This document shows, piece by piece, positions 1-64,000 of a stretch of 64,000 nucleotides of DNA. The DNA is from Candidatus Sigynarchaeum calidifontis. Lineage in GTDB: Archaea; Asgardarchaeota; Lokiarchaeia; Sigyniarchaeales; Sigyniarchaeaceae. The position numbers and the translations under genes are program-made. How positions within the stretch are numbered: position 1 is the stretch's first letter; each line of letters starts with the position of its first letter. The notes below the pieces were generated by a model. That model was not told where the DNA came from. It did no database searches and was given only the letters and a program-made list of their open reading frames with translations. The stretch lies in contig JAUQYZ020000035.1 of assembly GCA_030587475.2 (NCBI GenBank), positions 1 to 64,000 on the forward strand. Reading direction: 5' to 3'.

Positions 1-1249
1 CGCTGTAAAACTCGCCCAGCTCGTCGAGGATGAGGAATTCCATGGACATCGAGGCGACCTCTGCGGCTTCCATTGGGAAGGGCATGAGCTCGTGGTACAT
101 CCCAATCGGGATGGACGAAATGGCGTGATCGTGCATGGCGTGGCCGCCCTCGTGCGCAACCGTACACAAATCGTCGTGGGTGCCGACTGTATTTGCCGTG
201 ATGAACCCACACTGGTAATCAATGAGGGGCGTGCACATGGCACCAGGCACCTTGCCCCGCCGGTTCACGTGATCGATGAAACCATGATCCCGCATGAACT
301 CCAGCGTCGCGCCATATTCCGGCCTCACCCGTGCAAAAACTTTCACCATTTTGTCGACCAGTTCCTCTGGTCGCTGGTAAGGCTTGAGCTCGTGGCCACC
401 GAGGTTCACGTAACGATCCCACGGCCGCAAGACATCGATGCCGAGCTCGGTGCAACGCGAATCGTTCAATTCTTTGATGAATGGCAACACAGAGGCCTCT
501 ACGGCATCGTGGAACTTGAAACAATCCTGCGGCGTGTAGTCGAAGCGGCCGCGCTTGTGGTGGTAATAGTCCCGACAGTTCTCGAAGCCAGCCTTCTTTG
601 CTTGCTTCTCGCGGTTCGATCGCAGCTTGTCGAAAGTCATGTTGAACCATTTCTGCTTGGCCGAGATCGTGTCAAAAATGAGCCGCCATGACCGTTCTCT
701 CTTGTCACGGTCTGTTTCCCACAAGTTGCCACGAAGACGGGGCAAGGATACCTTTTTACCCTCGAATTTAACCCTTATCTTGCCCGATTTCATGGTGTAA
801 GTGAGGACCCGCAAATATTCTGCTGCTGCGTGCAAGTAATCTGATTTCTCCTCTACCTCCTTCATGACGAGCCGTTTCAAGTGGTCGTGTTCTGCCGGCA
901 GCGTTTTGAAGCCAGGATGATTGGCGATGAATTTGTAGACCTTCTTGCGCTCGAAATAGGCAGGCAAGGTGACCTTGATGGCGCGGCTGGCGACCTTGAG
1001 CATGTTCCCCACGCTTTGATTGTTGAGGAATGCTGCAGCCTTGATCATCGTGCTCGTCTCGACCGCATCGTATAGTTCCGTGTATTTTTCGATGAAAGTT
1101 AGCAGATCATCCGCCGAGGTCCCTGCTTCCTTCTCGTATCGCCGGATCGCTTTCTTCACCGGCCCCCACGAGTCGCCCCGGATAGCCGGGTCGATGTGTT
1201 TACGTGGCTTGACGGGCACAAGGGCTTTTTCCTTGGTCATGTCGTTCAT
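1..1249 (-). CDS. M3-family oligoendopeptidase (PepF-like), runs off the window start
   Basis: Not in the ORF track. Manual translation from ATG 1249 is open through the motif: ...RFDYTPQDCFKFHDAV...LRPWD...NRRGKVPGA...TVAHEGGHAMH (HExxH zinc motif). Confidence 0.85.
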   Translation of the reverse strand, partial: MNDMTKEKALVPVKPRKHIDPAIRGDSWGPVKKAIRRYEKEAGTSADDLLTFIEKYTELYDAVETSTMIKAAAFLNNQSVGNMLKVASRAIKVTLPAYFERKKVYKFIANHPGFKTLPAEHDHLKRLVMKEVEEKSDYLHAAAEYLRVLTYTMKSGKIRVKFEGKKVSLPRLRGNLWETDRDKRERSWRLIFDTISAKQKWFNMTFDKLRSNREKQAKKAGFENCRDYYHHKRGRFDYTPQDCFKFHDAVEASVLPFIKELNDSRCTELGIDVLRPWDRYVNLGGHELKPYQRPEELVDKMVKVFARVRPEYGATLEFMRDHGFIDHVNRRGKVPGAMCTPLIDYQCGFITANTVGTHDDLCTVAHEGGHAMHDHAISSIPIGMYHELMPFPMEAAEVASMSMEFLILDELGEFYS

Positions 1250-1373
1250 CTCGTCAACTAGCCGTGCTTGTCGCAGCGGCCGTGAATGCAGTAACCAATC
1301 TCTTTCGCCGTATAAAATTGTTTCGCTAGCCGTTCGAGAGAAAAACAAGTGAAATCGGCGGCCGGGTCATCAT

Positions 1374-1871
1374 TCACGGATTCGGCTTTTGCTCGAAGGT
1401 CTTCGCTGCTTTTGCCGACTTCTCCTTGATATATTTCTTGAAAAAGTCGAAATCCCTGGATTGCAATTCCAGCTCGAGGTAATCGAGCTTTTTCTTGAGG
1501 TCGTCATTCTCCCTCCTGATCTCGTCCGCCTCGGCTGCCTTCTGCCTTGTCTCTTGCTTGGACGCCTCGAGGCTCGCGGCCAGGTCGCGGTTTTTCTGCT
1601 CGAGTTGGTTGATCTTGCTCTCCAGAGCTTCGATCCTGGCCTCGAAATTCGATTGCATCTTGTTTTTTTCGTCCACGAGGTTTTTCATATGCCGGTCCTT
1701 TTCGGACGTCGTTGTCTCGACGGTCACCTTCATACCTTCCAGTTTCCCGCCCAATGAAACGATTTCCTTCTCCAGGGCATCAATTTTAGCGCGCATCTCG
1801 AGCAAGACGCTCCCGCGCACCTTGTGTTCCTTTTCTTTTTTCGACTCGACTTTGCCCCAATCGATGCTCAT
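1374..1871 (-). CDS. Coiled-coil hypothetical protein
   Basis: MSIDWGKVESKK start, then a continuous K/E-rich heptad pattern; start trimmed from the 2009 ORF. Confidence 0.7.
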   Translation of the reverse strand: MSIDWGKVESKKEKEHKVRGSVLLEMRAKIDALEKEIVSLGGKLEGMKVTVETTTSEKDRHMKNLVDEKNKMQSNFEARIEALESKINQLEQKNRDLAASLEASKQETRQKAAEADEIRRENDDLKKKLDYLELELQSRDFDFFKKYIKEKSAKAAKTFEQKPNP

Positions 1872-2237
1872 GATAGATACACTCGCTTGATGTGTTGCAC
1901 GTGGGTACCTTATATACTCGTCGTCCAGAAAACGGGCCATGTGAAAAGTTGCTTCATGGTTACGAGGACAAGAGCGAGTTCTTGCTGCCCTCGGGATGGA
2001 TTGAATCATTATCCTTGGTGGGCTGCAGGCATGACAAGCAGACGTTCGCCCCGTAAAAGAAGCGATTCACGGAGGACGCCTCACTAGGGCATGGAAGGCA
2101 TGTCTTTTGCCTCAAAACTTCTTTTTTTACGAAGGGTGGTTGGTTCGCCGTAGATATTCTTGAACGAGATCGGGACTTCCATGAAGAGAAACTCTTTTTA
2201 GGGGCTGAGGCGTTTTTTAAATCATCATCCAAGGATT

Positions 2238-2663
2238 GTGGTGGAAAAAGTCTTGTGGAAAAAAAGGCGCATAAAAAAGGACTTTGACACCGCGGTTGCC
2301 GAGGGAAACGACGCGAAGATCGAGCAACTGGTAAAGGACAATCCTTGGCTTCAAGACTACGTGGACGAGAACGGCGACGAAACGGATGTTAACGTGAAGC
2401 GCATATGCGCAGCCATCGGTATAATGGAAGACGAGCGCTCCGCGCCGGCGACCATTGATGACATCATAGAGTCGCTTCGCCAAGATTTTAACGTGAACAT
2501 GTCCCCGGCACAAGTCGAAAGTGTTTGTATGGATCTGGAAAACAAGGGGTACATCAAGGCACAAGATGCGGGGTATGTGCTCACGGTCGAGGGCGGTCGC
2601 ATCTGCGATAATTACTTGAACAAGCAATCGAGCGAGCTGCTTGGAGACCTTCCCTCCGAGTGA
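2238..2663 (+). CDS. Hypothetical protein with C-terminal winged helix
   Basis: ATIDDIIESLRQDFNVNMSPAQVESVCMDLENKGYIK...YVLTVEG is a wHTH pattern. Confidence 0.65.
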   Translation: MVEKVLWKKRRIKKDFDTAVAEGNDAKIEQLVKDNPWLQDYVDENGDETDVNVKRICAAIGIMEDERSAPATIDDIIESLRQDFNVNMSPAQVESVCMDLENKGYIKAQDAGYVLTVEGGRICDNYLNKQSSELLGDLPSE

Positions 2664-2719
2664 TGCGTTTCATTGATACGATCAAGAAAAACCATATAAA
2701 ACGTGATGAGTGGTTCAAA

Positions 2720-3004
2720 ATGACAAACAATACATGCACTGAATGCGGCGGGACGACGTTCCGCCTCGTTGTTGATGCTTGGATGAAAAGAACTTTTTCA
2801 TTCGTGGAAAAAGCTGCGGGTCTTCAAATGTGTACTGGTTGCGGGGCTAAATTTTACCAATGTCCGAAATGTGGTGCACTCGTGACCCGAGTGCATCCCG
2901 CGCTCGAAGCCTGGGAAGTGAGCAGCAAATGCGAGAAATGTGGCTTCATTAATCCAGACATCAAGGCATGGGATGGCACGAGCGCGAATCCGAACAAGTT
3001 GTAG
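2720..3004 (+). CDS. Small double zinc-ribbon protein (paralog 1)
   Basis: Four Cys pairs: CTECG, CTGCG, CPKCG, CEKCG. Confidence 0.75.
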   Translation: MTNNTCTECGGTTFRLVVDAWMKRTFSFVEKAAGLQMCTGCGAKFYQCPKCGALVTRVHPALEAWEVSSKCEKCGFINPDIKAWDGTSANPNKL

Positions 3005-3062
3005 GCCATCATACACCTTTTCTTTTTTTATTCGAGCACTTTATTCACGTCAGGTGCATATA

Positions 3063-3338
3063 ATGGTCGATCGTATATGCGACGAGTGTGGTGGCACGGC
3101 CTTCCGGCCCCAGAACGATAGCATTCTCAAACGCAAGTTGCCGTTCGTGAATGGCCCCCTATTGCTGTGCGACGCGTGCGGTGCCAAGTATCTCCCGTGC
3201 GAGTGCGGTGCTCTCTTCACGCGCGTGCACCTCACCATCGATGTCGAGGGGATGCGATCCACGTGCCCGAGCTGCGGCAAGAAGAACGCGGAAATAGAGG
3301 CGTTCATCCAGCGTGGCGGGCCGGAAGGCTATCAATAG
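3063..3338 (+). CDS. Small double zinc-ribbon protein (paralog 2)
   Basis: CDECG, CDACG, CECG, CPSCG; colinear with paralog 1 (CGAK, CGAL-TRVH). Confidence 0.75.
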   Translation: MVDRICDECGGTAFRPQNDSILKRKLPFVNGPLLLCDACGAKYLPCECGALFTRVHLTIDVEGMRSTCPSCGKKNAEIEAFIQRGGPEGYQ

Positions 3339-3463
3339 CACTTTTTTTTTATTGTCGTTGTCAGCTATCTCGGATTTTTATCAGTGCCGGAAGCTTCTTT
3401 ATAATCTATTCTTTCTATAAGTCATTCGCTAAGGTATCGATCATCCGGGACGGCTTGCACGCT

Positions 3464-4264
3464 ATGAATGTAGAAGAGAACGGGAAGCAGCGCAAGCGGC
3501 AATCCCTCTTCACTAAGCTCATCTACAAGCTTTACGAGCACCGGCTCTGGAAACAAATAAAGGATGGCCCCGTCCCGAACCATATCGGCATCATCCTTGA
3601 CGGGAACCGGCGGTTCGCGAAGAAATACGGTATGGATGCGAACTGGGGCCATTTCATGGGGTACGAGAAGGTTAAGGACGTGCTGGATTGGTGCCTCAAT
3701 CTCAAGATCAAGACACTCACCCTCTACGTGCTATCCACGGAAAATTTCAAGCGACCAGAAGAGGAACTCAAAGCGCTCTTTGGGCTGATAATGAAAGGTT
3801 GCGAGGAGGTTCGAAACGATCCACGCATCCACGAGAATCAAGTCCGGGTCACCGCTATCGGTCGTTTAAATTTACTCCCTGCCGAAGCGCAAGCTGCAAT
3901 ACACGAGCTTGAAGAATCCACGAAAAAATACGACAAGCTCTTCCTCAACATGGCGGTCGCGTATGGTGGCCGTGCCGAGATCATCGATAGCATCAAGCAA
4001 ATTGCCAAGGATGTCAAGGACGGAATTATCCGCATCGAGGACATTACCGACGAGACCGTGCAGCAACACCTCTACAAGAATGGCCCCGATCCGGACATGA
4101 TCATCCGCACGTCGGGCGAGAAGCGGCTATCCGGGTTCTTGCTCTGGCAATCCGCCTACTCGGAGTTGTACTTCGAGGATGCTTATTTTCCCGAATTCCG
4201 CAAGATCGACTTCTGGCGCGCCATCCGGGCATTCCAAAAACGCGAGCGCCGGTTCGGCGCGTGA
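3464..4264 (+). CDS. uppS: cis-prenyltransferase (polyprenyl diphosphate synthase)
   Basis: HIGIILDGNRR, STENFKRP, YGGRAEI, DPDMIIRTSGEKRLSGFLLWQSAYSEL, C-terminal RRFG. Confidence 0.95.
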   Translation: MNVEENGKQRKRQSLFTKLIYKLYEHRLWKQIKDGPVPNHIGIILDGNRRFAKKYGMDANWGHFMGYEKVKDVLDWCLNLKIKTLTLYVLSTENFKRPEEELKALFGLIMKGCEEVRNDPRIHENQVRVTAIGRLNLLPAEAQAAIHELEESTKKYDKLFLNMAVAYGGRAEIIDSIKQIAKDVKDGIIRIEDITDETVQQHLYKNGPDPDMIIRTSGEKRLSGFLLWQSAYSELYFEDAYFPEFRKIDFWRAIRAFQKRERRFGA

Positions 4265-4301
4265 ACGCGTAAAATGCTCGCGTTCACCGGCAATACACCG
4301 G

Positions 4302-4814
4302 TCACTTGTAGGTGTCGTTCACGTGATCTGTGAACTGCCGCATGAATTGCGCCATGTCGATGTAATACCCCACGCGCTCGGTCAACGAAATCTTGTCGCC
4401 CTTGACCTTGACCAGCCCGAGCGCCTCTAATTCCTTTAAATCTGGCGCCACGTCCTTGATTTTCCTGATCCGACGAACTTGCTCGACCGTTGCTCCTCCC
4501 TCGTCGCACGTGGTCGCGATCAAAACCGCGACGAGCGTCGATGCGAGCCTGGTGCGTCCTTGAAAGGGATTGATCCGTGCCTGGCCGGCAACGTCCCCCG
4601 TGCAAGCCAGGAACCAGTGCCCGTCCAGCACGTTTCGCTCGACCTTGAAGCCGAAAATCTCGATGCTATTCGAGTATGCCTGGAGGATGCGGTATAGCTG
4701 TTCCGGGGCTCCTTTCCCTTGCAAGCCGAGTGCTGCTATCAATTCCTCGTCGGTCGCCCCGATCACGTCGCCGCGTCGGGCGAGCAAGAAGCTGATGACC
4801 TTGAAATCGTTCAT
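4302..4814 (-). CDS. Putative KITE subunit (ScpB/Nse1/Nse3-like tandem winged helix)
   Basis: Two WH-like halves; ATVEQVRRIR...LKELEALGLVKVKG resembles ScpB WH-B; ATGA overlap with the upstream kleisin-like gene. Confidence 0.6.
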   Translation of the reverse strand: MNDFKVISFLLARRGDVIGATDEELIAALGLQGKGAPEQLYRILQAYSNSIEIFGFKVERNVLDGHWFLACTGDVAGQARINPFQGRTRLASTLVAVLIATTCDEGGATVEQVRRIRKIKDVAPDLKELEALGLVKVKGDKISLTERVGYYIDMAQFMRQFTDHVNDTYK

Positions 4815-5533
4815 CTTCCTTCCCTCCACAAGCGGATCCTTGTTTCGGCGATAGACTTACCGGCATTGTCGATGTCTGGGTCATCTAGAATCACGAGATC
4901 GCCGTCCTGGATCAGATGCAAGACGTGAATGAATGCCTTGACGCGGTCGATGCCGAGCTCGGTCTCGAGGTGGTCGAGGATATCGCGTAGTGGCGCGCTG
5001 GATTTCCCGGCCAGCTGCCTGGCATTACGCAAGGAATTCACGATACTTGCCTTTTCCTGGAAGAAATTGCGCTCGTCGATGGCAATCTCGAAGCTCGCCT
5101 GGATCGAACCAGCATCATCAATGACTTCGCATACGGGGATCCCGCGGCGTTCTCGGCCCATGCTTGCAAGGACCTCGGCTAGGAAGGGTTGGGATAAGGT
5201 CGTGAATTCCACGGCCTCTCGCCAGCGAACCAGTTTGGTCACCGCTTCAAGGCCCCCTGGATCCTGCAAAAAGAGGGCGAGCTTGTCCCTGCCTATCTCG
5301 AACACCATGGCCTTGAATGCCTGGATCTTGTAATCGAGGATATCGCAGAGCGTGGAAAACAACGAAACGAAATCAGGGAGCTTGGCAACTCGATTATCTG
5401 GCAGTGCATGGAACGCGGAAATGTAGTCGGCGAGCGGTTGTATCGGATCCAGCTTGCCCGCCTTGATGTCGTTCTTGATCGCGACGAGCTGCCCGGCGAA
5501 ATAATCGAGAGCGAGCTGTTTCATCGCTTTCAC
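4811..5533 (-). CDS. Putative kleisin (ScpA/Nse4-like)
   Basis: N-terminal LDPIQPLADYI...FSTLCDILDYK and C-terminal DRVKAFIHVLHLIQDGDLVI resemble ScpA termini; directly downstream of SMC. Confidence 0.65.
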   Translation of the reverse strand: MKAMKQLALDYFAGQLVAIKNDIKAGKLDPIQPLADYISAFHALPDNRVAKLPDFVSLFSTLCDILDYKIQAFKAMVFEIGRDKLALFLQDPGGLEAVTKLVRWREAVEFTTLSQPFLAEVLASMGRERRGIPVCEVIDDAGSIQASFEIAIDERNFFQEKASIVNSLRNARQLAGKSSAPLRDILDHLETELGIDRVKAFIHVLHLIQDGDLVILDDPDIDNAGKSIAETRIRLWREGR

Positions 5534-5561
5534 TGCGCCATGCCTCCTATCGATGCATCGA

Positions 5562-8500
5562 TCACTGTTCTTCGACCATCCGCGTGAACTCCTGCTCGTC
5601 CAGCTCGATGACCCGTGATGGCCCGAGCTGGTTCATTTCCATTGCACCCGTGTCGCCGTTCGCGAATTTCATTCCTTGCCTGACTATCGCGATGATCTTG
5701 TCTGCCGACTTGATGAATCCGTGTGACGTGGTGGGGACAAGCATGATCAACTGGACGCGCTCGGTGGTCTTGCGGATCAACCGGGAGATCAGCTCCTTGT
5801 TCGAATCATCGAGGTAGATATGCGCCTCGTCGAACACGCATATGGGGCCCGGGTTGAGGTCTTGCAGCGTGAGCATGATCGCGAGCGCGATGAGCGATTT
5901 CTGCCCTTCAGAAACGGCCGCGAGGGGGAGCCTGCTGCCGTTGAAGAAGTCGACTGAAACGTCTATGGCTGGGTCGGTAAAGCTCCCTCTCGCGGTGAGG
6001 ACGGGTCGGAATGGGATACCCAGGTCGGTAAATTTACCGGCAACCAACCTTTCGAGTTCCTGCACCTTCCCGCTCATTTTTTCCACATAAGATTCCTTGA
6101 GTTTGTTCCCGATGGCTTCCACGCTCGAAACCTCTTGCGCTATCTCGTCCATCTTGGCCGATATGCCGGCTAGGACACGTGAATTTTCGGCGTGTTCTCG
6201 CTCGATGGCGTCCGTGATGCAAAAAAAGTCCGGAGCTGCCAATCTCTTGGCCACGCGGGCGATCAGCAAGTCATACTCCTCGATCGTCTTGAGCTGCTCG
6301 GGCTTGACCTGGCCCTTCAAGTTCGAATCGATGTAGGCCTGCTCGCGCTCGAGACTCGCGATTTCTTGACACGCGCGTTCCCGTTCAATGTCGAGCACTT
6401 TGAGCTTGAGATCGAGCTCGTTCAACCGGCCCGTCCTTTCCTTGAAGATCCCGCCGAGCTCCTCCTTGCGCTTGGAAAGGCCAGCGATGGTCTCGATACA
6501 GACCTTCGTTTGTGCCTTGATAGCATCGATGCGCTCCCCGATCACCTTGACCTCAGATGCGTTCTTCCGGATTTCGACCTTCAACCGCTCGTGCTCGTCT
6601 ATGATCGCGTTCAATTGCTTTTCCGCGTCGTCCATTGCCTTCTCTATCGCGCTGGCCCTGGATCGCGCGGCTTGCATCGCCTCGTCGATGGCTGTACTCC
6701 GTGCCAGTGCCTCATCAAGGCGGGTTTTCGTCGCCGAGAGCTCGTTTTTTAACAAGAGAACCTCGCGTGGCTTTTGAGCTTCGATTTTTTTCTGTTCTGC
6801 AAGGAGATGCTGGATGACCTCGTCGTTACGGTCGATAGCCTGCTTGATAACGTCCTTGTCAGCGAGTAACTGGTTTTTCTTGGTGCTCTTGATCTCCTTT
6901 TGCTTCAAGAAGATCCGGATCTTGATCAGGTCGTTTTGTTTTCCCTCCTTTTCCTTGCGCTGCCGCCGTAACTCCTCGATTTGTCCATCCAGCGTGGCGA
7001 TCTCCTTGGCCACGAGGTTGGCGCGCATGGAGAGTCCCCCGCTGTCATCCACCTCGCGCTGAGGGATCAAGATGAGTGGACCGAAATACGGGGGTTGCGA
7101 TTCGATGACGTCGTCTTTCGACTCGACGATGACCCCGTCGAGCGTGATGCACCTCGCCCGATCGTCCGCCTTCACGAGTTTAACGGCATCAGAGAAAGTT
7201 TCTACCACTATCGTGTCGCGCGCAATACGATCGACGAGAGGTCGGAGCCAATCCGGGACTTTAATAAGTCTGTACAAGTAATCGATGACCCCCGGGAACT
7301 TGAGCGGGGGCCGGTTATGCGATCCTGGAGCGAGCTTGCCCGGGTGATAAATCGTGGCGGGAACCTTGTACTTGTTCCTCAAGGAGTTGAGCAAGTTGAA
7401 ATTTTCCTCCGAAAACGACACGAAACCGAGCAGCCCGTGTTTCTTGAACTGGGCCTCGATTGCCCTCGCGTGTGCCCGATCGAATTCCATGTACTCATGG
7501 ATGGGTCCCTTAATGCTGTCTTGGAGGCCTCGACGCTGGATATCTTGCTTGAGCAATTCGACCTCCTTGAAGATCCTTCGTTCATCTTCTTGCGCCCCGG
7601 CGCCGCGGCCAAGTTCCTTGAGCAAATCCGCTTCGATGCGCTTCTTGATCGCTCGGGCCTCCTCTTTTTGCTTGATCGCTGCATCAATGTCCTTGATCTC
7701 TTGAACAAGCAACGCCTTCAAATCGCTCTTCCCGTCTGCAGAATAGTCCCATTTGATTTGTCGCAATTCCGTGGTGAACTCGTTGATCTCCTCGATGAGA
7801 GACTTTATCTCGGCTTCATTCTCCTCAAGCCTCTTCTCGTTGAGCTTCTTTTCTCGCCTTTCATTCTCGATGTCCCGCTTCACGCGATCATGCTCGTTGA
7901 TCCAGTCTTGATTTTTCACGAGGTCGTTTGATAAACGCGTGAACGTTTCTTGTAACTCGCGTATGGTCGACGCGTGCTCGCGTGCCATGGCTTCGGAGCG
8001 ATCCTTTTCAGATCTCGATTCGCGAAGCTGGATACCCAAGTCCTTTAAAACATTGGTCGCCTCGTCTTTTTTTTGTTTCAATTCCTCATTACGCTGGTGC
8101 AATTCCTGCTTGACCTTGTCCCACCGCCCGATCTCTTCCGCGAGCCGTGCCTGTTCGGCCTTCAAGGTTCCCAATTCACCCTGCTTGGTGCTAATGTCCG
8201 CGGCGATGGCGTCTCTTTCGCGAGTGATCTCGTCCATCATTGCTACCAGTGCTGCTTTCTCGTTGTCGATGATTCGAATCTCTTCCTCCTTGGCACTGGC
8301 ATATGCTCGCTTGCCCTCGATCTTGCGCTTGATATCTTCTTTCTGGGCCCAGCTGCGCTCGGCTTGGTATCCCAGGAGCTCGCTTTCCAGCTGCCGTTTT
8401 TCCGCGAGCTTGGCCATCTGGCCATCCAGCACCCGCTGATGCTTGGAACACGTCTCTTTTTGGGCACGGAGACGTTCAAGCTCGCCTTGTAACTCGGCGA

Positions 8501-9059
8501 CCTTTTTCGCATTGCCCTCGATCTCCTCCCGCAAGCTGGCCACGCCCATGCCGTCCTCGATGAGGCCGTAGATCTCGCGCGCAGACAAGTCTTTTATCTT
8601 GTTCACGTGGCCCTGGGCCACGAATGAAAAGATATTATCAGGAAAGATGCGGAAGTGTTCCACGAGGGCATTCAGCGTCGTGGCGTTCAGGTGCTTCCCG
8701 TTCAGATAGAAGCTAGAGCCCTGGTCTTTTCTATGTAGGCGGGCGATCTCGTAGGTCGTGCCGTCCGGGGCCCGGAACCCGGCCCGGACGCGCATGAAGT
8801 CGCAACCCGTGTGGATGAACCCTTCCCACTTGGTATATCGCCCGTCCTTTGCATTAGAACCAAGCACGAACTTGAGCGCGTGGAACACGGCAGATTTGCC
8901 CGCGCCGTTCGGCCCCGTGATGATAGAAAAACGGGACGTGTTGCCATCCTTCAAGCTCAGCGAAATCGTGGCTTTTTTGAAGGAGAGAAATTGCTCCAGC
9001 TCGATCCATTCCAATAGGAGGCCAGTCGAGACATTCTTGATGTTTCCTAGATTCGTCAA
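5562..9059 (-). CDS. SMC-family ATPase, Smc5/6-related
   Basis: Walker A GPNGAGKS, Q-loop FVAQG, two long coiled coils around a hinge (IKGPIHEY...AIEA; CITLDG), signature VSEGQKS, Walker B ICVFDE. Confidence 0.93.
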   Translation of the reverse strand: MTNLGNIKNVSTGLLLEWIELEQFLSFKKATISLSLKDGNTSRFSIITGPNGAGKSAVFHALKFVLGSNAKDGRYTKWEGFIHTGCDFMRVRAGFRAPDGTTYEIARLHRKDQGSSFYLNGKHLNATTLNALVEHFRIFPDNIFSFVAQGHVNKIKDLSAREIYGLIEDGMGVASLREEIEGNAKKVAELQGELERLRAQKETCSKHQRVLDGQMAKLAEKRQLESELLGYQAERSWAQKEDIKRKIEGKRAYASAKEEEIRIIDNEKAALVAMMDEITRERDAIAADISTKQGELGTLKAEQARLAEEIGRWDKVKQELHQRNEELKQKKDEATNVLKDLGIQLRESRSEKDRSEAMAREHASTIRELQETFTRLSNDLVKNQDWINEHDRVKRDIENERREKKLNEKRLEENEAEIKSLIEEINEFTTELRQIKWDYSADGKSDLKALLVQEIKDIDAAIKQKEEARAIKKRIEADLLKELGRGAGAQEDERRIFKEVELLKQDIQRRGLQDSIKGPIHEYMEFDRAHARAIEAQFKKHGLLGFVSFSEENFNLLNSLRNKYKVPATIYHPGKLAPGSHNRPPLKFPGVIDYLYRLIKVPDWLRPLVDRIARDTIVVETFSDAVKLVKADDRARCITLDGVIVESKDDVIESQPPYFGPLILIPQREVDDSGGLSMRANLVAKEIATLDGQIEELRRQRKEKEGKQNDLIKIRIFLKQKEIKSTKKNQLLADKDVIKQAIDRNDEVIQHLLAEQKKIEAQKPREVLLLKNELSATKTRLDEALARSTAIDEAMQAARSRASAIEKAMDDAEKQLNAIIDEHERLKVEIRKNASEVKVIGERIDAIKAQTKVCIETIAGLSKRKEELGGIFKERTGRLNELDLKLKVLDIERERACQEIASLEREQAYIDSNLKGQVKPEQLKTIEEYDLLIARVAKRLAAPDFFCITDAIEREHAENSRVLAGISAKMDEIAQEVSSVEAIGNKLKESYVEKMSGKVQELERLVAGKFTDLGIPFRPVLTARGSFTDPAIDVSVDFFNGSRLPLAAVSEGQKSLIALAIMLTLQDLNPGPICVFDEAHIYLDDSNKELISRLIRKTTERVQLIMLVPTTSHGFIKSADKIIAIVRQGMKFANGDTGAMEMNQLGPSRVIELDEQEFTRMVEEQ

Positions 9060-9090
9060 TGGCGATGCTCGCCCCCGGATTCCTCATTGA

Positions 9091-10383
9091 TCAAGAATAT
9101 TTTGCCCGGAAATGCCTCTTGATCATGTCGATCTTGTTCTTCGCCGCATCGAGCTTTCGCTTTGCGGTGAGGATGTCATCATGTAACAAAAACGGATACC
9201 TCACGAGAAAAGCCCTGTCCTCTTGCATGAACACGCCTTTGTCCAAATGCTCGAGAACCCGAGCGATGGCATCGTAATCGCGGTCTGCTGCGGATTCCCA
9301 CAGCACCTCCTTGAACGGGTCGTCGACGAGCTGCTGGATCCCGCTGGCAATATTCGATTGGTTCCCGCCAGGAACTAGAACTGGCGATTGGGCTTGTGGT
9401 GGCACCCGCTGCTCGGGTTCGTCGCCAGGTTTGTTGGCCCTTTGTGTCGTGAATCTGCTCGAGGGCGGTATGAACTCGTCTAGATCGTTGTCGCCGTGTA
9501 TTGCATCTAGCAAGAACTTGGCGGATACCTCCTTTAACTCCTTGGCTTGCTTCTGAAGCATTGCGTACTTGGCGAAAGCCTCGATATCTGCCCATGTCCA
9601 CCCTTCCATCTCGCCGGTAACGAGCGAGAAATCGATCATTCCATCGGGCGAGATTAAATGCTTGAGGTAGAGCTCCCTCTCCTCCCGCTTGGGCAAGTCG
9701 ATATCGACTGTGAAATCAACCGTGTTGAGATAGCGCGGCTCTATTGCCCGCGGATTGTCCGTCACGATTATAAGGACGAGCTTGTCCCTTTGAAAGATGC
9801 GATTGACGATGAATTGAGAGAACCGGAGGATAAATGTTGCTGCCGACGAGCTTTCCTTGATCTTAAACGACCGTGACAAGAACGTCTCTGCGTTATGCAA
9901 GAAGACTGCAGAAGGAACGTTGATACGCAAAAAATCAAAGAAATCATCCATTGACAATGCGAATTCCTTGAAATCTACGAGAATCTTGTCCATATCCACC
10001 TCAAACATCGGAAATTCCTTGGAAGTATCCGGCAACTTCAATTCTCTCGTTGAGACATCGATCCCGTGGTGATTCTTGTTAACAATAACGTTCCCGTGGT
10101 ATACAATATTTTTATCGTCCCTGGCTCCGCTTTTCACGAGAAGCGCACTGTAAAAAGCAATTATCTTGGCGAGCTCTTTTGCGAAAGCTAGCTCCTGCAA
10201 AGTTGACGGTCCTTTCTCGCTTCCGACGATGTCTCGAGCTTGAATGCGCGAGATGTACGACGAGACGGGCGATCCCTTCTCTGCTTGAGGGAGTGCCATC
10301 GCGGGCTTTTCCATCTTGGCCATACCCTCGCCCGCTGTGGCCTTTCTAGGCTCATCCATTTTTCTTGCTTCCCATCCTCTCAT
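9091..10383 (-). CDS. Degenerate (probably inactive) classic-clade AAA+ protein
   Basis: AAA lid DLPKREERELYL...DFSLVTGEMEGWTWADIEAFAKYA retained; Walker A/B positions read NKNHHGID and AVFLHN. Confidence 0.65.
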   Translation of the reverse strand: MRGWEARKMDEPRKATAGEGMAKMEKPAMALPQAEKGSPVSSYISRIQARDIVGSEKGPSTLQELAFAKELAKIIAFYSALLVKSGARDDKNIVYHGNVIVNKNHHGIDVSTRELKLPDTSKEFPMFEVDMDKILVDFKEFALSMDDFFDFLRINVPSAVFLHNAETFLSRSFKIKESSSAATFILRFSQFIVNRIFQRDKLVLIIVTDNPRAIEPRYLNTVDFTVDIDLPKREERELYLKHLISPDGMIDFSLVTGEMEGWTWADIEAFAKYAMLQKQAKELKEVSAKFLLDAIHGDNDLDEFIPPSSRFTTQRANKPGDEPEQRVPPQAQSPVLVPGGNQSNIASGIQQLVDDPFKEVLWESAADRDYDAIARVLEHLDKGVFMQEDRAFLVRYPFLLHDDILTAKRKLDAAKNKIDMIKRHFRAKYS

Positions 10384-10519
10384 ACGGAAGCGATCTTATA
10401 TACCTTCATGGTTTAACACGCCTGGCGTTATTGTATATTAAATCCCCGTGCCTTTCATAGTAGCATCAGTGCACGGAATTTCTGGAACGTTTAATGACAA
10501 AATATCATCGTGACATATC

Positions 10520-11782
10520 ATGGGCAAGCTAGCAAGGGATGTTGCGATCGTAGGCGCCGGCATATCGCATTTCGGCGCATTTCCCGACAAGCAAAATCCC
10601 GACCTTTGGGCAGAGGCATTCTTGGATTGCGTGAAAAGCGTCGATAAAGGCATCGACGTGCGAAAGGACATCGATGGTGGATTGTTTTTGGGTAATTTCA
10701 CAGCGGACCTCTTCACGGGTCAAGGCCATCTGGGGCCGATAATGGCCGACCTCGTCGGACTCACCCCGAAGGGCGCCACGAGGTTCGAGGGCGCGTGCGC
10801 GAGCAGCGGCCTTGCATTCCGCCACGCCGTGCTCGCGGTAGCCAGTGGCGTTGCGGACGTGGTGTGCGTTGGTGGCGTGGAAAAGATGACGTCGCTACCG
10901 ACGGCGGGCGTGACGGAGGCACTCGCGGCGGCATCAGACACTATATACGAAGCGCGCGTGGGTGCCACCTTTCCGGGCCTCTATGCGAACGTGGCCTCGG
11001 CGCATTTTCACAAGTACGGCACGACTAGCGAAGATTTATTCCGCGTGGCGATCAAGAACCACGAGAACGGGAAGCTAAACCCGAAAGCACAGATGCAGCA
11101 GACCATCAAGGACATCATGAACTCGAAGATCGAGAAGGCGAGAAAATCCGGGGGAGACGTGCCAACGTGGAAGGATGAATTCGATTTCTTGAGGAGCCCG
11201 TCGAATATGATGGTGGCATACCCGCTGCGGCTTTTCGATTGTAGCTTGATAACAGACGGCGCTGCTTGCTTGTTCCTGGCAGCCAAGGAGGTCGCTAATA
11301 AATTCACCGACACGCCGGTGCTCGTCGCGGGCACGGGTCAAGGCAATTCGAGCATGGCACTGCACGAGCGGGGCGAATACACGACCTTCATCGCGGCCCG
11401 CACGGCCGCGGAGCAAGCGTACAAGATGTCCGGGCTTAAACCAAAAGACATCAAGATTGCCGAGGTGCACGATTGTTTCACGATTGCCGAGCTGGTCGCA
11501 ATGGAGGACCTCGGCTTCGCGCAACCAGGCAAGGCCGCGGAACTCGTGAAAAATGGAGAGACCAAGATAAACGGTTCAATTCCAATAAACACGGACGGCG
11601 GTTTGAAAGCCAAGGGTCATCCAGTCGGTGCGACGGGTGCTGCACAAGTCGTCGAGATATTCAAGCAGCTAAGAGGCAAGGCAGACAAGCGCCAGGTCAA
11701 GGGCAATCCCGAGGTCGGCCTTGCGCACAATCTCGGCGGATCCGGTGGAACGTGCGTCGTGCACGTGTTCAAACGTATGTGA
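10520..11782 (+). CDS. Thiolase (archaeal/SCP-x type acetyl-CoA acyltransferase)
   Basis: EGACASSG, DCSLITDGAA, EVHDCF, KGHPVGATG. Confidence 0.93.
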   Translation: MGKLARDVAIVGAGISHFGAFPDKQNPDLWAEAFLDCVKSVDKGIDVRKDIDGGLFLGNFTADLFTGQGHLGPIMADLVGLTPKGATRFEGACASSGLAFRHAVLAVASGVADVVCVGGVEKMTSLPTAGVTEALAAASDTIYEARVGATFPGLYANVASAHFHKYGTTSEDLFRVAIKNHENGKLNPKAQMQQTIKDIMNSKIEKARKSGGDVPTWKDEFDFLRSPSNMMVAYPLRLFDCSLITDGAACLFLAAKEVANKFTDTPVLVAGTGQGNSSMALHERGEYTTFIAARTAAEQAYKMSGLKPKDIKIAEVHDCFTIAELVAMEDLGFAQPGKAAELVKNGETKINGSIPINTDGGLKAKGHPVGATGAAQVVEIFKQLRGKADKRQVKGNPEVGLAHNLGGSGGTCVVHVFKRM

Positions 11783-11797
11783 CAGAGGGAGGAAAAC

Positions 11798-12220
11798 ATG
11801 TCAAGCCAAAAACCAATCTTGCAGGAAAATTACCTCGCCTTCCTCAAGGAAAAGAAGCTCATGGGTTCCAAGTGCAAGAAATGCGGGCACGTCAACTTAC
11901 CCCCCCGTCCCATCTGTAGTAAATGCTTGTCAAGCGAGGTTGACTGGATCGACTTGACAAACCAGAAGGGAACCTTGGAAACGTTCAGCTGCGTGTCGGT
12001 CGTCACGAGGAAGTTCGAGGAACGTGGGTACAGTGCAAAAAACCCTTATGCATTCGGCGTGGTAAAGCTGGATAACGGCTCGTCGATCATGGGCCTGCTT
12101 CAAGGCGTCGATCCGAAAAAGCCCGAGACCATCAAGATCGGGATGAAATTAAAGCTCAAGTTCATCGAATCGCAGACCCCCGCCGGCTTGCAAGTCGATG
12201 TGGGATTTGAACCATTGTGA
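11798..12220 (+). CDS. DUF35 Zn-ribbon/OB-fold thiolase partner
   Basis: KCKKCG...PPRPICSKC followed by OB fold; adjacent to thiolase. Confidence 0.9.
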   Translation: MSSQKPILQENYLAFLKEKKLMGSKCKKCGHVNLPPRPICSKCLSSEVDWIDLTNQKGTLETFSCVSVVTRKFEERGYSAKNPYAFGVVKLDNGSSIMGLLQGVDPKKPETIKIGMKLKLKFIESQTPAGLQVDVGFEPL

Positions 12221-12336
12221 TTCGCAATTTCTATCTCCTTTTTTCTCCGCAGCGCTTGGTTTTATGATAATACTAAGCTCGGGCAAAACCGGAAAAAACG
12301 AGAGATCAAGAAAGAAGCTCGAAAAAAAGAAACGAC

Positions 12337-12549
12337 CTATTCAGAGAACCTAGGAGCCGCCGCGCGCTTTGCCTTGATGGCACCGAGGCTATCGGGTTGT
12401 CCTGCGAAATTGCTGGACAGCACGCGCTGCGTGAAATGCTTGAAATTGCGCACGCGAGGGATTTTCTTCTGGACCGCGTGGGATTCCACCTTGGGCGTTT
12501 GACCGCGGACCTTTCCTGCTTTTGTAAGGGATCCGTGACTGCCGGGCAT
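12337..12549 (-). CDS. rps30e: 30S ribosomal protein S30e
   Basis: HGSLTKAGKVRGQTPKV. Confidence 0.93.
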   Translation of the reverse strand: MPGSHGSLTKAGKVRGQTPKVESHAVQKKIPRVRNFKHFTQRVLSSNFAGQPDSLGAIKAKRAAAPRFSE

Positions 12550-12596
12550 GACGTGTCACTTTTTCTGGTATGTCAATTCATGGATGGTGAGATTTA

Positions 12597-13217
12597 TTAT
12601 TTTCGGGTTTGGCCTGTCATTTGGGCATTATCGGTCGCATGGGTAGCGGAGAGCAGCTTCGGGCGGATCCATTTGTTGTACACGTATAAGTAGATGGCGG
12701 TAAGGGGGATGCCCAGCGGGTAGGCGATCCAGAAGTCGGGCATCCCGATGAACCGATACCCGTCCATCGTATAGCTCCACGCGACGAGGATCATCGTGAT
12801 GATCGCGAACTTTTTCCAGTCGACCGCGATCTTCTTCTCGCCCATGATGAGAAACACGAGCGGGATGGGTACCCCGTGCATGACCACGTGGATCCACCAC
12901 GGGGCAACTTTGGAAAACGGGTCCGGATTGGTTATCAAATACGTGTAATCCGCGGCGACGCCGTATTGCGCCACCCACAATGCTTGACGGGCAAGTAGGT
13001 ACACGCTCACGATCAAGTACGAGACGGTAAATAAGTTCAAGTAGTAATTGCGTAACTTTGCCAGCATACCAGCTGCCATGACTGCGAATGAAAAGCACGA
13101 GAAATACAGCATAAAACGCCAGTCGTAGATGAAAACGGCAACCAACCATATATACATGGCGATGCCAATTAACTGGTATATTTTTTCCTTCTTTTTCGTT
13201 TCCATAGGTTGCCCCAC
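12597..13217 (-). CDS. Multi-pass membrane protein
   Basis: About six hydrophobic helices; abuts coaBC. Confidence 0.7.
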   Translation of the reverse strand: MGQPMETKKKEKIYQLIGIAMYIWLVAVFIYDWRFMLYFSCFSFAVMAAGMLAKLRNYYLNLFTVSYLIVSVYLLARQALWVAQYGVAADYTYLITNPDPFSKVAPWWIHVVMHGVPIPLVFLIMGEKKIAVDWKKFAIITMILVAWSYTMDGYRFIGMPDFWIAYPLGIPLTAIYLYVYNKWIRPKLLSATHATDNAQMTGQTRK

Positions 13218-14513
13218 TCATTTCCCCTTTTTCTTGTCGAATTCTTTACCGCGATAGGTCTCTATGACCTTGTCGATGAGCTTGACCGCGATCAACCGTT
13301 TAGTCTGCAATGGCTCGTGGAACACGTTTTTCTCCTTGTCGATGATGTAGACCTCGTTCGTCGACGAGTCGAATCCCGTGTCGGGACGGCCCACGTCGTT
13401 GGCAACGATGAGGTCAGCGTCTGACGACTTGAGGGCAGCGTAGGCTTTCTCGATCATCTCGTCCGGCGTCTTGGGCACTTCTGCCTTGAACGCGACGATG
13501 AAAATATCTGGCTGGGCCTTTCTGACCTCCTTAATGATCTTGGGGTTCGGGACGAGCTTCACGACGAGTTCGTTTTGTGACGACACTTTCTCGTCGAATA
13601 CCTCTGCCGGGCGGAAATCTGAAACCGCTGCCGCGCTGATGAAGAATTGATATTTGCATTCCTTGAGCTCCTTCATTGTAGCATCGAGTAACTCTTTCGT
13701 TGACGTGACTTCGATCGTTCGCACGTTGTTGCTGAGCGGCGAGTCGGGAACCCCTTTCGTGTGGATGATGGTCACGGTGCCCCCGCGGGCAACAATTTCT
13801 TCAGCGATGGCCATGCCCATCTTTCCCGAGCTCGGGTTGCTGATAAACCGTACCCGGTCGATGTACTCCCGCGTGGCCCCCACGGTGAGCAAGAACTTGT
13901 GATTTTTCAATTCAGGGTTCTGGATGATGATGTCACGGCAGCGGCCGACGATCTCGTCGATCTTGGCTATCTTCGCCTTGCCCTCGGATATGCGGGGACC
14001 GACGAACTCGACGCCCAAGCGCTTGAGCTTGAGGATGTTTTCCTCGAGGATGGGATGGTGGTACATCTGCTCGTGCATGGCTGGCACGATGACGATAGGT
14101 ATACCCGAGCCAAATGCAGTCGTAACCACGGTCGTGACTGGCGTGTCGTCGATCCCAGCAGCGATCTTGGAGATCGTGTTGGCAGTCGCGGGGCACACGA
14201 GAACGATATCTGCCGTTTTCGCCCTGTTACCGGCAATTTGCACGTGTTCCACGGCGCCCGTGAGGGTCGTGATGCACGGGTTGCCCGTCGCCCAGTACAT
14301 GAGCGACGGGTCGATAAGCTGGGTTGCTGCCTTTGTCATGACACACACGACTTCCGCGCCGAGTCTCATGAACTCGCGCGCGATGATCGGCGCTGTCATG
14401 ACTGCTACCGAGCCGGTCAAGCACATGCAAATCGTCTTGCCCTTGAGTATCGAGGACGTGCTGGCCATGATGTCCTTGCTGGGATGCGGTCCGAACATGG
14501 AGTATATCGCCAT
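13218..14513 (-). CDS. coaBC: Phosphopantothenoylcysteine decarboxylase/ligase
   Basis: [57 protein letters not shown]. Confidence 0.95.
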
Positions 14514-14582
14514 CGTGGTGGAATGTAATCGTGCCTTGTTCGTGTTACTAGCATATATAGAGCTTTATAACAATGCGCCTGG

Positions 14583-17357
<2,775 letters not shown>

Positions 17358-17796
17358 CTTTTATGATCCCGATAGATGGCGCGATTCTTTTGACCTTTTA
17401 CATGGTGAACATTACAAAACGTACAAAAATCACCGATGATTCCTTCCAAGATAAAACGTGGTGACTTTTATCTACATATGGATCGTTGTTTCATGCAAGA
17501 TCGGATCGTCTGCTTCTTGAAAGCAACATTTAGCATAAAAAATCGATTATCACGCGTGAATTATGGAAAGCTGGGATATAACACGCCACGGTACCATTTC
17601 TCGAAAATCGAGTAGACCTATAGAGGGAAACAGACGCGATGACGGGGCTCGGAGCCAAATTCGCCACTAAATTTTTTAACACTCCAAGCAAGCTAGGATC
17701 ATCGCAATTGGAGCATTCACCGAGGAGAGAAAATAACGACCACGAGCCGAGTGCTCCAAGAACGCATCAGCGATATTCCATAATTGGTGAAAAAAA

Positions 17797-18195
17797 ATGG
17801 ACAAGGCTCAACTCGCAGAAAAAATCGAGAATGGAGAATTCGGCATCGATGACGTGCTCGAGTTTTTCAAGGTGTTGGCAGACATTGCGAACAATAGCGA
17901 AGAAATCCAGGACGAGATTGAAGGCTGGGATCGCGTCTTGCTCTTCAACGTCACGAATGGCCCCAAAGTGACCTTGAACGTCAAGGATGGGAAATTCGAG
18001 GTACTAGACGGGGAGCAAGGTACCCCTGATATCACCCTTTCCATGAACAGCGACGTCGCCGTCGGTGTCCTCTCGGGCGAAACAGACGCGACGAGCGCGT
18101 ACATGGCTGGTGACCTCAAGGTCACTGGTCCCCTTCCTGATGCCATCAAGTTCCGGACGCTCACCGAACTGGTACGCGAGGAACTCGAAGGCTAA
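17797..18195 (+). CDS. SCP2 sterol-carrier domain protein
   Basis: PDITLSM...SGETDATSAYMAGDLKVTG. Confidence 0.85.
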   Translation: MDKAQLAEKIENGEFGIDDVLEFFKVLADIANNSEEIQDEIEGWDRVLLFNVTNGPKVTLNVKDGKFEVLDGEQGTPDITLSMNSDVAVGVLSGETDATSAYMAGDLKVTGPLPDAIKFRTLTELVREELEG

Positions 18196-18429
18196 GTTAA
18201 TCTGCTCATGTCGGTTTTGTAATCCTTTCTTTTTCTCCACAAAAAAGACTGTCCAATTATAGAAGGCAATCATGACGTCGATTGCATCCTATTTTTCCGG
18301 TCTGACGATCATCTGGTCTCGCGGACGTCATGCCCGTGCCAAGACCGAGGTCTTTCCGTAAAACAGATATAGCTGCGCCCGGGATGTTTCTCTCGAACCA
18401 ATCCGGCCAGGCATGTTGCCTTATCGGGC

Positions 18430-18915
18430 GTGCACGTGATGCTGAATATCAAAGACTTACTAGAGCAAAAAAAGAAATTGGGGATTTTTCTTGCGTTTAG
18501 CCTTATCGGGCTGGTCACGCTCGGCATATCGTTGATCCCTTCTATGAATTATCTTACTGGCGAAAACATGTCGGAGCAAGTAGGCTTTCTCATCCCCGCG
18601 GTGTATATCGTGCTCTACGTATTGCTTGCAGCCGGAGTGCTGGTCAGCCTCTTCTTGCTGAGCGTCATCAGCAAGAAACTCTATGTGGTTAAGAATATCG
18701 ACGATAGCATCAAGGGCATCAAGAAAGGGCGCAGTTTCGTGACCGAAAAGGTGCTTCCAAAGCGTGAGGAACTCTTGCAAGCCCATTACGCGGAGCGGAT
18801 CAAAGAAACGGGTATACCTGCCGGACGGCTCAAAATGTTCGACGGTATGAGCCAGGCCGAGCACGACGAAATCCTTGGCTTCAACATTGAGAAAGATCTC
18901 GGGAAAAAACCTTGA
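18430..18915 (+). CDS. Two-TM membrane hypothetical protein
   Basis: Two hydrophobic segments followed by a soluble tail. Confidence 0.6.
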   Translation: MHVMLNIKDLLEQKKKLGIFLAFSLIGLVTLGISLIPSMNYLTGENMSEQVGFLIPAVYIVLYVLLAAGVLVSLFLLSVISKKLYVVKNIDDSIKGIKKGRSFVTEKVLPKREELLQAHYAERIKETGIPAGRLKMFDGMSQAEHDEILGFNIEKDLGKKP

Positions 18916-18936
18916 TTTCAAAATGCAATTAACCAT

Positions 18937-19113
18937 TCACGCGTGGAGTCGGGCCACCAAGCTGCGCTTGTAATTGGCCAGGATCTTGCTCCACTGGTTG
19001 GCGAGTTCTGGCATGTTTCTCTGGTTGAAATTATTGATCGACTTTTCAAATAGCGAGATCACGCGCTTGGCATTCCTGATCATCGCAGCTTGCGGGGTTG
19101 ATTGTGGGATCAT
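18937..19113 (-). CDS. Small 58-aa helical hypothetical protein
   Basis: MIPQSTPQAAMIRNAKRVISLFEKSINNFNQRNMPELANQWSKILANYKRSLVARLHA; AAGGTG upstream; below the ORF-track cutoff. Confidence 0.45.
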   Translation of the reverse strand: MIPQSTPQAAMIRNAKRVISLFEKSINNFNQRNMPELANQWSKILANYKRSLVARLHA

Positions 19114-19182
19114 GTCCGGGCACCTTGCGTTGCCTAGACTAGCCCGCAGTCGGTTTTTGAGGCCGGTATCATCGAGATAATA

Positions 19183-20475
19183 TCAAACCGGGCCAAGACG
19201 TGTCGATGTGGATGCCGATGTGGTGATATTGAGCGGCCGGCCACGTGTCCAGGTCTCCACGATGAATTGTCTCATGAAGAGGTCGATCGCTTCGGGATTT
19301 TCGGTGATCATGCCGAAAGGCTCCGTTTTGGAATTCACGCCAATGAATACAATCCCGCGATCGACGTTTATACCATACCGGTCATCGAGGTTGAAAGCAC
19401 GAATCTCGACCCTGTATTTTTTTTGGAGTTCCTCTGCGATTTGGACATCCTCCTTGGATGCCACGTCGAGCTTGACGGCTCCCGTGACCTTCACGGATGG
19501 CTTGACCCTCTTGAAGTCGAGTAGCTGAAGTTCTTTGAGGGTCGGGACGACGAACATGACGTTGTGAAGTGCTTTTTCGAGCAATTCGTTGAATTTATTG
19601 ATAATAGCATCTCTGCCGAGAACAAGTCGCATCGAAGTGCTATTGAGTTTTGATTCTAAAGATTTCTTGGATTCTATCTCGGCTACGAGTTTGTCCTTGA
19701 GCGTCGCCATCTCATCCTTGACAGCGAGCATTTTTTTCTCATGTTCTTTTATTTCCTCATCTTTCTTCGAGAGTTCTTCCTTGATCCGTGCGGTATTCGC
19801 TCGCTCCGCCTCGATTTCTAGTTGTGATTGTTTTTTTACCTCATCGAGCTTGGCTTGCGACTCCTTCGACAATTCTTCGAGTTTTTTCTGTAGTTCGGCC
19901 TTTTCCGCATTCGTTACCTTCAGTGCCTCGTTCAATTTCTCGATTTCCTTCTGAAACCCTTCTGCCTTCCGCTGCTGGACCATTACATCTTGCTTGGCCC
20001 TTGCGATGGTTTCTTCGACCAGGTCGTATTTTGCCTTCCAGCGTGCAGACTCCAAGTCCTTGTTTTTCGATTCCGTGGTGAGAGCTTCGACGCGGGCACG
20101 GAGCATTTCGAGTTCCGTGTCTTTATTCTTGATGATCTCGCCGACCTCCGCCAGATGCACTTGTATCTCCCTGAATGACGAGTTAAAATTGGCAATTTCG
20201 CTATCCTTTGCTGCTATCGTCTGCCGCGCTTGCTCTAGCGCTTGCAATAACTGGTAGTTCTCTTGTTGCAGCATTGCAGCCGCAGCATCCGGGGTATACG
20301 CGGCTTGAAGCGGCGCGACTTGCGGTGCAGCAGCTTGAGGCACCACTTGAACTGCCGGCGGCTCGGGTGGCGGCCTTCCTTTCATCCCCCTAGTTATTTC
20401 CTCGATGCTTGGTGGGGGCGGTGGGGGTGGCGTCAATGCGAACTTTGGCTTGTTTTTTTCCTGGTCGTTGCTCAT
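19183..20475 (-). CDS. Polyproline + coiled-coil + TrmB/PLD-like C-terminal domain protein
   Basis: PPPPPPP near the N-terminus, long heptads, C-terminal GRDAIINKFNELLEKA...VDRGIVFIG...ETW. Confidence 0.7.
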   Translation of the reverse strand: MSNDQEKNKPKFALTPPPPPPPSIEEITRGMKGRPPPEPPAVQVVPQAAAPQVAPLQAAYTPDAAAAMLQQENYQLLQALEQARQTIAAKDSEIANFNSSFREIQVHLAEVGEIIKNKDTELEMLRARVEALTTESKNKDLESARWKAKYDLVEETIARAKQDVMVQQRKAEGFQKEIEKLNEALKVTNAEKAELQKKLEELSKESQAKLDEVKKQSQLEIEAERANTARIKEELSKKDEEIKEHEKKMLAVKDEMATLKDKLVAEIESKKSLESKLNSTSMRLVLGRDAIINKFNELLEKALHNVMFVVPTLKELQLLDFKRVKPSVKVTGAVKLDVASKEDVQIAEELQKKYRVEIRAFNLDDRYGINVDRGIVFIGVNSKTEPFGMITENPEAIDLFMRQFIVETWTRGRPLNITTSASTSTRLGPV

Positions 20476-20781
20476 CGGCGTTCAAACCCTATCGTAAAGT
20501 CTGATAATTGCATTTTAACAATTATCTAATATATAGCATTCGGCCGGTCTGGGCGGGTTTCGAGGGGCGAAGATGGTGGTATGGCGCAAATGTAAAGTCG
20601 GGTTTTTTTGTCAGTATCCAGAACGTGATGTTCGGAACATTTTGTAATGGGTCGATCACAAAGTCTTTTTAAAACACATGCTTAACTCACTTCTATTATC
20701 AGCAGTTGAGCGACAATCGCCATTGTCGACTGAACGGCGAAAATCACGAAATCCCACAACTATATGGAGCAGAATATCAAA

Positions 20782-20964
20782 ATGGCTAATAAAAAATGTG
20801 AATGTCCAGCTTGTTTCTTCGAGTGGTCAAATGAAGACGAAGTCATGGAAGGCGAAGTAATTACTTGCCCCGATTGCGGCGTGGATCTTGAGGTCGCTGG
20901 AATTGACGGCGACAAGCTAAAATTGGAAAAGATGGACTCGTCCGACGAAGATTGGGGCGAGTAA
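20782..20964 (+). CDS. lysW: Amino-group carrier protein LysW
   Basis: CPAC...CPDCG and C-terminal EDWGE. Confidence 0.95.
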   Translation: MANKKCECPACFFEWSNEDEVMEGEVITCPDCGVDLEVAGIDGDKLKLEKMDSSDEDWGE

Positions 20965-21006
20965 ATCGATAATGCAAAATCCTATTCTTTTTTCAGGCGA
21001 ATTGAT

Positions 21007-21906
21007 GTGAACATCGGCATCGTCATCAACACGATCACGTTCGAGGCCCGCGAGCTCATCAACGCAGCTGCTAAATACTTCCCCGGCGTCAAGATCGAGC
21101 TGTTCAAGAATGATGATTTCAAGTTCGACATCACGGATGACAACGGCTTCAAGACCGATGTCGACGTGTTCTTGCAGCGTTCTATCAGCATGACGCGTGC
21201 CGTTTATACGTCATTCATCCTCGAGAGTTATGGTTACAGGGTGGTAAGCTCGCACGATACGCTGGCGATCACCGAAGATAAGCTCGTCATGACCACGTAC
21301 CTCAAGCGAAACAAGGTGCCCACCCCCAGGACGATCGTTACCTTCACCAAGGAGGCTGCCATCGATGCCATCAACGATCTTGGCTATCCCGTCATCATCA
21401 AGCCGGTGAGTGGCTCGTGGGGCCGTCTCGTGGCGAAGCTCGAGAGCTTGAATATGGCCACCGCGGTGCTCGAGGACAGGGAAGAGCTCGGGAACGTCTA
21501 CCACAAGATCTATTATTTACAAGATTACGTGCACAAACCGGGCCGATCAGTAGACCAGTTCATCGACGGAGACACGGTAGGGCGGGACATCCGCGCGTTC
21601 GTCATCGGGGACGAGGTGGCCAGCGCGATGTATCGTCACGAGGTGCCAAATGACTTCCGCTCCAACGTCACGCTCGGCGGCAGGGCCGAGTCTTATCACA
21701 TCACGCCCGAGCTCGAGGAAATCGCGCTCAAGGCGACCAAGGCGGTCAAGGGCGAGATCGTCGGTGTCGACCTTATGGAGACCGAAAAGGGCCTCGTGGT
21801 TGTCGAGGTCAACGGTTCCCCGCAGTTCCAGGGAATTATGAAATCTACGGGAATTAATATACCCAAGCGGATCCTCGAATATGTCATCCGGACCACGAAA
21901 AGATAG
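21007..21906 (+). CDS. lysX: LysX/ArgX ATP-grasp LysW ligase
   Basis: KPVSGSWGRLV, RDIR, RSNVTLGG, GVDLME, EVN. Confidence 0.93.
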   Translation: MNIGIVINTITFEARELINAAAKYFPGVKIELFKNDDFKFDITDDNGFKTDVDVFLQRSISMTRAVYTSFILESYGYRVVSSHDTLAITEDKLVMTTYLKRNKVPTPRTIVTFTKEAAIDAINDLGYPVIIKPVSGSWGRLVAKLESLNMATAVLEDREELGNVYHKIYYLQDYVHKPGRSVDQFIDGDTVGRDIRAFVIGDEVASAMYRHEVPNDFRSNVTLGGRAESYHITPELEEIALKATKAVKGEIVGVDLMETEKGLVVVEVNGSPQFQGIMKSTGINIPKRILEYVIRTTKR

Positions 21907-21925
21907 ATAATGAGGGAAGATACTA

Positions 21926-22753
21926 GTGAAAATCGTTATTAAAATAGGTGGATCTCTCTTCAACGAGGATTTACATTTCCTCTACGAGGACGTGGCACGC
22001 CTGGTCAAGGACGGCAAGCATCAAGTCGTCCTCGTGCATGGTGGTGGCCCGCAGATAGACGCGATCTTAAAGAGCCAGGGGAAAGATCCCAAGTTTCTCT
22101 ATTCGCAATCCGGCGTGAAATCCCGCCACACGGACGAGGACACGCGCGACGCGGCGATAATGGCCCTGGGTGGCTACGTGAACAAGAACATCACCGCCCG
22201 GCTCATCAAGCACGGCGTGAATGCATTCGGTTTCACGGGCGTCGACGGTGCTTGCATGATGGCCAACCGGAAGGACAAGATCGTCTCGGTCGATCCCGCG
22301 ACGTCAAAGCGGATCGTCGTGAAGAACGACTTTAGCGGCCGCATCGATCCCGAACGGGTCAAGGGCGATTTCATCATTTCTCTGCTGAACCTTGGTATCA
22401 CCCCTGTCGTCGGCGCCCTGGCGATCGATGACATGGGCGACATCTTGAACACGGACGGGGACAGGGCCGCGGCCAGCATCTGCAAGGCCATTGCTGGAGA
22501 CGCGCTCATCAGCGTCACGGACGTGCCCGGCGTGCTCAAGGACATGGCATCGAAGGAGGTCATACCCAGGATACCGGTAGGCAACCTCGACGCGGTGATG
22601 GAAAACGTGACCGGCGGTATGAAGAAAAAAATCATCGCCGTGAAGGAAGCCGTGTCTTTCGGCATCCCACAAGTCGTGATCACGAGTGGGCTCGTGGAAC
22701 AGGGCGTTACCAAGGCGATCAAGGGCGAAATGGGGACGGTTATAACACAGTAG
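21926..22753 (+). CDS. lysZ: [LysW]-aminoadipate/glutamate kinase
   Basis: VIKIGGS, VHGGG, LNTDGDRAA, TDVPGV, GGMKKK. Confidence 0.9.
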   Translation: MKIVIKIGGSLFNEDLHFLYEDVARLVKDGKHQVVLVHGGGPQIDAILKSQGKDPKFLYSQSGVKSRHTDEDTRDAAIMALGGYVNKNITARLIKHGVNAFGFTGVDGACMMANRKDKIVSVDPATSKRIVVKNDFSGRIDPERVKGDFIISLLNLGITPVVGALAIDDMGDILNTDGDRAAASICKAIAGDALISVTDVPGVLKDMASKEVIPRIPVGNLDAVMENVTGGMKKKIIAVKEAVSFGIPQVVITSGLVEQGVTKAIKGEMGTVITQ

Positions 22754-22770
22754 TAGCATGGTGCCTTTTT

Positions 22771-23901
22771 ATGGTGATGTCGGCCTGGACTGCGGAGCAA
22801 GAACTCCAAGCGCTGCGCGATGCGATCAAGGCATACGCGCCCTCGTTCAAGGAGCAGCCGGTAGCCGCTATATTGAAACGGGTTTTTGATGGCCTTCCCG
22901 TCGCATTTTTTATCGACAAGTTCGGAAACGTGAAGGTAATTGCCGGCAAGGGGAGCCCCGTCCTGCTGATCGCATCCCATATGGATACCATTCCCAGCGA
23001 GTTGCCCTTCTACGAGGATGCCGAGTTCATCCACGGGCGCGGCGCAGTCGATTGCCGGGCATCGTTGCTGGCTATGGCGCTCGCCACGCGACGAGCGGTC
23101 GTTAAAGGATTCACAGGCACGGTCGTATTCGGCGGGATAGCTGCTGAAGAGGCTAGCACTGATGGCATCAAGGTGTTCCTCGAGGAAATGACCGAGAAGC
23201 CAGACTTCGCCATTTTCGGGGAACCAACGGGTGCCGGCAAGATCTGCATAGCCTACAAGGGCCGCGTGTGGTTAGGGTTATCTGTAACTTGCAAGCCCGG
23301 GCACGTGGCGGCCGCGTGGATACATGCCAACGCGATCGAGGCTATTACCGAGTTCTACCAGGAGCTCAAGGCTTCGCTGTGCGCGACCACGAAAGGCAAG
23401 GAACTGACCCCATACTTTACCCCTCGCGCATCGATCACGACGATCCATGCAGGCTCCATACCGAACATGCTGCCTGCTAGCGCCACCGCGGACGTGGACG
23501 TGCGGTTCCCGCCCGGGACGAAAAAGGAGCAAATCATCGAGACGGCCAACCAGATAAGGGATGCCATCGTCAAGCGGTACCAGGCGATCGACCCCGGTTT
23601 TTCCATGTCCATCGAGGTAAAAAGCAGCATCGATGCCATCCGGGTTCCACAAGACAGCGATACGTGCGAAATGCTAGCCGCTTGTGTCGAATCCACCATT
23701 CATGAGAAACCAGCATTCGTGAAAAAGACAGGCACCACGTTCATGAACCACATAGGTGCATTCTTCGGCTGCCCGGTCGTGACGTACGGGCCTGGCGATC
23801 CTTCCCTGGAACACGGACCTGGCGAGAAGATTGCCAAGAAAGAGTTCTTGCAAGCCATTGACGTCCTCGAAGCGTTCATCTCGCGGATGGCAAATCCCTA
23901 G
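22771..23901 (+). CDS. lysK: [LysW]-lysine/ornithine hydrolase (M20 family)
   Basis: SHMDT, GRGAVD, EE, GEPT, YGPGD...H; lys cluster context. Confidence 0.85.
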   Translation: MVMSAWTAEQELQALRDAIKAYAPSFKEQPVAAILKRVFDGLPVAFFIDKFGNVKVIAGKGSPVLLIASHMDTIPSELPFYEDAEFIHGRGAVDCRASLLAMALATRRAVVKGFTGTVVFGGIAAEEASTDGIKVFLEEMTEKPDFAIFGEPTGAGKICIAYKGRVWLGLSVTCKPGHVAAAWIHANAIEAITEFYQELKASLCATTKGKELTPYFTPRASITTIHAGSIPNMLPASATADVDVRFPPGTKKEQIIETANQIRDAIVKRYQAIDPGFSMSIEVKSSIDAIRVPQDSDTCEMLAACVESTIHEKPAFVKKTGTTFMNHIGAFFGCPVVTYGPGDPSLEHGPGEKIAKKEFLQAIDVLEAFISRMANP

Positions 23902-24869
23902 GGTCCTTCGTGGCTCGCTTCGACGAACAAGGCAGCGAGGTCTTCGATCGTGTTGCTTTTTACTGCTCTTTCACGGAGCCGTTTCCCGCCGGGAATGTTG
24001 GAAGAGAAGTAAATAGCCCACTTCCGGATTTCGTGGGGAAGGAGCAAGTGCTCCAAACCCCGGTGCTTGTTAGCCACGATAAAGGCCATGATGTCGCTAA
24101 ATAATTGCCGTGCATCTTTCATTGTTTTCTTCACCGCTGGATTGTAAGACATCGAGAACACGCGAGGATCCTTCATGGCAGCCCGGCCGATCATGAACGC
24201 GTCGCAATAGTTCTTGTCGACGCGCGCCTTTCCACATGCGTGGTTCTTGATGTCCCCGTTGCCGACGAGAAACACGTCCGTTGCTTCGTGCACGGCCTTG
24301 ATCGCATCCCAGTTGGCCGCTCCCTTGTAACCTTGCTGGCCGGTTCTGCCGTGGATCGCCACCCAGTCGATGTTCTTGTCCTTGAGACTTTGACAGAAAC
24401 CAATGGTCATGGCCATGTCGGGTTGCTCTTTTCCGAACAGCCGCATCTTGATCGAGACCGGGCGGGAGGAATACTTCAACACGGCGTCGATCAAGGCGTC
24501 TCGTTCTTTGGGGTGTTCCAAGATCGAGGCTCCGAGACCTTGCATCTTGATCCGGCTGCTCGGGCAGCCCATGTTCAGGTTCAATCCCTGGATGTCATAA
24601 CTTTCAAGAATGGCAATGACTTCCTTAACGGTAGTGATGTCATTACCGATCAGCTGGACGATGACAGGCCTGAAATCGAAACCACGGTCGTTGTCGAACA
24701 AGATATCCAACCTCTTGCAAAAAAACACCGGGTTTGCGTAAATTCCCTCCAGGAACATCATGGGAAGCACGACAACGTCGCAACCTTGCTGTTTGCACGA
24801 GTAGAGGAATCCGGGGTGGTCGGTGATGCCGACCATGGGGGCAAGAATGCTCGAGCCAGGTCTCATCAC
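23898..24869 (-). CDS. dus: tRNA-dihydrouridine synthase
   Basis: LAPMVG, NLNMGCP, HGRT, GNGDI, MIGRAA. Confidence 0.92.
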   Translation of the reverse strand: MMRPGSSILAPMVGITDHPGFLYSCKQQGCDVVVLPMMFLEGIYANPVFFCKRLDILFDNDRGFDFRPVIVQLIGNDITTVKEVIAILESYDIQGLNLNMGCPSSRIKMQGLGASILEHPKERDALIDAVLKYSSRPVSIKMRLFGKEQPDMAMTIGFCQSLKDKNIDWVAIHGRTGQQGYKGAANWDAIKAVHEATDVFLVGNGDIKNHACGKARVDKNYCDAFMIGRAAMKDPRVFSMSYNPAVKKTMKDARQLFSDIMAFIVANKHRGLEHLLLPHEIRKWAIYFSSNIPGGKRLRERAVKSNTIEDLAALFVEASHEGP

Positions 24870-25028
24870 TGGGAAGTGTCTGGGTGAAGATTAAAATTCA
24901 ACGCCTCACGTGATTTCTCACGTATGTCCCCGCGATTCCAGGTGAACGACGGGACGAGGATCTATTGACCATCAAAACATTCGATGGGAAACAGTATCGC
25001 GAGATCATCATGGCATCAAACTAGCTGT

Positions 25029-25100
25029 GGGCGTGTAGTTCAGTGGTAGAACGCTCGCTTCGCAAGCGAGAGGCCGCGAGTTCAATTCTCGCCACGTCCA
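25029..25100 (+). tRNA. tRNA-Ala(CGC)
   Basis: Acceptor GGGCGTG/CACGTCC with G3:U70; anticodon arm CTCGC-TTCGCAA-GCGAG; T-loop TTCAATT. Confidence 0.95.
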
Positions 25101-25268
25101 TTTTTCCTTTTACATTGATATTCGCAATTATTTTCAAATTTCTTTTATGCTTGATAAATAATTGTCAATCGGCATCTCGTATTGCCACCTGTCGAGCAAC
25201 GAGCGATTGAAAATTCTTTTTTCCTCTCCTACACGGGTTTACTTGTTGAATCTCGAAGAGGCATTCAA

Positions 25269-26339
25269 ATGGATCCAAGGACCCGGTTTTTGTCCGTGTT
25301 CGATGGCGACCGGATGAATCTCGACCGCGTGCCCACGTTCGTCCAAGGCGTGCTGGCCGGTTTCATCAACAAGTACGAAAGTCAGCTGTTCGATGATTAT
25401 CCGGGGGAGCTGATATACAACACCACCTTCGATGCACCGCTGGTATTGGGTTTTGATGCCGTGTTTGCGGGGCTCCCACATTCTGTTGGTTGTAAGGCGT
25501 TTAATGTCATCGACGAGAATGGTGAATCGCATTCCGTTGGCTTGGGTGGTCAAGTCGAGCGTCATGGCTCCAATTACTACGTGGGTGGCCTGGTCAAGAC
25601 AATGGAAGTCCTTGAAAAGCTAGAAGAGAACCTCATCGTTACCGAGAACCCGAAGGCCATCCAGGAGACCCTCTCGTTCTACGAAAAGGTGTCTCGCCTC
25701 ATATTCCCCGTGCCCATGACAGGTGGAATCTTCGACACGACGTGGCAAGCAATGGGTTTTACTTCGTTTGCTAAGGAATATCGCAAAAACTCCAAGCTTT
25801 ACAAGAATATCATCAAATTTTATGCAAATGTCACCAAGATAAACGTGCAGAAGGTCATCGAAGCCACGGGTGGGAAGTTTCGCATCATCAACATCCTCGA
25901 CGACGTGGCCTTCAAGGGTAATCCAATGATCTCCCCCGAGCGCTGGGCGCAAGATATACTTCCTTATTACAAGGAAATTTGTGGCATGATCCACGACGCG
26001 GGTATGCACGCGATCATGCATTCTGACGGTGACGTCACGACCCTCGTGCCGTACTTGAAGCAAGCAGGCTTCGAAGGGCTCCAGGGCTGGGAAGGCGGTG
26101 CCAGCCCGGCAATTATCAAGCAAAGATATCCCGACTTCGTTACGATCGGCTGGGGGGACGTGGGCAACATTCCATTTTGGAGCAAGGACGAGATTGAACG
26201 ACATGTCAAGGGCATTCTCGACGAGCTCAAAGATAACCGTCATCTTGTCATTGGACCAAGTACGGTGATCTTCGAGAAGATGCCAATCGAAAACATCCGT
26301 CATTTTATGAGTTCCGTAATGAAATACGGCTTCTACTAG
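25269..26339 (+). CDS. Uroporphyrinogen decarboxylase/MtaA-CmuA family protein
   Basis: DDVAFKGNPMISPE, HSDGDV, WGDVG, MPIENI. Confidence 0.8.
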   Translation: MDPRTRFLSVFDGDRMNLDRVPTFVQGVLAGFINKYESQLFDDYPGELIYNTTFDAPLVLGFDAVFAGLPHSVGCKAFNVIDENGESHSVGLGGQVERHGSNYYVGGLVKTMEVLEKLEENLIVTENPKAIQETLSFYEKVSRLIFPVPMTGGIFDTTWQAMGFTSFAKEYRKNSKLYKNIIKFYANVTKINVQKVIEATGGKFRIINILDDVAFKGNPMISPERWAQDILPYYKEICGMIHDAGMHAIMHSDGDVTTLVPYLKQAGFEGLQGWEGGASPAIIKQRYPDFVTIGWGDVGNIPFWSKDEIERHVKGILDELKDNRHLVIGPSTVIFEKMPIENIRHFMSSVMKYGFY

Positions 26340-26352
26340 GCAGGCATATACC

Positions 26353-27825
26353 ATGAGCGAGACTCCCATCGACTTTACTCCACTTTTCTACCCGAAGACA
26401 ATGGCAGTTATTGGCGCCTCGACGAACCCAGTTGGGGCGGTCAAGTACGTGAAAGCCCACCTCAACAGCGGGATAAAGATCTTCCCCGTGAACAGCAATC
26501 CGAAGTACACCGAGCTCGAGGGCCTCCCCGTGTACCGGTCAGTCGTCGATATCAAGCCGGACATCGACCTCGCCATCATCGGCGTGCCGAAAGAATTCGT
26601 TCCTGGTGTTATCGATGATTTCCAACGGAAAGTCGTGAAATTTGCCGTGATCTTCACCTCCGGGTTTAAAGAATCCGGGCGGGATGACCTGGAGAAGGCG
26701 ATCTTGGCGAAGATCAAGAGCGTCAAGACCCGGTTCATCGGACCAAATTGCTTGGGGGTCTACCATCCCAAGGGACATCTCACCTATTTCCCCTCCTTTA
26801 CGGCTGGGCCCGAACTCGCCGGGAACGTGAGCTTCATCAGCCAGTCCGGGGGACACACCGCGAAGACCAATCTTTACCTTATCACCCGTGGCGTGAAATT
26901 TGCGAAAACTGTTAGCATCGGGAACGCAATTGACGTTTCACCCGACGATTTCTTACCATACTTCAAAGAGGATCCTGACACGGCAGTGGTCGCCTATTAT
27001 ATCGAGAGTAGCCGAAATGGCAAGCTATTCATGGATCGCTTGCGCAGTATCACCCCCGTGAAGCCTGTAGTGATTTGGAAGGGTGGCCAGGGCTCGGTTG
27101 GGAACACGGCAACAGCATCGCATACGGGAGAACTCGCGGGAAATTACAGGTTGTGGCAAGCGATGGCAAAGCAATCGGGGGCAATTCTCGCCGAGGACTT
27201 CGACTTGATGGCGGACTTGCTTACCATGTTTTCCTTCAAGCTCCCGCTGCCACGATCGAACCGGATTGCCATCGTCGCTTGTGGCGGAGGCAATGCAGTC
27301 GAGACGGCGGACATCTTCGAAGCCGGCGGCTTTAAAATACCAGAATTACAAGAGGAAACCAAGAAGAAGATCGGTAAATTCATCCCTGACATCAATTCAT
27401 CGTTCACGAATCCTGTTGATTTGGGAGAATATGGTTACGTGCCAGATTACTTCGCCAACGCGGTCGACATCGTCGCGCGCGATCCCAACGTGGACGCGGT
27501 AGTCTATATTAAGGAATCATCGCGGTTTCCCATGTTCAGCATCAATTTCCTTATGAGTGCAGAAGAATACGAAGCCAAGACCATCAAAACGTTGGTCAGC
27601 ATTAATGAAAAAAACAAAACGGAAGGCCGCAACATTCCATTGTACTTGAACGACCCGCTCATCTCGGAATCCCTCGAATCTTTTCAATGGCGCGTGTCAT
27701 TCCGGGACAAGCTCGCGGCCTTGGGCATCCCGGTTTTTAACCGTGTCGACGTGCTAATGAAGGCCATTAAAAAAGCTCACGAATACCAGAAATTTCTCGA
27801 TGACATCAAGAACAGAAAAAAATAG
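26353..27825 (+). CDS. Acyl-CoA synthetase (NDP-forming) alpha subunit
   Basis: AVIGAS, GPNCLG, SQSGG, ASHTG (phospho-His), NPVD. Confidence 0.9.
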   Translation: MSETPIDFTPLFYPKTMAVIGASTNPVGAVKYVKAHLNSGIKIFPVNSNPKYTELEGLPVYRSVVDIKPDIDLAIIGVPKEFVPGVIDDFQRKVVKFAVIFTSGFKESGRDDLEKAILAKIKSVKTRFIGPNCLGVYHPKGHLTYFPSFTAGPELAGNVSFISQSGGHTAKTNLYLITRGVKFAKTVSIGNAIDVSPDDFLPYFKEDPDTAVVAYYIESSRNGKLFMDRLRSITPVKPVVIWKGGQGSVGNTATASHTGELAGNYRLWQAMAKQSGAILAEDFDLMADLLTMFSFKLPLPRSNRIAIVACGGGNAVETADIFEAGGFKIPELQEETKKKIGKFIPDINSSFTNPVDLGEYGYVPDYFANAVDIVARDPNVDAVVYIKESSRFPMFSINFLMSAEEYEAKTIKTLVSINEKNKTEGRNIPLYLNDPLISESLESFQWRVSFRDKLAALGIPVFNRVDVLMKAIKKAHEYQKFLDDIKNRKK

Positions 27826-27843
27826 GAATTAATTTTTAAAAAT

Positions 27844-28599
27844 TTACTTCTTTACCTTTCCTTGCGCGGCGACGGATTCCATAGCCGCCTTCACTTTGTC
27901 TGGATCGCCAATATAATAATGCTTGATCGGTTTTAAATTGTCGTCGAGCTCGTAGACGAGCGGGATGCCGGTCGGGATGTTCAATTCCACGATCTCCGCG
28001 TCGGAAATGTTATCGAGGTACTTGACAAGTGCACGGAGCGAATTCCCGTGTGCGGAGATCAGCACTTGCTTCCCCGATTTCACCGCGGGCGCGATCACGT
28101 CCTTCCAGAATGGCAGAAACCGAGCCACCGTGTCCTTCAAGCATTCCGTGAGCGGGATGTCTGTTTCCTTCATGTCCTTGTAAAGCGGATCCTTCCCTGG
28201 ATACCGTTCATCCGTCTTATCCAGCTTCGGTGGCGGGACATCGTAGCTCCGGCGCCAGATCTTGACTTGCTCCTCGCCGTATTTCGCCGCCGTCTCCGCC
28301 TTGTTCAAGCCTTGCAGCGCGCCATAATGCCGCTCGTTCAATCGCCACGATTTCACGACCGGGATCCCTTTCAAGCCCATCTCTTCGAGTATAATATCGA
28401 GTGTCTTGATCGCCCGATTGAGCACCGACGTATATGCGATGTCAAACACGAATCCTTCTTTCTTGAGTATTTTTCCGCATTCATGTGCTTCCTGGACGCC
28501 TTTTTCCGAGAGATCCACGTCTGTCCAGCCCGTAAATCTTGATGGCTCCTTATTCCATTCGCTTTCGCCATGCCTTACGAGCACAATTTTTTTCGCCAT
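27844..28599 (-). CDS. gpmA: 2,3-BPG-dependent phosphoglycerate mutase
   Basis: [42 protein letters not shown]. Confidence 0.96.
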
Positions 28600-28732
28600 G
28601 GTCATCAACATGTTGATGGTTTTGCTGATACTGGATTCTCACATTCGCCGGGGGGGTTGATTTGTACGTGGAACCATTCCACCACGTTCAACGCGACTCC
28701 TAGGGATCTCGTGGCAGTGTCTTAACAAGGTT

Positions 28733-29389
28733 TTACTTTTTAACCGCTGCTGCAATGCAACGGGCAATTGCCTCGCCGCATACCTTGTTTCCCGCCTCCG
28801 TGAAATGTACCCCGTCAAGAACCACGAGTTCGGGTCGCGCGTACTTGTTGATCTCGTCACCACGCATTGCCTTGTTCACGTCACAAAAAATGGCTCGTTT
28901 TTTCTTGCATAGCACCTCGATCTTCAAGTTCGCATCGTTCACTGTGTCGAGCATTGATTTCGTCAGCATTTTCACGTTACCCATTGGCGGGATGCTACAT
29001 AATATCACGCGGGTCTCTTTACAGCCCGGGTGGGATTGAATGATATTGATCCCCCTTGCATATTCTTCGATGATACCATCCACGATCTCGTTTTCGAAAC
29101 CAGTCATCGCCGCGGCAAAATGCCAAATGTCGTTAGTACCGCCCATGATCGTCACCACGTCAGCCGGCAACGCGGGCTCTATCCTGGCAACTATCTGCCC
29201 GATGGTCTGACCGCCGATACCGAGGTTCCAGATGTCGACATCGATCCCCTTGTTCTTCAAGAACTTATACATGAACCACTGGTACTGCGCCGGGTTGCCG
29301 TGGCGATGTTCCGGTGGCGCGCCGCCTTGGGTCAGCGAGTCACCCATGGTCACGACCTTAAATGGCCCACTTCGGTTCTTCTCGGCCAT
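28733..29389 (-). CDS. SGNH/GDSL hydrolase
   Basis: GDSLT, GIGG, GGTND, DGVH. Confidence 0.9.
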   Translation of the reverse strand: MAEKNRSGPFKVVTMGDSLTQGGAPPEHRHGNPAQYQWFMYKFLKNKGIDVDIWNLGIGGQTIGQIVARIEPALPADVVTIMGGTNDIWHFAAAMTGFENEIVDGIIEEYARGINIIQSHPGCKETRVILCSIPPMGNVKMLTKSMLDTVNDANLKIEVLCKKKRAIFCDVNKAMRGDEINKYARPELVVLDGVHFTEAGNKVCGEAIARCIAAAVKK

Positions 29390-29557
29390 ATGTATCGAGA
29401 GTGTAAAGTGTTTCTAATCGCTTTCGATTGGAAATAGTTAACGCTTCTTGACTTGGCGCGTGGACGTATGACGTGAAGTTTTTTTGATAGCGCGTCACAA
29501 TCATTGTTAGCACGTTTCATATGACAAGGAATCGTAATCAGACGAGGTTTGAAACAC

Positions 29558-30370
29558 ATGAGCGGTCAAATTCGCGGGGACAAGCGAATGGACTTCGGTA
29601 AATACATCATCGCGCATATCAAGATTGGTGGTCGCCGGTTCGAGATCCTCGTCGATCCCGACAAGTCATGGGACTTGAAAAAGCAAATTCGCCAGTTCCA
29701 GAAGGAAAAGGAGAAGGAACTGAACAAGGCATACAAAGTAACCGTCGATGACGTTCTCAAGTTCTCGAAAGTGCCGATGGACCAGATCGTCGAGAGCTAT
29801 ATCGTGTTCGAGGACATCCGGCGCGGCGAGAAAATGTCCGAAGAGACGATCAAGGAGGCATTCCAGACGGATAATGTGAACCGGGTCATCGCGGAAATCC
29901 TCTTGAACGGCGAGTTACAGCTTAACAAGGAGCAGCGCGAGAAGTTCATCTCTGAAAAGAAAAAGAAGCTCCTAGACATTCTTACGAAGAATTGTATCAA
30001 CCCGCAGACCCAAAAGCCCCACCCGCCACAACGGATCGAGCGTGCCTTGGAGGAGGCAAAGGTCAACATAGATCCGTTCAACCCGATCGAGGATCAAGTA
30101 GAAATGGTTGTTAAAGCCCTCCAACCTGTCATCCCGATACGAATGGAGCGGCAGCAGATGTCGGTTTCGATCCCGGCCGAGTTTACAGGCAAGGCTTATA
30201 ACCTGGTCAAGACGCTCGCCTCGATCACGAAGGAAGATTGGAAATCGAACGGTAGCCTGGATTGTATAATCGAGATCCCGGCGGGTATATCTGTTGAATT
30301 TCTCGATAAACTCAACAAGATCACCCACGGACGTGCCATGACGAAGATCATAGAGGCAAAAAAGGTTTAG
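29558..30370 (+). CDS. Ribosome maturation factor SBDS/Sdo1
   Basis: RFEILVDP, AFQT, NPQTQKPHPPQRIERAL; first gene of the exosome cluster. Confidence 0.93.
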   Translation: MSGQIRGDKRMDFGKYIIAHIKIGGRRFEILVDPDKSWDLKKQIRQFQKEKEKELNKAYKVTVDDVLKFSKVPMDQIVESYIVFEDIRRGEKMSEETIKEAFQTDNVNRVIAEILLNGELQLNKEQREKFISEKKKKLLDILTKNCINPQTQKPHPPQRIERALEEAKVNIDPFNPIEDQVEMVVKALQPVIPIRMERQQMSVSIPAEFTGKAYNLVKTLASITKEDWKSNGSLDCIIEIPAGISVEFLDKLNKITHGRAMTKIIEAKKV

Positions 30371-30597
30371 GCCGGATTTCCGAGCGAACCCAAGCACATG
30401 TCGGTTCCTCTTTCCCCCTTTCTCTATATGGAAAAATTAATAAATATTCCACTTTTCATTCTCCTTGGTGAGAAAACAGCGTAGGCATCTCGCGTCCTCG
30501 GACGGAGATAGCATATATATTTGATGTGTTGTGTTTTTCACCTCCTTTTGAAGAGCATTTCGATGCAATGGTGGAAGTAACGAGGTCTTGAGTTAGT

Positions 30598-31548
30598 ATG
30601 AGCGAGTTTCATGAAGAAGGGGGTTCCGAGAACGAAATCCCCGAGGAAGAACGTGCTGAGGACGACATCGCCGATTCTAACACCTTTGACGAGGACGATA
30701 ATCTTGATGATGCGGATCACGGCGAGGCTCCCTTGGAAGAGGGTCCGCAAAAGTTTGACGGCGAGGAGGAAGGGGGGCAAGAAGAATCCGGCATGAGGGA
30801 GGTCGTCACCCCTGGCCAAGTACTCGGTGCGAGGAACAAGGACATGCTTCCTGGCTTTGGAACGGTCATCGATCCAAAAGGCAATATCATTTCGTTGTAC
30901 GTGGGATTTTTGCAGAAGCATGGCAAGTATGTAAACGTGATTCCTTTCAAGGGCAAGTACATGCCCCGGGTCGGTGACAAGGTCATCGGCAAGATCATTG
31001 ATAAAAACGTCGTCCTATGGAAGCTTGATATTAATGCGCCATGCGTGGCCATCTTGCGAGCTGGTGATGCTGGTGAGGGCGACCGTGGTCGTCATGAATA
31101 TGGTAGCGGCGGTAGCAGGGGTGGCACCCAACAAGTCCGGCGGCGCTTTGACCGGGGTGGCAAGAAAGAGGATACATCCCAATATAACGTCGGAGACATA
31201 ATAATCGCAAAAGTCTTGAAATATGACCGCACGACCGAACCGACCTTGACAACTGTCGGTCCAGATCTTGGTCAAATACGTGGCGGTTTCATAATGGACA
31301 TCGCAGTGCCGAAGATACCTCGGCTCATCGGGAAAGCAGGTTCCATGATCAAGTTATTGAATACGCTAACTTCTTGCAAGCTATTTGTTGCCCAGAATGG
31401 TGTTGTATGGATCAAGGGTAAAAAAATTGACGAGGAGCGTCTCCTCATCAAAACAATCAAAAAGATCGAGAACGAGGCACACACAGTCGGTTTAACCGAT
31501 CGTGTCAAGGAATTCGTTCAAAGCGAGATGAAAAAGGTAAAAGCGTGA
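30598..31548 (+). CDS. rrp4: Exosome RNA-binding subunit Rrp4 with acidic N-terminal extension
   Basis: VVTPG, YMPRVGDKVIG, KIPRLIGKAGSMI, QNGVVWI, EAHTVGLTD. Confidence 0.93.
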   Translation: MSEFHEEGGSENEIPEEERAEDDIADSNTFDEDDNLDDADHGEAPLEEGPQKFDGEEEGGQEESGMREVVTPGQVLGARNKDMLPGFGTVIDPKGNIISLYVGFLQKHGKYVNVIPFKGKYMPRVGDKVIGKIIDKNVVLWKLDINAPCVAILRAGDAGEGDRGRHEYGSGGSRGGTQQVRRRFDRGGKKEDTSQYNVGDIIIAKVLKYDRTTEPTLTTVGPDLGQIRGGFIMDIAVPKIPRLIGKAGSMIKLLNTLTSCKLFVAQNGVVWIKGKKIDEERLLIKTIKKIENEAHTVGLTDRVKEFVQSEMKKVKA

Positions 31549-31554
31549 ACAATT

Positions 31555-32307
31555 ATGCCATTGTTACCAGAAGGACATCCCGAGAAGATTTTCAGGGAAG
31601 ATGGATTACGTCTCGATGGACGGAAGCCGGACGAACTTCGGGAAATCCGCCTCGAGATCGGCGTGCTCAAGAATGCTGATGGCTCGGCAATGATATGTCA
31701 CGGGAAGAATCGCATAATCGCTGGCGCCTATGGGCCGCGTGAAGTGCATCCGCGCCATCTGGCACAGTCTGATACAGGTATATTGCAAGTGCAATATCGA
31801 ATGGCAACATTTTCGGTGGGTGAGAGAAAAACCCCCGTGCCTGGTCGCCGGGAGAAGGAGATCAGCATGGTGGTACAGCATGCACTGGAACCCGTGCTTT
31901 TTCTCGAGCAATATCCGAACTCGACGATCGATGTCTTCATCCAGGTAATGACCGCGGACGGCGGTACCCGGTGCGCGAGCATCACTGCTGCGGCGCTGGC
32001 CTTGGCGGATATGGGTATTCCCATGCGGGACCTGGTTACCGGAGTTGCCGTGGGGAAGATCAACAACAAGCCCATCCTTGACCTTGCCGATTACGAGGAC
32101 AAGTGGGAAGAAGGTGCTGCGGATATGCCCGTGGCAGTTATGATGAACGAGAAAAAGATCACCCTCTTGCAGCTGGACGGCCAGGTTGGTATCGACGAGT
32201 ACGAGCAGATGCTCAACCTTGCGCTCAAGGGCGCGGAGAAAATTTATGAGCTCCAGAAGGAGGCACTTAGAAAGAAATACACTTCGGAACTGGTCGGAGG
32301 ACGGTGA
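31555..32307 (+). CDS. rrp41: Exosome subunit Rrp41
   Basis: RLDGRKPDELR, ADGSA, GPREVHPRH, DGGTRCA. Confidence 0.96.
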   Translation: MPLLPEGHPEKIFREDGLRLDGRKPDELREIRLEIGVLKNADGSAMICHGKNRIIAGAYGPREVHPRHLAQSDTGILQVQYRMATFSVGERKTPVPGRREKEISMVVQHALEPVLFLEQYPNSTIDVFIQVMTADGGTRCASITAAALALADMGIPMRDLVTGVAVGKINNKPILDLADYEDKWEEGAADMPVAVMMNEKKITLLQLDGQVGIDEYEQMLNLALKGAEKIYELQKEALRKKYTSELVGGR

Positions 32308-33152
32308 TCGCGATGGACTTGTCGATTTCGAAGAAAATTTCTACTATCGAGAAGGATTATATTCTCGATTTACTCTCGCGCGGAACGCGCCTAGATGGCC
32401 GAGGTTTTCTCGAATACCGGGAGATCAAGATCGACGCTGGCCCCATGTTGAAAGCGGAAGGTTCCGCGCGCGTTTGTATTGGTGACACGCAAGTCTGCTG
32501 CGGTATCAAGTACGAGACAGGAGCCCCTTTTCCCGACACTCCGAATGAGGGCGTGATCACGGCTATGGCGGAGTTCGTTCCCTTCGCGTCTCCCATGTTC
32601 GAGAGCGGGCCACCAGACGAGAACGCGATCGAGCTGGCGCGCGTGGTAGACCGGGGCATACGGCACTCGGATCTGGTTGATAGATCGCGGTTGGTTATCA
32701 AGCCAGGCGAGGAGGTGTTCTTGTTATTCGTCGATCTCTATTACATGATGCACAACGGGAATCCTTGGGATACAGCCAGCCTTGCCGCACTCTGTGCGCT
32801 CAAGTCAACGATGATCCCCACCCTTAGGGAGAAAGACGTCAACGGCAAGAAATTTCTCGTTCCGGAAGGCGAGCCACAACTCTTGGGCATCCAGGATTAT
32901 CCGGTCACCATCACCTTTGCAAAGATCGGTGATTACATGATCGTTGATCCTGGTTTAATGGAAGAACTCATTTCCGATGCACGCATCAGCTATTGCATCA
33001 ATAAAAACGGATTGATAACCTCGATCCAGAAAAACGGGGCGGGAGCATTCACGACCGAGGAACTCGTCAAGGCCGCGAGGAATGCCAGGGACTTGGCTCC
33101 CGCCTTGCAGCAGAGGGTCAAAGACTACACGCGGGATCTCACCAACATGTAG
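32304..33152 (+). CDS. rrp42: Exosome subunit Rrp42
   Basis: RLDGR, AEGSA, PFPDTPNEG, FESGPPDENAIELARVVDRGIR. Confidence 0.96.
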   Translation: MIAMDLSISKKISTIEKDYILDLLSRGTRLDGRGFLEYREIKIDAGPMLKAEGSARVCIGDTQVCCGIKYETGAPFPDTPNEGVITAMAEFVPFASPMFESGPPDENAIELARVVDRGIRHSDLVDRSRLVIKPGEEVFLLFVDLYYMMHNGNPWDTASLAALCALKSTMIPTLREKDVNGKKFLVPEGEPQLLGIQDYPVTITFAKIGDYMIVDPGLMEELISDARISYCINKNGLITSIQKNGAGAFTTEELVKAARNARDLAPALQQRVKDYTRDLTNM

Positions 33153-33254
33153 TTCCCATGATTTTTTTTTTCGTGTAACAAAATCTTCCTCGCCAAGGGG
33201 ACACCATTTAATATGGCGTTGCATTGATTTGTTATAGCGCAAAGGTGTTCAAGC

Positions 33255-33536
33255 ATGGCACGTAGAACCAAAAAGGTGGGAATCACTGGACGTTTCGGAG
33301 CACGGTATGGAACGCTCGTCCGGTACCGAACCAAGAAGATCTTGTCGTACAAGACCGACATCCAGAAGTGCCCGAAATGCCAGAACCGCACGATCTCGCG
33401 GAAGTCGGTCGGTCTCTGGACTTGCAGGAAATGCGGTGCAACGTTCACGGGTGGCGCTTACACGCTTACGACTACCCAGGGTTTGCTCAGCGCGCGAGTA
33501 ACGAAACGCAAGGAACGGGAAACGTCGGCGGCTTGA
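33255..33536 (+). CDS. rpl37ae: 50S ribosomal protein L37Ae (eL43)
   Basis: RTKKVGITGRFGARYG, CPKC/CRKC, FTGGAY. Confidence 0.96.
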   Translation: MARRTKKVGITGRFGARYGTLVRYRTKKILSYKTDIQKCPKCQNRTISRKSVGLWTCRKCGATFTGGAYTLTTTQGLLSARVTKRKERETSAA

Positions 33537-33582
33537 TTTCCGGCCCCGTGGATCTCCATTTTCCCACCACGATGGGTGCGTT

Positions 33583-33894
33583 GTGTTGGAAAACTTGTGC
33601 GATTTTGTTTTCAGCATTCGTTTTTCCATCAAGGACGATCGGTTTGTAAAATCGATACCTGAGCTGCTCGGCTTGGAGTTTAAGGATCTCGGTACTTCAT
33701 CCGGGCGAATCCATGACGTGCAGGTCCTGGATGACGGGAAAGGTAACGTTATCATACAAGCACGGGCCAATGATATGGTGGGTTTTAAAATCGTGGCGAA
33801 TTCTATCAACCGATACATCGAGATTATCGGAAAAGTCGTTGAAATGGTTCAAAAGGGGTCGAGTTTACCGAAGTCTTTAAGCAACAGATCATGA
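33583..33894 (+). CDS. KEOPS subunit Pcc1 (probable)
   Basis: Size, IIQARANDMVGFKIVANSINRYI pattern, conserved position between eL43 and PfdB. Confidence 0.6.
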   Translation: MLENLCDFVFSIRFSIKDDRFVKSIPELLGLEFKDLGTSSGRIHDVQVLDDGKGNVIIQARANDMVGFKIVANSINRYIEIIGKVVEMVQKGSSLPKSLSNRS

Positions 33895-33910
33895 AAACAC
33901 GGGATGCAAG

Positions 33911-34264
33911 ATGTCGCAAGAGTTACCTCCAGATCTCCAACAAAAGATCCGGAATTTCCAGGTTCTCCAGCAAAATTTACAAAGCTTGAACGAGCAAAAA
34001 TATTCGCTTGAAGCCCAATTGAAGGAGATAATGTCCGCGAAGGAATACCTCGATAAGGCTCCCGCCGATGCGAAGATATTCAAATCAATTGGGGGCCTCA
34101 TGGTGGAAGCAACGAAGGAAAAGGCGGCGGCCGATCTCAAGGAGAATGACGAGATCCTTTCAACCCGGGTTAAGAAGCTGGATATGACAATAGAGAAGAC
34201 CAAGGCAAAATATGAAGAGATGAAGAACGACATCAACACATCTTTGAAAAACAGGATGGGATGA
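33911..34264 (+). CDS. pfdB: Prefoldin beta subunit
   Basis: ELPPDLQ, coiled coils around IFKSIGGLMVE. Confidence 0.93.
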   Translation: MSQELPPDLQQKIRNFQVLQQNLQSLNEQKYSLEAQLKEIMSAKEYLDKAPADAKIFKSIGGLMVEATKEKAAADLKENDEILSTRVKKLDMTIEKTKAKYEEMKNDINTSLKNRMG

Positions 34265-34300
34265 GCTGGAGCCAGCCCGTCCGTATAGCATGGTGCTGGT

Positions 34301-35326
34301 ATGATCGTTCCTTCTATACTTCCATCCATCGATTCATTCTTGAAAGATTTTTTTCACTTGATTGCAGAGAGCCCGGAAATCGTTCTCATTTCCCACGAGA
34401 ACATGGATCCAGATGCCGTCGGATCAGTGGTCGGAATCATTGGATTGATCGAAGGGATAGCTCCTGAAAGGAGTTTAATAAAAATATTCCCCCCGTCTGT
34501 CTCGAAACTTTCCCGGAAATTGCTCGACACGTGGCAAATCGCTTTACCCTTCATTCAAGCATTGCCCGATTCAAATTTCCTCCCTATAATGCTCGATACC
34601 CAGAATGTTACCACGGTAATCAAGGATACCAATTCCGGTGTCGATGCGATTCAAATGCGAAGTATTATCATCGATCACCACCAGAACCAAGGTTTGCCTT
34701 CACGGCTTTGCTTTATCGATAGTAGTGTTCAAGCAAACTGCGAAATCGTGGTCAACATGTACAAGGCACTTGGAAAACCGCTTGGTTTTCCCATCAATCG
34801 AGCCTTGTTGGCGGGTATCCTTTTTGATTCAAGCAATTTACGATATGCAAAAAATATCACCATACAAGCGGTCGCGTCATTACTTGATTCCGGCTTGGAT
34901 ATCGAGGATTTCAGGGGTTTGATGGTTGAAAACATGGATATCTCCGAGCGCATCGCCCGGTTAAAAGCTGGAATGCGTTGCAACTTGCTCCGCGTTGGTG
35001 ACGTGATCATTGCCTCTAGTGCGGTCTCCACATTTGAGGCCAGCGCGTGCCGGGGACTGATCGGTCTCGGTGCCGATATTTCTATTGTTCTCGCGGAGAA
35101 TAAGGGGGACGTGCGCATATCTGCTCGCCAGACGGGTGAATGCCATAAAGCTTACCGTATTAATCTTGCACATGTCATGCATTCAATATCGGGAACGATC
35201 GGTGGCACGGGGGGTGGCCACGAGCTCGCAGCCGCAGCAAGTGGTTCGAAAAATGGCGAGACTGGCTTGAAAGAAGCCATAAAAGCAATTGAGGACATTA
35301 TTAACGCGGGCACGCGCTCGCAATGA
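34301..35326 (+). CDS. DHH-family phosphoesterase
   Basis: HENMDPDA, IIDHH, GGGHELAA. Confidence 0.9.
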   Translation: MIVPSILPSIDSFLKDFFHLIAESPEIVLISHENMDPDAVGSVVGIIGLIEGIAPERSLIKIFPPSVSKLSRKLLDTWQIALPFIQALPDSNFLPIMLDTQNVTTVIKDTNSGVDAIQMRSIIIDHHQNQGLPSRLCFIDSSVQANCEIVVNMYKALGKPLGFPINRALLAGILFDSSNLRYAKNITIQAVASLLDSGLDIEDFRGLMVENMDISERIARLKAGMRCNLLRVGDVIIASSAVSTFEASACRGLIGLGADISIVLAENKGDVRISARQTGECHKAYRINLAHVMHSISGTIGGTGGGHELAAAASGSKNGETGLKEAIKAIEDIINAGTRSQ

Positions 35327-35339
35327 GGCCTGGATCCCC

Positions 35340-36191
35340 TTGGTAGAACACCCCATTATCGAAATCAACGATGTCACATTCACGTACCAGAACATGAATG
35401 ATCAACCCATCCTGAACAAGGTTAACTTGCATTTTTTTCCAGGAACAGTTACTATCATCTGCGGGCCAACGGGAAGCGGCAAGACCACGCTCGTGCGACT
35501 GCTCAACGGACTCATTCCCCATTTCTACGAAGGCATCATGAAAGGAAATGTCCTCGTCGACGGGATCAACACCAAGGACACATCAACGGCCAAGCTTGCT
35601 CAAATCGTGGGCATGGTGTTTCAAAATCCGGAAAACCAGCTCGTTTCATCATCATGTGAGCGAGAGATTGCTTTTGGGCCTGAAAACCTTGGGATCCCGC
35701 GGTCTGAAATCAGCGAGCGCGTCGAGTACGTAATCCAACTGCTTGGTTTGCAAGAAATCCGCGATAATTCCCCGAACGAGTTATCTGGCGGTCAAAAGCA
35801 GAAGGTTGCAATAGCTGCAGCGCTAGCATTGAAGCCGAAGGTGCTGGTGTTCGATGAGCCAACATCAAACCTCGATCCCGAGTCAATCTCAAAGCTCGGC
35901 GGGATTATCGAAATGATCAAGACGCAGCTCAACTCGACGATCATCATCGTGGAGCACCGGTTAGAACCGTTCTTGAACATTGCCACGCACATTGCTTGCA
36001 TGAAAGATGGAACTGTAATTCTATATGATACGACGGATAATGTCGTCCATAATAATGCTTTTTACCAGTTAGGCGTGCAAGTACCGGTCTTGTTGAAAAT
36101 ATTTCACCAATTATATAATGATGGCATTTATTCAGGCTCATTTCCACTTTGCACAGAAAAAAGCTTATCCGTTTTGAGAGAGCTCTTGTGA
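35340..36191 (+). CDS. ECF transporter ATPase A
   Basis: GPTGSGKT, FQNPENQ, LSGGQKQ, DEPT, EH; start approximate. Confidence 0.9.
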   Translation: MVEHPIIEINDVTFTYQNMNDQPILNKVNLHFFPGTVTIICGPTGSGKTTLVRLLNGLIPHFYEGIMKGNVLVDGINTKDTSTAKLAQIVGMVFQNPENQLVSSSCEREIAFGPENLGIPRSEISERVEYVIQLLGLQEIRDNSPNELSGGQKQKVAIAAALALKPKVLVFDEPTSNLDPESISKLGGIIEMIKTQLNSTIIIVEHRLEPFLNIATHIACMKDGTVILYDTTDNVVHNNAFYQLGVQVPVLLKIFHQLYNDGIYSGSFPLCTEKSLSVLRELL

Positions 36192-36207
36192 TGGAAGTGA
36201 TAAACAC

Positions 36208-37050
36208 GTGATCGAGTTCCAATCGGTTTCCTATCAGTACCCGGATGGGCCGGTGGCGCTGCACGACGTGAACATCCGTATCGATGATGGATCTTTTGTT
36301 GCCGTGCTCGGTGAGAACGGGGCAGGAAAGACCACGTTCGTAAAATGCATCAACGGGCTACTCAAACCAACTACGGGCGAAGTCTTGGTTGATGGAATGT
36401 CGACTAAAAACGCAAGTGTGGCTCAAATGGCAAAGAAAGTTGGTCTCGTGTTTCAGAACTCGGACAACCAGCTTTTTGCAACTTCCGTGAAGGAGGAACT
36501 GGATTTTTCCCTTCGGAATGTTGGTATCATGGAAAAAGATCGGTCTTCCATCATCGAAAAAACCCTAGCGACCATGAACCTCTTGCACTTAAAGGAAAAG
36601 TCCCCGTTCTTGCTCAGTGGTGGAGAGCGGAAGCGAGTCGCGTTTGCATCGCTTATATGCATGGATCAGCAAGTTTTCATTGCAGATGAACCGACGCAAG
36701 GGCAAGATGAAATCCAGCGAGAGAACATCGAACAAATCTTGCGCCGTATGCAAGAGCAGAAAAAAACCGTCATTATAATTACACACGATCTGGATTTCAT
36801 CACCCGTCTTGCCGATCGCGTGGTAATATTCGAAAAAGGCCGGATCAGTCTTGATGGTCCGGTCGAGGACGTTTTCAAATTTCCTGCAATTTTAAAGCTC
36901 GTTCACTTGCAACCGACGCAAGAACTCGCGTTAAAATGGATGTTAAAGGAAAAGGATCCAGAAATCCAGATGCTATGCAAGATGGATCAAAAGACATTAA
37001 TTTCGACAATCGTTGAAAAAATAAAAGCGAGACGAGAGCATGTCCATTAA
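36208..37050 (+). CDS. ECF transporter ATPase A'
   Basis: GENGAGKT, SPFLLSGGE, DEPT, THD. Confidence 0.9.
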   Translation: MIEFQSVSYQYPDGPVALHDVNIRIDDGSFVAVLGENGAGKTTFVKCINGLLKPTTGEVLVDGMSTKNASVAQMAKKVGLVFQNSDNQLFATSVKEELDFSLRNVGIMEKDRSSIIEKTLATMNLLHLKEKSPFLLSGGERKRVAFASLICMDQQVFIADEPTQGQDEIQRENIEQILRRMQEQKKTVIIITHDLDFITRLADRVVIFEKGRISLDGPVEDVFKFPAILKLVHLQPTQELALKWMLKEKDPEIQMLCKMDQKTLISTIVEKIKARREHVH

Positions 37051-37819
37051 TTTATTGAAAGGTTTCGAGTTCAAGAAAAAAGATACCTTCGTGCATCGTC
37101 TTGACCCGCGGTCGAAGCTGGTCATCACGATAACCTACTCGATTCTGGCCCTGAGCTTTTCTACCATTCTCCCCCTCGCGTTTTTCATTGCAACCCTCCT
37201 TCCCATCCTCGCGGGAGGGAAAATTGTTCGGAGATGGCTCGTCTCCTTGAAAGGACTCTCTTTCATCATAATCTTCATTATCGTGCTCAATACATTACTC
37301 ACCACGCTTGATTTTGCCATATCCATGTGCCTTCGCATCATCCTCCTCGTCTCCTCCTTTTCTGTCTTTTTCATGACCGTCCATCCTGACGAGCTCGCGT
37401 TGAGTTTGCTTGCCATGAAAGTGCCCTTCTCGTTCACATTCACGCTATCGCTCGCCACCAGGTTTGTTCCAACGCTCGCGGCAGAGGCCCAAAACATCAT
37501 CGACGCGCAGCGAAGCCGTGGCTTGGAGCTTGAAAAGGGCAATTTACTTGTCCGGGTGAAAAACATGGTGCCGATTCTCATCCCCTTGATCATCAACTCT
37601 ATAAAGCGAGCGTTTTCGATCGCCGAGGCACTGGAGAGCAAGGCATTCGGAGCCATGAAAACACGCACCAATTATTATGAACTCAAGATGCGGAAATGGG
37701 ACTACGCGGTCATAGTTATCATGATACTGTTTATCGTGGGGTTTTTCGTGCTTTATTTCGGGAATTACTTGCCTGGCGTGTTCTACTTCACGCTGCGCGT
37801 GATATTGCCGAACTTGTGA
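37040..37819 (+). CDS. ECF transmembrane component T
   Basis: HRLDPRSK, RFVP, AQRSRG, ALESKAF. Confidence 0.9.
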   Translation: MSINLLKGFEFKKKDTFVHRLDPRSKLVITITYSILALSFSTILPLAFFIATLLPILAGGKIVRRWLVSLKGLSFIIIFIIVLNTLLTTLDFAISMCLRIILLVSSFSVFFMTVHPDELALSLLAMKVPFSFTFTLSLATRFVPTLAAEAQNIIDAQRSRGLELEKGNLLVRVKNMVPILIPLIINSIKRAFSIAEALESKAFGAMKTRTNYYELKMRKWDYAVIVIMILFIVGFFVLYFGNYLPGVFYFTLRVILPNL

Positions 37820-37977
37820 GGAAACGAAGGCACGAAACGATTGCCAAGGTGGAAAGCTCCGGTCCTTGTCCAATTGATTGCTTGTCATCGACAAGCCTCA
37901 GCTCGGCATTATCTTGCCTTGACGTCTTAACACATCCGACTAGAAATAACGATGAACGATAAAAAAGTAAGAAGATT

Positions 37978-38787
37978 TTAGATATACAAGACCTTTTCCT
38001 TTTCTTCCTTGGTATTAAAGGTCTGTATGGCGTCGAGTTCAGTTTCGAGTTCCTTGCGCTTCTTTTCGAGGCTCTTGCTCATGTTTTCGACGTTTCTCCT
38101 CGAGAAATCGATGTTCAAGGAAAAATTGAACAATGAGTCGAGCACCTTGATTAATTTCATCGACGCGTTTAGATCGGTCATGTTTTCATTGACCAAGGCC
38201 ATGTTGCTCGTTTCCGAGAGCAAAACGATGCCATCGACACCATATTTAATCGAAGCTATGGATGGTATCAATCCATTTGCACCAATAATGACTCCTTTTG
38301 AAATTTCATGACAAATTCTTTTTTCGACCAATTTTTTAACATATTTTGCGGTCGTGGCCGTCACGAAAATTTTAGGATCGCTAATGTGATTGGATTGAAC
38401 CGGATACCCTCCAAGCGAAACAATAAACTTGATATTAAACCGCATGAGCAGCTGGACCACGTGATCCGAGAGCTCGTAAATTTCTCTTGGATTCATCGGT
38501 TGCGCGTCGGCCGTGATGAAAAAAAGATCGTGCTGCTTGTTTTCATCCTTCCAGAAGAACACTTCCGTCTTTGGCGTCGAAATGAGGCTCTGATCGATAA
38601 TTACACCTGCTGGATAACCGTAGAACAATATATCGTACACTTTCGTAGCTCCAAAAAGGCCAATTAGCTGATCTATTGCGAACTTGCCGATATCGGCCAC
38701 TCCAGGCATGCCAATGATGGCAACGGGATCGTGCAAGTCGGAACGCGATTCGATCTTTGAAACGACAATGTCTTGGATTGGTTTCAT
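37978..38787 (-). CDS. PAC2-family proteasome assembly chaperone
   Basis: GMPGVADIG, DAQP, LGGY, IIGANGL, ET. Confidence 0.85.
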   Translation of the reverse strand: MKPIQDIVVSKIESRSDLHDPVAIIGMPGVADIGKFAIDQLIGLFGATKVYDILFYGYPAGVIIDQSLISTPKTEVFFWKDENKQHDLFFITADAQPMNPREIYELSDHVVQLLMRFNIKFIVSLGGYPVQSNHISDPKIFVTATTAKYVKKLVEKRICHEISKGVIIGANGLIPSIASIKYGVDGIVLLSETSNMALVNENMTDLNASMKLIKVLDSLFNFSLNIDFSRRNVENMSKSLEKKRKELETELDAIQTFNTKEEKEKVLYI

Positions 38788-39035
38788 GTGGCTGTCTCCG
38801 TGTTGGATTTCAGTATCCTTTTCCATAATCGAGATATTAAGCCAAGGTATGATGGAAGAAATGTTTGTACCGGCTTCCAAGGATTCCCTGGATATGCCCG
38901 TGGGAATATCACGACGAAAGACTGGCGGATATATTCTTTGCCGAGTTTATTGGAGAATGGCCATTATGGATTTGAGGTAAGAGAAGATTAATGCAATGAG
39001 CTCTTAAGGGACGTGTAAAAGGCGTGTTATTTTTC

Positions 39036-39656
39036 ATGAAAGGTGCCACTGAAACCGTGGAATTCAATTGCTTGCGATGTGGATCTTGCTGTCATGAATA
39101 TGAATTTGCCGACGGGATGAATTTCAAGAGGATTCCCGTGTTTCCAGAGGAATTGGATGAATTGGAGGTATTTGCCAAGGATAATGGAATATTGATCAAA
39201 TTTCTTGAAGATGTCGTCTTTCCTGACATTAAAAACAAAAGGATCATCGTGGTGACTTACAGGATCGTCCTCGAGGGCAGTGAAAAGTGTTGTCCTTTTT
39301 TTCAGGCATCTAGAGGCTGTTTGGTGAACGAGATAAAGCCACTTGCTTGTAAGGCATACCCCCTTGCCCAAAAGAAGATTGATGCCTATACGCAGGAGAT
39401 GTACATCGACCCCTATTGCCGGTTCATCGAGGGCAACGAGATACAAGTTAAAAATGCGGCGATTGAAAACATTAAAAGCTTATTTGCTTCGGAACTTGAT
39501 TTTTCGGCTCGGTTGATGAAGAAAAACCAAGAAATCATTTTAAAACTTAAGCAATTAACCGTTGAAGGCAAGATTCTCATCCCTGAAAAAGTCTCCACGA
39601 ATGATATGGATATTTGGCTCCGCACTTGGGATCGAGCATACATCAAAGATTATTAG
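39036..39656 (+). CDS. YkgJ-family Cys-cluster (CxxCxxCC) protein
   Basis: FNCLRCGSCC, CPF, C...KPLACKAYP. Confidence 0.85.
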   Translation: MKGATETVEFNCLRCGSCCHEYEFADGMNFKRIPVFPEELDELEVFAKDNGILIKFLEDVVFPDIKNKRIIVVTYRIVLEGSEKCCPFFQASRGCLVNEIKPLACKAYPLAQKKIDAYTQEMYIDPYCRFIEGNEIQVKNAAIENIKSLFASELDFSARLMKKNQEIILKLKQLTVEGKILIPEKVSTNDMDIWLRTWDRAYIKDY

Positions 39657-39677
39657 GTCAAACGAGCATTATTTTGT

Positions 39678-40925
39678 TCATATGCTTGCCAGCGCATCAC
39701 TTGGTTCGATGTTTTGGAGCATCACTGCTTCGCAAAAACTTTCAAGCGCCGGGGCAAGACGCAGCGAGAACTCGGACAGTTCTTCCCGATCAATAAAAAA
39801 AAACTTGAAAATCCTTTTAGTGATATATCGTTTCAAGAGCGAATAAAGTCCATCGACAGAAAGCTCGTGGATGATTGCGAAGATCCTGGTACCGTCATCG
39901 AAAATCGAGTTTCGTGAATCAAGGAATTTGCCGTCATTGCCTTCCCGATCAACCATGGCCTGGAAAGCGTAGATAGATGCATCATCTATAACCCCTTGGG
40001 AAAGGGGTATGATGGATCCATGATGGTCATCATTCAAGCTTTCCGAGACACTGACAATCCTTGCATCATTTTTTTTCGAAGAATTCTCCGCGACAATCTC
40101 ACCTTTGGATATAAACATGTTCGTGGCTTTTTTTTCTAAAACAAGATACTTCGAGAAGAAATCCAAAGCGTCCACCGCGACATAGCTTCCTTGACCTTTA
40201 ATCATCCGTTTGATGAACAGCTTTACGATATCCTTCTTCTGTACCTGGCTTTCTTTCAGTATCACGTTGAATTCATTTGTCTCTGTTAACCTATCATAAA
40301 TTTCATTAAAAAAGTAAATTTTCTTTTCAGCAAAAGTAAAAAAGGCATCGATATAAGCTTGTTTGTTTTCATATTTAAACAAAAGATTTATATCGGCATT
40401 TAACTTCATCTTTAAAGCGAGATCATCAATGAGCTTGAAAAAATTTGGAAATATTTGGAGATTATGTAAGTTGATTTCAAAAAAGGCGATATTTTGCAAA
40501 ATTTCCTTCGATGAAGGGTCATACAAACAAATCCGATTCTTGGTCATCTTGATTAAAAAATTGTTGATTCCATAGAAAGGCAAGAAATATAGATCTTTAT
40601 ATGGATTTAATATCCAATTGACCACGTCTCCTAGTTTTGAATCAATTTCGTGGAATGCAGATTCTACATTATCGATCTTATAAAAATTGCCATTCCACCT
40701 AGCATTAACCGAAAATAAATGGATTTTTTCTTTTCCATCATAATGAATATTCAAGCAAAAATACAAATCGTGTAAAAGAACTATCTTTTCATTTATTATT
40801 TGAATAATTTTATTTATACTTGACATGTCATTAATTTTATATATCTTGAGAAACATAAAATCGTCTTTTTCATGATACACGAAGACATCCTTGAGGAGAT
40901 CGACTTTGAATGGGTTTAATTTCAT
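39678..40925 (-). CDS. AT-rich hypothetical protein
   Basis: Long ORF of about 415 aa with I/F/K/N-biased composition; no motif recognised. Confidence 0.65.
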   Translation of the reverse strand: MKLNPFKVDLLKDVFVYHEKDDFMFLKIYKINDMSSINKIIQIINEKIVLLHDLYFCLNIHYDGKEKIHLFSVNARWNGNFYKIDNVESAFHEIDSKLGDVVNWILNPYKDLYFLPFYGINNFLIKMTKNRICLYDPSSKEILQNIAFFEINLHNLQIFPNFFKLIDDLALKMKLNADINLLFKYENKQAYIDAFFTFAEKKIYFFNEIYDRLTETNEFNVILKESQVQKKDIVKLFIKRMIKGQGSYVAVDALDFFSKYLVLEKKATNMFISKGEIVAENSSKKNDARIVSVSESLNDDHHGSIIPLSQGVIDDASIYAFQAMVDREGNDGKFLDSRNSIFDDGTRIFAIIHELSVDGLYSLLKRYITKRIFKFFFIDREELSEFSLRLAPALESFCEAVMLQNIEPSDALASI

Positions 40926-41067
40926 AATGCAAATCACGTTCGCGATTCAACTTTTCTGGTTTGCGAAGATTTTTATCATCCGATTTTTTTTGTAAGCCCC
41001 TTCTGAAGCCCCAAGTCTCGACTGAAAAGTTATTATGATGCCGCGCGATTATTTTGATTGTCTAAAT

Positions 41068-41144
41068 GGGGTTATGGTCTAGACTGGTATGATTCCTGGT
41101 TCGGGACCAGGCGATCCCGAGTTCAAATCTCGGTAACCCCACCA
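41068..41144 (+). tRNA. tRNA-Pro(CGG), CCA encoded
   Basis: Acceptor GGGGTTA/TAACCCC-ACCA; anticodon arm CCTGG-TTCGGGA-CCAGG; TTCAAAT. Confidence 0.95.
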
Positions 41145-41347
41145 TGTTTTTTTTTCTGGCAATGAGAGTGATATGAAGGGATCAAACGTCAAATATTTTC
41201 GGTTTTTACGAGCAAGACATTTGAATTTTTTATTGGCCGGTTCCCACCATTACCATGATCTTGATATCCGCTTGTGCCGGGTAATTCATATAATACATTG
41301 ATTTACTTGAGAACTAGAGAAGATCAGATCAACTAGGATGCATAAAT

Positions 41348-43162
41348 ATGGCTCACGATAAAGCATGGATCGGATATTATGATGATTCCACGGGAAATCG
41401 TTTCGAAATAGATCCCAATTTACTTGTAAAACATGGTGGTATTTTCGGTTCCACTGGTTCTGGAAAGACCGTTCTCGGAAAGATACTCATTGAGGAAATG
41501 GCCCTGCAGAAAGTTCCGTCAATCGTTATCGACCCTCAAGGGGATTTAGCGAGCCTTATTATTCCAAATGATGATGAGACACTCAAGGAGAAGGGCGTGG
41601 ATCTGGACCGGAAAGAAGAGTTCTTTGCAACGACGGAGATCCGAGTTTTTACTCCGAGCAGTAACAAGGGTATACCGATATCCCTCAATCCCGTGATTTT
41701 TCCCCAATTCAACATCGACGAGGTCGAGGTCGTGCGCATCCTCGATAACGTAGCCAACACTCTCGTGGAACTCCTTGTTAAGCTTGTTAAATACCCACCA
41801 GCAAAGGTAATTCAATCAAAATCTGTCATATATACCATTCTCCTCGAAAATTGGAATCGGAAAAAAACGGTCGGCGATCTAAAGCATCTTTCAAGCCTTA
41901 TGCAAGAAGATGACGATTTATACCAAAAATTTATGAACAAGAGTGAAAAGGACAAGCTCGTTATCGCGATGAACAATTTGCTCATCGGTTCGACTGGATT
42001 GCTCTTCTCCGGGCAAGCAAAACTGGATATCGGAAGCTTGCTTGAACCGAAGGATGATAAAACGCCCGTGAATGTTTTTTTCTTGAAATCCTTGCTGAAC
42101 GAGAATGAAAAGCACTTATTCGTTTCTATCTTGATCCAAGCCTTATATTCTTGGATGATCCAGCAAGGATCCTCGCCAACGGCTCGATGCTTTTTCTACA
42201 TGGACGAGATGGCACCTTTTATGCCTGCAGGTATGAGCGCACCGCCTGGCAAAGCAATGTTACTCTTGCTCCTCCGGCAGGCGCGAAAATATGGGATTTC
42301 TTGCGTGCTTGCATCCCAAAGCCCGAAGGACATCGACTATCACGGCCTTGACCAAATCAACTCGTTTTTTTTCGGGCGCATCTTGTCTGACCAATCCCAG
42401 CGAGTAATCAAGAATTTACTGGACACGAAGATGAACCCGGATCGAGTCGACGATATCCTGGGCAAGATCACGACGCTGACAACAGGCCAGTTCATTGGTT
42501 TCTTGCCAGATATGAAAGAACAGCCTACCCCTCAATTCAGGACCCGTTACTTGTTTTCTAAACATAACACGCTAACGGAGGCAGATTTAAAAAAGATTTT
42601 TCACCCGGACGTCCCAGAAGATGATATACCAGTGGATTCGGGTGTAATAACGAAAGTTCAGTCTGAAGGGGAAATTCAAATCGAAGCTCAAGAAGGCCCG
42701 AGCATTATCAGCATATCTAGCTCATCGGAGGGAAGTGACACGGCGACTATCCCAAGCAGTACGACGGCGCCGGGATATTACCGGTTCAAGCAGCTTAAAG
42801 AAAAAGCTATGGAAGACCTTCTGGAAAGAACGATCGAATATGATTTTTTTGAAAAAATAACCAGCACGATAAAAATCCGGAAGTTCATAAATTTGACGAA
42901 TTATAGCCCCGCGATGATTGGATACGTTAAAAAAATGATGGCCAAGTTTGAATACGAGTCGATATTCGAGGGAACATCGCCGAACGGGTTGCTCGTGAAC
43001 ATCTTCCAGCATGACAACGCCAATATCATCGTTGCCATTATCATTGCGGAAAATGTAATTAAAGTAGGTCTCTTTGGCACATTTACGAGCAATCAGCTCA
43101 AAGGCGATATCGAAAAATTGCTTGATGGTATTTCAGAGATATGTAAGAAAATAATTGTATAA
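41348..43162 (+). CDS. HerA/FtsK-superfamily ATPase (DUF87/DUF853-like) with C-terminal extension
   Basis: KHGGIFGSTGSGKT, IDPQGD, YMDE, RQARKYG, ASQSP. Confidence 0.88.
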   Translation: MAHDKAWIGYYDDSTGNRFEIDPNLLVKHGGIFGSTGSGKTVLGKILIEEMALQKVPSIVIDPQGDLASLIIPNDDETLKEKGVDLDRKEEFFATTEIRVFTPSSNKGIPISLNPVIFPQFNIDEVEVVRILDNVANTLVELLVKLVKYPPAKVIQSKSVIYTILLENWNRKKTVGDLKHLSSLMQEDDDLYQKFMNKSEKDKLVIAMNNLLIGSTGLLFSGQAKLDIGSLLEPKDDKTPVNVFFLKSLLNENEKHLFVSILIQALYSWMIQQGSSPTARCFFYMDEMAPFMPAGMSAPPGKAMLLLLLRQARKYGISCVLASQSPKDIDYHGLDQINSFFFGRILSDQSQRVIKNLLDTKMNPDRVDDILGKITTLTTGQFIGFLPDMKEQPTPQFRTRYLFSKHNTLTEADLKKIFHPDVPEDDIPVDSGVITKVQSEGEIQIEAQEGPSIISISSSSEGSDTATIPSSTTAPGYYRFKQLKEKAMEDLLERTIEYDFFEKITSTIKIRKFINLTNYSPAMIGYVKKMMAKFEYESIFEGTSPNGLLVNIFQHDNANIIVAIIIAENVIKVGLFGTFTSNQLKGDIEKLLDGISEICKKIIV

Positions 43163-43190
43163 GCTTTTTTTTCATTCGGTTGTGCTCGGC

Positions 43191-43661
43191 TCAAGAGAAT
43201 TGGAATTTAAAATCTTGATTGCACATGATCTTAAAAAAGGATGTTATTTCATCGAAAAACATCTTGAACTTTCGGAAGAATTCTGGTTTCCTTTCGGTGT
43301 TTACCTTTACATGCACGTGCACGTACCTACCATCTGTTGTCGTCTTTATGTGCTCTATCAAGTCTGTGTCAAATATTGCTGAGAGCATTTTAATGAGGCC
43401 ATCGTCAATGGGAATGAAAAACGTGATCTTTTCCAGAATCAAGCCAAGAACGACTTTTAATTCCGTTTTATGCGGCAACCGGTCATAATCTCGAGATGTC
43501 AATAAGATAAAGACGGTTTTCGTTAGAAGAACGAGATCATAGATGTCCATTTTCAGTGCGTTCTGCAAATAATTGTACATTAACAGCTTTTGGTTATCAA
43601 AACGTCGTATCGCTTGGATGTATACCTTTGTTGGATTCAATTCCCCTGGATATCCGGCCAT
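43191..43661 (-). CDS. Hypothetical protein
   Basis: ORF with G-rich SD (AGGGGGG) and TATA-like sequence upstream. Confidence 0.6.
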   Translation of the reverse strand: MAGYPGELNPTKVYIQAIRRFDNQKLLMYNYLQNALKMDIYDLVLLTKTVFILLTSRDYDRLPHKTELKVVLGLILEKITFFIPIDDGLIKMLSAIFDTDLIEHIKTTTDGRYVHVHVKVNTERKPEFFRKFKMFFDEITSFFKIMCNQDFKFQFS

Positions 43662-43818
43662 ACCCCCCTATCGATTTCAAGTATTTATACAACCTCGTTA
43701 ATAATGGCTCTGACTCCACCTTCCATCCACGTCGTGGTCTTGGCAAATAAATCGATAGATATAAATCAATCAAGCCTTTCAATCACCAAGAACCAGAAAT
43801 CTAGGTGAAATTGATTCA

Positions 43819-44346
43819 ATGCCTTTCATTTTCAACATGATCATCTCAACACCACGAAATTTCGAAACTGATGGGCTAGCTGAACTAGATTTTCTTGTCC
43901 ATCAGATATTTCCCGAAAACAAGCTCAATTACGGAAAAACCATCGTCACGGGCCTGATCTGGGGGAACTTGATAGGTGTAGATCCAGTCTTGGCCGTCCA
44001 TCGCATCAAGGATTTTGTTCGTGAAAAGGGCTTCCCCCTTCAATATCTCCTTAAATTCGTTCCCATACAAAAAGTGTTGTTGACCGATTTCGACGAGATA
44101 GAGAAGTATATCTTGAGCCAAATCGATCAAATCCGTGACGATGAGAAATACAAAGTCGTCGTGAACAAGAGACGCATTCATTATGAAAAAATCGAGATCA
44201 TCGAAAAGATTACTAAAAACATTCATAAAATAGTTGATCTCGAGCATCCGGATAAAATCATCAGGCTTGAAATCATTGGAAAGTACACGGGTATTTCGAT
44301 AATCAAGGAAAGTGACGTTTTCAGCACGGGTAAGAAGGTCATCTAG
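43819..44346 (+). CDS. THUMP-domain protein
   Basis: KFVPIQ, YKVVVNKR, VDLEHPDKIIRLEIIG. Confidence 0.85.
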   Translation: MPFIFNMIISTPRNFETDGLAELDFLVHQIFPENKLNYGKTIVTGLIWGNLIGVDPVLAVHRIKDFVREKGFPLQYLLKFVPIQKVLLTDFDEIEKYILSQIDQIRDDEKYKVVVNKRRIHYEKIEIIEKITKNIHKIVDLEHPDKIIRLEIIGKYTGISIIKESDVFSTGKKVI

Positions 44347-44984
44347 TTCTTTTGTTGCATGGTCAATGAAAAAATAGCCATTCTCGCGGCTGCTACCTTG
44401 ATAAGCCAGTCCGCCACGCCATATCTCTCAGACAACATTTCAACACGAGGTTCGTCATGACCAACCCAGGCATGGAAAAGTGCCCCATCCATTAAAAACG
44501 GCGTGTATTGCGGTTGAATCGGTTGGTATGAGAAATGGTTATTAAACGCGGAAATTATATCCGTGATGTCTTGAACATTCTCGGATTCATAAACGATGAT
44601 CATTACCACGCCATCATTTACCTCACGAGGCTTGTGGAATGAATCAGGTATTATATATTGCTTGATCACGCCTATTTGATTCGTGCTAAAGATATGCATG
44701 AGAATATTTATTACCGGATTTTCACTAACAATTATTCCATGCACAAGTTTATCTTTAAACGCGTGAAAAACGCCGTTCACAACGATATCTTCTTGAAATA
44801 CCAGTTTTGCTTCAAGAAAGAGTGTAATCACGCCGTTGAATTCGCTCTTGCTGGTGCTAAAGTCGATTAAACTCATCTTGCCGTCCTTCGACACGACATG
44901 ATCGATATAATGAAAGACCACTGCAATGTTCTTGCCAGCGATATTGAACTCGTGATGATTTCTCCCGGGCACGTGCCAAGTCAA
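44343..44984 (-). CDS. Divergent KEOPS Cgi121-like protein
   Basis: LEAKLV...VFHAF...SENPVINILMHIFSTNQIG resembles the Cgi121 core. Confidence 0.5.
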   Translation of the reverse strand: MTWHVPGRNHHEFNIAGKNIAVVFHYIDHVVSKDGKMSLIDFSTSKSEFNGVITLFLEAKLVFQEDIVVNGVFHAFKDKLVHGIIVSENPVINILMHIFSTNQIGVIKQYIIPDSFHKPREVNDGVVMIIVYESENVQDITDIISAFNNHFSYQPIQPQYTPFLMDGALFHAWVGHDEPRVEMLSERYGVADWLIKVAAARMAIFSLTMQQKN

Positions 44985-45030
44985 GGGGGCAAGAATAAAA
45001 TAGGTTTCAGCTTATCAAGATCGATACAAG

Positions 45031-45564
45031 TTGTTTGATTCGCGAACCCTTTTCGAGAATGTTGACTGCCCTAGTTGCGGAAAGCCGGCCCTCAGTCAAA
45101 AAGTTCACTTCTATAAGGAGCCCCGGTCAAAGGATGAAATGTTGTTTTTCATCACGTTGTGTGAGGCCTGTGCGTTCAAGAAAACGGAGATCATGCCCGT
45201 CGCGCCTAGTACTCATGCGAAATCCAATCATTATCGTATTTCTATCAAAGATCCAAAGGATTTAGAAATTAAAATATTTCGTGCTTCGACTGGTTCCATC
45301 GAAATCCCGGAGTTGGAGATCAAGCTCGAGCCTGGACCCTCGGCCGAATTCTTTATTACGAACATAGAGCGTATTCTCTTGAAATTCAAGGAAAGTTGTC
45401 AATTTCTCCTCAGAAATGATCCCGAACCGTCCGCGAAAGAAATTCTTGAAAAGCGGATTCGGGAGCTCGATGAATGCCTCGCGGTGAAGCGAGAATTCAC
45501 TGTGTTGATAGATGATCCGGAAGGATTTAGCTATGTCCTCCCTCCTAATCAGAACCTTGCATGA
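45031..45564 (+). CDS. ZPR1 zinc-finger protein
   Basis: CPSCG...CEAC, IEIPELEIKLEPGP, ITNIE, IDDPEG. Confidence 0.9.
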   Translation: MFDSRTLFENVDCPSCGKPALSQKVHFYKEPRSKDEMLFFITLCEACAFKKTEIMPVAPSTHAKSNHYRISIKDPKDLEIKIFRASTGSIEIPELEIKLEPGPSAEFFITNIERILLKFKESCQFLLRNDPEPSAKEILEKRIRELDECLAVKREFTVLIDDPEGFSYVLPPNQNLA

Positions 45565-45712
45565 CCACTCTATTGCTTTTTACTGCGCGCGATGTCCAAA
45601 GCCCGCCATCCTAGCAGAAACCTTATTGTACCAGCGAGATTCATGAGATCAATTTCTCACGTGTGTAAGCATGCACGTGAATATCAACTCATTACCATGT
45701 TGTGAACGACTT

Positions 45713-46939
45713 ATGCCCGGAAAGAAGCGTGTCGGCCTCCTCACCGGGGGCGGAGATGCCCCTGGCTTGAATGCCGTTATTTATGGCGCATTACTACGTG
45801 CCTACGAAGCAGGGAACATAGAAATCGTCGGGATCAAGAAGGGGTGGAAGCTTTTCGATATGCAAAAGGAAAAAATTACACCCGACGTGATCGACAAGTA
45901 TCTGGTTGCCCTGGATATCGCTGAACTTGATGATTTGCAGCTGAAAGGGGGTACCATTTTATATTCAACGCGTACGAACCCGTTTAAGGACGTGTTGAAA
46001 GTCAAGGATGAAGCGGAGCGGGAAAAGATTCGCGAGAAGGTGGGAAAGGACCTGGCCGAGAAAATGAAATTGCTAAACCTTGATGCGTTGATCGCCGTTG
46101 GTGGCGATGACACGCTGGGCGTGTCAGCAGCCATGTTCAAGTACGGCCAAGCGAGGGTGGTTGGATGCCCGAAAACGATAGATAATGACCTTGCCGGAAC
46201 AGATTTCACCTTCGGCTTTTTCAGCGGCGCACAGCTTGCAAGCAATACGCTTGAAAACCTCACGACGACCGCGAAATCACATCAACGTATCTTCGTTGTC
46301 GAGGTTATGGGGCGAGATGCCGGCTGGCTCACCTTGTATAGCGGTTTGTCCGCGGGTTCTGATATAATCCTGCTTCCGGAAACACCTTTTGATATGGAAA
46401 AAGATATAATAGATTTGCTCAAGGAGCGCGTCAAGGCGGGATATGATTATCATATCATCGCTTGTGCCGAGGGCGCGTATCCCACTCAAAAATCGATCGA
46501 AACCCACTTCAAGACCATCACGAAGGAAACCATCGAAAAACTGCCAAAGGATGCATTCGGGAACCCGAACCTCGCTTCCTTGAACATTGCAAGCGTGCTC
46601 GAGAAAGAATTGAACAAGCGCGAGGATTTGAAGAAATTCTTTGAAAAATATGACTGCGAATACGAAGTGCGCTCGGTTGTTCTAGGACACACCATGCGCG
46701 CTGGCCCGCCAAATGTATTCGACCGCGTTCTAGGATTACGATTTGGTTGGCATGCCATGGGCTATGTGATCGAGGAGAAATTCGGGAAAATGACATCGTT
46801 ACAAGGCTCGAAGATCGTCCCTACAGACCTTATTCAAGGATCCACGAAGAAACTAATAGATCCTGCATCTGATCTGGTTACTATTAAAAACGCAATGTGC
46901 CACGTCAAACACAAAGCCAAGCAGAAGATATCCCAATAA
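45713..46939 (+). CDS. Phosphofructokinase, predicted PPi-dependent
   Basis: LTGGGDAPGLN, GGDDT, PKTIDND (Asp104/Lys124 type), EVMGR. Confidence 0.92.
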   Translation: MPGKKRVGLLTGGGDAPGLNAVIYGALLRAYEAGNIEIVGIKKGWKLFDMQKEKITPDVIDKYLVALDIAELDDLQLKGGTILYSTRTNPFKDVLKVKDEAEREKIREKVGKDLAEKMKLLNLDALIAVGGDDTLGVSAAMFKYGQARVVGCPKTIDNDLAGTDFTFGFFSGAQLASNTLENLTTTAKSHQRIFVVEVMGRDAGWLTLYSGLSAGSDIILLPETPFDMEKDIIDLLKERVKAGYDYHIIACAEGAYPTQKSIETHFKTITKETIEKLPKDAFGNPNLASLNIASVLEKELNKREDLKKFFEKYDCEYEVRSVVLGHTMRAGPPNVFDRVLGLRFGWHAMGYVIEEKFGKMTSLQGSKIVPTDLIQGSTKKLIDPASDLVTIKNAMCHVKHKAKQKISQ

Positions 46940-47448
46940 TTTTATTCGTTTTCCTTTTAATACTTTACCTCGATGCATTTTAAGCATGCGTGCTGCTTTT
47001 CACGCATCACGGTTTTCTGTTCTTTTTCATTGCCGGTCTCGAATCGCTGCCAGATAAACGATCAAAGCCAATTTTTTTCAGAGTTTGCAAGATTTTATTT
47101 CAATGCGTGGTCGAATGTGCCCGCGCTATACTCGCGATCTCGCGTGATTCCTGCCCCAATTCTACTTGTAGCGCCTCGCATCGCTGGTTATGCGAGTGCC
47201 GGAGTCAAAGTGCCTCGCGAACACTTTATACATGCGAGATGTGGCATTCCCACCTTTCTGAACCGCCGTGAATTGTCCAATTCGGGGACGCGGCATCGAT
47301 CAAGCATTGCAAGATACCACGAACCAAAGTAAAAGCACGTTCTTGATGTGCGAGATTGCCCTTCTGTAGACTTAGTTTATTTGGTGTTGTTTAAATAGGC
47401 AGGTGGGATCTGATATCGATCCGAAGAAAAACCCCGTCGTGATCGTGG

Positions 47449-48435
47449 ATGGAACTTGTCGAACAAGTGAAAACGCACCTTGATTCAATCAAAGCGATAA
47501 ACGGCGTTGAAAATGTCGTTTTAACCCAAAGGGATGGAAATCCAATAGCATCATCTGGTGTATGGCTGTCCAAAAACGAGATTTTTCATGTTTCTGCTGC
47601 CACGAGTGCAATCTATAATGTTGGGTTGTCATTGCACGGGGTATGGTTGAAATATATGGTTATTGAGGGCCCGAAAGCAAAAATTTTAATCGCTCCTTTG
47701 CACGATGGCGCATTTGCCATTCAGCAGACTTCGGGTTCGACTATGGAATGGGCAGAATATTTCATAGCTCTTACTACGTTATCAAACGTGAATCTCGGAA
47801 GCGTATTTATCAAGACACAAACAACATTGAATAATATAAATGATTTAATCTTAAAATCTAACTGCAATTTCAAACCACCACTTCGGGAATTCAATGAAAA
47901 GCAAATCGAATACATCCTTAATAAATTCAATTCCAAGCAGGAAAACGACGAGATCAATTCTGTAACATCGTTTGATACGACCCTGGGATTCGAAACGTTC
48001 CAGAAATGCGAGGAAATCTTGTGGAGTTTTAATAAATGCGTTCCAGATCTGATTTACTCGTGTGTCTCGTTCAAGGGCGGGTATATCGTGAATTCAATAC
48101 AACCTCGTTCCGGTTTCAACTTGACACCCGATGCCGAGACTGCAATGTCCTTCTCGCTATACGATACCGCATCGAGATATGCTTGGCTGCTTAAAAAAAT
48201 GAATACCAGTTCCATTTTCCTCGATTGCAATCATTATTTTCATTTCATAATGGGGTTCGACGCCGGCATCTTCAGTTCCTTCATTTACAAGAACGAGCAG
48301 AAAATAGGCTTTATCCGATTGCTGTTACCGAAATATTTAGACTTGATCCAGAGGGTTCTTGATGAAAAAACTCGGCATCAACAGCCACCCGAGTTGGTGC
48401 ACGAAAAGATGTTCAGCACGCTGTTGATTCGTTAG
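47449..48435 (+). CDS. Tandem roadblock/LC7 (MglB-like) domain protein
   Basis: N-terminal GVENVVLTQRDGNPIAS...NLGSVF; second copy CVSFKGGYIV...KIGFIRL. Confidence 0.8.
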   Translation: MELVEQVKTHLDSIKAINGVENVVLTQRDGNPIASSGVWLSKNEIFHVSAATSAIYNVGLSLHGVWLKYMVIEGPKAKILIAPLHDGAFAIQQTSGSTMEWAEYFIALTTLSNVNLGSVFIKTQTTLNNINDLILKSNCNFKPPLREFNEKQIEYILNKFNSKQENDEINSVTSFDTTLGFETFQKCEEILWSFNKCVPDLIYSCVSFKGGYIVNSIQPRSGFNLTPDAETAMSFSLYDTASRYAWLLKKMNTSSIFLDCNHYFHFIMGFDAGIFSSFIYKNEQKIGFIRLLLPKYLDLIQRVLDEKTRHQQPPELVHEKMFSTLLIR

Positions 48436-48446
48436 GTGAACATGCT

Positions 48447-49349
48447 ATGAACTTGATGGACCTATTGTCGCTTTTCCCGCCGAATGATTTTGCACTTGTC
48501 TTACGTTGTGTTTTCGACCGGATCCCCGTGTTAGTTGGTGGAAAAGACAAGGATTTTCTTGACGATCTTCTTATCGAATTATGCGATTTTATGCCCATGC
48601 GGAAAGAAGTAATCTTTGGCACGGACTTTCTCGAAAGAGAAGAACACGATGTCATAATTCAGGAAGAACAGATGAATTATGATAACCACCGCCTCATTTT
48701 TCGTTCGCCAGTAAATTCTGGGGACATGATCCTTCGGAATATCGAAAACATAAAAGGCTGGATAATCGGGTTGTGCATGAACGGGGACGTTGATGCATTC
48801 TATGAAAAGGCTTCACGCATCCGGAAGAAAAGCCCTGTTTCTTTATTTATCAAGTTCAATGAAACAAATCAATTGGAATTCGTGAAATTATATGCTGAAG
48901 ATAATAAGAAACTCGATACCAGCTTGGAAAAAACGATCGTCAAGAAGACAATTTCTCAAACGGAACACGCGCTGGAACGAATCAAGCGTGTTTTGGATAA
49001 AAAAATACAAGGAAATAGCGATATCAACTCGTCAATCATCGCGAGCCTTGTCGATCTCGCTCAAGAGGAATCTATCATCAAGGATAACGTTTTCAAGAAA
49101 GAAGTCCTGGAATTTTATCAAGCATCTCGACGCGGCTTGGCCTTGTTAACACGGCTGAACTTTTTAAACCAATTCCAACCAGTTAAGATAGGGAGAAAAA
49201 CGTTTTTCGATGCTATCTCATATGACGACGTGAGCACGCCACGCTTCTTGGATTTCATTCAAGCAGAATGGGGCGAGTGTTTCCATGGATTAATTGATGA
49301 CAGCCGTCTTTCAGTTCTCGGCGATCACCTCGATAGCCTTTGGGGGTAA
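48447..49349 (+). CDS. Hypothetical protein with DENN-core-like N-terminus
   Basis: LLSLFPPNDFALVLRCVFDRIPVLVGGKDKDFLDDLLIELCDFMP...WIIGL pattern. Confidence 0.5.
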   Translation: MNLMDLLSLFPPNDFALVLRCVFDRIPVLVGGKDKDFLDDLLIELCDFMPMRKEVIFGTDFLEREEHDVIIQEEQMNYDNHRLIFRSPVNSGDMILRNIENIKGWIIGLCMNGDVDAFYEKASRIRKKSPVSLFIKFNETNQLEFVKLYAEDNKKLDTSLEKTIVKKTISQTEHALERIKRVLDKKIQGNSDINSSIIASLVDLAQEESIIKDNVFKKEVLEFYQASRRGLALLTRLNFLNQFQPVKIGRKTFFDAISYDDVSTPRFLDFIQAEWGECFHGLIDDSRLSVLGDHLDSLWG

Positions 49350-49354
49350 CCACC

Positions 49355-49930
49355 ATGATGATCAACTATAATGGAAGGGTAGTACAAACAAAAATCGTTT
49401 ATTATGGCCCGGCAATGTCGGGAAAGACTACGAGTTTGAAATCATTGTTCAAATTGATGAACAAAGACTCGGACCTGAAATCAATCGAAACCACTACTGG
49501 AAGAACGCTTTTTTTCGATTTTGGAACGCTAGACTTTAAAGGTATAGAGTGGACGATAAAAATCTACTTGTATTCAACCACAGGCCAAGATTTTTATCAA
49601 GGCACGAGGCCTGCGACGCTGTGCGGCGTTGATGGCGTCATATTTATCGTGGATTCACAACGAAGTTTACTTCAATACAACAAAAACTCGTGGAATGAAT
49701 TACGTCGGTTCTTTTCCGACAAGATCAAGCAAATTCCCATCGTTATTTGCATGAACAAGTATGATTTCGAGGACAAAATTTCGGATGACTTGTTGCGTGA
49801 CGAGTTGAAAATCTCAAAGAATCAAAACATCAAGATCATCCCTTCCGTCGCAATTGCGGGTATCGGTGTCAAAGAGGCATTTTGCGAAGTCATGAGCCAT
49901 ATATTCCCAAATTTTAAGTTGGAGATCTAA
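49355..49930 (+). CDS. mglA: MglA-family small GTPase
   Basis: INY...KIVYYGPAMSGKTT, GRTLFFDF, LYSTTGQ, GVDGVIFIVDSQ, NKYD, SVA. Confidence 0.9.
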   Translation: MMINYNGRVVQTKIVYYGPAMSGKTTSLKSLFKLMNKDSDLKSIETTTGRTLFFDFGTLDFKGIEWTIKIYLYSTTGQDFYQGTRPATLCGVDGVIFIVDSQRSLLQYNKNSWNELRRFFSDKIKQIPIVICMNKYDFEDKISDDLLRDELKISKNQNIKIIPSVAIAGIGVKEAFCEVMSHIFPNFKLEI

Positions 49931-49949
49931 CAAAATTCGAGGTGAACGC

Positions 49950-50150
49950 ATGAAAAAAATGATGCGCATCCTATTTGGAAGGGATAAATTGTTTTACATG
50001 GAGTCGAATTTCGGGCCTGTTGTCGAGGAGGGCTTGATCATCGGCGTTTCTATCGCGGCACTCTTGATACTAATTTCCGTTATCCTGGCCATCCTGGACA
50101 ATACTAAAAACCTATTAAATAACTTGACAAACGGCACGATCTTCGGATAG
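49950..50150 (+). CDS. Small single-TM protein, Flp/class III prepilin-like
   Basis: GGTGA SD; NFGPVVEEGLIIGVSIAALLILISVILAI followed by an amphipathic helix. Confidence 0.5.
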   Translation: MKKMMRILFGRDKLFYMESNFGPVVEEGLIIGVSIAALLILISVILAILDNTKNLLNNLTNGTIFG

Positions 50151-50158
50151 CTGCGCAA

Positions 50159-50623
50159 TCAAATCTCGTGGATAAAGAATTTCTCAACGCTATCGAGATA
50201 AATAATCTGAGTCTCCACGATATCCGGATTTGTTTGGAAGTTCTTCAAAACCGTGCCAAATGTTTCCTTGTTATCAGTTACGAACAAGGCTATAATGGTT
50301 TTCTTGTCTTCTGAGATGGCCAGGAAACCGATTCTCTTGTCCACTTTTAATTTATTAACTAGATCCTTGGCTCGTTTCTCACTTTCCTCGAAAATATGTG
50401 GCCCAATTTTACAAATGATGAGTGCCTTGTGCTTTAGGCCAACTTTATCCAAGTCCAGTTCTATGGTGAATCTTTTTATGATATTTTGTTCCTTAAGTTT
50501 GTTCACGCGAAAATGGATCGTGGTATCGGCAATGTTCGTCGCCTTGCTAAGCTGGATGAATGGACTTCTTGAATTCTTTAAAAGCTCGTTCAAGATGGAT
50601 AAATCTTTTTCACGCGTTTTCAA
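50159..50623 (-). CDS. Lrp/AsnC transcriptional regulator
   Basis: DLSILNELLKNSRSPF...TIHFRVNKLKEQNIIKRFTI. Confidence 0.9.
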   Translation of the reverse strand: MKTREKDLSILNELLKNSRSPFIQLSKATNIADTTIHFRVNKLKEQNIIKRFTIELDLDKVGLKHKALIICKIGPHIFEESEKRAKDLVNKLKVDKRIGFLAISEDKKTIIALFVTDNKETFGTVLKNFQTNPDIVETQIIYLDSVEKFFIHEI

Positions 50624-50644
50624 GGATTAGATCCACACGCCGGT

Positions 50645-50788
50645 TCATTCATTTTCTTCCTTGCCAGTAGAAAGACCGATGTAGACAAGGATTATTATGA
50701 ACAATACAATTCCCAAGGTCACGATGATGTATTCGAATTGCTGGAGATTGATCTGGAGAAAGTTCAAGAGACGAGCGATCGGGGACAT
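50645..50788 (-). CDS. Small single-TM protein
   Basis: 47 aa with one hydrophobic helix; upstream of the Lrp gene. Confidence 0.45.
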   Translation of the reverse strand: MSPIARLLNFLQINLQQFEYIIVTLGIVLFIIILVYIGLSTGKEENE

Positions 50789-50925
50789 GATCCGTGGCAC
50801 CTTCATAAAATCAAAGTATAATGCTCTTAAAAATTTATGGGATGCTCGTTTTTGCAATCATAAAGCCAGTTATTGCTCTGGGTTGCATCTCGTGTGAACG
50901 GTTGCTTTTTAACAAAAGATGGGCA

Positions 50926-51327
50926 TTAATTTCGATCGCGTTCAAGTAGATCTTTTAAATAATCCAGGTACACGCCATCTTCCTTGTATATCGTTAAAAA
51001 CCGGTTGGATCTCTGGCAGATGATTTGCGTAATGACGTGATAACAACAGATTTCATTTTTCTTCGAGACAGCATTGAAGTAAAAATCGTGGCATGAGCAA
51101 AAATGGGGCGGAAGAAGCAAATACTCGTCCATTTTCCCGACGATCAGCCAAAATTGCGAACCCGATGGAAGAAAAACATATTTATACGTATTTATTCCAC
51201 GGATGCTTTCCAAGACCTTATTCCATTTCTGATCGAGGACTTTGAAATACTGCTCCTTGGTGGCTTGATGCATACGAGCGGAATTACAGTATGCTTCAAG
51301 GATTTCATAATAAGCTCTTTTTTCCAT
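50926..51327 (-). CDS. SWIM zinc-finger protein
   Basis: VG...EYL...CSCHDF...CYH. Confidence 0.8.
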   Translation of the reverse strand: MEKRAYYEILEAYCNSARMHQATKEQYFKVLDQKWNKVLESIRGINTYKYVFLPSGSQFWLIVGKMDEYLLLPPHFCSCHDFYFNAVSKKNEICCYHVITQIICQRSNRFLTIYKEDGVYLDYLKDLLERDRN

Positions 51328-51525
51328 GTGTTTTTCTTGCCATGTCGTGTTTTCAAGCTTGAATCATAGCAGGACCGGAAACCAAACTGATGTTTCACTC
51401 GTGATTTTCAAGATTGCCCGTTCTTCAATTCACTATTGATGAGCCCGATAATAAACAAATCATGTAATAAGATTCGTGAAAGGAGAAGAACCGGGGATAG
51501 CACGTTATACAAGACCGGATGTTGT

Positions 51526-52446
51526 TCATTGGTTACATTGAATTCTTTTTTTGACCAGTTCCCAATTCATATCCACCCAGTCCTGGATCTTTTGAATATC
51601 TTGATCGGTGGCTTGTGAAAAGCGTCCTTGCTTTTTGATATATTCGCGAACAGGAATCCTGTTCTCCTTGTCGAGATATCGCTTCGAATTTTTCTTCAGC
51701 GAGAACACGCCATTTTCCTGTTCCCACATGATCCATATCCCCGATTTGATCGCGAGCCGCCCGATCTCGATCGTCTCGGCGGAATCATAACGCCAACCCG
51801 GGGGGCACGGTGAGAGAATATGCACGAACCTCGTGCCCTTTATCTCCTTGATTTTCTTGAAGGTGGAGAAAACATCTTGCGGATCAGTGCCGTTAACGAC
51901 GCCAACATAGGGGATGTCATGAGCCGCGACGATCCTGGCGATATCCTTTTTCATTTCTTTCTTTCCAAATGGCGTGGTCGTGGTGATCGCCGCGAAAGGC
52001 GTCGAACCGCTTCGCTGCGTGCCCGTATTGGCGTATATCTCGTTATCATAACACGCGTAGATGAAATTGGTTCCCCGTTCAATTGCACCACTCAATGCCT
52101 GGACACCGATATCCACGGTACCGCCGTCTCCGGCCCAGGTCATGACGGTGATATCCTTCTTGCCAAGAGCTTCATATCCCGCGACAATACCCGCCGCAGC
52201 CGCTGCACCCGCTGCAAATGCCATGTTTATGAACGGGACATTGGGCGATGCAGCTGGCCACAGGCCGATATAGACATTCGTGCAACTTGCAGGGGCTACG
52301 ACCACGGTTTTGGGCCCAAGCGCTTTTAAAGCCCACCGTAGAGCGAGCTCGCTCGTGCATCCTGCGCACGCGGAATTGCCACAACATAAGAATTCATCCG
52401 AGTATTCTTCACTCAACATCTCTTTCATGGACATGTTCTTCATCAC
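51526..52446 (-). CDS. porB: Pyruvate/2-oxoacid:ferredoxin oxidoreductase beta subunit
   Basis: ACAGC, GDGGT, DNEIYANTGTQRS, SPCPPGW. Confidence 0.92.
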   Translation of the reverse strand: MMKNMSMKEMLSEEYSDEFLCCGNSACAGCTSELALRWALKALGPKTVVVAPASCTNVYIGLWPAASPNVPFINMAFAAGAAAAAGIVAGYEALGKKDITVMTWAGDGGTVDIGVQALSGAIERGTNFIYACYDNEIYANTGTQRSGSTPFAAITTTTPFGKKEMKKDIARIVAAHDIPYVGVVNGTDPQDVFSTFKKIKEIKGTRFVHILSPCPPGWRYDSAETIEIGRLAIKSGIWIMWEQENGVFSLKKNSKRYLDKENRIPVREYIKKQGRFSQATDQDIQKIQDWVDMNWELVKKRIQCNQ

Positions 52447-53694
52447 CTATTTTATATTCACCCATAACGTCCCGTTCACGAATTTATTCTTACCTGGCTT
52501 GATAGTATTGGTCTCGTGCAGGGCAATCAAGTCCATCAAGACACTCGTCTGGTCATCGACGGTCACATCTCTTCCCCCAAGGCCCCAGACCGCTGGAAGG
52601 TAGGTTATGTTGCCGCCGAGCCGTTGCAGGACAGAATAGAACTCTGAACTCAAGTGGCCTCCAGTTGGAGAACCGTAGGCAATGCTCCGGTCGGCAACCA
52701 CGATCCCCTTGATTTTCTTTCTCTTCAAGAGATCGAGAAAATCACTCACGGGGAACGGACGGAAATAACGCAATTTGATCGAACCGGCTTTTATCCCTTG
52801 GTCCCTCAACAGATCCACGGCGATCTGGACTTGTTCTGATAGAGCGCCAACGGTTATCACGATGTACTCTGCATCGTCGCAGCGGTAGGGTTCGATCAAG
52901 CCTTGATAATTCCTGCCGAATTGTTTACCAAATTCTTGGATGACTTTTTTTATTATCGGGATTGTTTTGGTCATGGTATCGTGAATCTTGAATCGAAATT
53001 CCATGTATTCTTGATTAGGCATGACGAGATTTCCGTGGACGATCGGCCTTTCTGGATCCAGGTATACATGTTGCCACCCGTTTGGAGGTACTGGCGGCAA
53101 GAATGCATCGACGTCCTTTTGTGACGGGATGGTGACCGGCTTCGACGTGTGGGATTGAGAGAACCCTCCATATACCACGAAAACGGGGAGCATCACGTCT
53201 GGATTTTCTGCGATCTTGTAATTCATGATCACCGCGTCAAAAATTTCTTGATGCGTGGATGCGAACTGGATCAGCCACCCGCTATCCCTCATGCTGAGCA
53301 CGTCACTATAATCGACCCAGATGTTCCACGGCGGCGCGATCCCGCGAGAGGCTATCGTCGTGACAACTGGTAACCTGCATCCTGCAACCCAGTGCACCAT
53401 TTCGGTCATGTATAATAGCCCTTGGCCACTGGTTGCCGTGAAGGTGCGTGCTCCTGTCATGGACGCGCCAACCATTCCCGCCATGACCGTGTGCTCGCTC
53501 TCTACACGAATAAACTGTGCTTTCATGGCTCCCGAGTCCACGAAGTCAGACAGCGTTTCCATGACGGTAGTTTGGGGCGTGATCGGGTAAGCTGTTATAA
53601 CGTGAACCTTGGCCCTTCTTGCTGCCCATGCAGCGGCCTCGTTGCCCGTCAAGATCAGCGTCTCTTCCTTGTCCTCAGCACTCGTTGCTCTCAC
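52447..53694 (-). CDS. porA: Pyruvate/2-oxoacid:ferredoxin oxidoreductase alpha subunit
   Basis: GNEAAA, YPITPQT, VESEH, TATSGQG, RPFP, GLGGRD; start approximate. Confidence 0.92.
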   Translation of the reverse strand: MRATSAEDKEETLILTGNEAAAWAARRAKVHVITAYPITPQTTVMETLSDFVDSGAMKAQFIRVESEHTVMAGMVGASMTGARTFTATSGQGLLYMTEMVHWVAGCRLPVVTTIASRGIAPPWNIWVDYSDVLSMRDSGWLIQFASTHQEIFDAVIMNYKIAENPDVMLPVFVVYGGFSQSHTSKPVTIPSQKDVDAFLPPVPPNGWQHVYLDPERPIVHGNLVMPNQEYMEFRFKIHDTMTKTIPIIKKVIQEFGKQFGRNYQGLIEPYRCDDAEYIVITVGALSEQVQIAVDLLRDQGIKAGSIKLRYFRPFPVSDFLDLLKRKKIKGIVVADRSIAYGSPTGGHLSSEFYSVLQRLGGNITYLPAVWGLGGRDVTVDDQTSVLMDLIALHETNTIKPGKNKFVNGTLWVNIK

Positions 53695-54013
53695 CTTGAT
53701 TTTCTCGTATGAAATCGATGGCTTTCTTGGGGCATTCATGAACGCAGATACCGCAACCCTTGCAGTAGTCATAGTCGATCGCCGGGCCGAATTCCTTGTT
53801 GAAGGAAATCGTTCCCTCTGGGCAAAATGTATAGCAGAAGCCGCATTTGTTGCATAGTTGTTGATCGATGACCGGTCTGAACGTGCGCCATTCCCCGGTT
53901 TTGCCGATGCTCCCTGGTACTCCCACCGAGACGGGTATATGAGGCAATTCGTCCGAGCTCTTAAAAGAAGGCAGCGGTTTGAATTGCTTGCCTCTATTCA
54001 CTTTTTTATTCAC
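53675..54013 (-). CDS. porD: 2-oxoacid:ferredoxin oxidoreductase delta subunit
   Basis: TGEWRTFRP, CNKCGFC..CP, DYDYCKGCGICVHECP; start approximate. Confidence 0.9.
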   Translation of the reverse strand: MNKKVNRGKQFKPLPSFKSSDELPHIPVSVGVPGSIGKTGEWRTFRPVIDQQLCNKCGFCYTFCPEGTISFNKEFGPAIDYDYCKGCGICVHECPKKAIDFIRENQGESNEC

Positions 54014-54581
54014 GTGCGTCCACCTTAATGGTTTTTTCATAGGCTTGCTTGGCGGCTTGAAAGTTCAGATCGGCTTTCTTCCCGAAGAACTCGTCGAGCA
54101 CCTTTTTCACGCTTTCTAGCTTGATCAAACCGCTTGCCTTTGCAAACGCGCCGATCATGGCGACGTTCACGACGGGTTGACCTGCAACCGTGAGCTTCAA
54201 ATCGATGGCTATTTTCGTTGCAGGAACTTCAAACACGGTCACAGATGATGAAAACTTGTATCTGTTAGCGTTTTCCGTGTTGAGAATGGCAATTGTATTT
54301 GAAATGGATGATAATATCGCCGGGTAATGCAATAAAGACTCATCCAGGATGAGAATGTAATCCGGATTGGTGATCGCATCTATCCGCTTGATGACATGGT
54401 TCGATATCCGCAAGTATGCCTTGATCGGGGCACCTCGCCTCTCGGCACCGATGATCGGGATCGCCATGATGTCCTTGAAACCGTCGACGAACGCGGCCTT
54501 GCCGAGGATCTTGTTCCCAAGGATGCCTCCTTGCCCGCCCCTGCTCAACACCGTGATCTCTATTAATTTTTGCTCATCCAT
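54006..54581 (-). CDS. porG: 2-oxoacid:ferredoxin oxidoreductase gamma subunit
   Basis: RGGQG, GAERRGAP, NVAMIGA. Confidence 0.92.
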   Translation of the reverse strand: MDEQKLIEITVLSRGGQGGILGNKILGKAAFVDGFKDIMAIPIIGAERRGAPIKAYLRISNHVIKRIDAITNPDYILILDESLLHYPAILSSISNTIAILNTENANRYKFSSSVTVFEVPATKIAIDLKLTVAGQPVVNVAMIGAFAKASGLIKLESVKKVLDEFFGKKADLNFQAAKQAYEKTIKVDARE

Positions 54582-54722
54582 CGATATCCTTGCTCGTATC
54601 GTTTCTGAACATCGTGAGACAATTTTCACCCTAACTATCACTCGTTACTACGCGTTCTGAACATGTGAATCCAACCATTAAGGGATTCATATACAATTGC
54701 GTTGAGAATGGAAGCCGGGAAT

Positions 54723-55487
54723 TCAATTAATTGCCCCCTTGATGATGTCGACTAGCGATTTGGCATCCAAGGAGGCGCCACCCACGAGCCCGCCGTCGAT
54801 ATCGGGCTGTGAAAAAAGTTCCTTGGCATTTTCTGGCTTGATGCTGCCCCCGTATTGGATCCTGGTCGTTCGTGAAACGTCTTGATCGTACATCGAAGCT
54901 AGTAGCTTTCGCACGTAGGCATGTGCTTCTTGTGCTTGTGCTGGCGTTGCAGTCAATCCCGTTCCTATTGCCCAAACCGGTTCGTACGCGATGACGATGC
55001 TGGTCATCTCGTCCTTGTTGATTCCATTCAAGGATCCGGTTAGTTGTTCCTTCAAAACCAGTTCTGTCTTACCCGCGATTCTCTCGTCCTTCGTCTCGCC
55101 GATGCATAGGATCGGCTTTAAACCCTTCTTGACGGCGGTTTTCACTTTCCTAGAGATAAGATCGCTGGTTTCCTTGAAAATTATCCTTCGTTCAGAATGG
55201 CCGAGGATTACATGTGAAGCTCCCACTTCAAGTAACATGTTTGCCGAGATCTCCCCCGTGAAAGCGCCTTTTTCCTCGAAATACATGTTCTGTCCACCCG
55301 TGTAGATCTTTTTGCCTTTCAAGACTTCAGAAATAGCGTGAATGGCGGTAAACGGGGGAAAAATCACGATATCGACCATCTCAGGTAAATTTTCTATTTT
55401 TTGCAAGAATTCCTGAATAAAAGACTTGCTCTCGGCAATGGTCTTTTGCATTTTCCAATTTCCGCCAATGATTGGTCGATTTTTCAT
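54723..55487 (-). CDS. tpiA: Triosephosphate isomerase (bacterial/eukaryotic length)
   Basis: GNWKM, GAFTGE, LGHSERR, AYEPVWAIGTG, YGGS, GGLVGGASL. Confidence 0.97.
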   Translation of the reverse strand: MKNRPIIGGNWKMQKTIAESKSFIQEFLQKIENLPEMVDIVIFPPFTAIHAISEVLKGKKIYTGGQNMYFEEKGAFTGEISANMLLEVGASHVILGHSERRIIFKETSDLISRKVKTAVKKGLKPILCIGETKDERIAGKTELVLKEQLTGSLNGINKDEMTSIVIAYEPVWAIGTGLTATPAQAQEAHAYVRKLLASMYDQDVSRTTRIQYGGSIKPENAKELFSQPDIDGGLVGGASLDAKSLVDIIKGAIN

Positions 55488-55712
55488 GTTCTTTCAGCTT
55501 TGGGCAGTGTCTCGCCGATCTAACAGAGGCTTTATCAAGGCCGATAATCACTCGCCGCATTTTATTGTTTTCTCAACATCATTCGTTCGATGCCTGGCAC
55601 GGAGTTCCACATTAAAAGCCCGGTCGAGGTCGCTTTCGGGTTTCCTCGAATTGATCCGTCTCTCTACCAGCAATAACACACGAGGAACCCCGATCCTTGT
55701 TAGAATGGAATG

Positions 55713-55814
55713 TGCCTCGTACGGGATTTGAACCCGTGTCGCAAGGGTGAGAGCCTATCATGAAAAATTCAAATTGAATTTTTTTGCATGCTGGGCCATC
55801 TACACCAACGAGGC
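55713..55814 (-). tRNA. tRNA-Glu(CTC) with 28-nt intron (55757-55784) at position 28/29
   Basis: Acceptor GCCTCGT/ACGAGGC-A; T arm ACGGG-TTCAAAT-CCCGT; removing the insert restores CAAGG-CTCTCAC-CCTTG. Confidence 0.9.
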
Positions 55815-55851
55815 TTAAGATAATCGAGTTGCAAGAACAAGGTTTTGGTAC

Positions 55852-56049
55852 CTATGCTTGCCTGGACTTCAACTTGATCATGCTCGTTATATATCCCGCG
55901 ATCCTGTTTCTGAGCCTCTTTGTCTTGATGCTCGTTATCTGGTTCAAGATTTGCTTGTTTTCATCGAATACGGTCGAATAGAGCTTTGGTTCCTTGGCAA
56001 CCAATTCTTTTGCGACCCGCTTGATGAAGTCCGGCCGAACTTTTCCCAT
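55852..56049 (-). CDS. rps17e: 30S ribosomal protein S17e
   Basis: MGKVRP...FDENK...KRLRNRIAGYIT. Confidence 0.96.
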   Translation of the reverse strand: MGKVRPDFIKRVAKELVAKEPKLYSTVFDENKQILNQITSIKTKRLRNRIAGYITSMIKLKSRQA

Positions 56050-56132
56050 TCTATCACGCTATCCTTGTCATTTATATGTAATATTCGAAGATCCTAGTGG
56101 CGTTTAAATGATCCCGTAAAATTCTTGGAACG

Positions 56133-58064
56133 ATGTCGAAGATCACGAGAACTGAAGGTTTGGTTCTATTAATCATTGCTCTCGGAACCACGTGCCTCTT
56201 CAATAGTATGACGAGGCAAGCGAGCGGGGAAAATGTATCCTTGATCTCGGTCGCGATAAATGGCCAGGTTCTCACCAGCCATCCAGATACTATCATCGAG
56301 GCAAGACTCCGGACATCCCTTGAAATAAACGTGACCTGGACCATGTTATATGATCCAAATGCGACTCAAAGCGGCTGGATGCAGATCTCCTTGTATAACA
56401 ACGCGAGCCTCGTGCGCAGCAGTGCATTATTCACGGAAAGTGGTTCCAACATCAGCAGGACGTGGTCTTGCCCCCTCGTTCCAGCAGAATGGACGCTGCC
56501 AAGTTACAAGGAATACGGCCGGGTGGAGGTCGCTTTGAAAATAATCGAAGACGGCATCCTTTGCGACCGTGTTTTAAGAAACTTTACTATCCTGGTCAAG
56601 CCAGAGCAGTTGAACGTGTCTCTCTCATCGTACACCTTTAAAAACGCGTCGAACGGGCGCATGGATCACTTGAACGCGAGCTATCGCGTCACGAGCATCC
56701 AGGATCCATCCTTTCACCACCCGGGCCTTCGTTTCTCTTGCGAGATTTTCGACGTGGCCAATTCACTCTTGCACGAGACTGACTTTTATGTCGACGCGAG
56801 TGGCTTTCTCGACGTGATCATTGACAACGATTACTTGATCCTTCTGGAAGGAAAACGGTTCTTGATCAAGAACCATCCAACGACCTTGATCGAGCCGATA
56901 ACCATCGAAACCAGCTTGGCAACCATCGTCAACCGGACCGACGTTCTCTTGTATTACCGCAATCTAACGGAGATCCACGAAGGCAACGCCGTTTTTATCA
57001 ATGTAAACATCGATGTCGGGATGTCGCCCGATTGGAATGGCGTCCTCGTTTTTCCACTCTATTATGAGTGGACGGTCTCTACCGCGACGAGAACAAGGCT
57101 CCAGAACGGTTCGGCATTCGCGCTTCTCGGGACGTTAATGTCCATCGGTCTCGACGCGTCCCTCACGCCCATCATCGAGGATTTATTTCTCGATATCTGG
57201 TTCGAGGGGAATTTTTTCTTCAAAAGCAAGCAAATATCCATCTCTTTGGGGGATCAAGTGATTCGAAAAGAGATCGATATCTATTTAGCGAATCTAGGCG
57301 AGCTCATCGAAAATGGTGCCGGCGACATCCGTTTTCAATTCAACGTGAAGCAAACCACGACTCCAATTGCGTATCACCCCGTCGGGATAAACATCATCAA
57401 CGTGACAAGCGGTGGCTCATTATCCTTGTTGACGTCTATCACCGATGGATTTGGCCGCGCGACGATGTCTTTATCGAAAGACATGATACGTGATCTAGAG
57501 AACGTCCAGGTCGTAATTACAGCTGTTGCAAACCTGACCTTCAAAGAATCGACAAAGACCTTCTCCATGGTCGATTTTTTCACGCGAATGACTCCGTCGA
57601 TTCGATTAAACAATGTCTCGTCCGGATTAACCCTATACACCAATGTAGACAATGAAATCTCGATGTCAATTCTCGTGGACGGGGATGTGGATTTCTTTTC
57701 TGGGCGGCAAGCAAAGCTGGTGTTCTTTACGAAAGATCAAGGCGTGATCCAAGAAAATACTTGTTTTATCAAGTCTGGTGGCTTGATAACCTGCCGGATA
57801 CCCGTGCACGCCATGCAAGCGGGGATGACCGTGCACGTGGGCGTGGTGATCGATGCAACCATGGTGAGCCAGGAATTGTCCGCGATGGTATCGTTTCGCG
57901 TGAGAGCCATCGTCGATGGGACAAGCAACACCGCAATGCAAGCTTGGATGACTATCATTTTCCTTATTGCGGCTGTCTTCGGCGTGATGGCCGGCATCAA
58001 GGGCGTGAAAAGGTTTCATCATCGTTTTTTGTCCAAGGAACAATTCACCATTACCGTGGCTTGA
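56133..58064 (+). CDS. Secreted, C-terminally anchored surface glycoprotein
   Basis: Signal peptide, beta-rich body with about 15 N-x-S/T sequons, C-terminal TM plus basic tail. Confidence 0.75.
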   Translation: MSKITRTEGLVLLIIALGTTCLFNSMTRQASGENVSLISVAINGQVLTSHPDTIIEARLRTSLEINVTWTMLYDPNATQSGWMQISLYNNASLVRSSALFTESGSNISRTWSCPLVPAEWTLPSYKEYGRVEVALKIIEDGILCDRVLRNFTILVKPEQLNVSLSSYTFKNASNGRMDHLNASYRVTSIQDPSFHHPGLRFSCEIFDVANSLLHETDFYVDASGFLDVIIDNDYLILLEGKRFLIKNHPTTLIEPITIETSLATIVNRTDVLLYYRNLTEIHEGNAVFINVNIDVGMSPDWNGVLVFPLYYEWTVSTATRTRLQNGSAFALLGTLMSIGLDASLTPIIEDLFLDIWFEGNFFFKSKQISISLGDQVIRKEIDIYLANLGELIENGAGDIRFQFNVKQTTTPIAYHPVGINIINVTSGGSLSLLTSITDGFGRATMSLSKDMIRDLENVQVVITAVANLTFKESTKTFSMVDFFTRMTPSIRLNNVSSGLTLYTNVDNEISMSILVDGDVDFFSGRQAKLVFFTKDQGVIQENTCFIKSGGLITCRIPVHAMQAGMTVHVGVVIDATMVSQELSAMVSFRVRAIVDGTSNTAMQAWMTIIFLIAAVFGVMAGIKGVKRFHHRFLSKEQFTITVA

Positions 58065-58257
58065 CCGGCATGCACCAGTTTCCATTTCTTCAAGTACAGG
58101 CAAGACCCGGCTGATCGCCTGTGATACTGAAAATGATCGCTTCGGAGTTTTGTCTTCTTGTAATGTTTGTGTATTCTACAATGATCACTTGTCGAAATAC
58201 CCCGGTGTCATTCATCTATTAACACCGACCCCACGTCATTTGCCTTGGTGATATTAG

Positions 58258-59358
58258 ATGAAGAGCTTGATCGAACAAGCAATTGTCCACAAGCGTGACA
58301 TCGAGCGCCCGAAAAACCCCATTGGCTTGGCCAAAATACTCATCATCGGAGCCGGTGGTGCCGGAAATAATACCGTTGATAGACTGATGAGAATCGGTAT
58401 CCGTGGCGCTGAATGCATTGCAGTTAACACTGATCAACAACATCTTGATTTCATTAAAGCCCATAAGAAAGTATTGATCGGTGAAAAAATCACACGCGGT
58501 CTCGGGGCGGGGGGCCATCCAGAGGTCGGTGCAGCTGCGGCTGAGGAGTCCCGCGCGCTCTTGAAGGCAGAGATTGATGGATCGGACCTTGTCTTTATCA
58601 CCTGTGGCGAAGGCGGTGGAACAGGTTCGGGTAGCGCTCCCGTCATAGGCGAGATAGCAAAGAGTATCGGTGCTATCGTCGTCGGCGTCGTCACGCTGCC
58701 GTTCAAATCGGAGGGAATTCGAGTTGAAAAGGCAAAGGAGGCGATCCGGGCGCTACGCGAGAACGTGGACACGCTGGTCGTTATCGACAATAACAAGCTG
58801 CTCGAGATTGCCCCGGATCTTCCCATCGAAGATGCATTCAGCATAGCCGATGAAATTTTAGCTACGATGGTAAAAGGCATAACTGAAACGATTGCTTTGC
58901 CTTCATTGATAAACTTGGACTATGCTGATGTCCGAACCACGTTGTGTTCCGGCGGCGTGACGATCGTTGGTATTGGGGAATCTGATGATCCGCAGAACAA
59001 GGCAGAAAAAGCCATAAACGATGCATTCAGTTCACCATTACTCGAGGTCGACATCACGGGTGCGAAAGGTGCCTTGATCCACGTCACTGGCGGGAGATCG
59101 ATGACGCTTCGCGAAGTGACCGCTGTAACGGAAATCGTCAAGCAGAAGATGGATCCCAATGCAATGGTCATCTGGGGTGCACGCGTGGATCCAAAACTCG
59201 ATGGTACCTTGCGCGTCATGCTACTCATCACGGGCGTGAAATCCCCGCAGATGCTTGGTCCGCTCGAGAACAAGTTCATCGGTAATGCCAACGGTTCCCT
59301 CGTGAATAGAAGGATATCGTTGTTGGACGTGGATAACCTGCCACAATTCCAAGATTGA
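58258..59358 (+). CDS. ftsZ: Cell division protein FtsZ (FtsZ2-like)
   Basis: GAGGAGNN, NTD, GLGAGG, GGGTGSG, IDNN, PSLINLDYAD. Confidence 0.96.
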   Translation: MKSLIEQAIVHKRDIERPKNPIGLAKILIIGAGGAGNNTVDRLMRIGIRGAECIAVNTDQQHLDFIKAHKKVLIGEKITRGLGAGGHPEVGAAAAEESRALLKAEIDGSDLVFITCGEGGGTGSGSAPVIGEIAKSIGAIVVGVVTLPFKSEGIRVEKAKEAIRALRENVDTLVVIDNNKLLEIAPDLPIEDAFSIADEILATMVKGITETIALPSLINLDYADVRTTLCSGGVTIVGIGESDDPQNKAEKAINDAFSSPLLEVDITGAKGALIHVTGGRSMTLREVTAVTEIVKQKMDPNAMVIWGARVDPKLDGTLRVMLLITGVKSPQMLGPLENKFIGNANGSLVNRRISLLDVDNLPQFQD

Positions 59359-59511
59359 ACGGCGTGTGGCGTGATTCAATCCCACGGATGGGCTTTTTTT
59401 TTCACTAATTCGTTGGTGCTCGTCCTTTTAAAACAGCCGGGTTTCCACCATGTACTTGCATCCTTGCATGTCGATGCCTTCTAATGAAATGGTGGAAAAG
59501 GTGCTTGCCCG

Positions 59512-60702
59512 GTGATATCCTTCATCAAAGAGGAGCTCGATCGTAATAGTGTCTTTATTGACGAATCGAAGCTAGGGGTGGATTTCATTCCAGAGAAACT
59601 CATCCATCGAGATGAAGAGATCCGGCAATTAGCTCAGATATTTCTCCCTCTGCTAAAATCTAGCCATTTCTCGTCGAAAAACGCGATAATCACCGGTCCG
59701 AATGGATCAGGAAAGACCGCCTTGAGCAAGAGTTTCGGACTCTCGATCGAAGGAATCGCAAAAGACTTCGATAAGAACATCAAATACATCCATATAAACT
59801 GTCGATTGAACAAATCAAATTACCTAATCATCAAGAAAATAATTGGTACTTTGTGTAGTGATATCCCCGAAAAAGGATATTCGATTTATGAATTGTTATC
59901 ATTGCTGAAGAAGATATTGGATTCAAGGGATATGCACATCATTCTAACCCTCGATGAGATGAATTTCTTGAACATTAAACAGGATAATCTTATTTACATG
60001 CTGAACAGGCTGAACGACGACTCGATAGATGGTAATTCGCGTGTCTCGATCATCGGCATCGAAAAGAACATGACCTTTATCCACAACCTCGACTTGAGCA
60101 CGATATCTTCATTCCAATATAACATCGTTTCTTTCGCTCCTTATACCCCCGATCAAATCTTCGACATTTTACGTGCACGTGCTGCTATTTCGCTTCAGGA
60201 AGATGCATATTCGGATGATATATTGCATTTCATCTCGAACATCACTGCACGGAATGGGGACATGCGATATTCCCTCGAGATCCTGTACAAGGCCGGAAAA
60301 TATGCGGATCGGCATGGTCTCTCCAAAATCACGCCGGAATGCATCCGGCATGCTCAAGATTGTACCAGAGAGAATGTTGATCTGAACTCGTTGAAAAACA
60401 TGACGCAGAATGAAAAGATCGTTTTATTGGCGATATGCCGTGCTTTGATTGCATCTAAATCTAGCACGGTAACGATGACCGAGCTCAAGCAAGAATACAG
60501 CGTCGTTTGCGAGGAATTGGAATGCGAAATGGTGAGGAAATCGCAGCTATATTTCATCGTCTCCCGGCTGAAGCAACTTGAATTCATCACCATCGCCCCT
60601 CCCGCGACTAAGAAAAAGGGGGACAATTCGACGGTGAGCATGGATAGCATACCCGCTCAAGCACTTGCCTCCGAACTACTCAAGCAACTAAGGATGGTGT
60701 AA
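59512..60702 (+). CDS. cdc6: Orc1/Cdc6 replication initiator
   Basis: FIPEKLIHRDEE, GPNGSGKT, HINCR, LDE, FAPY, GDMR, C-terminal wH. Confidence 0.92.
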   Translation: MISFIKEELDRNSVFIDESKLGVDFIPEKLIHRDEEIRQLAQIFLPLLKSSHFSSKNAIITGPNGSGKTALSKSFGLSIEGIAKDFDKNIKYIHINCRLNKSNYLIIKKIIGTLCSDIPEKGYSIYELLSLLKKILDSRDMHIILTLDEMNFLNIKQDNLIYMLNRLNDDSIDGNSRVSIIGIEKNMTFIHNLDLSTISSFQYNIVSFAPYTPDQIFDILRARAAISLQEDAYSDDILHFISNITARNGDMRYSLEILYKAGKYADRHGLSKITPECIRHAQDCTRENVDLNSLKNMTQNEKIVLLAICRALIASKSSTVTMTELKQEYSVVCEELECEMVRKSQLYFIVSRLKQLEFITIAPPATKKKGDNSTVSMDSIPAQALASELLKQLRMV

Positions 60703-60705
60703 TAA

Positions 60706-61050
60706 ATGTTGGAAGCAAACGTAAAAAACCAGTGGATAGACGTGGATGTGGAAGAATTGTTTTGTAGTCGACTACGGATAAAAATATTGAAAATACTTGC
60801 TCGATATGGAGAAATTAATATCTCTGCTCTCGTGAAAGAAACCGCTTCAAATCATGCTGAAATCCTTAAAAATATCTCGTACCTGCGGCAAAAAGATCTC
60901 CTGGAAGAAAAATTCTTCGGCCGAATCCACATCGTGCGGATGCGGAAGGAAACCCTTCTTGGAAAGGTGATAACGGATTTCTTTAATTTTTTTACTTACT
61001 CGACTTCCGGGGATTTTATAAGAGTCTATGAAAAAGAAAAACATGATTGA
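60706..61050 (+). CDS. Winged-helix (ArsR-like) protein
   Basis: LFCSRLRIKILKILARYGEINISALV...LLEEKFFGRI. Confidence 0.8.
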   Translation: MLEANVKNQWIDVDVEELFCSRLRIKILKILARYGEINISALVKETASNHAEILKNISYLRQKDLLEEKFFGRIHIVRMRKETLLGKVITDFFNFFTYSTSGDFIRVYEKEKHD

Positions 61051-61813
61051 TAATTCACTAAGTACTGCGGAACGCCAAGAAGCAGCGCAAGTGCTTGAGA
61101 AATATCGAAAAAAATACATGTGTGGCATGGGGCCCTTTCTCGGCAAAGTGATCACGAAGGCAATCGAATCCGATACCGGGCGGGAAACGCTTTCAAAACT
61201 CACGGAACAATTCTTCAATTCCACCTACTTCAACAACATCAGCAACGACGGCTTGCCGCAGAACACGAGGGTTCTTCTTGGTTTTGACGTGTGGCAAACT
61301 CCTTGCAAGGTGGAACATATCAGGTGCTTGGACGACAAACATATATTGACCGGTTTGATGTACGGGAACATCAACGCCTCCATCGATGATAGTAAAATCG
61401 ATAAGATCCCTGGCCATCTAGATTTCTTTGTAAAACAAAAGGATGACAAAGATCGAGATGTTTATATTTATCCTTACGTGATGGAATGTGTTTTTTCAAG
61501 TTTTGAACAAGCTTTCTTGTTTATACGGGCGTTTTGGTATTTTATCGAAGCGCGTGTTCTCCTCCATTTGGTAGGTGGCACTCTTGATGAACAAACGTGC
61601 AGCGCGTTGAAGATATACACAGATTTACGACGATCCCTGGTATCGCCTTTTGTTCACGATAATTTCCCGGAACGGCATTATTATACCAAGGTAAATGCGA
61701 CCACGGCTGCTGAACTCGAGACTTTCTATGACAAGCATCTGTTTTCAAAACTCAGGATAGTGCAGCGCAAAGCCTTAATTATTGCACGGGTGGTAGCTCG
61801 TGGCGAAACATAA
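61028..61813 (+). CDS. Hypothetical protein
   Basis: Long ORF overlapping both neighbours. Confidence 0.65.
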   Translation: MKKKNMIDNSLSTAERQEAAQVLEKYRKKYMCGMGPFLGKVITKAIESDTGRETLSKLTEQFFNSTYFNNISNDGLPQNTRVLLGFDVWQTPCKVEHIRCLDDKHILTGLMYGNINASIDDSKIDKIPGHLDFFVKQKDDKDRDVYIYPYVMECVFSSFEQAFLFIRAFWYFIEARVLLHLVGGTLDEQTCSALKIYTDLRRSLVSPFVHDNFPERHYYTKVNATTAAELETFYDKHLFSKLRIVQRKALIIARVVARGET

Positions 61814-62411
61814 GCGAGAATCCCTTCTCAGGGTCACTATTTCTTGTGCCATCATATTCTGTTCTATCTTTTCGGCAATGATGATCATATCGAGTACGTG
61901 CTCGCCGTACGTAATCATGTCCGACTCCATGGAGCCCGTTTTGCATATTGGCGATGTCGTTTTCGTCAATCGCGACTTTGATCCCAACGAGGTCAAGTTC
62001 GGTCCTGATGGTGACATATTGGTTGTTGAAAACTATTCGATCTTCGTGGATAACGGGGTCCCAGCTTCCTTCTATGCCCATTTAGATAGCAAGACTCCCA
62101 TTATCCACCGCGCGATCGATAAACGCGTGTTAGGCGAAAAAATATATTTTATAACCAAAGGTGACAATAACCCATATGCTGATGGCTGTATCAAGTATGT
62201 AAATTGGACAAGCAGCGATTACAGCTTAATCGAATTGAATTCTTCGAATCCAGTTCCCGTACCGTCAGAGTCCATTATCGGCATAGTCGTCGCGATCGTG
62301 CCCTTTATCGGGAACTTCAAGATACATGCAACCACCATCAGCATTCACGTATTCGCCGTTTTATCTATTATATTGATAATCAATCTATGGAAAAAAAGGT
62401 GCCGTCTATAA
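61800..62411 (+). CDS. Signal peptidase I (Sec11/ER type)
   Basis: SDSMEP, GD, PIIHR, TKGDNN. Confidence 0.9.
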   Translation: MAKHKRESLLRVTISCAIIFCSIFSAMMIISSTCSPYVIMSDSMEPVLHIGDVVFVNRDFDPNEVKFGPDGDILVVENYSIFVDNGVPASFYAHLDSKTPIIHRAIDKRVLGEKIYFITKGDNNPYADGCIKYVNWTSSDYSLIELNSSNPVPVPSESIIGIVVAIVPFIGNFKIHATTISIHVFAVLSIILIINLWKKRCRL

Positions 62412-63892
62412 TGTCGAGGAACATCTTATTCATTTATCCTCCGATAACGAACGAGACCAGCCGTGGTCTTGAATCGAACTTGATAAGCGGATCAACGATT
62501 TCTCCCGAGATCAGCTTCCTCTACCTCGAGACTTACTTGCGCAGTAAAATCCCCGGTATCGAGATCGCATACCTGGATTTTCGGATCGAAGACATGAACG
62601 ATGCAGAAAACACATTGTCGAACGTGTTGAACGAGGGTATGTTCGGGTATGTCGGCATTACATGCTATAGTTGCCATTACCTCACGTCGATAGCAATAGC
62701 TCGGATTGTAAAGAAGATAAACAAGGATATTGTTATCATCATTGGAGGTTTCCATCCAACCACATGTCCAGACGATTTCACGTTCCCTGGCTCTCCAATA
62801 GATTACGTGGTTCGTGGCGAGGGAGAGATCTCGCTATATCAAATATTGGCACGTGGAGACAAGGTGGTTTCTTCACCTCGTGTGGTGGAGGGAACGCAAA
62901 TCGATAAATTAGATGAAATTCCTCCCATCTCCCTGGAACTTTTCGAAAAGTATAAAGAAAAGATGGATTTTTCCGATCTCCCTGTTTATTTCTCCCGGGG
63001 ATGCACGTTTGATTGTAGTTTTTGCATTTCACGCGAGGGTACATGCGGGTTGAAGCGGTATCGTGTTCTTTCTCCAAGCAAGGCAATCACGCAACTCGAG
63101 ATTCTCGAATCTTACAACCCGAATCGAATAACGATAATGGATTCTCTATTTGGCGCAAATCGGAAATGGTTTGACACCATCACCTCGTTGATGCAAAAGA
63201 AAAACCGGCCTTACAAAGTCAAGGTTGAAGCACATGTCGATATCTTGAGCGATGAAAAATTACACGCGTTGATAAAAAGCGGAATCGACCTGACAGTCGG
63301 TTTTGAAAATGCTTCTCCCCAACAACTCGTTCTTATGAATAAAACAAAAGATCCAATGCGTTATATATACAACATGAATCGGATTATCGATACTTTCTTC
63401 CATTCTGGTCGAGAATTGGTTGTCAATATCCTTATAGGATTTCCTGGCGAGACCAGGCGTACAATCGATGAGACGTTTGCTTTCCTTGCGAGATCGTCGC
63501 CGAAATTAGATTCCACGTTATTAAAGTTCTCCTTGTTTCGCATCTATCCAGGAACGCCAGTATTCCGCTATACACCCTTTTTCCACGATGTTTTCGGGAG
63601 CATCTTCTATACAAAGGATTGGTGGTATCATGACGTTGATCACTCCCTTTTTCCATCGATCGTGGATCCATCCCGGCATTTGGACTTGATCTCGGAAATA
63701 ACCTATGTTAGAGACAAGATCAACACTCTTTATGCCGATTTGGTGTCCCGGGGCGGTGTATCTTCCGTTACATACAAGCTGGCCTTTATACGCCATTTAT
63801 CACGGGTGAACCGGAGCTATGATGGCCTGAAAGATCGCATCGTTAACCTCCGCAACAGCGTTCCCAAGAAATTTCCGAGTTTGGCACTATAA
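62411..63892 (+). CDS. B12-binding radical SAM protein
   Basis: GGFHPT, VRGEGE, SRGCTFDCSFC, GFPGET, YPGTP; TAATG coupling to the signal peptidase. Confidence 0.9.
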   Translation: MSRNILFIYPPITNETSRGLESNLISGSTISPEISFLYLETYLRSKIPGIEIAYLDFRIEDMNDAENTLSNVLNEGMFGYVGITCYSCHYLTSIAIARIVKKINKDIVIIIGGFHPTTCPDDFTFPGSPIDYVVRGEGEISLYQILARGDKVVSSPRVVEGTQIDKLDEIPPISLELFEKYKEKMDFSDLPVYFSRGCTFDCSFCISREGTCGLKRYRVLSPSKAITQLEILESYNPNRITIMDSLFGANRKWFDTITSLMQKKNRPYKVKVEAHVDILSDEKLHALIKSGIDLTVGFENASPQQLVLMNKTKDPMRYIYNMNRIIDTFFHSGRELVVNILIGFPGETRRTIDETFAFLARSSPKLDSTLLKFSLFRIYPGTPVFRYTPFFHDVFGSIFYTKDWWYHDVDHSLFPSIVDPSRHLDLISEITYVRDKINTLYADLVSRGGVSSVTYKLAFIRHLSRVNRSYDGLKDRIVNLRNSVPKKFPSLAL

Positions 63893-64000
63893 AAAAAAAG
63901 AATTTCTTCAAGCATTCAATACAAGCGAAAAGATTAGAAGATGCCCATTTTGTTAGCCACTTCGGATGCGGGATTGGCTGGATCCAAGCGGATAAACGCT

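Follow-up and report, generated by a model that had tools for sequence, protein, structure and literature searches.

The four-gene cluster described here most probably encodes an Asgard 'SMC5/6-related' complex, the third SMC system of its genome, which is accompanied by a co-inherited dead AAA+ protein and serves in chromosome maintenance; this identity is drawn from gene order, taxa and profile links. The cluster lies in a stretch of 64,000 nucleotides of Candidatus Sigynarchaeum calidifontis (contig JAUQYZ020000035.1, positions 1 to 64,000), referred to here as the window. Operons for an SMC, a kleisin and a kite of the archaeal 'SMC5/6-related' type have already been published for both TACK and Asgard archaea (Yoshinaga & Inagaki 2021, PMC8665677; van Hooff, Raas, Tromer & Eme, bioRxiv 10.1101/2024.01.07.573240), so the operon type is not new and the high novelty implied by an earlier note on this DNA is not warranted. 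The main addition is a divergent copy from the Sigynarchaeum lineage, together with independent support from profiles, fold models and complex prediction.

The region between 4302 and 10383 is filled by four co-oriented ORFs on the minus strand (Table 1), separated by gaps of 31 bp (pseudo-AAA+/SMC) and 28 bp (SMC/kleisin). The last two genes share an ATGA at 4811-4814, in which the TGA stop of the kleisin gene (4813-4811) overlaps the ATG of the kite gene (4814-4812); this overlap, by which the gene pair is translationally coupled, is preceded by the purine-rich GGAGGGAAGGAAG. The four genes and their overlap are positioned as the earlier note had claimed, and the peptide strings that it quoted are all present in the translations. 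Upstream of the operon, a TATA-like box, GTATATAAG, can be read from the sequence some 10-18 bp before the first ATG, and the divergent intergenic region that contains it is probably the operon promoter.

Table 1 Features of the cluster, in window coordinates.
Feature	Position	Strand	Remarks
Pseudo-AAA+ gene (P0001)	9091..10383	-	430 aa; second ATG at 10359 is a possible start
SMC ATPase gene	5562..9059	-	1165 aa, TTG start; GTG at 9032 also possible
Kleisin gene (P0003)	4811..5533	-	240 aa; 237 aa from ATG at 5524 (collection call)
KITE gene (P0004)	4302..4814	-	170 aa from ATG at 4814; ORF 4302-4829 gives 175 aa
Divergent intergenic region	10384..10519		candidate operon promoter; read from sequence

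The cluster is a stable feature of Asgard genomes. An identical four-gene order is found in 29/29 of the best Asgard loci and in 6/6 further named Asgard contigs, with the pseudo-AAA+ gene upstream of the SMC gene in all 35 loci inspected. Because the same order recurs across Asgard loci, the arrangement is not due to chance. Of the 154 genomes in the order, 140 have the kite gene, with hardly any carrying it more than once, and the operon's neighbours here are housekeeping genes (thiolase, cis-prenyltransferase, CoaBC and ValRS). This near-universal, single-copy and syntenic distribution, together with the nature of the neighbours, argues for a role in chromosome maintenance or organisation and not in mobile defence.

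What, then, of the proposal that the complex works as a Wadjet- or Lamassu-like defence against plasmids and viruses, with the pseudo-AAA+ as a sensor or effector adaptor? The gene family does evolve fast, with 24-27% identity between families of one order, the SMC protein attracts generic SMC-type matches in PADLOC (mad3 at 69 bits and LmuB at 65 bits), and eukaryotic Smc5/6 is reported to restrict extrachromosomal viral DNA (PMC9458440). Nonetheless, PADLOC returns nothing for P0001, P0003 and P0004, its JetA and JetB models have no match in the cluster, and its JetC models reach at most 20 bits. No nuclease or Toprim gene, JetD included, lies within the cluster or adjoining it, as the earlier note had observed, and a gene order that is fixed in 35 loci is unlike that of defence islands. 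The defence reading is accordingly highly improbable, and the Wadjet-like restriction role that the earlier note entertained finds no support.

The SMC protein has the full architecture of its superfamily: the two halves of the head lie at the N- and C-termini, and a central hinge sits between long coiled coils. It matches PF02463 SMC_N with 121 bits over residues 16-1127 and PF06470 SMC_hinge with 28 bits (cut-off 22.5) over residues 515-628, its score against TIGR02169 is 220 bits (cut-off 729), and the family profile aligns at full length to Smc2 and Smc4 chains, from about 4-7 to 1090 (Smc2) or 1126 (Smc4). All the ATPase motifs are retained in the split ABC-type head, namely Walker A, Q-loop, signature, Walker B and D-loop, and K55, Q149, S1050/G1052, D1077-E1078 and P1109 are invariant in 25 family members; the signature itself reads VSEGQ in the lineage of this protein and SGGQ/E in other clades. 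The protein belongs to the Asgard family 'SMC-X', shares no more than 22-24% identity with either of the other SMCs in the genome, and is presumed to form the homodimeric core of the complex.

One link between this SMC and Smc5/6 lies in a single residue. Proline replaces the H-loop histidine (Q-h-h-h-h-T/V/L-P, P1109) throughout the 25 members, just as it does in PDB alignments of Smc5 (LITPKLL) and Smc6 (LLTPqs), which bears out the earlier observation of a switch common to the two eukaryotic proteins, while the canonical SMCs of the genome have ISH or VTH there. Short SMC relatives from TACK archaea read QYxxITP at this position and have an N-terminal LGS motif in common with SMC-X; their best PDB matches are Smc6 (238 bits) and Smc5 (237), ahead of Smc and Smc2 (190). 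The SMC-X profile itself, however, reaches 240-174 bits on Smc4, Smc2, Smc3 and Smc1, more than on Smc5 (152) and Smc6 (135), and prokaryotic Smc heads also score higher. The 'Smc5/6-like hinge' of the earlier note amounts to a generic feature.

The profile scores count in favour of an alternative in which the operon is a fast-evolving duplicate of canonical Smc-ScpAB whose Nse4- and Nse-like signals reflect convergence or profile noise. In a head tree that was rooted on Rad50 and built from non-eukaryotic sequences, a grouping of SMC-X with canonical SMC is not rejected (p-AU 0.165), and the maximum-likelihood topology places SMC-X, with low support (36/32), beside the Smc5/6-like TACK proteins, the same proteins with which it has the H-loop proline and the LGS motif in common. 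The partner subunits also bear on this alternative, which is unlikely overall.

Consider the kleisin. The protein (P0003) has no sequence match in Pfam, NCBIfam or the PDB, a Pfam or NCBIfam match is found in 0/28 members of its alignment A1 and 0/76 of the larger A6, and an Nse4_C search of the genome does not match the gene. In its model there are helices at the N-terminus and a winged helix at the C-terminus (151-240); the 'ScpA-like ends' noted before are generic features. In profile-profile comparison with hhalign, A6 aligns to the kleisins of TACK archaea and Hadarchaea (A7) with a probability of 97.1% (E 4.8e-11, 211 columns), against 0.5% for the canonical Asgard ScpA-type profile that was used as a control, and within A7 PF08743 Nse4_C is matched by 13/26 members (best E 3.5e-7). 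A lead in the ESM Atlas likewise connects the kleisin to archaeal clusters that bear Nse4_C (score 0.92). By this comparison the kleisin appears to be of the Nse4 type, through a link that runs solely via the TACK family A7.

The association of kleisin and SMC was addressed by complex prediction. The pairing of the SMC head with the kleisin gives an ipSAE of 0.61 against 0.00 for the best control; at least 61% of contacts are common to the runs, and the partner pLDDT is 65 or more. The mark used is reached by 58/80 solved complexes and 2/110 mismatched pairs, and the pass may stem from likeness to solved SMC-kleisin structures. Kleisin residues 31-80 are placed on the SMC neck (176-200 and 962-994) and residues 182-236 on the cap (1110-1154), a model in which the N-terminal helices would bind the neck and the C-terminal winged helix the cap.

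The kite model (pLDDT 85) consists of two winged-helix domains, in keeping with the tandem pattern recognised earlier, and in Foldseek ScpB takes all ten of the top places (E 2e-5), with Nse1, MAGE, JetB and MukE ranking behind it. With VIA it aligns to ScpB with Z 11.3 (rmsd 3.3 over 150 residues), to Nse1 with Z 9.3 over 158 residues and to MAGE-G1 with Z 8.8 over 158. In addition, Pfam SMC_ScpB is weakly matched by 3/26 family members and one further Loki orthologue, and no member directly matches Nse1 or MAGE in Pfam. The nearest fold and the weak ScpB matches speak for a canonical duplicate, but the profiles point the other way: the kite alignment A3 reaches 93.8% (E 1.7e-7) in hhalign against the TACK kites (A8), which weakly match MAGE (4/26, best 3.6e-4) and Nse1 (3/26, 0.0086), and only 0.5% against the canonical Asgard ScpB-type control. 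The earlier claim that the SMC has a kleisin and a kite of its own, which Pfam and NCBIfam fail to annotate, stands, and both align with Nse4- and Nse1/3-type archaeal families and not with ScpAB, with the qualification that by fold the kite is nearest to ScpB.

Finally, the gene upstream of the SMC encodes, as its sequence reads, a classic-clade AAA+ fold (Cdc48/p97/Vps4-like) with degenerate Walker motifs, in accord with the dead AAA+ of the earlier note. The family profile A4 matches p97 D1/D2 with E 2e-12 and Vps4 with 1e-7; P0001 itself has no Pfam match, and PF00004 is reached by 2/22 members and AAA_lid_3 by one. In the alignment the P-loop position is occupied by PGTD[IFL] or GPPGTDF, and by NKNHHGID in P0001, and the Walker B position by LINQ, IAKLE or LHNAE. 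It is because the Walker A lysine and the Walker B hhhhDE are missing that the protein is classed as a pseudo-enzyme. At its C-terminus lies a conserved helical domain. The protein most likely serves the complex without enzymatic activity, either as a fourth subunit or as a loading or regulatory adaptor.

How might such a complex work? By analogy with the established SMC mechanism, two copies of the 1165-aa SMC would dimerise through their hinges, and the Nse4-type kleisin would close the ring, its N-terminal helices forming a bundle with the coiled coil at the neck of one head while the winged helix at its C-terminus caps the second head. The kite, as a dimer, would bind the middle of the kleisin, a contact for which the evidence is the translational coupling of the two genes. 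Driven by ATP cycling, the ring would then clamp, entrap or extrude DNA; this is expected because the SMC keeps every ATPase motif, although with the signature reading VSEGQ its ATPase competence is assumed, and the dead AAA+ may act on the ring as a non-enzymatic subunit or as a loading or regulatory adaptor. A bolder version, which is possible but falls short of an even chance, would make the dead AAA+ a genuine fourth subunit that serves as loader, gate-keeper or DNA/chromatin adaptor, was acquired in those archaea that are nearest to eukaryotes and has a role like that of Nse5/6-type regulators in eukaryotic Smc5/6, and would place the full-length Asgard ring with its hinge, not the short TACK form, as the direct ancestor of Smc5/6.

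No known organisms are more closely related to eukaryotes than Asgard archaea, and among the SMC complexes of eukaryotes Smc5/6 is the one least understood. A simple homodimeric ring with a single kleisin and a single kite would provide a tractable model for how complexes of the Smc5/6 type are loaded and act on DNA, and the dead AAA+, if it binds, would represent an undescribed class of regulator for SMC complexes.

Among known systems, Wadjet (JetABCD) and MksBEFG similarly combine an SMC-type ATPase, a kleisin and a kite, and JetB and MukE rank among the weaker matches to the kite fold, but the cluster described here is a core, single-copy syntenic set, not an island, and is without the JetD/MksG nuclease. 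With Smc-ScpAB it would have in common a homodimeric SMC with a hinge, a kite dimer and a kleisin that spans from neck to cap, whereas its kleisin and kite have no profile similarity to the genome's own ScpA/ScpB-type families; the two ScpB-type SMC loci of the genome differ from one another in that C112 has an intervening kleisin-sized gene and C182 has no kleisin gene between. Eukaryotic Smc5/6 works with the kleisin Nse4 and the kites Nse1 and Nse3, and the likeness extends to a ring of SMC, kleisin and tandem winged-helix kites, to the proline in place of the H-loop histidine, to a kleisin tied to Nse4_C via a TACK family and to a kite whose model can be aligned from end to end with Nse1 and MAGE-G1. 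Unlike the Smc5/Smc6 pair and the two kites of eukaryotes, there is one SMC gene (presumed homodimer) and one kite gene without a RING domain, no Nse2 or Nse5/6 was identified, and direct sequence scores are below those to Smc1-4. Eukaryotic Smc5/6 is not known to have a pseudo-AAA+ partner. The nearest counterparts are the archaeal SMC5/6-related operons, for which the order of SMC, Nse4-related kleisin and Nse1/3-like kite is listed in Prometheoarchaeum and Heimdall LC_3 (bioRxiv 10.1101/2024.01.07.573240). A conserved pseudo-AAA+ gene was not found in PMC8665677, and 'AAA' has 0 occurrences in the main text of the preprint, to which this count is confined; the conserved upstream pseudo-AAA+ marks the Asgard form, as does an SMC of about 1150 aa with a hinge, compared with 555-690 aa for the TACK relatives found. 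In the remaining respects the correspondence is close, since the gene order is the same, the complex is likewise an extra one beside a ScpB-type system, and the TACK families in which Nse4_C and MAGE/Nse1 signals occur are those to which the profiles of its kleisin and kite align.

The P0002 SMC gene is part of a compact operon with genes for a pseudo-AAA+ protein, a kleisin and a kite. The earlier note had read such a four-gene operon from the sequence, and this is borne out by four minus-strand ORFs within 4302-10383 together with an ATGA overlap between the stop of the kleisin gene and the start of the kite gene, which is preceded by a purine-rich stretch; the gaps within the operon measure 31 and 28 bp. 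The identification of the parts was likewise right, with SMC_N and hinge regions in the SMC, a kleisin, a tandem winged-helix kite and a dead AAA+ protein. The divergent intergenic region 5' of the pseudo-AAA+ gene is 136 bp, with a TATA-like box just upstream of that gene. At the other end, 3' of the kite stop, an inverted repeat (GTGAACGCG ... CGCGTTCAC, window 4261-4287) lies near a T-run (4236-4240) and may be a terminator common to the kite gene and the convergent prenyltransferase gene.

Genes of the operon, in window positions
Gene	Positions	Strand	Product
P0001 (pseudo-AAA+)	9091-10383	minus	430 aa ORF
P0002 (SMC)	5562-9059	minus	1165 aa ORF
P0003 (kleisin)	4811-5533	minus	240 aa ORF
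P0004 (kite)	4302-4829	minus	ORF; alternatively 170 aa from ATG at 4814

The operon is not a defence island. Its neighbours encode a thiolase with a ChsH2-like partner, a cis-prenyltransferase, CoaBC and ValRS, and with PADLOC the products of P0001, P0003 and P0004 are without a match and P0002 has generic SMC-type matches only. Elsewhere in the window, a 114-aa ORF (2660-3004, plus strand) has a weak, below cut-off match to the Cas12f1-like TNB zinc ribbon (E 3.7e-4) and may be a TnpB-type remnant.

Is this operon copy an extra paralogue or an orthologue of the operon in other Asgard archaea? The nearest proteins are encoded in MAGs of Candidatus Sigynarchaeum and Lokiarchaeia, and the SMC occurs in 137 of the 301 Asgard genomes sampled (E below 1e-20). 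The synteny check confirmed the arrangement, with the gene order alike in 29/29 best loci (a gene of about 400 aa (276-439), the SMC, then genes of 190-239 aa and about 175 aa) and in six named Asgard contigs. The kite occurs in all three other genomes of the source organism's family and in 140 of the 154 genomes of the order. It is nearly always single per genome. The operon copy is therefore a fast-evolving orthologue of the Loki/Thor operon and not an extra paralogue.

The source assembly (4.99 Mb, 89% complete, with the window on contig C49) holds three SMC systems: searching it with SMC_N brought out two full-length SMCs besides P0002. Contig C112 has, after its SMC, a gene of 393 aa and a ScpB-type kite (117 bits), and on contig C182 a ScpB-like protein (74 bits) comes directly after the SMC. 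Across the aligned head regions these two SMCs share 31-34% identity with each other, and P0002 only 22-24% with either; a complete Loki genome has a separate orthologue for each of the three loci. At C182 (G000 C182:739-7122, outside the window) no kleisin gene separates the SMC (1502-5080, minus) from the ScpB-like gene (739-1497), and a 147-aa ORF upstream of the SMC (6679-7122), parted from it by a 443-aa plus-strand ORF (5569-6900), repeats the SMC N-terminus, as if the 5' end of the gene had been duplicated or disrupted. The complete Loki genome also carries a fourth SMC-type locus (L045, G213:C1:1132000-1146000), which encodes an intact IetA-like AAA+ protein (PADLOC 2.7e-56), a 1057-aa SMC-like protein and proteins of 322, 313 and 176 aa, the 313-aa one with a weak Nse4_C match (1.3e-3); tblastn found no locus of this type in the window's genome.

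P0002 itself scores 121 bits for SMC_N, 28 bits for the SMC hinge and 220 bits for TIGR02169, for which 729 are needed. The 25-member SMC alignment shows no variation at the Lys of Walker A, the Gln of the Q-loop, the Ser and second Gly of the signature, the Asp-Glu of Walker B, or a Pro that takes the place of the H-loop His. In the Sigynarchaeum/Hodarchaeota clade the signature (window 5886-5900, SMC residues ~1049-1053) is VSEGQ, and in the Loki and Thor orthologues it is SGGQ or SGGE.

Direct Pfam and NCBIfam scans gave no match for P0001, P0003 or P0004, and P0003 belongs to no curated family. A HMMER profile of the kleisin against 1.84 billion representatives closed on a family of 127 proteins, and none of the 74 that were scanned (those of at least 190 aa) has a Pfam kleisin domain; an Nse4_C search of five genomes missed P0003 and matched another locus, in a Loki genome. 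Profile searches of the PDB with the kleisin (alignments A1 and A6) and kite (A3) returned sub-threshold rows only, among them P. furiosus ScpA-C (E 0.68) and winged helices of Lrs14/MarR (0.012-0.6). In terms of fold, the earlier note's reading stood for the kite. The 170-aa kite is modelled from a 26-sequence alignment as two winged helices and a C-terminal helix (pLDDT 85), ScpB takes all ten of the best Foldseek places (E 2e-5, TM 0.6), followed by Nse1, MAGE-A3, JetB, Nse3 and MukE, and whole-length VIA comparison gives ScpB Z 11.3 (150 residues), Nse1 Z 9.3 (158) and MAGE-G1 Z 8.8 (158). The kleisin monomer gave a low-confidence model (pLDDT 65), with helices at the N-terminus and a C-terminal winged helix that is itself confident; this model matches generic winged helices only, with Nse4 (Z 7.7) level with many others.

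The proposed pairing of SMC and kleisin found support in one complex prediction, of the SMC head (residues 1-220 and 940-1165) with the kleisin, which gave an ipSAE of 0.61 against 0.00 for the best control; of 80 solved complexes 58 attain that mark, and of 110 mismatched pairs 2 do. Runs agreed in at least 61% of contacts, with a partner pLDDT of at least 65. Kleisin residues 31-80 are predicted to follow the two strands of the neck coiled coil and the winged helix (182-236) to sit on the SMC C-terminal lobe (1110-1154), so that the predicted geometry is the canonical two-site one. This pass speaks for likeness and is not proof of binding, because SMC-kleisin complexes are solved.

P0001 has no Pfam match, and its 22-member profile finds p97/Cdc48 (both AAA+ domains, E 2e-12) and Vps4 (1e-7). 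The P-loop Lys and Walker B Asp-Glu occur in none of the 22 members; the C-terminal helical domain is well conserved. A full-text literature search for AAA+ with Asgard SMC-Nse4-kite found solely van Hooff et al. (bioRxiv 10.1101/2024.01.07.573240), in whose main text 'AAA' has zero occurrences.

Relatives outside Asgard were sought with a pattern of the Walker A and LGS motifs of the SMC family, and were found in Bathyarchaeia, Nitrososphaeria, Hadarchaeota, Korarchaeia, Methanomethylicia and Thermofilales; ESM Atlas matches were taken as leads only. Most of these loci have an SMC-like protein of 555-690 aa, then genes of about 265 and 190 aa, and the pseudo-AAA+ gene is in none of the TACK loci inspected. 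At many TACK/Hadarchaeal loci (L066, L067, L068, L075, L078, L084, L091 and L094) a divergent gene of ~225-245 aa lies directly 5' of the short SMC, with no AAA-like gene at that site.

It is through the partners that the Smc5/6-type lineage proposed in the earlier note proved right. Pfam Nse4_C is found in 13/26 TACK kleisins (best E 3.5e-7), and the TACK kites match MAGE (4/26) and Nse1 (3/26), all weakly. Profile-profile comparison joins the Asgard and TACK kleisins at 97.1% (E 4.8e-11, 211 columns) and the kites at 93.8% (E 1.7e-7), against 0.5% for the control with canonical Asgard ScpA-type and ScpB-type families. The TACK SMC profile is topped by Smc6 (238 bits) and Smc5 (237), with prokaryotic Smc and Smc2 at 190. 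The evidence drawn from the SMC head and hinge was overstated: the Asgard SMC profile itself scores Smc4, Smc2, Smc3 and Smc1 (240-174 bits) above Smc5 and Smc6 (152, 135). A head-domain tree of non-eukaryotic SMCs, rooted on three Rad50 (taken as the Mre11-adjacent gene, a zinc-hook search having given no usable sequence), did group the P0002 family with the TACK proteins, but with support of only 36/32, and forcing it with canonical SMCs cost 1.45 log-likelihood units (p-AU 0.165). The Smc5/6 assignment therefore rests on partners and shared motifs and not on the SMC tree; the Pro at the H-loop His position recurs in Smc5/Smc6 alignments with the TACK SMC (LITPKLL, LLTPqs). The novelty claimed for the system was also too great, in that the P0002-P0004 operon matches the published archaeal 'SMC5/6-related' operons (PMC8665677; bioRxiv 10.1101/2024.01.07.573240).

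Follow-up and report, generated by a model that had tools for sequence, protein, structure and literature searches.

In Candidatus Sigynarchaeum calidifontis, three adjacent genes form an Asgard roadblock-DENN-small GTPase operon that, in our judgment, probably encodes a three-protein molecular switch. The operon has been described before: Liu et al. (bioRxiv 10.1101/2020.10.19.343400; Nature 2021; section 10 and Fig. 5b of the preprint) place a roadblock protein, a small GTPase, and a DENN protein together in most Asgard archaea and propose that the operon regulates a GTPase that is not of the Rag type. The present locus has the same three components and, from that description, appears to be a member. 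Our analysis confirms the observation and supports the interpretation, which is not new.

The window analyzed is a stretch of 64,000 nucleotides (assembly GCA_030587475.2, contig JAUQYZ020000035.1, positions 1 to 64,000, forward strand). A preliminary description of it had noted three coupled genes with gaps of 11 and 5 bp, and both the open reading frames (ORFs) and the junction sequences bear this out. The ORFs, named A, B, and C in their order, are co-directional on the plus strand. The TAG stop codon of A is followed by 11 nt and the ATG of B, the TAA stop codon of B is followed by 5 nt and the ATG of C, and Shine-Dalgarno-like motifs (GGTGA and GGGGGT) lie within the two gaps. With these gaps and motifs, the three genes are translationally coupled. 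The features of the locus are as follows.

47390 to 47397, plus strand: TATA-box-like element TTTAAATA, read from the sequence
47449 to 48435, plus strand: gene A, ORF for a predicted tandem-roadblock protein of 328 amino acids (aa)
47449 to 47859, plus strand: predicted roadblock domain 1 of A, aa 1 to 137 (alignment A2, secondary structure, and VIA match)
47977 to 48378, plus strand: predicted roadblock domain 2 of A, aa 177 to 310 (VIA and Foldseek matches)
48447 to 49349, plus strand: gene B, ORF for a 300-aa protein modeled as a longin-less DENN protein (ORF and AF2 model)
48447 to 48911, plus strand: cDENN-like alpha/beta domain of B, approximately aa 1 to 155 (AF2 model)
48912 to 49346, plus strand: helical dDENN-like domain of B, approximately aa 156 to 300 (AF2 model)
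49355 to 49930, plus strand: gene C, ORF for a 191-aa small GTPase assigned to the MglA family (listed as 49340/49355 to 49930)

The element TTTAAATA resembles an archaeal TATA box and lies approximately 55 nt upstream of the start of A, making it a candidate promoter for the operon. A scan for sigma-70 promoters and terminators gave nothing above the shuffled background, and the sigma-70 model is not applicable to archaea. A 66-aa membrane peptide encoded downstream of C (49950 to 50150) was considered as a fourth member of the operon and rejected as not conserved; neither a homologue nor an analogous small hydrophobic ORF was found downstream of C in 47 other C-bearing loci. Hydrophobic ORFs of 116 to 145 aa do follow C in loci L036, L037, and L041, and these are unrelated to the peptide.

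Conservation of the locus was examined in genome searches and in a related-locus search seeded with the alignment of A. In two sets of loci taken from other genomes, the order A-B-C is kept in 48 of 49 and in 75 of 80, and because the same genes recur in the same order, the arrangement is not due to chance. These loci span several families of the phylum, and 4-nt gene overlaps are frequent among them. A and B share one phyletic pattern: in a set of 301 genomes from the phylum, approximately 55% have each of them, and the presence and absence of A at the family level match those of B. The operon's single DENN gene is B, for which a genome typically has one match. Fusions of A to B or of B to C were absent among proteins of 649 to 2000 aa, which is weak evidence against the three-protein switch. 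The idea of a self-contained prokaryotic module thus finds its footing, through synteny and the co-occurrence of A and B, in a conserved Asgard operon.

By its sequence, C is clearly an MglA-family GTPase. In phmmer searches of the PDB, it matched MglA of Thermus thermophilus (3t12_A, E of 4.3e-28) and of Myxococcus xanthus (E of about 1e-27) with 100 to 101 bits, and its best non-MglA match was a Thorarchaeota Rab (E of 1.2e-7, 35 bits). The Pfam families matched were Arf, Ras, and Roc. C contains the P-loop GPAMSGKTT, Arg50 in switch I, the G3 motif STTGQ with Gln78, and NKxD; the motifs KIVYYGPAMSGKTT, GRTLFFDF, and STTGQ that had been listed as MglA hallmarks are all present. GRTLFFDF aligns residue for residue with switch I of MglA (RTLFFDF, MglA Arg53), and this Arg is kept in all 19 of the aligned operon orthologues (alignment A3). 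In the same alignment the G3 motif, which has no canonical Asp, reads S/T-A-T-G-Q in the orthologues, with G77 and Q78 invariant. In its catalytic design, C shares the intrinsic switch-I Arg, the Gln, and the Asp-less G3 motif with the GTPase of the MglA-MglB systems of T. thermophilus and M. xanthus (3t12 and 6izw), and the identity between C and MglA is approximately 40% over 180 aa as judged by eye from the alignment. The hallmarks claimed for this GTPase, an intrinsic Arg and an Asp-less G3 motif, hold up in both the PDB matches and the motif alignment. Of two MglA-like paralogues in the same genome, one has the switch-I Arg (L002) and the other a Ser in its place (L003); no Pfam-detectable roadblock neighbor occurs within approximately 1.5 kb of either.

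The structural model of A supports two roadblock domains in one chain. Pfam Robl_LC7 (PF03259) matches only domain 1 (aa 8 to 89, E of 3.5e-4), and its 20.7 bits are below the 23-bit cutoff; more than 365 homologues of A were found, many of them with PF03259 or named as roadblock/MglB family proteins. In the AF2 model (pLDDT of 79.9, pTM of 0.78), the secondary structure consists of two alpha-beta-beta-alpha-beta-beta-beta-alpha modules, and the pTM suggests a defined arrangement of the two domains. Domain 1 resembles the Streptomyces Roadblock/LC7 protein 3leq_A (Z of 12.4, rmsd of 1.8, 101 aa). Domain 2 is closest to MK-D1 Roadblock3 (9jue_D; Z of 17.9, rmsd of 1.6, 119 aa) and to MglB (3t1r_A, Z of 17.7, 131 aa; M. 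xanthus 6hjm_A, Z of 16.7), all by VIA, and Foldseek matched this domain to MglB, LAMTOR, and Asgard roadblock proteins with E values of about 1e-6 to 1e-5. The two roadblock domains that the preliminary description had seen in this chain are thus recovered in the modeled secondary structure and in the fold matches of both halves. Domain 1 is the best-conserved part of the protein, with G19, Q27, D29, G30, P32, G37, and W39 invariant (GVENVVLTQRDGNPI..GVW; alignment A2). Its beta1-beta2 hairpin carries R/K28-D29-G30-x-P32, a G-x-P motif and not the G-P of the longin type.

A roadblock-fold partner encoded in the same operon is common to the bacterial MglA-MglB polarity switch and the present locus. 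However, MglB is a homodimer of single-roadblock chains, whereas in A a single chain appears to hold a diverged pair of roadblock domains. Furthermore, we know of no bacterial MglA-MglB operon with a DENN gene, while the present operon has B, and no link to motility or pili is evident at the locus. Ragulator (LAMTOR2/3 and LAMTOR4/5) also offers paired roadblock domains as a GTPase platform, and LAMTOR chains match A structurally. In Ragulator, however, these are separate chains wrapped by LAMTOR1 that bind the roadblock domains of the Rag GTPases, and C has no C-terminal roadblock domain.

The sequence of B had no match in Pfam, NCBIfam, or the PDB. Its family comprises 77 clusters at 50% identity. 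Its AF2 model (pLDDT of 91.6, pTM of 0.87) supports a cDENN plus dDENN fold nearest to the C-terminal domain of folliculin (FLCN). In VIA-align, residues 1 to 277 of the model matched FLCN residues 347 to 558 (Z of 13.1, 187 aa, 3.6 Å), and further scores were obtained with DENND10 (Z of 13.0), SMCR8 (10.9), C9orf72 (9.8), and DENND1A (9.6). The top six matches were all DENN-family proteins (FLCN in two entries) over model residues 1 to 277/286, a result confirmed on re-examination, and they take in both the cDENN alpha/beta sandwich and the all-helical dDENN domain. Because the archaeal secretion ATPases GspE and FlaI reach Z scores of 9.1 to 10.0 over 183 to 184 residues, level with DENND1A/B, the DENN call rests on the margin of about 3 Z units of folliculin and DENND10. 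The match surfaced only in this exhaustive search: Foldseek of the model against the PDB gave nothing below an E of 1e-3, its top rows being AAA+ and secretion ATPases with TM scores below 0.3. The DENN/folliculin-like pattern that had been seen by eye in B is upheld by the VIA-align matches to FLCN, DENND10, SMCR8, C9orf72, and DENND1A, while Foldseek alone did not recover it.

In profile searches, Folliculin_C (PF16692) was matched weakly by 3 of 44 members of the B family (best E of 4.8e-4) and was the sole Pfam family matched by more than one member at an E below 1e-3; DENN (PF02141) was matched by 1 of 44 (E of 0.093). The family profile (alignment A1) found no DENN protein among PDB sequences, only a spurious helical ferritin match, and the ESM Atlas entry for B (pLDDT of 0.33) had no feature match and TM scores of at most 0.34. 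There is no longin (u-DENN) domain in B. Since the cDENN match begins at residue 1 and no N-terminal extension is conserved across the aligned family, B is a DENN-core protein and not a full tripartite DENN module. In the model, the parallel strands carry the conserved residues R25, P27, R52, R82, and W105 at their N-terminal ends.

To our knowledge, the longin domain always precedes the DENN core in eukaryotes. B has the cDENN plus dDENN fold in common with folliculin-FNIP, C9orf72-SMCR8, and DENND1 and, like the eukaryotic longin-DENN regulators, is coupled to roadblock/longin-type domains and a small GTPase, here genetically. It differs from them in that no longin is present at its N terminus and the roadblock domains belong to another protein. 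Furthermore, FLCN-FNIP and C9orf72-SMCR8 are heterodimers of two longin-DENN proteins, whereas the operon encodes one DENN protein; the client GTPase would be of the MglA type rather than Rag, Arf, or Rab; and the sequence similarity of B to eukaryotic DENN proteins is at the detection limit.

These results support the earlier reading of the locus as a module of MglA/B-type proteins with a DENN regulator. In the switch that we favor, C is an MglA-type GTPase with a catalytic Arg and a catalytic Gln of its own. A would most likely act, in effect, as a covalently linked MglB dimer and is predicted to be a 1:1 docking platform for C. MglA has the MglB dimer as its GTPase-activating protein (GAP; structures 3t12 and 6izw). 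By analogy, A would most likely stimulate GTP hydrolysis by C. B, as a DENN core without a longin, would most likely bind A, C, or both. A and B may in this way re-create in trans the roadblock/longin plus DENN arrangement of folliculin-FNIP, C9orf72-SMCR8, and the DENND GEFs (guanine nucleotide exchange factors) and may govern the remaining half of the nucleotide cycle, either by exchange or by stabilizing or reading out one nucleotide state. We thus infer a physical complex with a cellular output, in which A would be a GAP and B a GEF or a co-regulator. The DENN domains of folliculin-FNIP and C9orf72-SMCR8 mainly dimerize, while the longins supply the catalysis; having a DENN fold is therefore, by itself, no predictor of GEF activity. 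Roadblock/longin platforms are known to bind small GTPases (PMC3521125). A 2026 paper reports that RomRX, which had been proposed as the GEF of MglA, is an effector and not a GEF (PMC13408092), and this counsels caution in calling every operon partner a GEF.

A and B could instead form a folliculin-FNIP-like GAP complex in which a roadblock domain of A gives catalytic or positioning residues, B is a structural DENN scaffold, and neither protein acts as a GEF. This is the foremost of the alternatives, although we think it unlikely. B is nearest in structure to the DENN domain of folliculin and not to that of the GEF DENND1; the eukaryotic FLCN, SMCR8, and NPRL2 are GAPs whose longin catalysis takes place beside the GP motif of the beta1-beta2 hairpin (PMC12290439), and domain 1 of A has its invariant D-G-x-P after R/K in that very hairpin. 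However, C has an intrinsic Arg, so an Arg finger in trans is unnecessary. The DGxP hairpin is, we presume, a general feature of roadblock proteins that resembles the Pfam Robl_LC7 consensus. Moreover, the operon has a single DENN gene, as genomes usually do, and there would be no DENN-DENN heterodimer as in FLCN-FNIP.

Somewhat less likely again, B might, as an effector or adaptor, read out C-GTP and link it to some output without regulating the nucleotide cycle. The conserved R25, P27, R52, R82, and W105 would fit a protein-binding edge better than a catalytic pocket, but every characterized DENN protein known to us acts on the GTPase cycle. Partners in MglA-type operons can indeed be effectors, as the re-interpretation of RomRX exemplifies (PMC13408092); against this, the operon comes with neither an output domain nor a membrane anchor nor any other conserved gene, and the downstream ORF for the 66-aa peptide is not conserved. 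Very improbable, and the least likely of all the readings considered here, is that B is no DENN homologue but a degenerate P-loop NTPase (PilT/FlaI-like) that resembles DENN by shared topology. The GspE and FlaI scores on B and the top Foldseek rows point that way, and the cDENN fold itself has been likened to a minimal form of the P-loop-NTPase topology (PMC3521125). However, Walker A and B motifs are missing from the B family consensus, DENN proteins head the structural matches with the helical C-terminal half included, Folliculin_C alone among Pfam families matches more than one family member at an E below 1e-3, and Liu et al. independently assigned DENN by sequence-profile methods (10.1101/2020.10.19.343400).

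Returning to the three-protein switch, in the Lokiarchaeial order the operon stands in a fixed divergent (head-to-head) arrangement with the 16S rRNA gene, at about 340 nt, the spacers covering about 300 to 640 nt. That this arrangement would make the roadblock-DENN-MglA switch co-regulated with ribosome synthesis and let it respond to growth or nutrients, we regard as a long shot. On that reading, the switch would be a forerunner, in archaea, of the folliculin/Ragulator/Rag axis, and the ancestral client of DENN domains would have been an MglA-type GTPase.

Relative to Liu et al., who call the GTPase "Rab-like" and the roadblock protein "LAMTOR1-like," the present analysis identifies an MglA-family GTPase and a two-domain tandem roadblock protein. 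It further refines that account with a longin-less DENN protein and the adjacency to the 16S rRNA gene in the Lokiarchaeial order, and it adds confirmation of the operon in an additional lineage. We found no experimental characterization of the operon in the literature searched. DENN and roadblock/longin regulators underlie eukaryotic membrane traffic and nutrient signaling (FLCN, C9orf72, and Ragulator). As Liu et al. have already suggested in idea, the operon would offer a compact and experimentally tractable in vitro route to what DENN domains did before eukaryotes.

Three ORFs lie on the plus strand of the window, and we recovered the coordinates and gaps of the preliminary description, together with every motif it had quoted. 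We refer to these genes and their products as A, B, and C.

47390-47397: TTTAAATA element, ~55 nt upstream of A, read from the sequence
47449-48435, plus strand: A, predicted tandem-roadblock protein, 328 aa
48447-49349, plus strand: B, predicted DENN-like protein, 300 aa
ATG 49355 to 49930, plus strand: C, MglA-family GTPase, 191 aa

At the A/B junction, the stop codon TAG is followed by 11 nt containing GGTGA and then ATG; at the B/C junction, 5 nt separate TAA from ATG, with GGGGGT before. An in-frame upstream TTG at 49340 is an unlikely start for C, because orthologues start at the equivalent of ATG 49355. The 509-nt gap upstream of A held no RNA gene, and the upstream neighbor of A in this genome (family f1) is a PPi-phosphofructokinase gene. 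The genome is an Asgard MAG (4.99 Mb, 269 contigs, 89% completeness) in which the window is contig C49. Elsewhere in the window, a tRNA-Pro(CGG) lies at 41068-41144, and G+C falls from ~0.50-0.57 (1-36000) to ~0.37-0.45 (36000-52000); the change, around 36-40 kb, could be a compositional boundary.

Judged by its sequence, C is an MglA-family GTPase, as had been proposed. In phmmer searches of the PDB, it matched Thermus thermophilus and Myxococcus xanthus MglA at E values of 4e-28 to 1e-27; the runner-up was a Thorarchaeota Rab (1e-7), and Arf and Rab proteins gave 1e-5 or worse. Three MglA hallmarks stand out in the alignment with MglA: the P-loop reads KIVYYGPxxSGKTT, the intrinsic Arg sits in the switch-I RTLFFDF block, and the G3 motif lacks Asp and keeps the catalytic Gln, reading STTGQ where MglA has TVPGQ. 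We then aligned C with 19 operon-encoded orthologues and two paralogues from its own genome. G77, Q78, NKxD, and the G5 Ala were invariant, the P-loop GPAMSGKTT was invariant or nearly so, and Arg50 was kept in all 19 orthologues and one paralogue. Because of the MglA matches, the hallmark motifs, and their conservation, we assign C to the MglA family and reject the label "Rab-like." MglA groups are already known in Asgard archaea (10.1101/2024.02.28.582541; PMC10933270). The two paralogues, both MglA-like GTPases, L002 (G000:C247:55513-56028) and L003 (G000:C203:5589-6035, with Ser replacing the switch-I Arg), share ~30% identity with C in the alignment and 32-33% by tblastn; a Pfam search within 1.5 kb of them found no roadblock neighbor.

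The only Pfam match in A was a subthreshold Robl_LC7 hit at residues 8-89, and many of the >365 members of its family are annotated as roadblock/MglB. In an AlphaFold model built on a 40-sequence alignment (pLDDT 79.9, pTM 0.78), residues 4-137 and 181-310 each form a complete a-b-b-a-b-b-b-a module; the linker between them, which carries a conserved FKPPLR motif, is poorly predicted. In VIA-align, the C-terminal module matched MK-D1 Roadblock3 (Z 17.9, 119 aa, 1.6 A) and MglB (Z 17.7 and 16.7), and the N-terminal module matched a Streptomyces Roadblock/LC7 domain (Z 12.4). Foldseek agreed: its matches to MglB, LAMTOR2, and Asgard roadblocks had E values between about 1e-6 and 1e-5. These results bear out the claim of two roadblock domains in one chain. 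Conservation is far higher in the N-terminal module, with its GVENVVLTQRDGNPI..GVWLSK block.

The sequence of B matched nothing in Pfam, NCBIfam, or the PDB. Its family comprises 77 clusters at 50% identity, nearly all ~300 aa (exhaustive phmmer); a 44-sequence alignment showed R25, P27, and R52 to be invariant and contained no Walker motif. The AlphaFold model is confident (pLDDT 91.6, pTM 0.87), with an N-terminal six-strand a/b domain (~1-155) followed by a helical C-terminal domain. For the DENN fold suggested by eye in the preliminary description, Foldseek gave no clear match, but in an exhaustive VIA-align search, DENN-family chains took ranks 1 to 6. Folliculin chains 3v42_B and 6nzd_H were ranks 1 and 2, the folliculin C-terminal domain giving Z 13.1 over 187/199 residues at 3.6 A (B 1-277 versus FLCN 347-558). 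DENND10 (Z 13.0), SMCR8 (10.9), C9orf72 (9.8), and DENND1A (9.6) were also matched, and a repeat run gave the same outcome. Pfam Folliculin_C weakly matched 3 of the 44 family members (best E 4.8e-4). The model predicts that B consists of a cDENN+dDENN core and, since the DENN match begins at residue 1, lacks a longin domain. Behind the DENN chains in VIA-align came the GspE and FlaI ATPases (Z 9.1-9.5), which accords with the minimal P-loop-NTPase-like topology, devoid of nucleotide-binding residues, that PMC3521125 describes for cDENN. That B is itself a degenerate ATPase domain is, given these ranks, very improbable.

Among 301 sampled genomes of the phylum, B was present in 165 and A in 168, with nearly identical family-level patterns, as in f2 (B 57/68, A 56/68), f10 (74/76, 76/76), f15 (15/19, 18/19), f6 (4/4, 4/4), and f18 (4/4, 4/4). 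Neither turned up in f8 (0/28), f25 (0/21), f17 (0/11), or f30 (0/11). By tblastn, the A-B-C order on a single strand recurred in 48/49 foreign loci fetched around B and 75/80 fetched around A, with intergenic distances of a few nucleotides down to 4-nt overlaps. MAGs bearing homologues of A and B are labeled Promethearchaeota, Lokiarchaeota, Thor-, Hod-, Hermod-, Odin-, and Sigynarchaeota, and the nearest A homologue (92% identity) is from a Sigynarchaeota archaeon. A, otherwise specific to Asgard archaea, also occurs on contigs of MAGs labeled Bathyarchaeota (L055), Nanopelagicaceae bacterium (L093/L108), and Patescibacteria (L116), with B and C adjoining it in L093, L108, and L116; these records are probably misbinned or mislabeled. 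The finding of the operon is not new, because the roadblock, small GTPase, and DENN operon that Liu et al. (10.1101/2020.10.19.343400) describe as conserved across most Asgard lineages is, judged by that description, A-B-C; they separate its GTPase from Rag and propose a GTPase regulator analogous to FLCN. In the literature searched, we found no report of biochemical characterization of the trio. The operon is present in G213 (locus L041, a single 4.4-Mb contig), an exception to the statement by Tran et al.

What appears to be new is its adjacency to the 16S rRNA gene, an arrangement not mentioned in the papers we consulted. In 72/80 loci fetched around A (L056-L134), the 16S gene runs on the other strand with its 5' end 300-360 nt upstream of A; a like head-to-head layout recurs in many same-order loci from the B search. 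Rfam placed 16S genes, full-length or cut, 318 to ~640 nt from A in L041 (about 642 nt), L042, L049, L057, and L073. The genomes that show it, G213 among them, belong to families f2 and f3 of the Lokiarchaeial order, and the layout suggests a common divergent promoter region. The adjoining 16S gene accounts for the many MAG contigs that stop immediately upstream of A, and for the seeming lack of A and B in some f2 genomes that are otherwise complete. The window genome contains no assembled 16S, and more distant lineages have none within 2 kb of A.

Downstream, an ORF of 66 aa with a single hydrophobic helix (49950-50150, plus strand) begins 19 nt past C. No homologue or analogous small hydrophobic ORF followed C in 47 other loci, which rules it out as a conserved module member; the few hydrophobic ORFs found there are 116-145 aa and unrelated. 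An Lrp/AsnC-type regulator gene (50159-50623, minus strand; HTH_24 E 3.7e-11) converges on the operon. Many same-order genomes (f2 loci, L006-L034) carry a second GTPase-like gene fragment ~700-900 nt downstream of C, in convergent orientation on the other strand; it aligns to C residues 85-155 with 38-41% identity (tblastn) and is absent from the equivalent position in the window.

In the MglA-MglB system, one GTPase is bound by a roadblock dimer, which brings the GTPase's own Arg and Gln into position. By analogy, A would most likely serve C as both platform and GAP in the manner of MglB, but as an asymmetric single chain. Among DENN proteins, DENND1 promotes nucleotide exchange, and the DENN domains of FLCN-FNIP and C9orf72-SMCR8 act as scaffold or cofactor; B may do either. 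With folliculin heading the matches to B, we also weighed an FLCN-like GAP complex involving no GEF, which we consider unlikely, and B as an effector of the GTPase, which is somewhat less likely still. Eukaryotic DENN cores, to our knowledge, invariably come fused to a longin domain. In the platform-and-GAP reading, B would supply the DENN core, and A and B together would make a split roadblock+DENN module.
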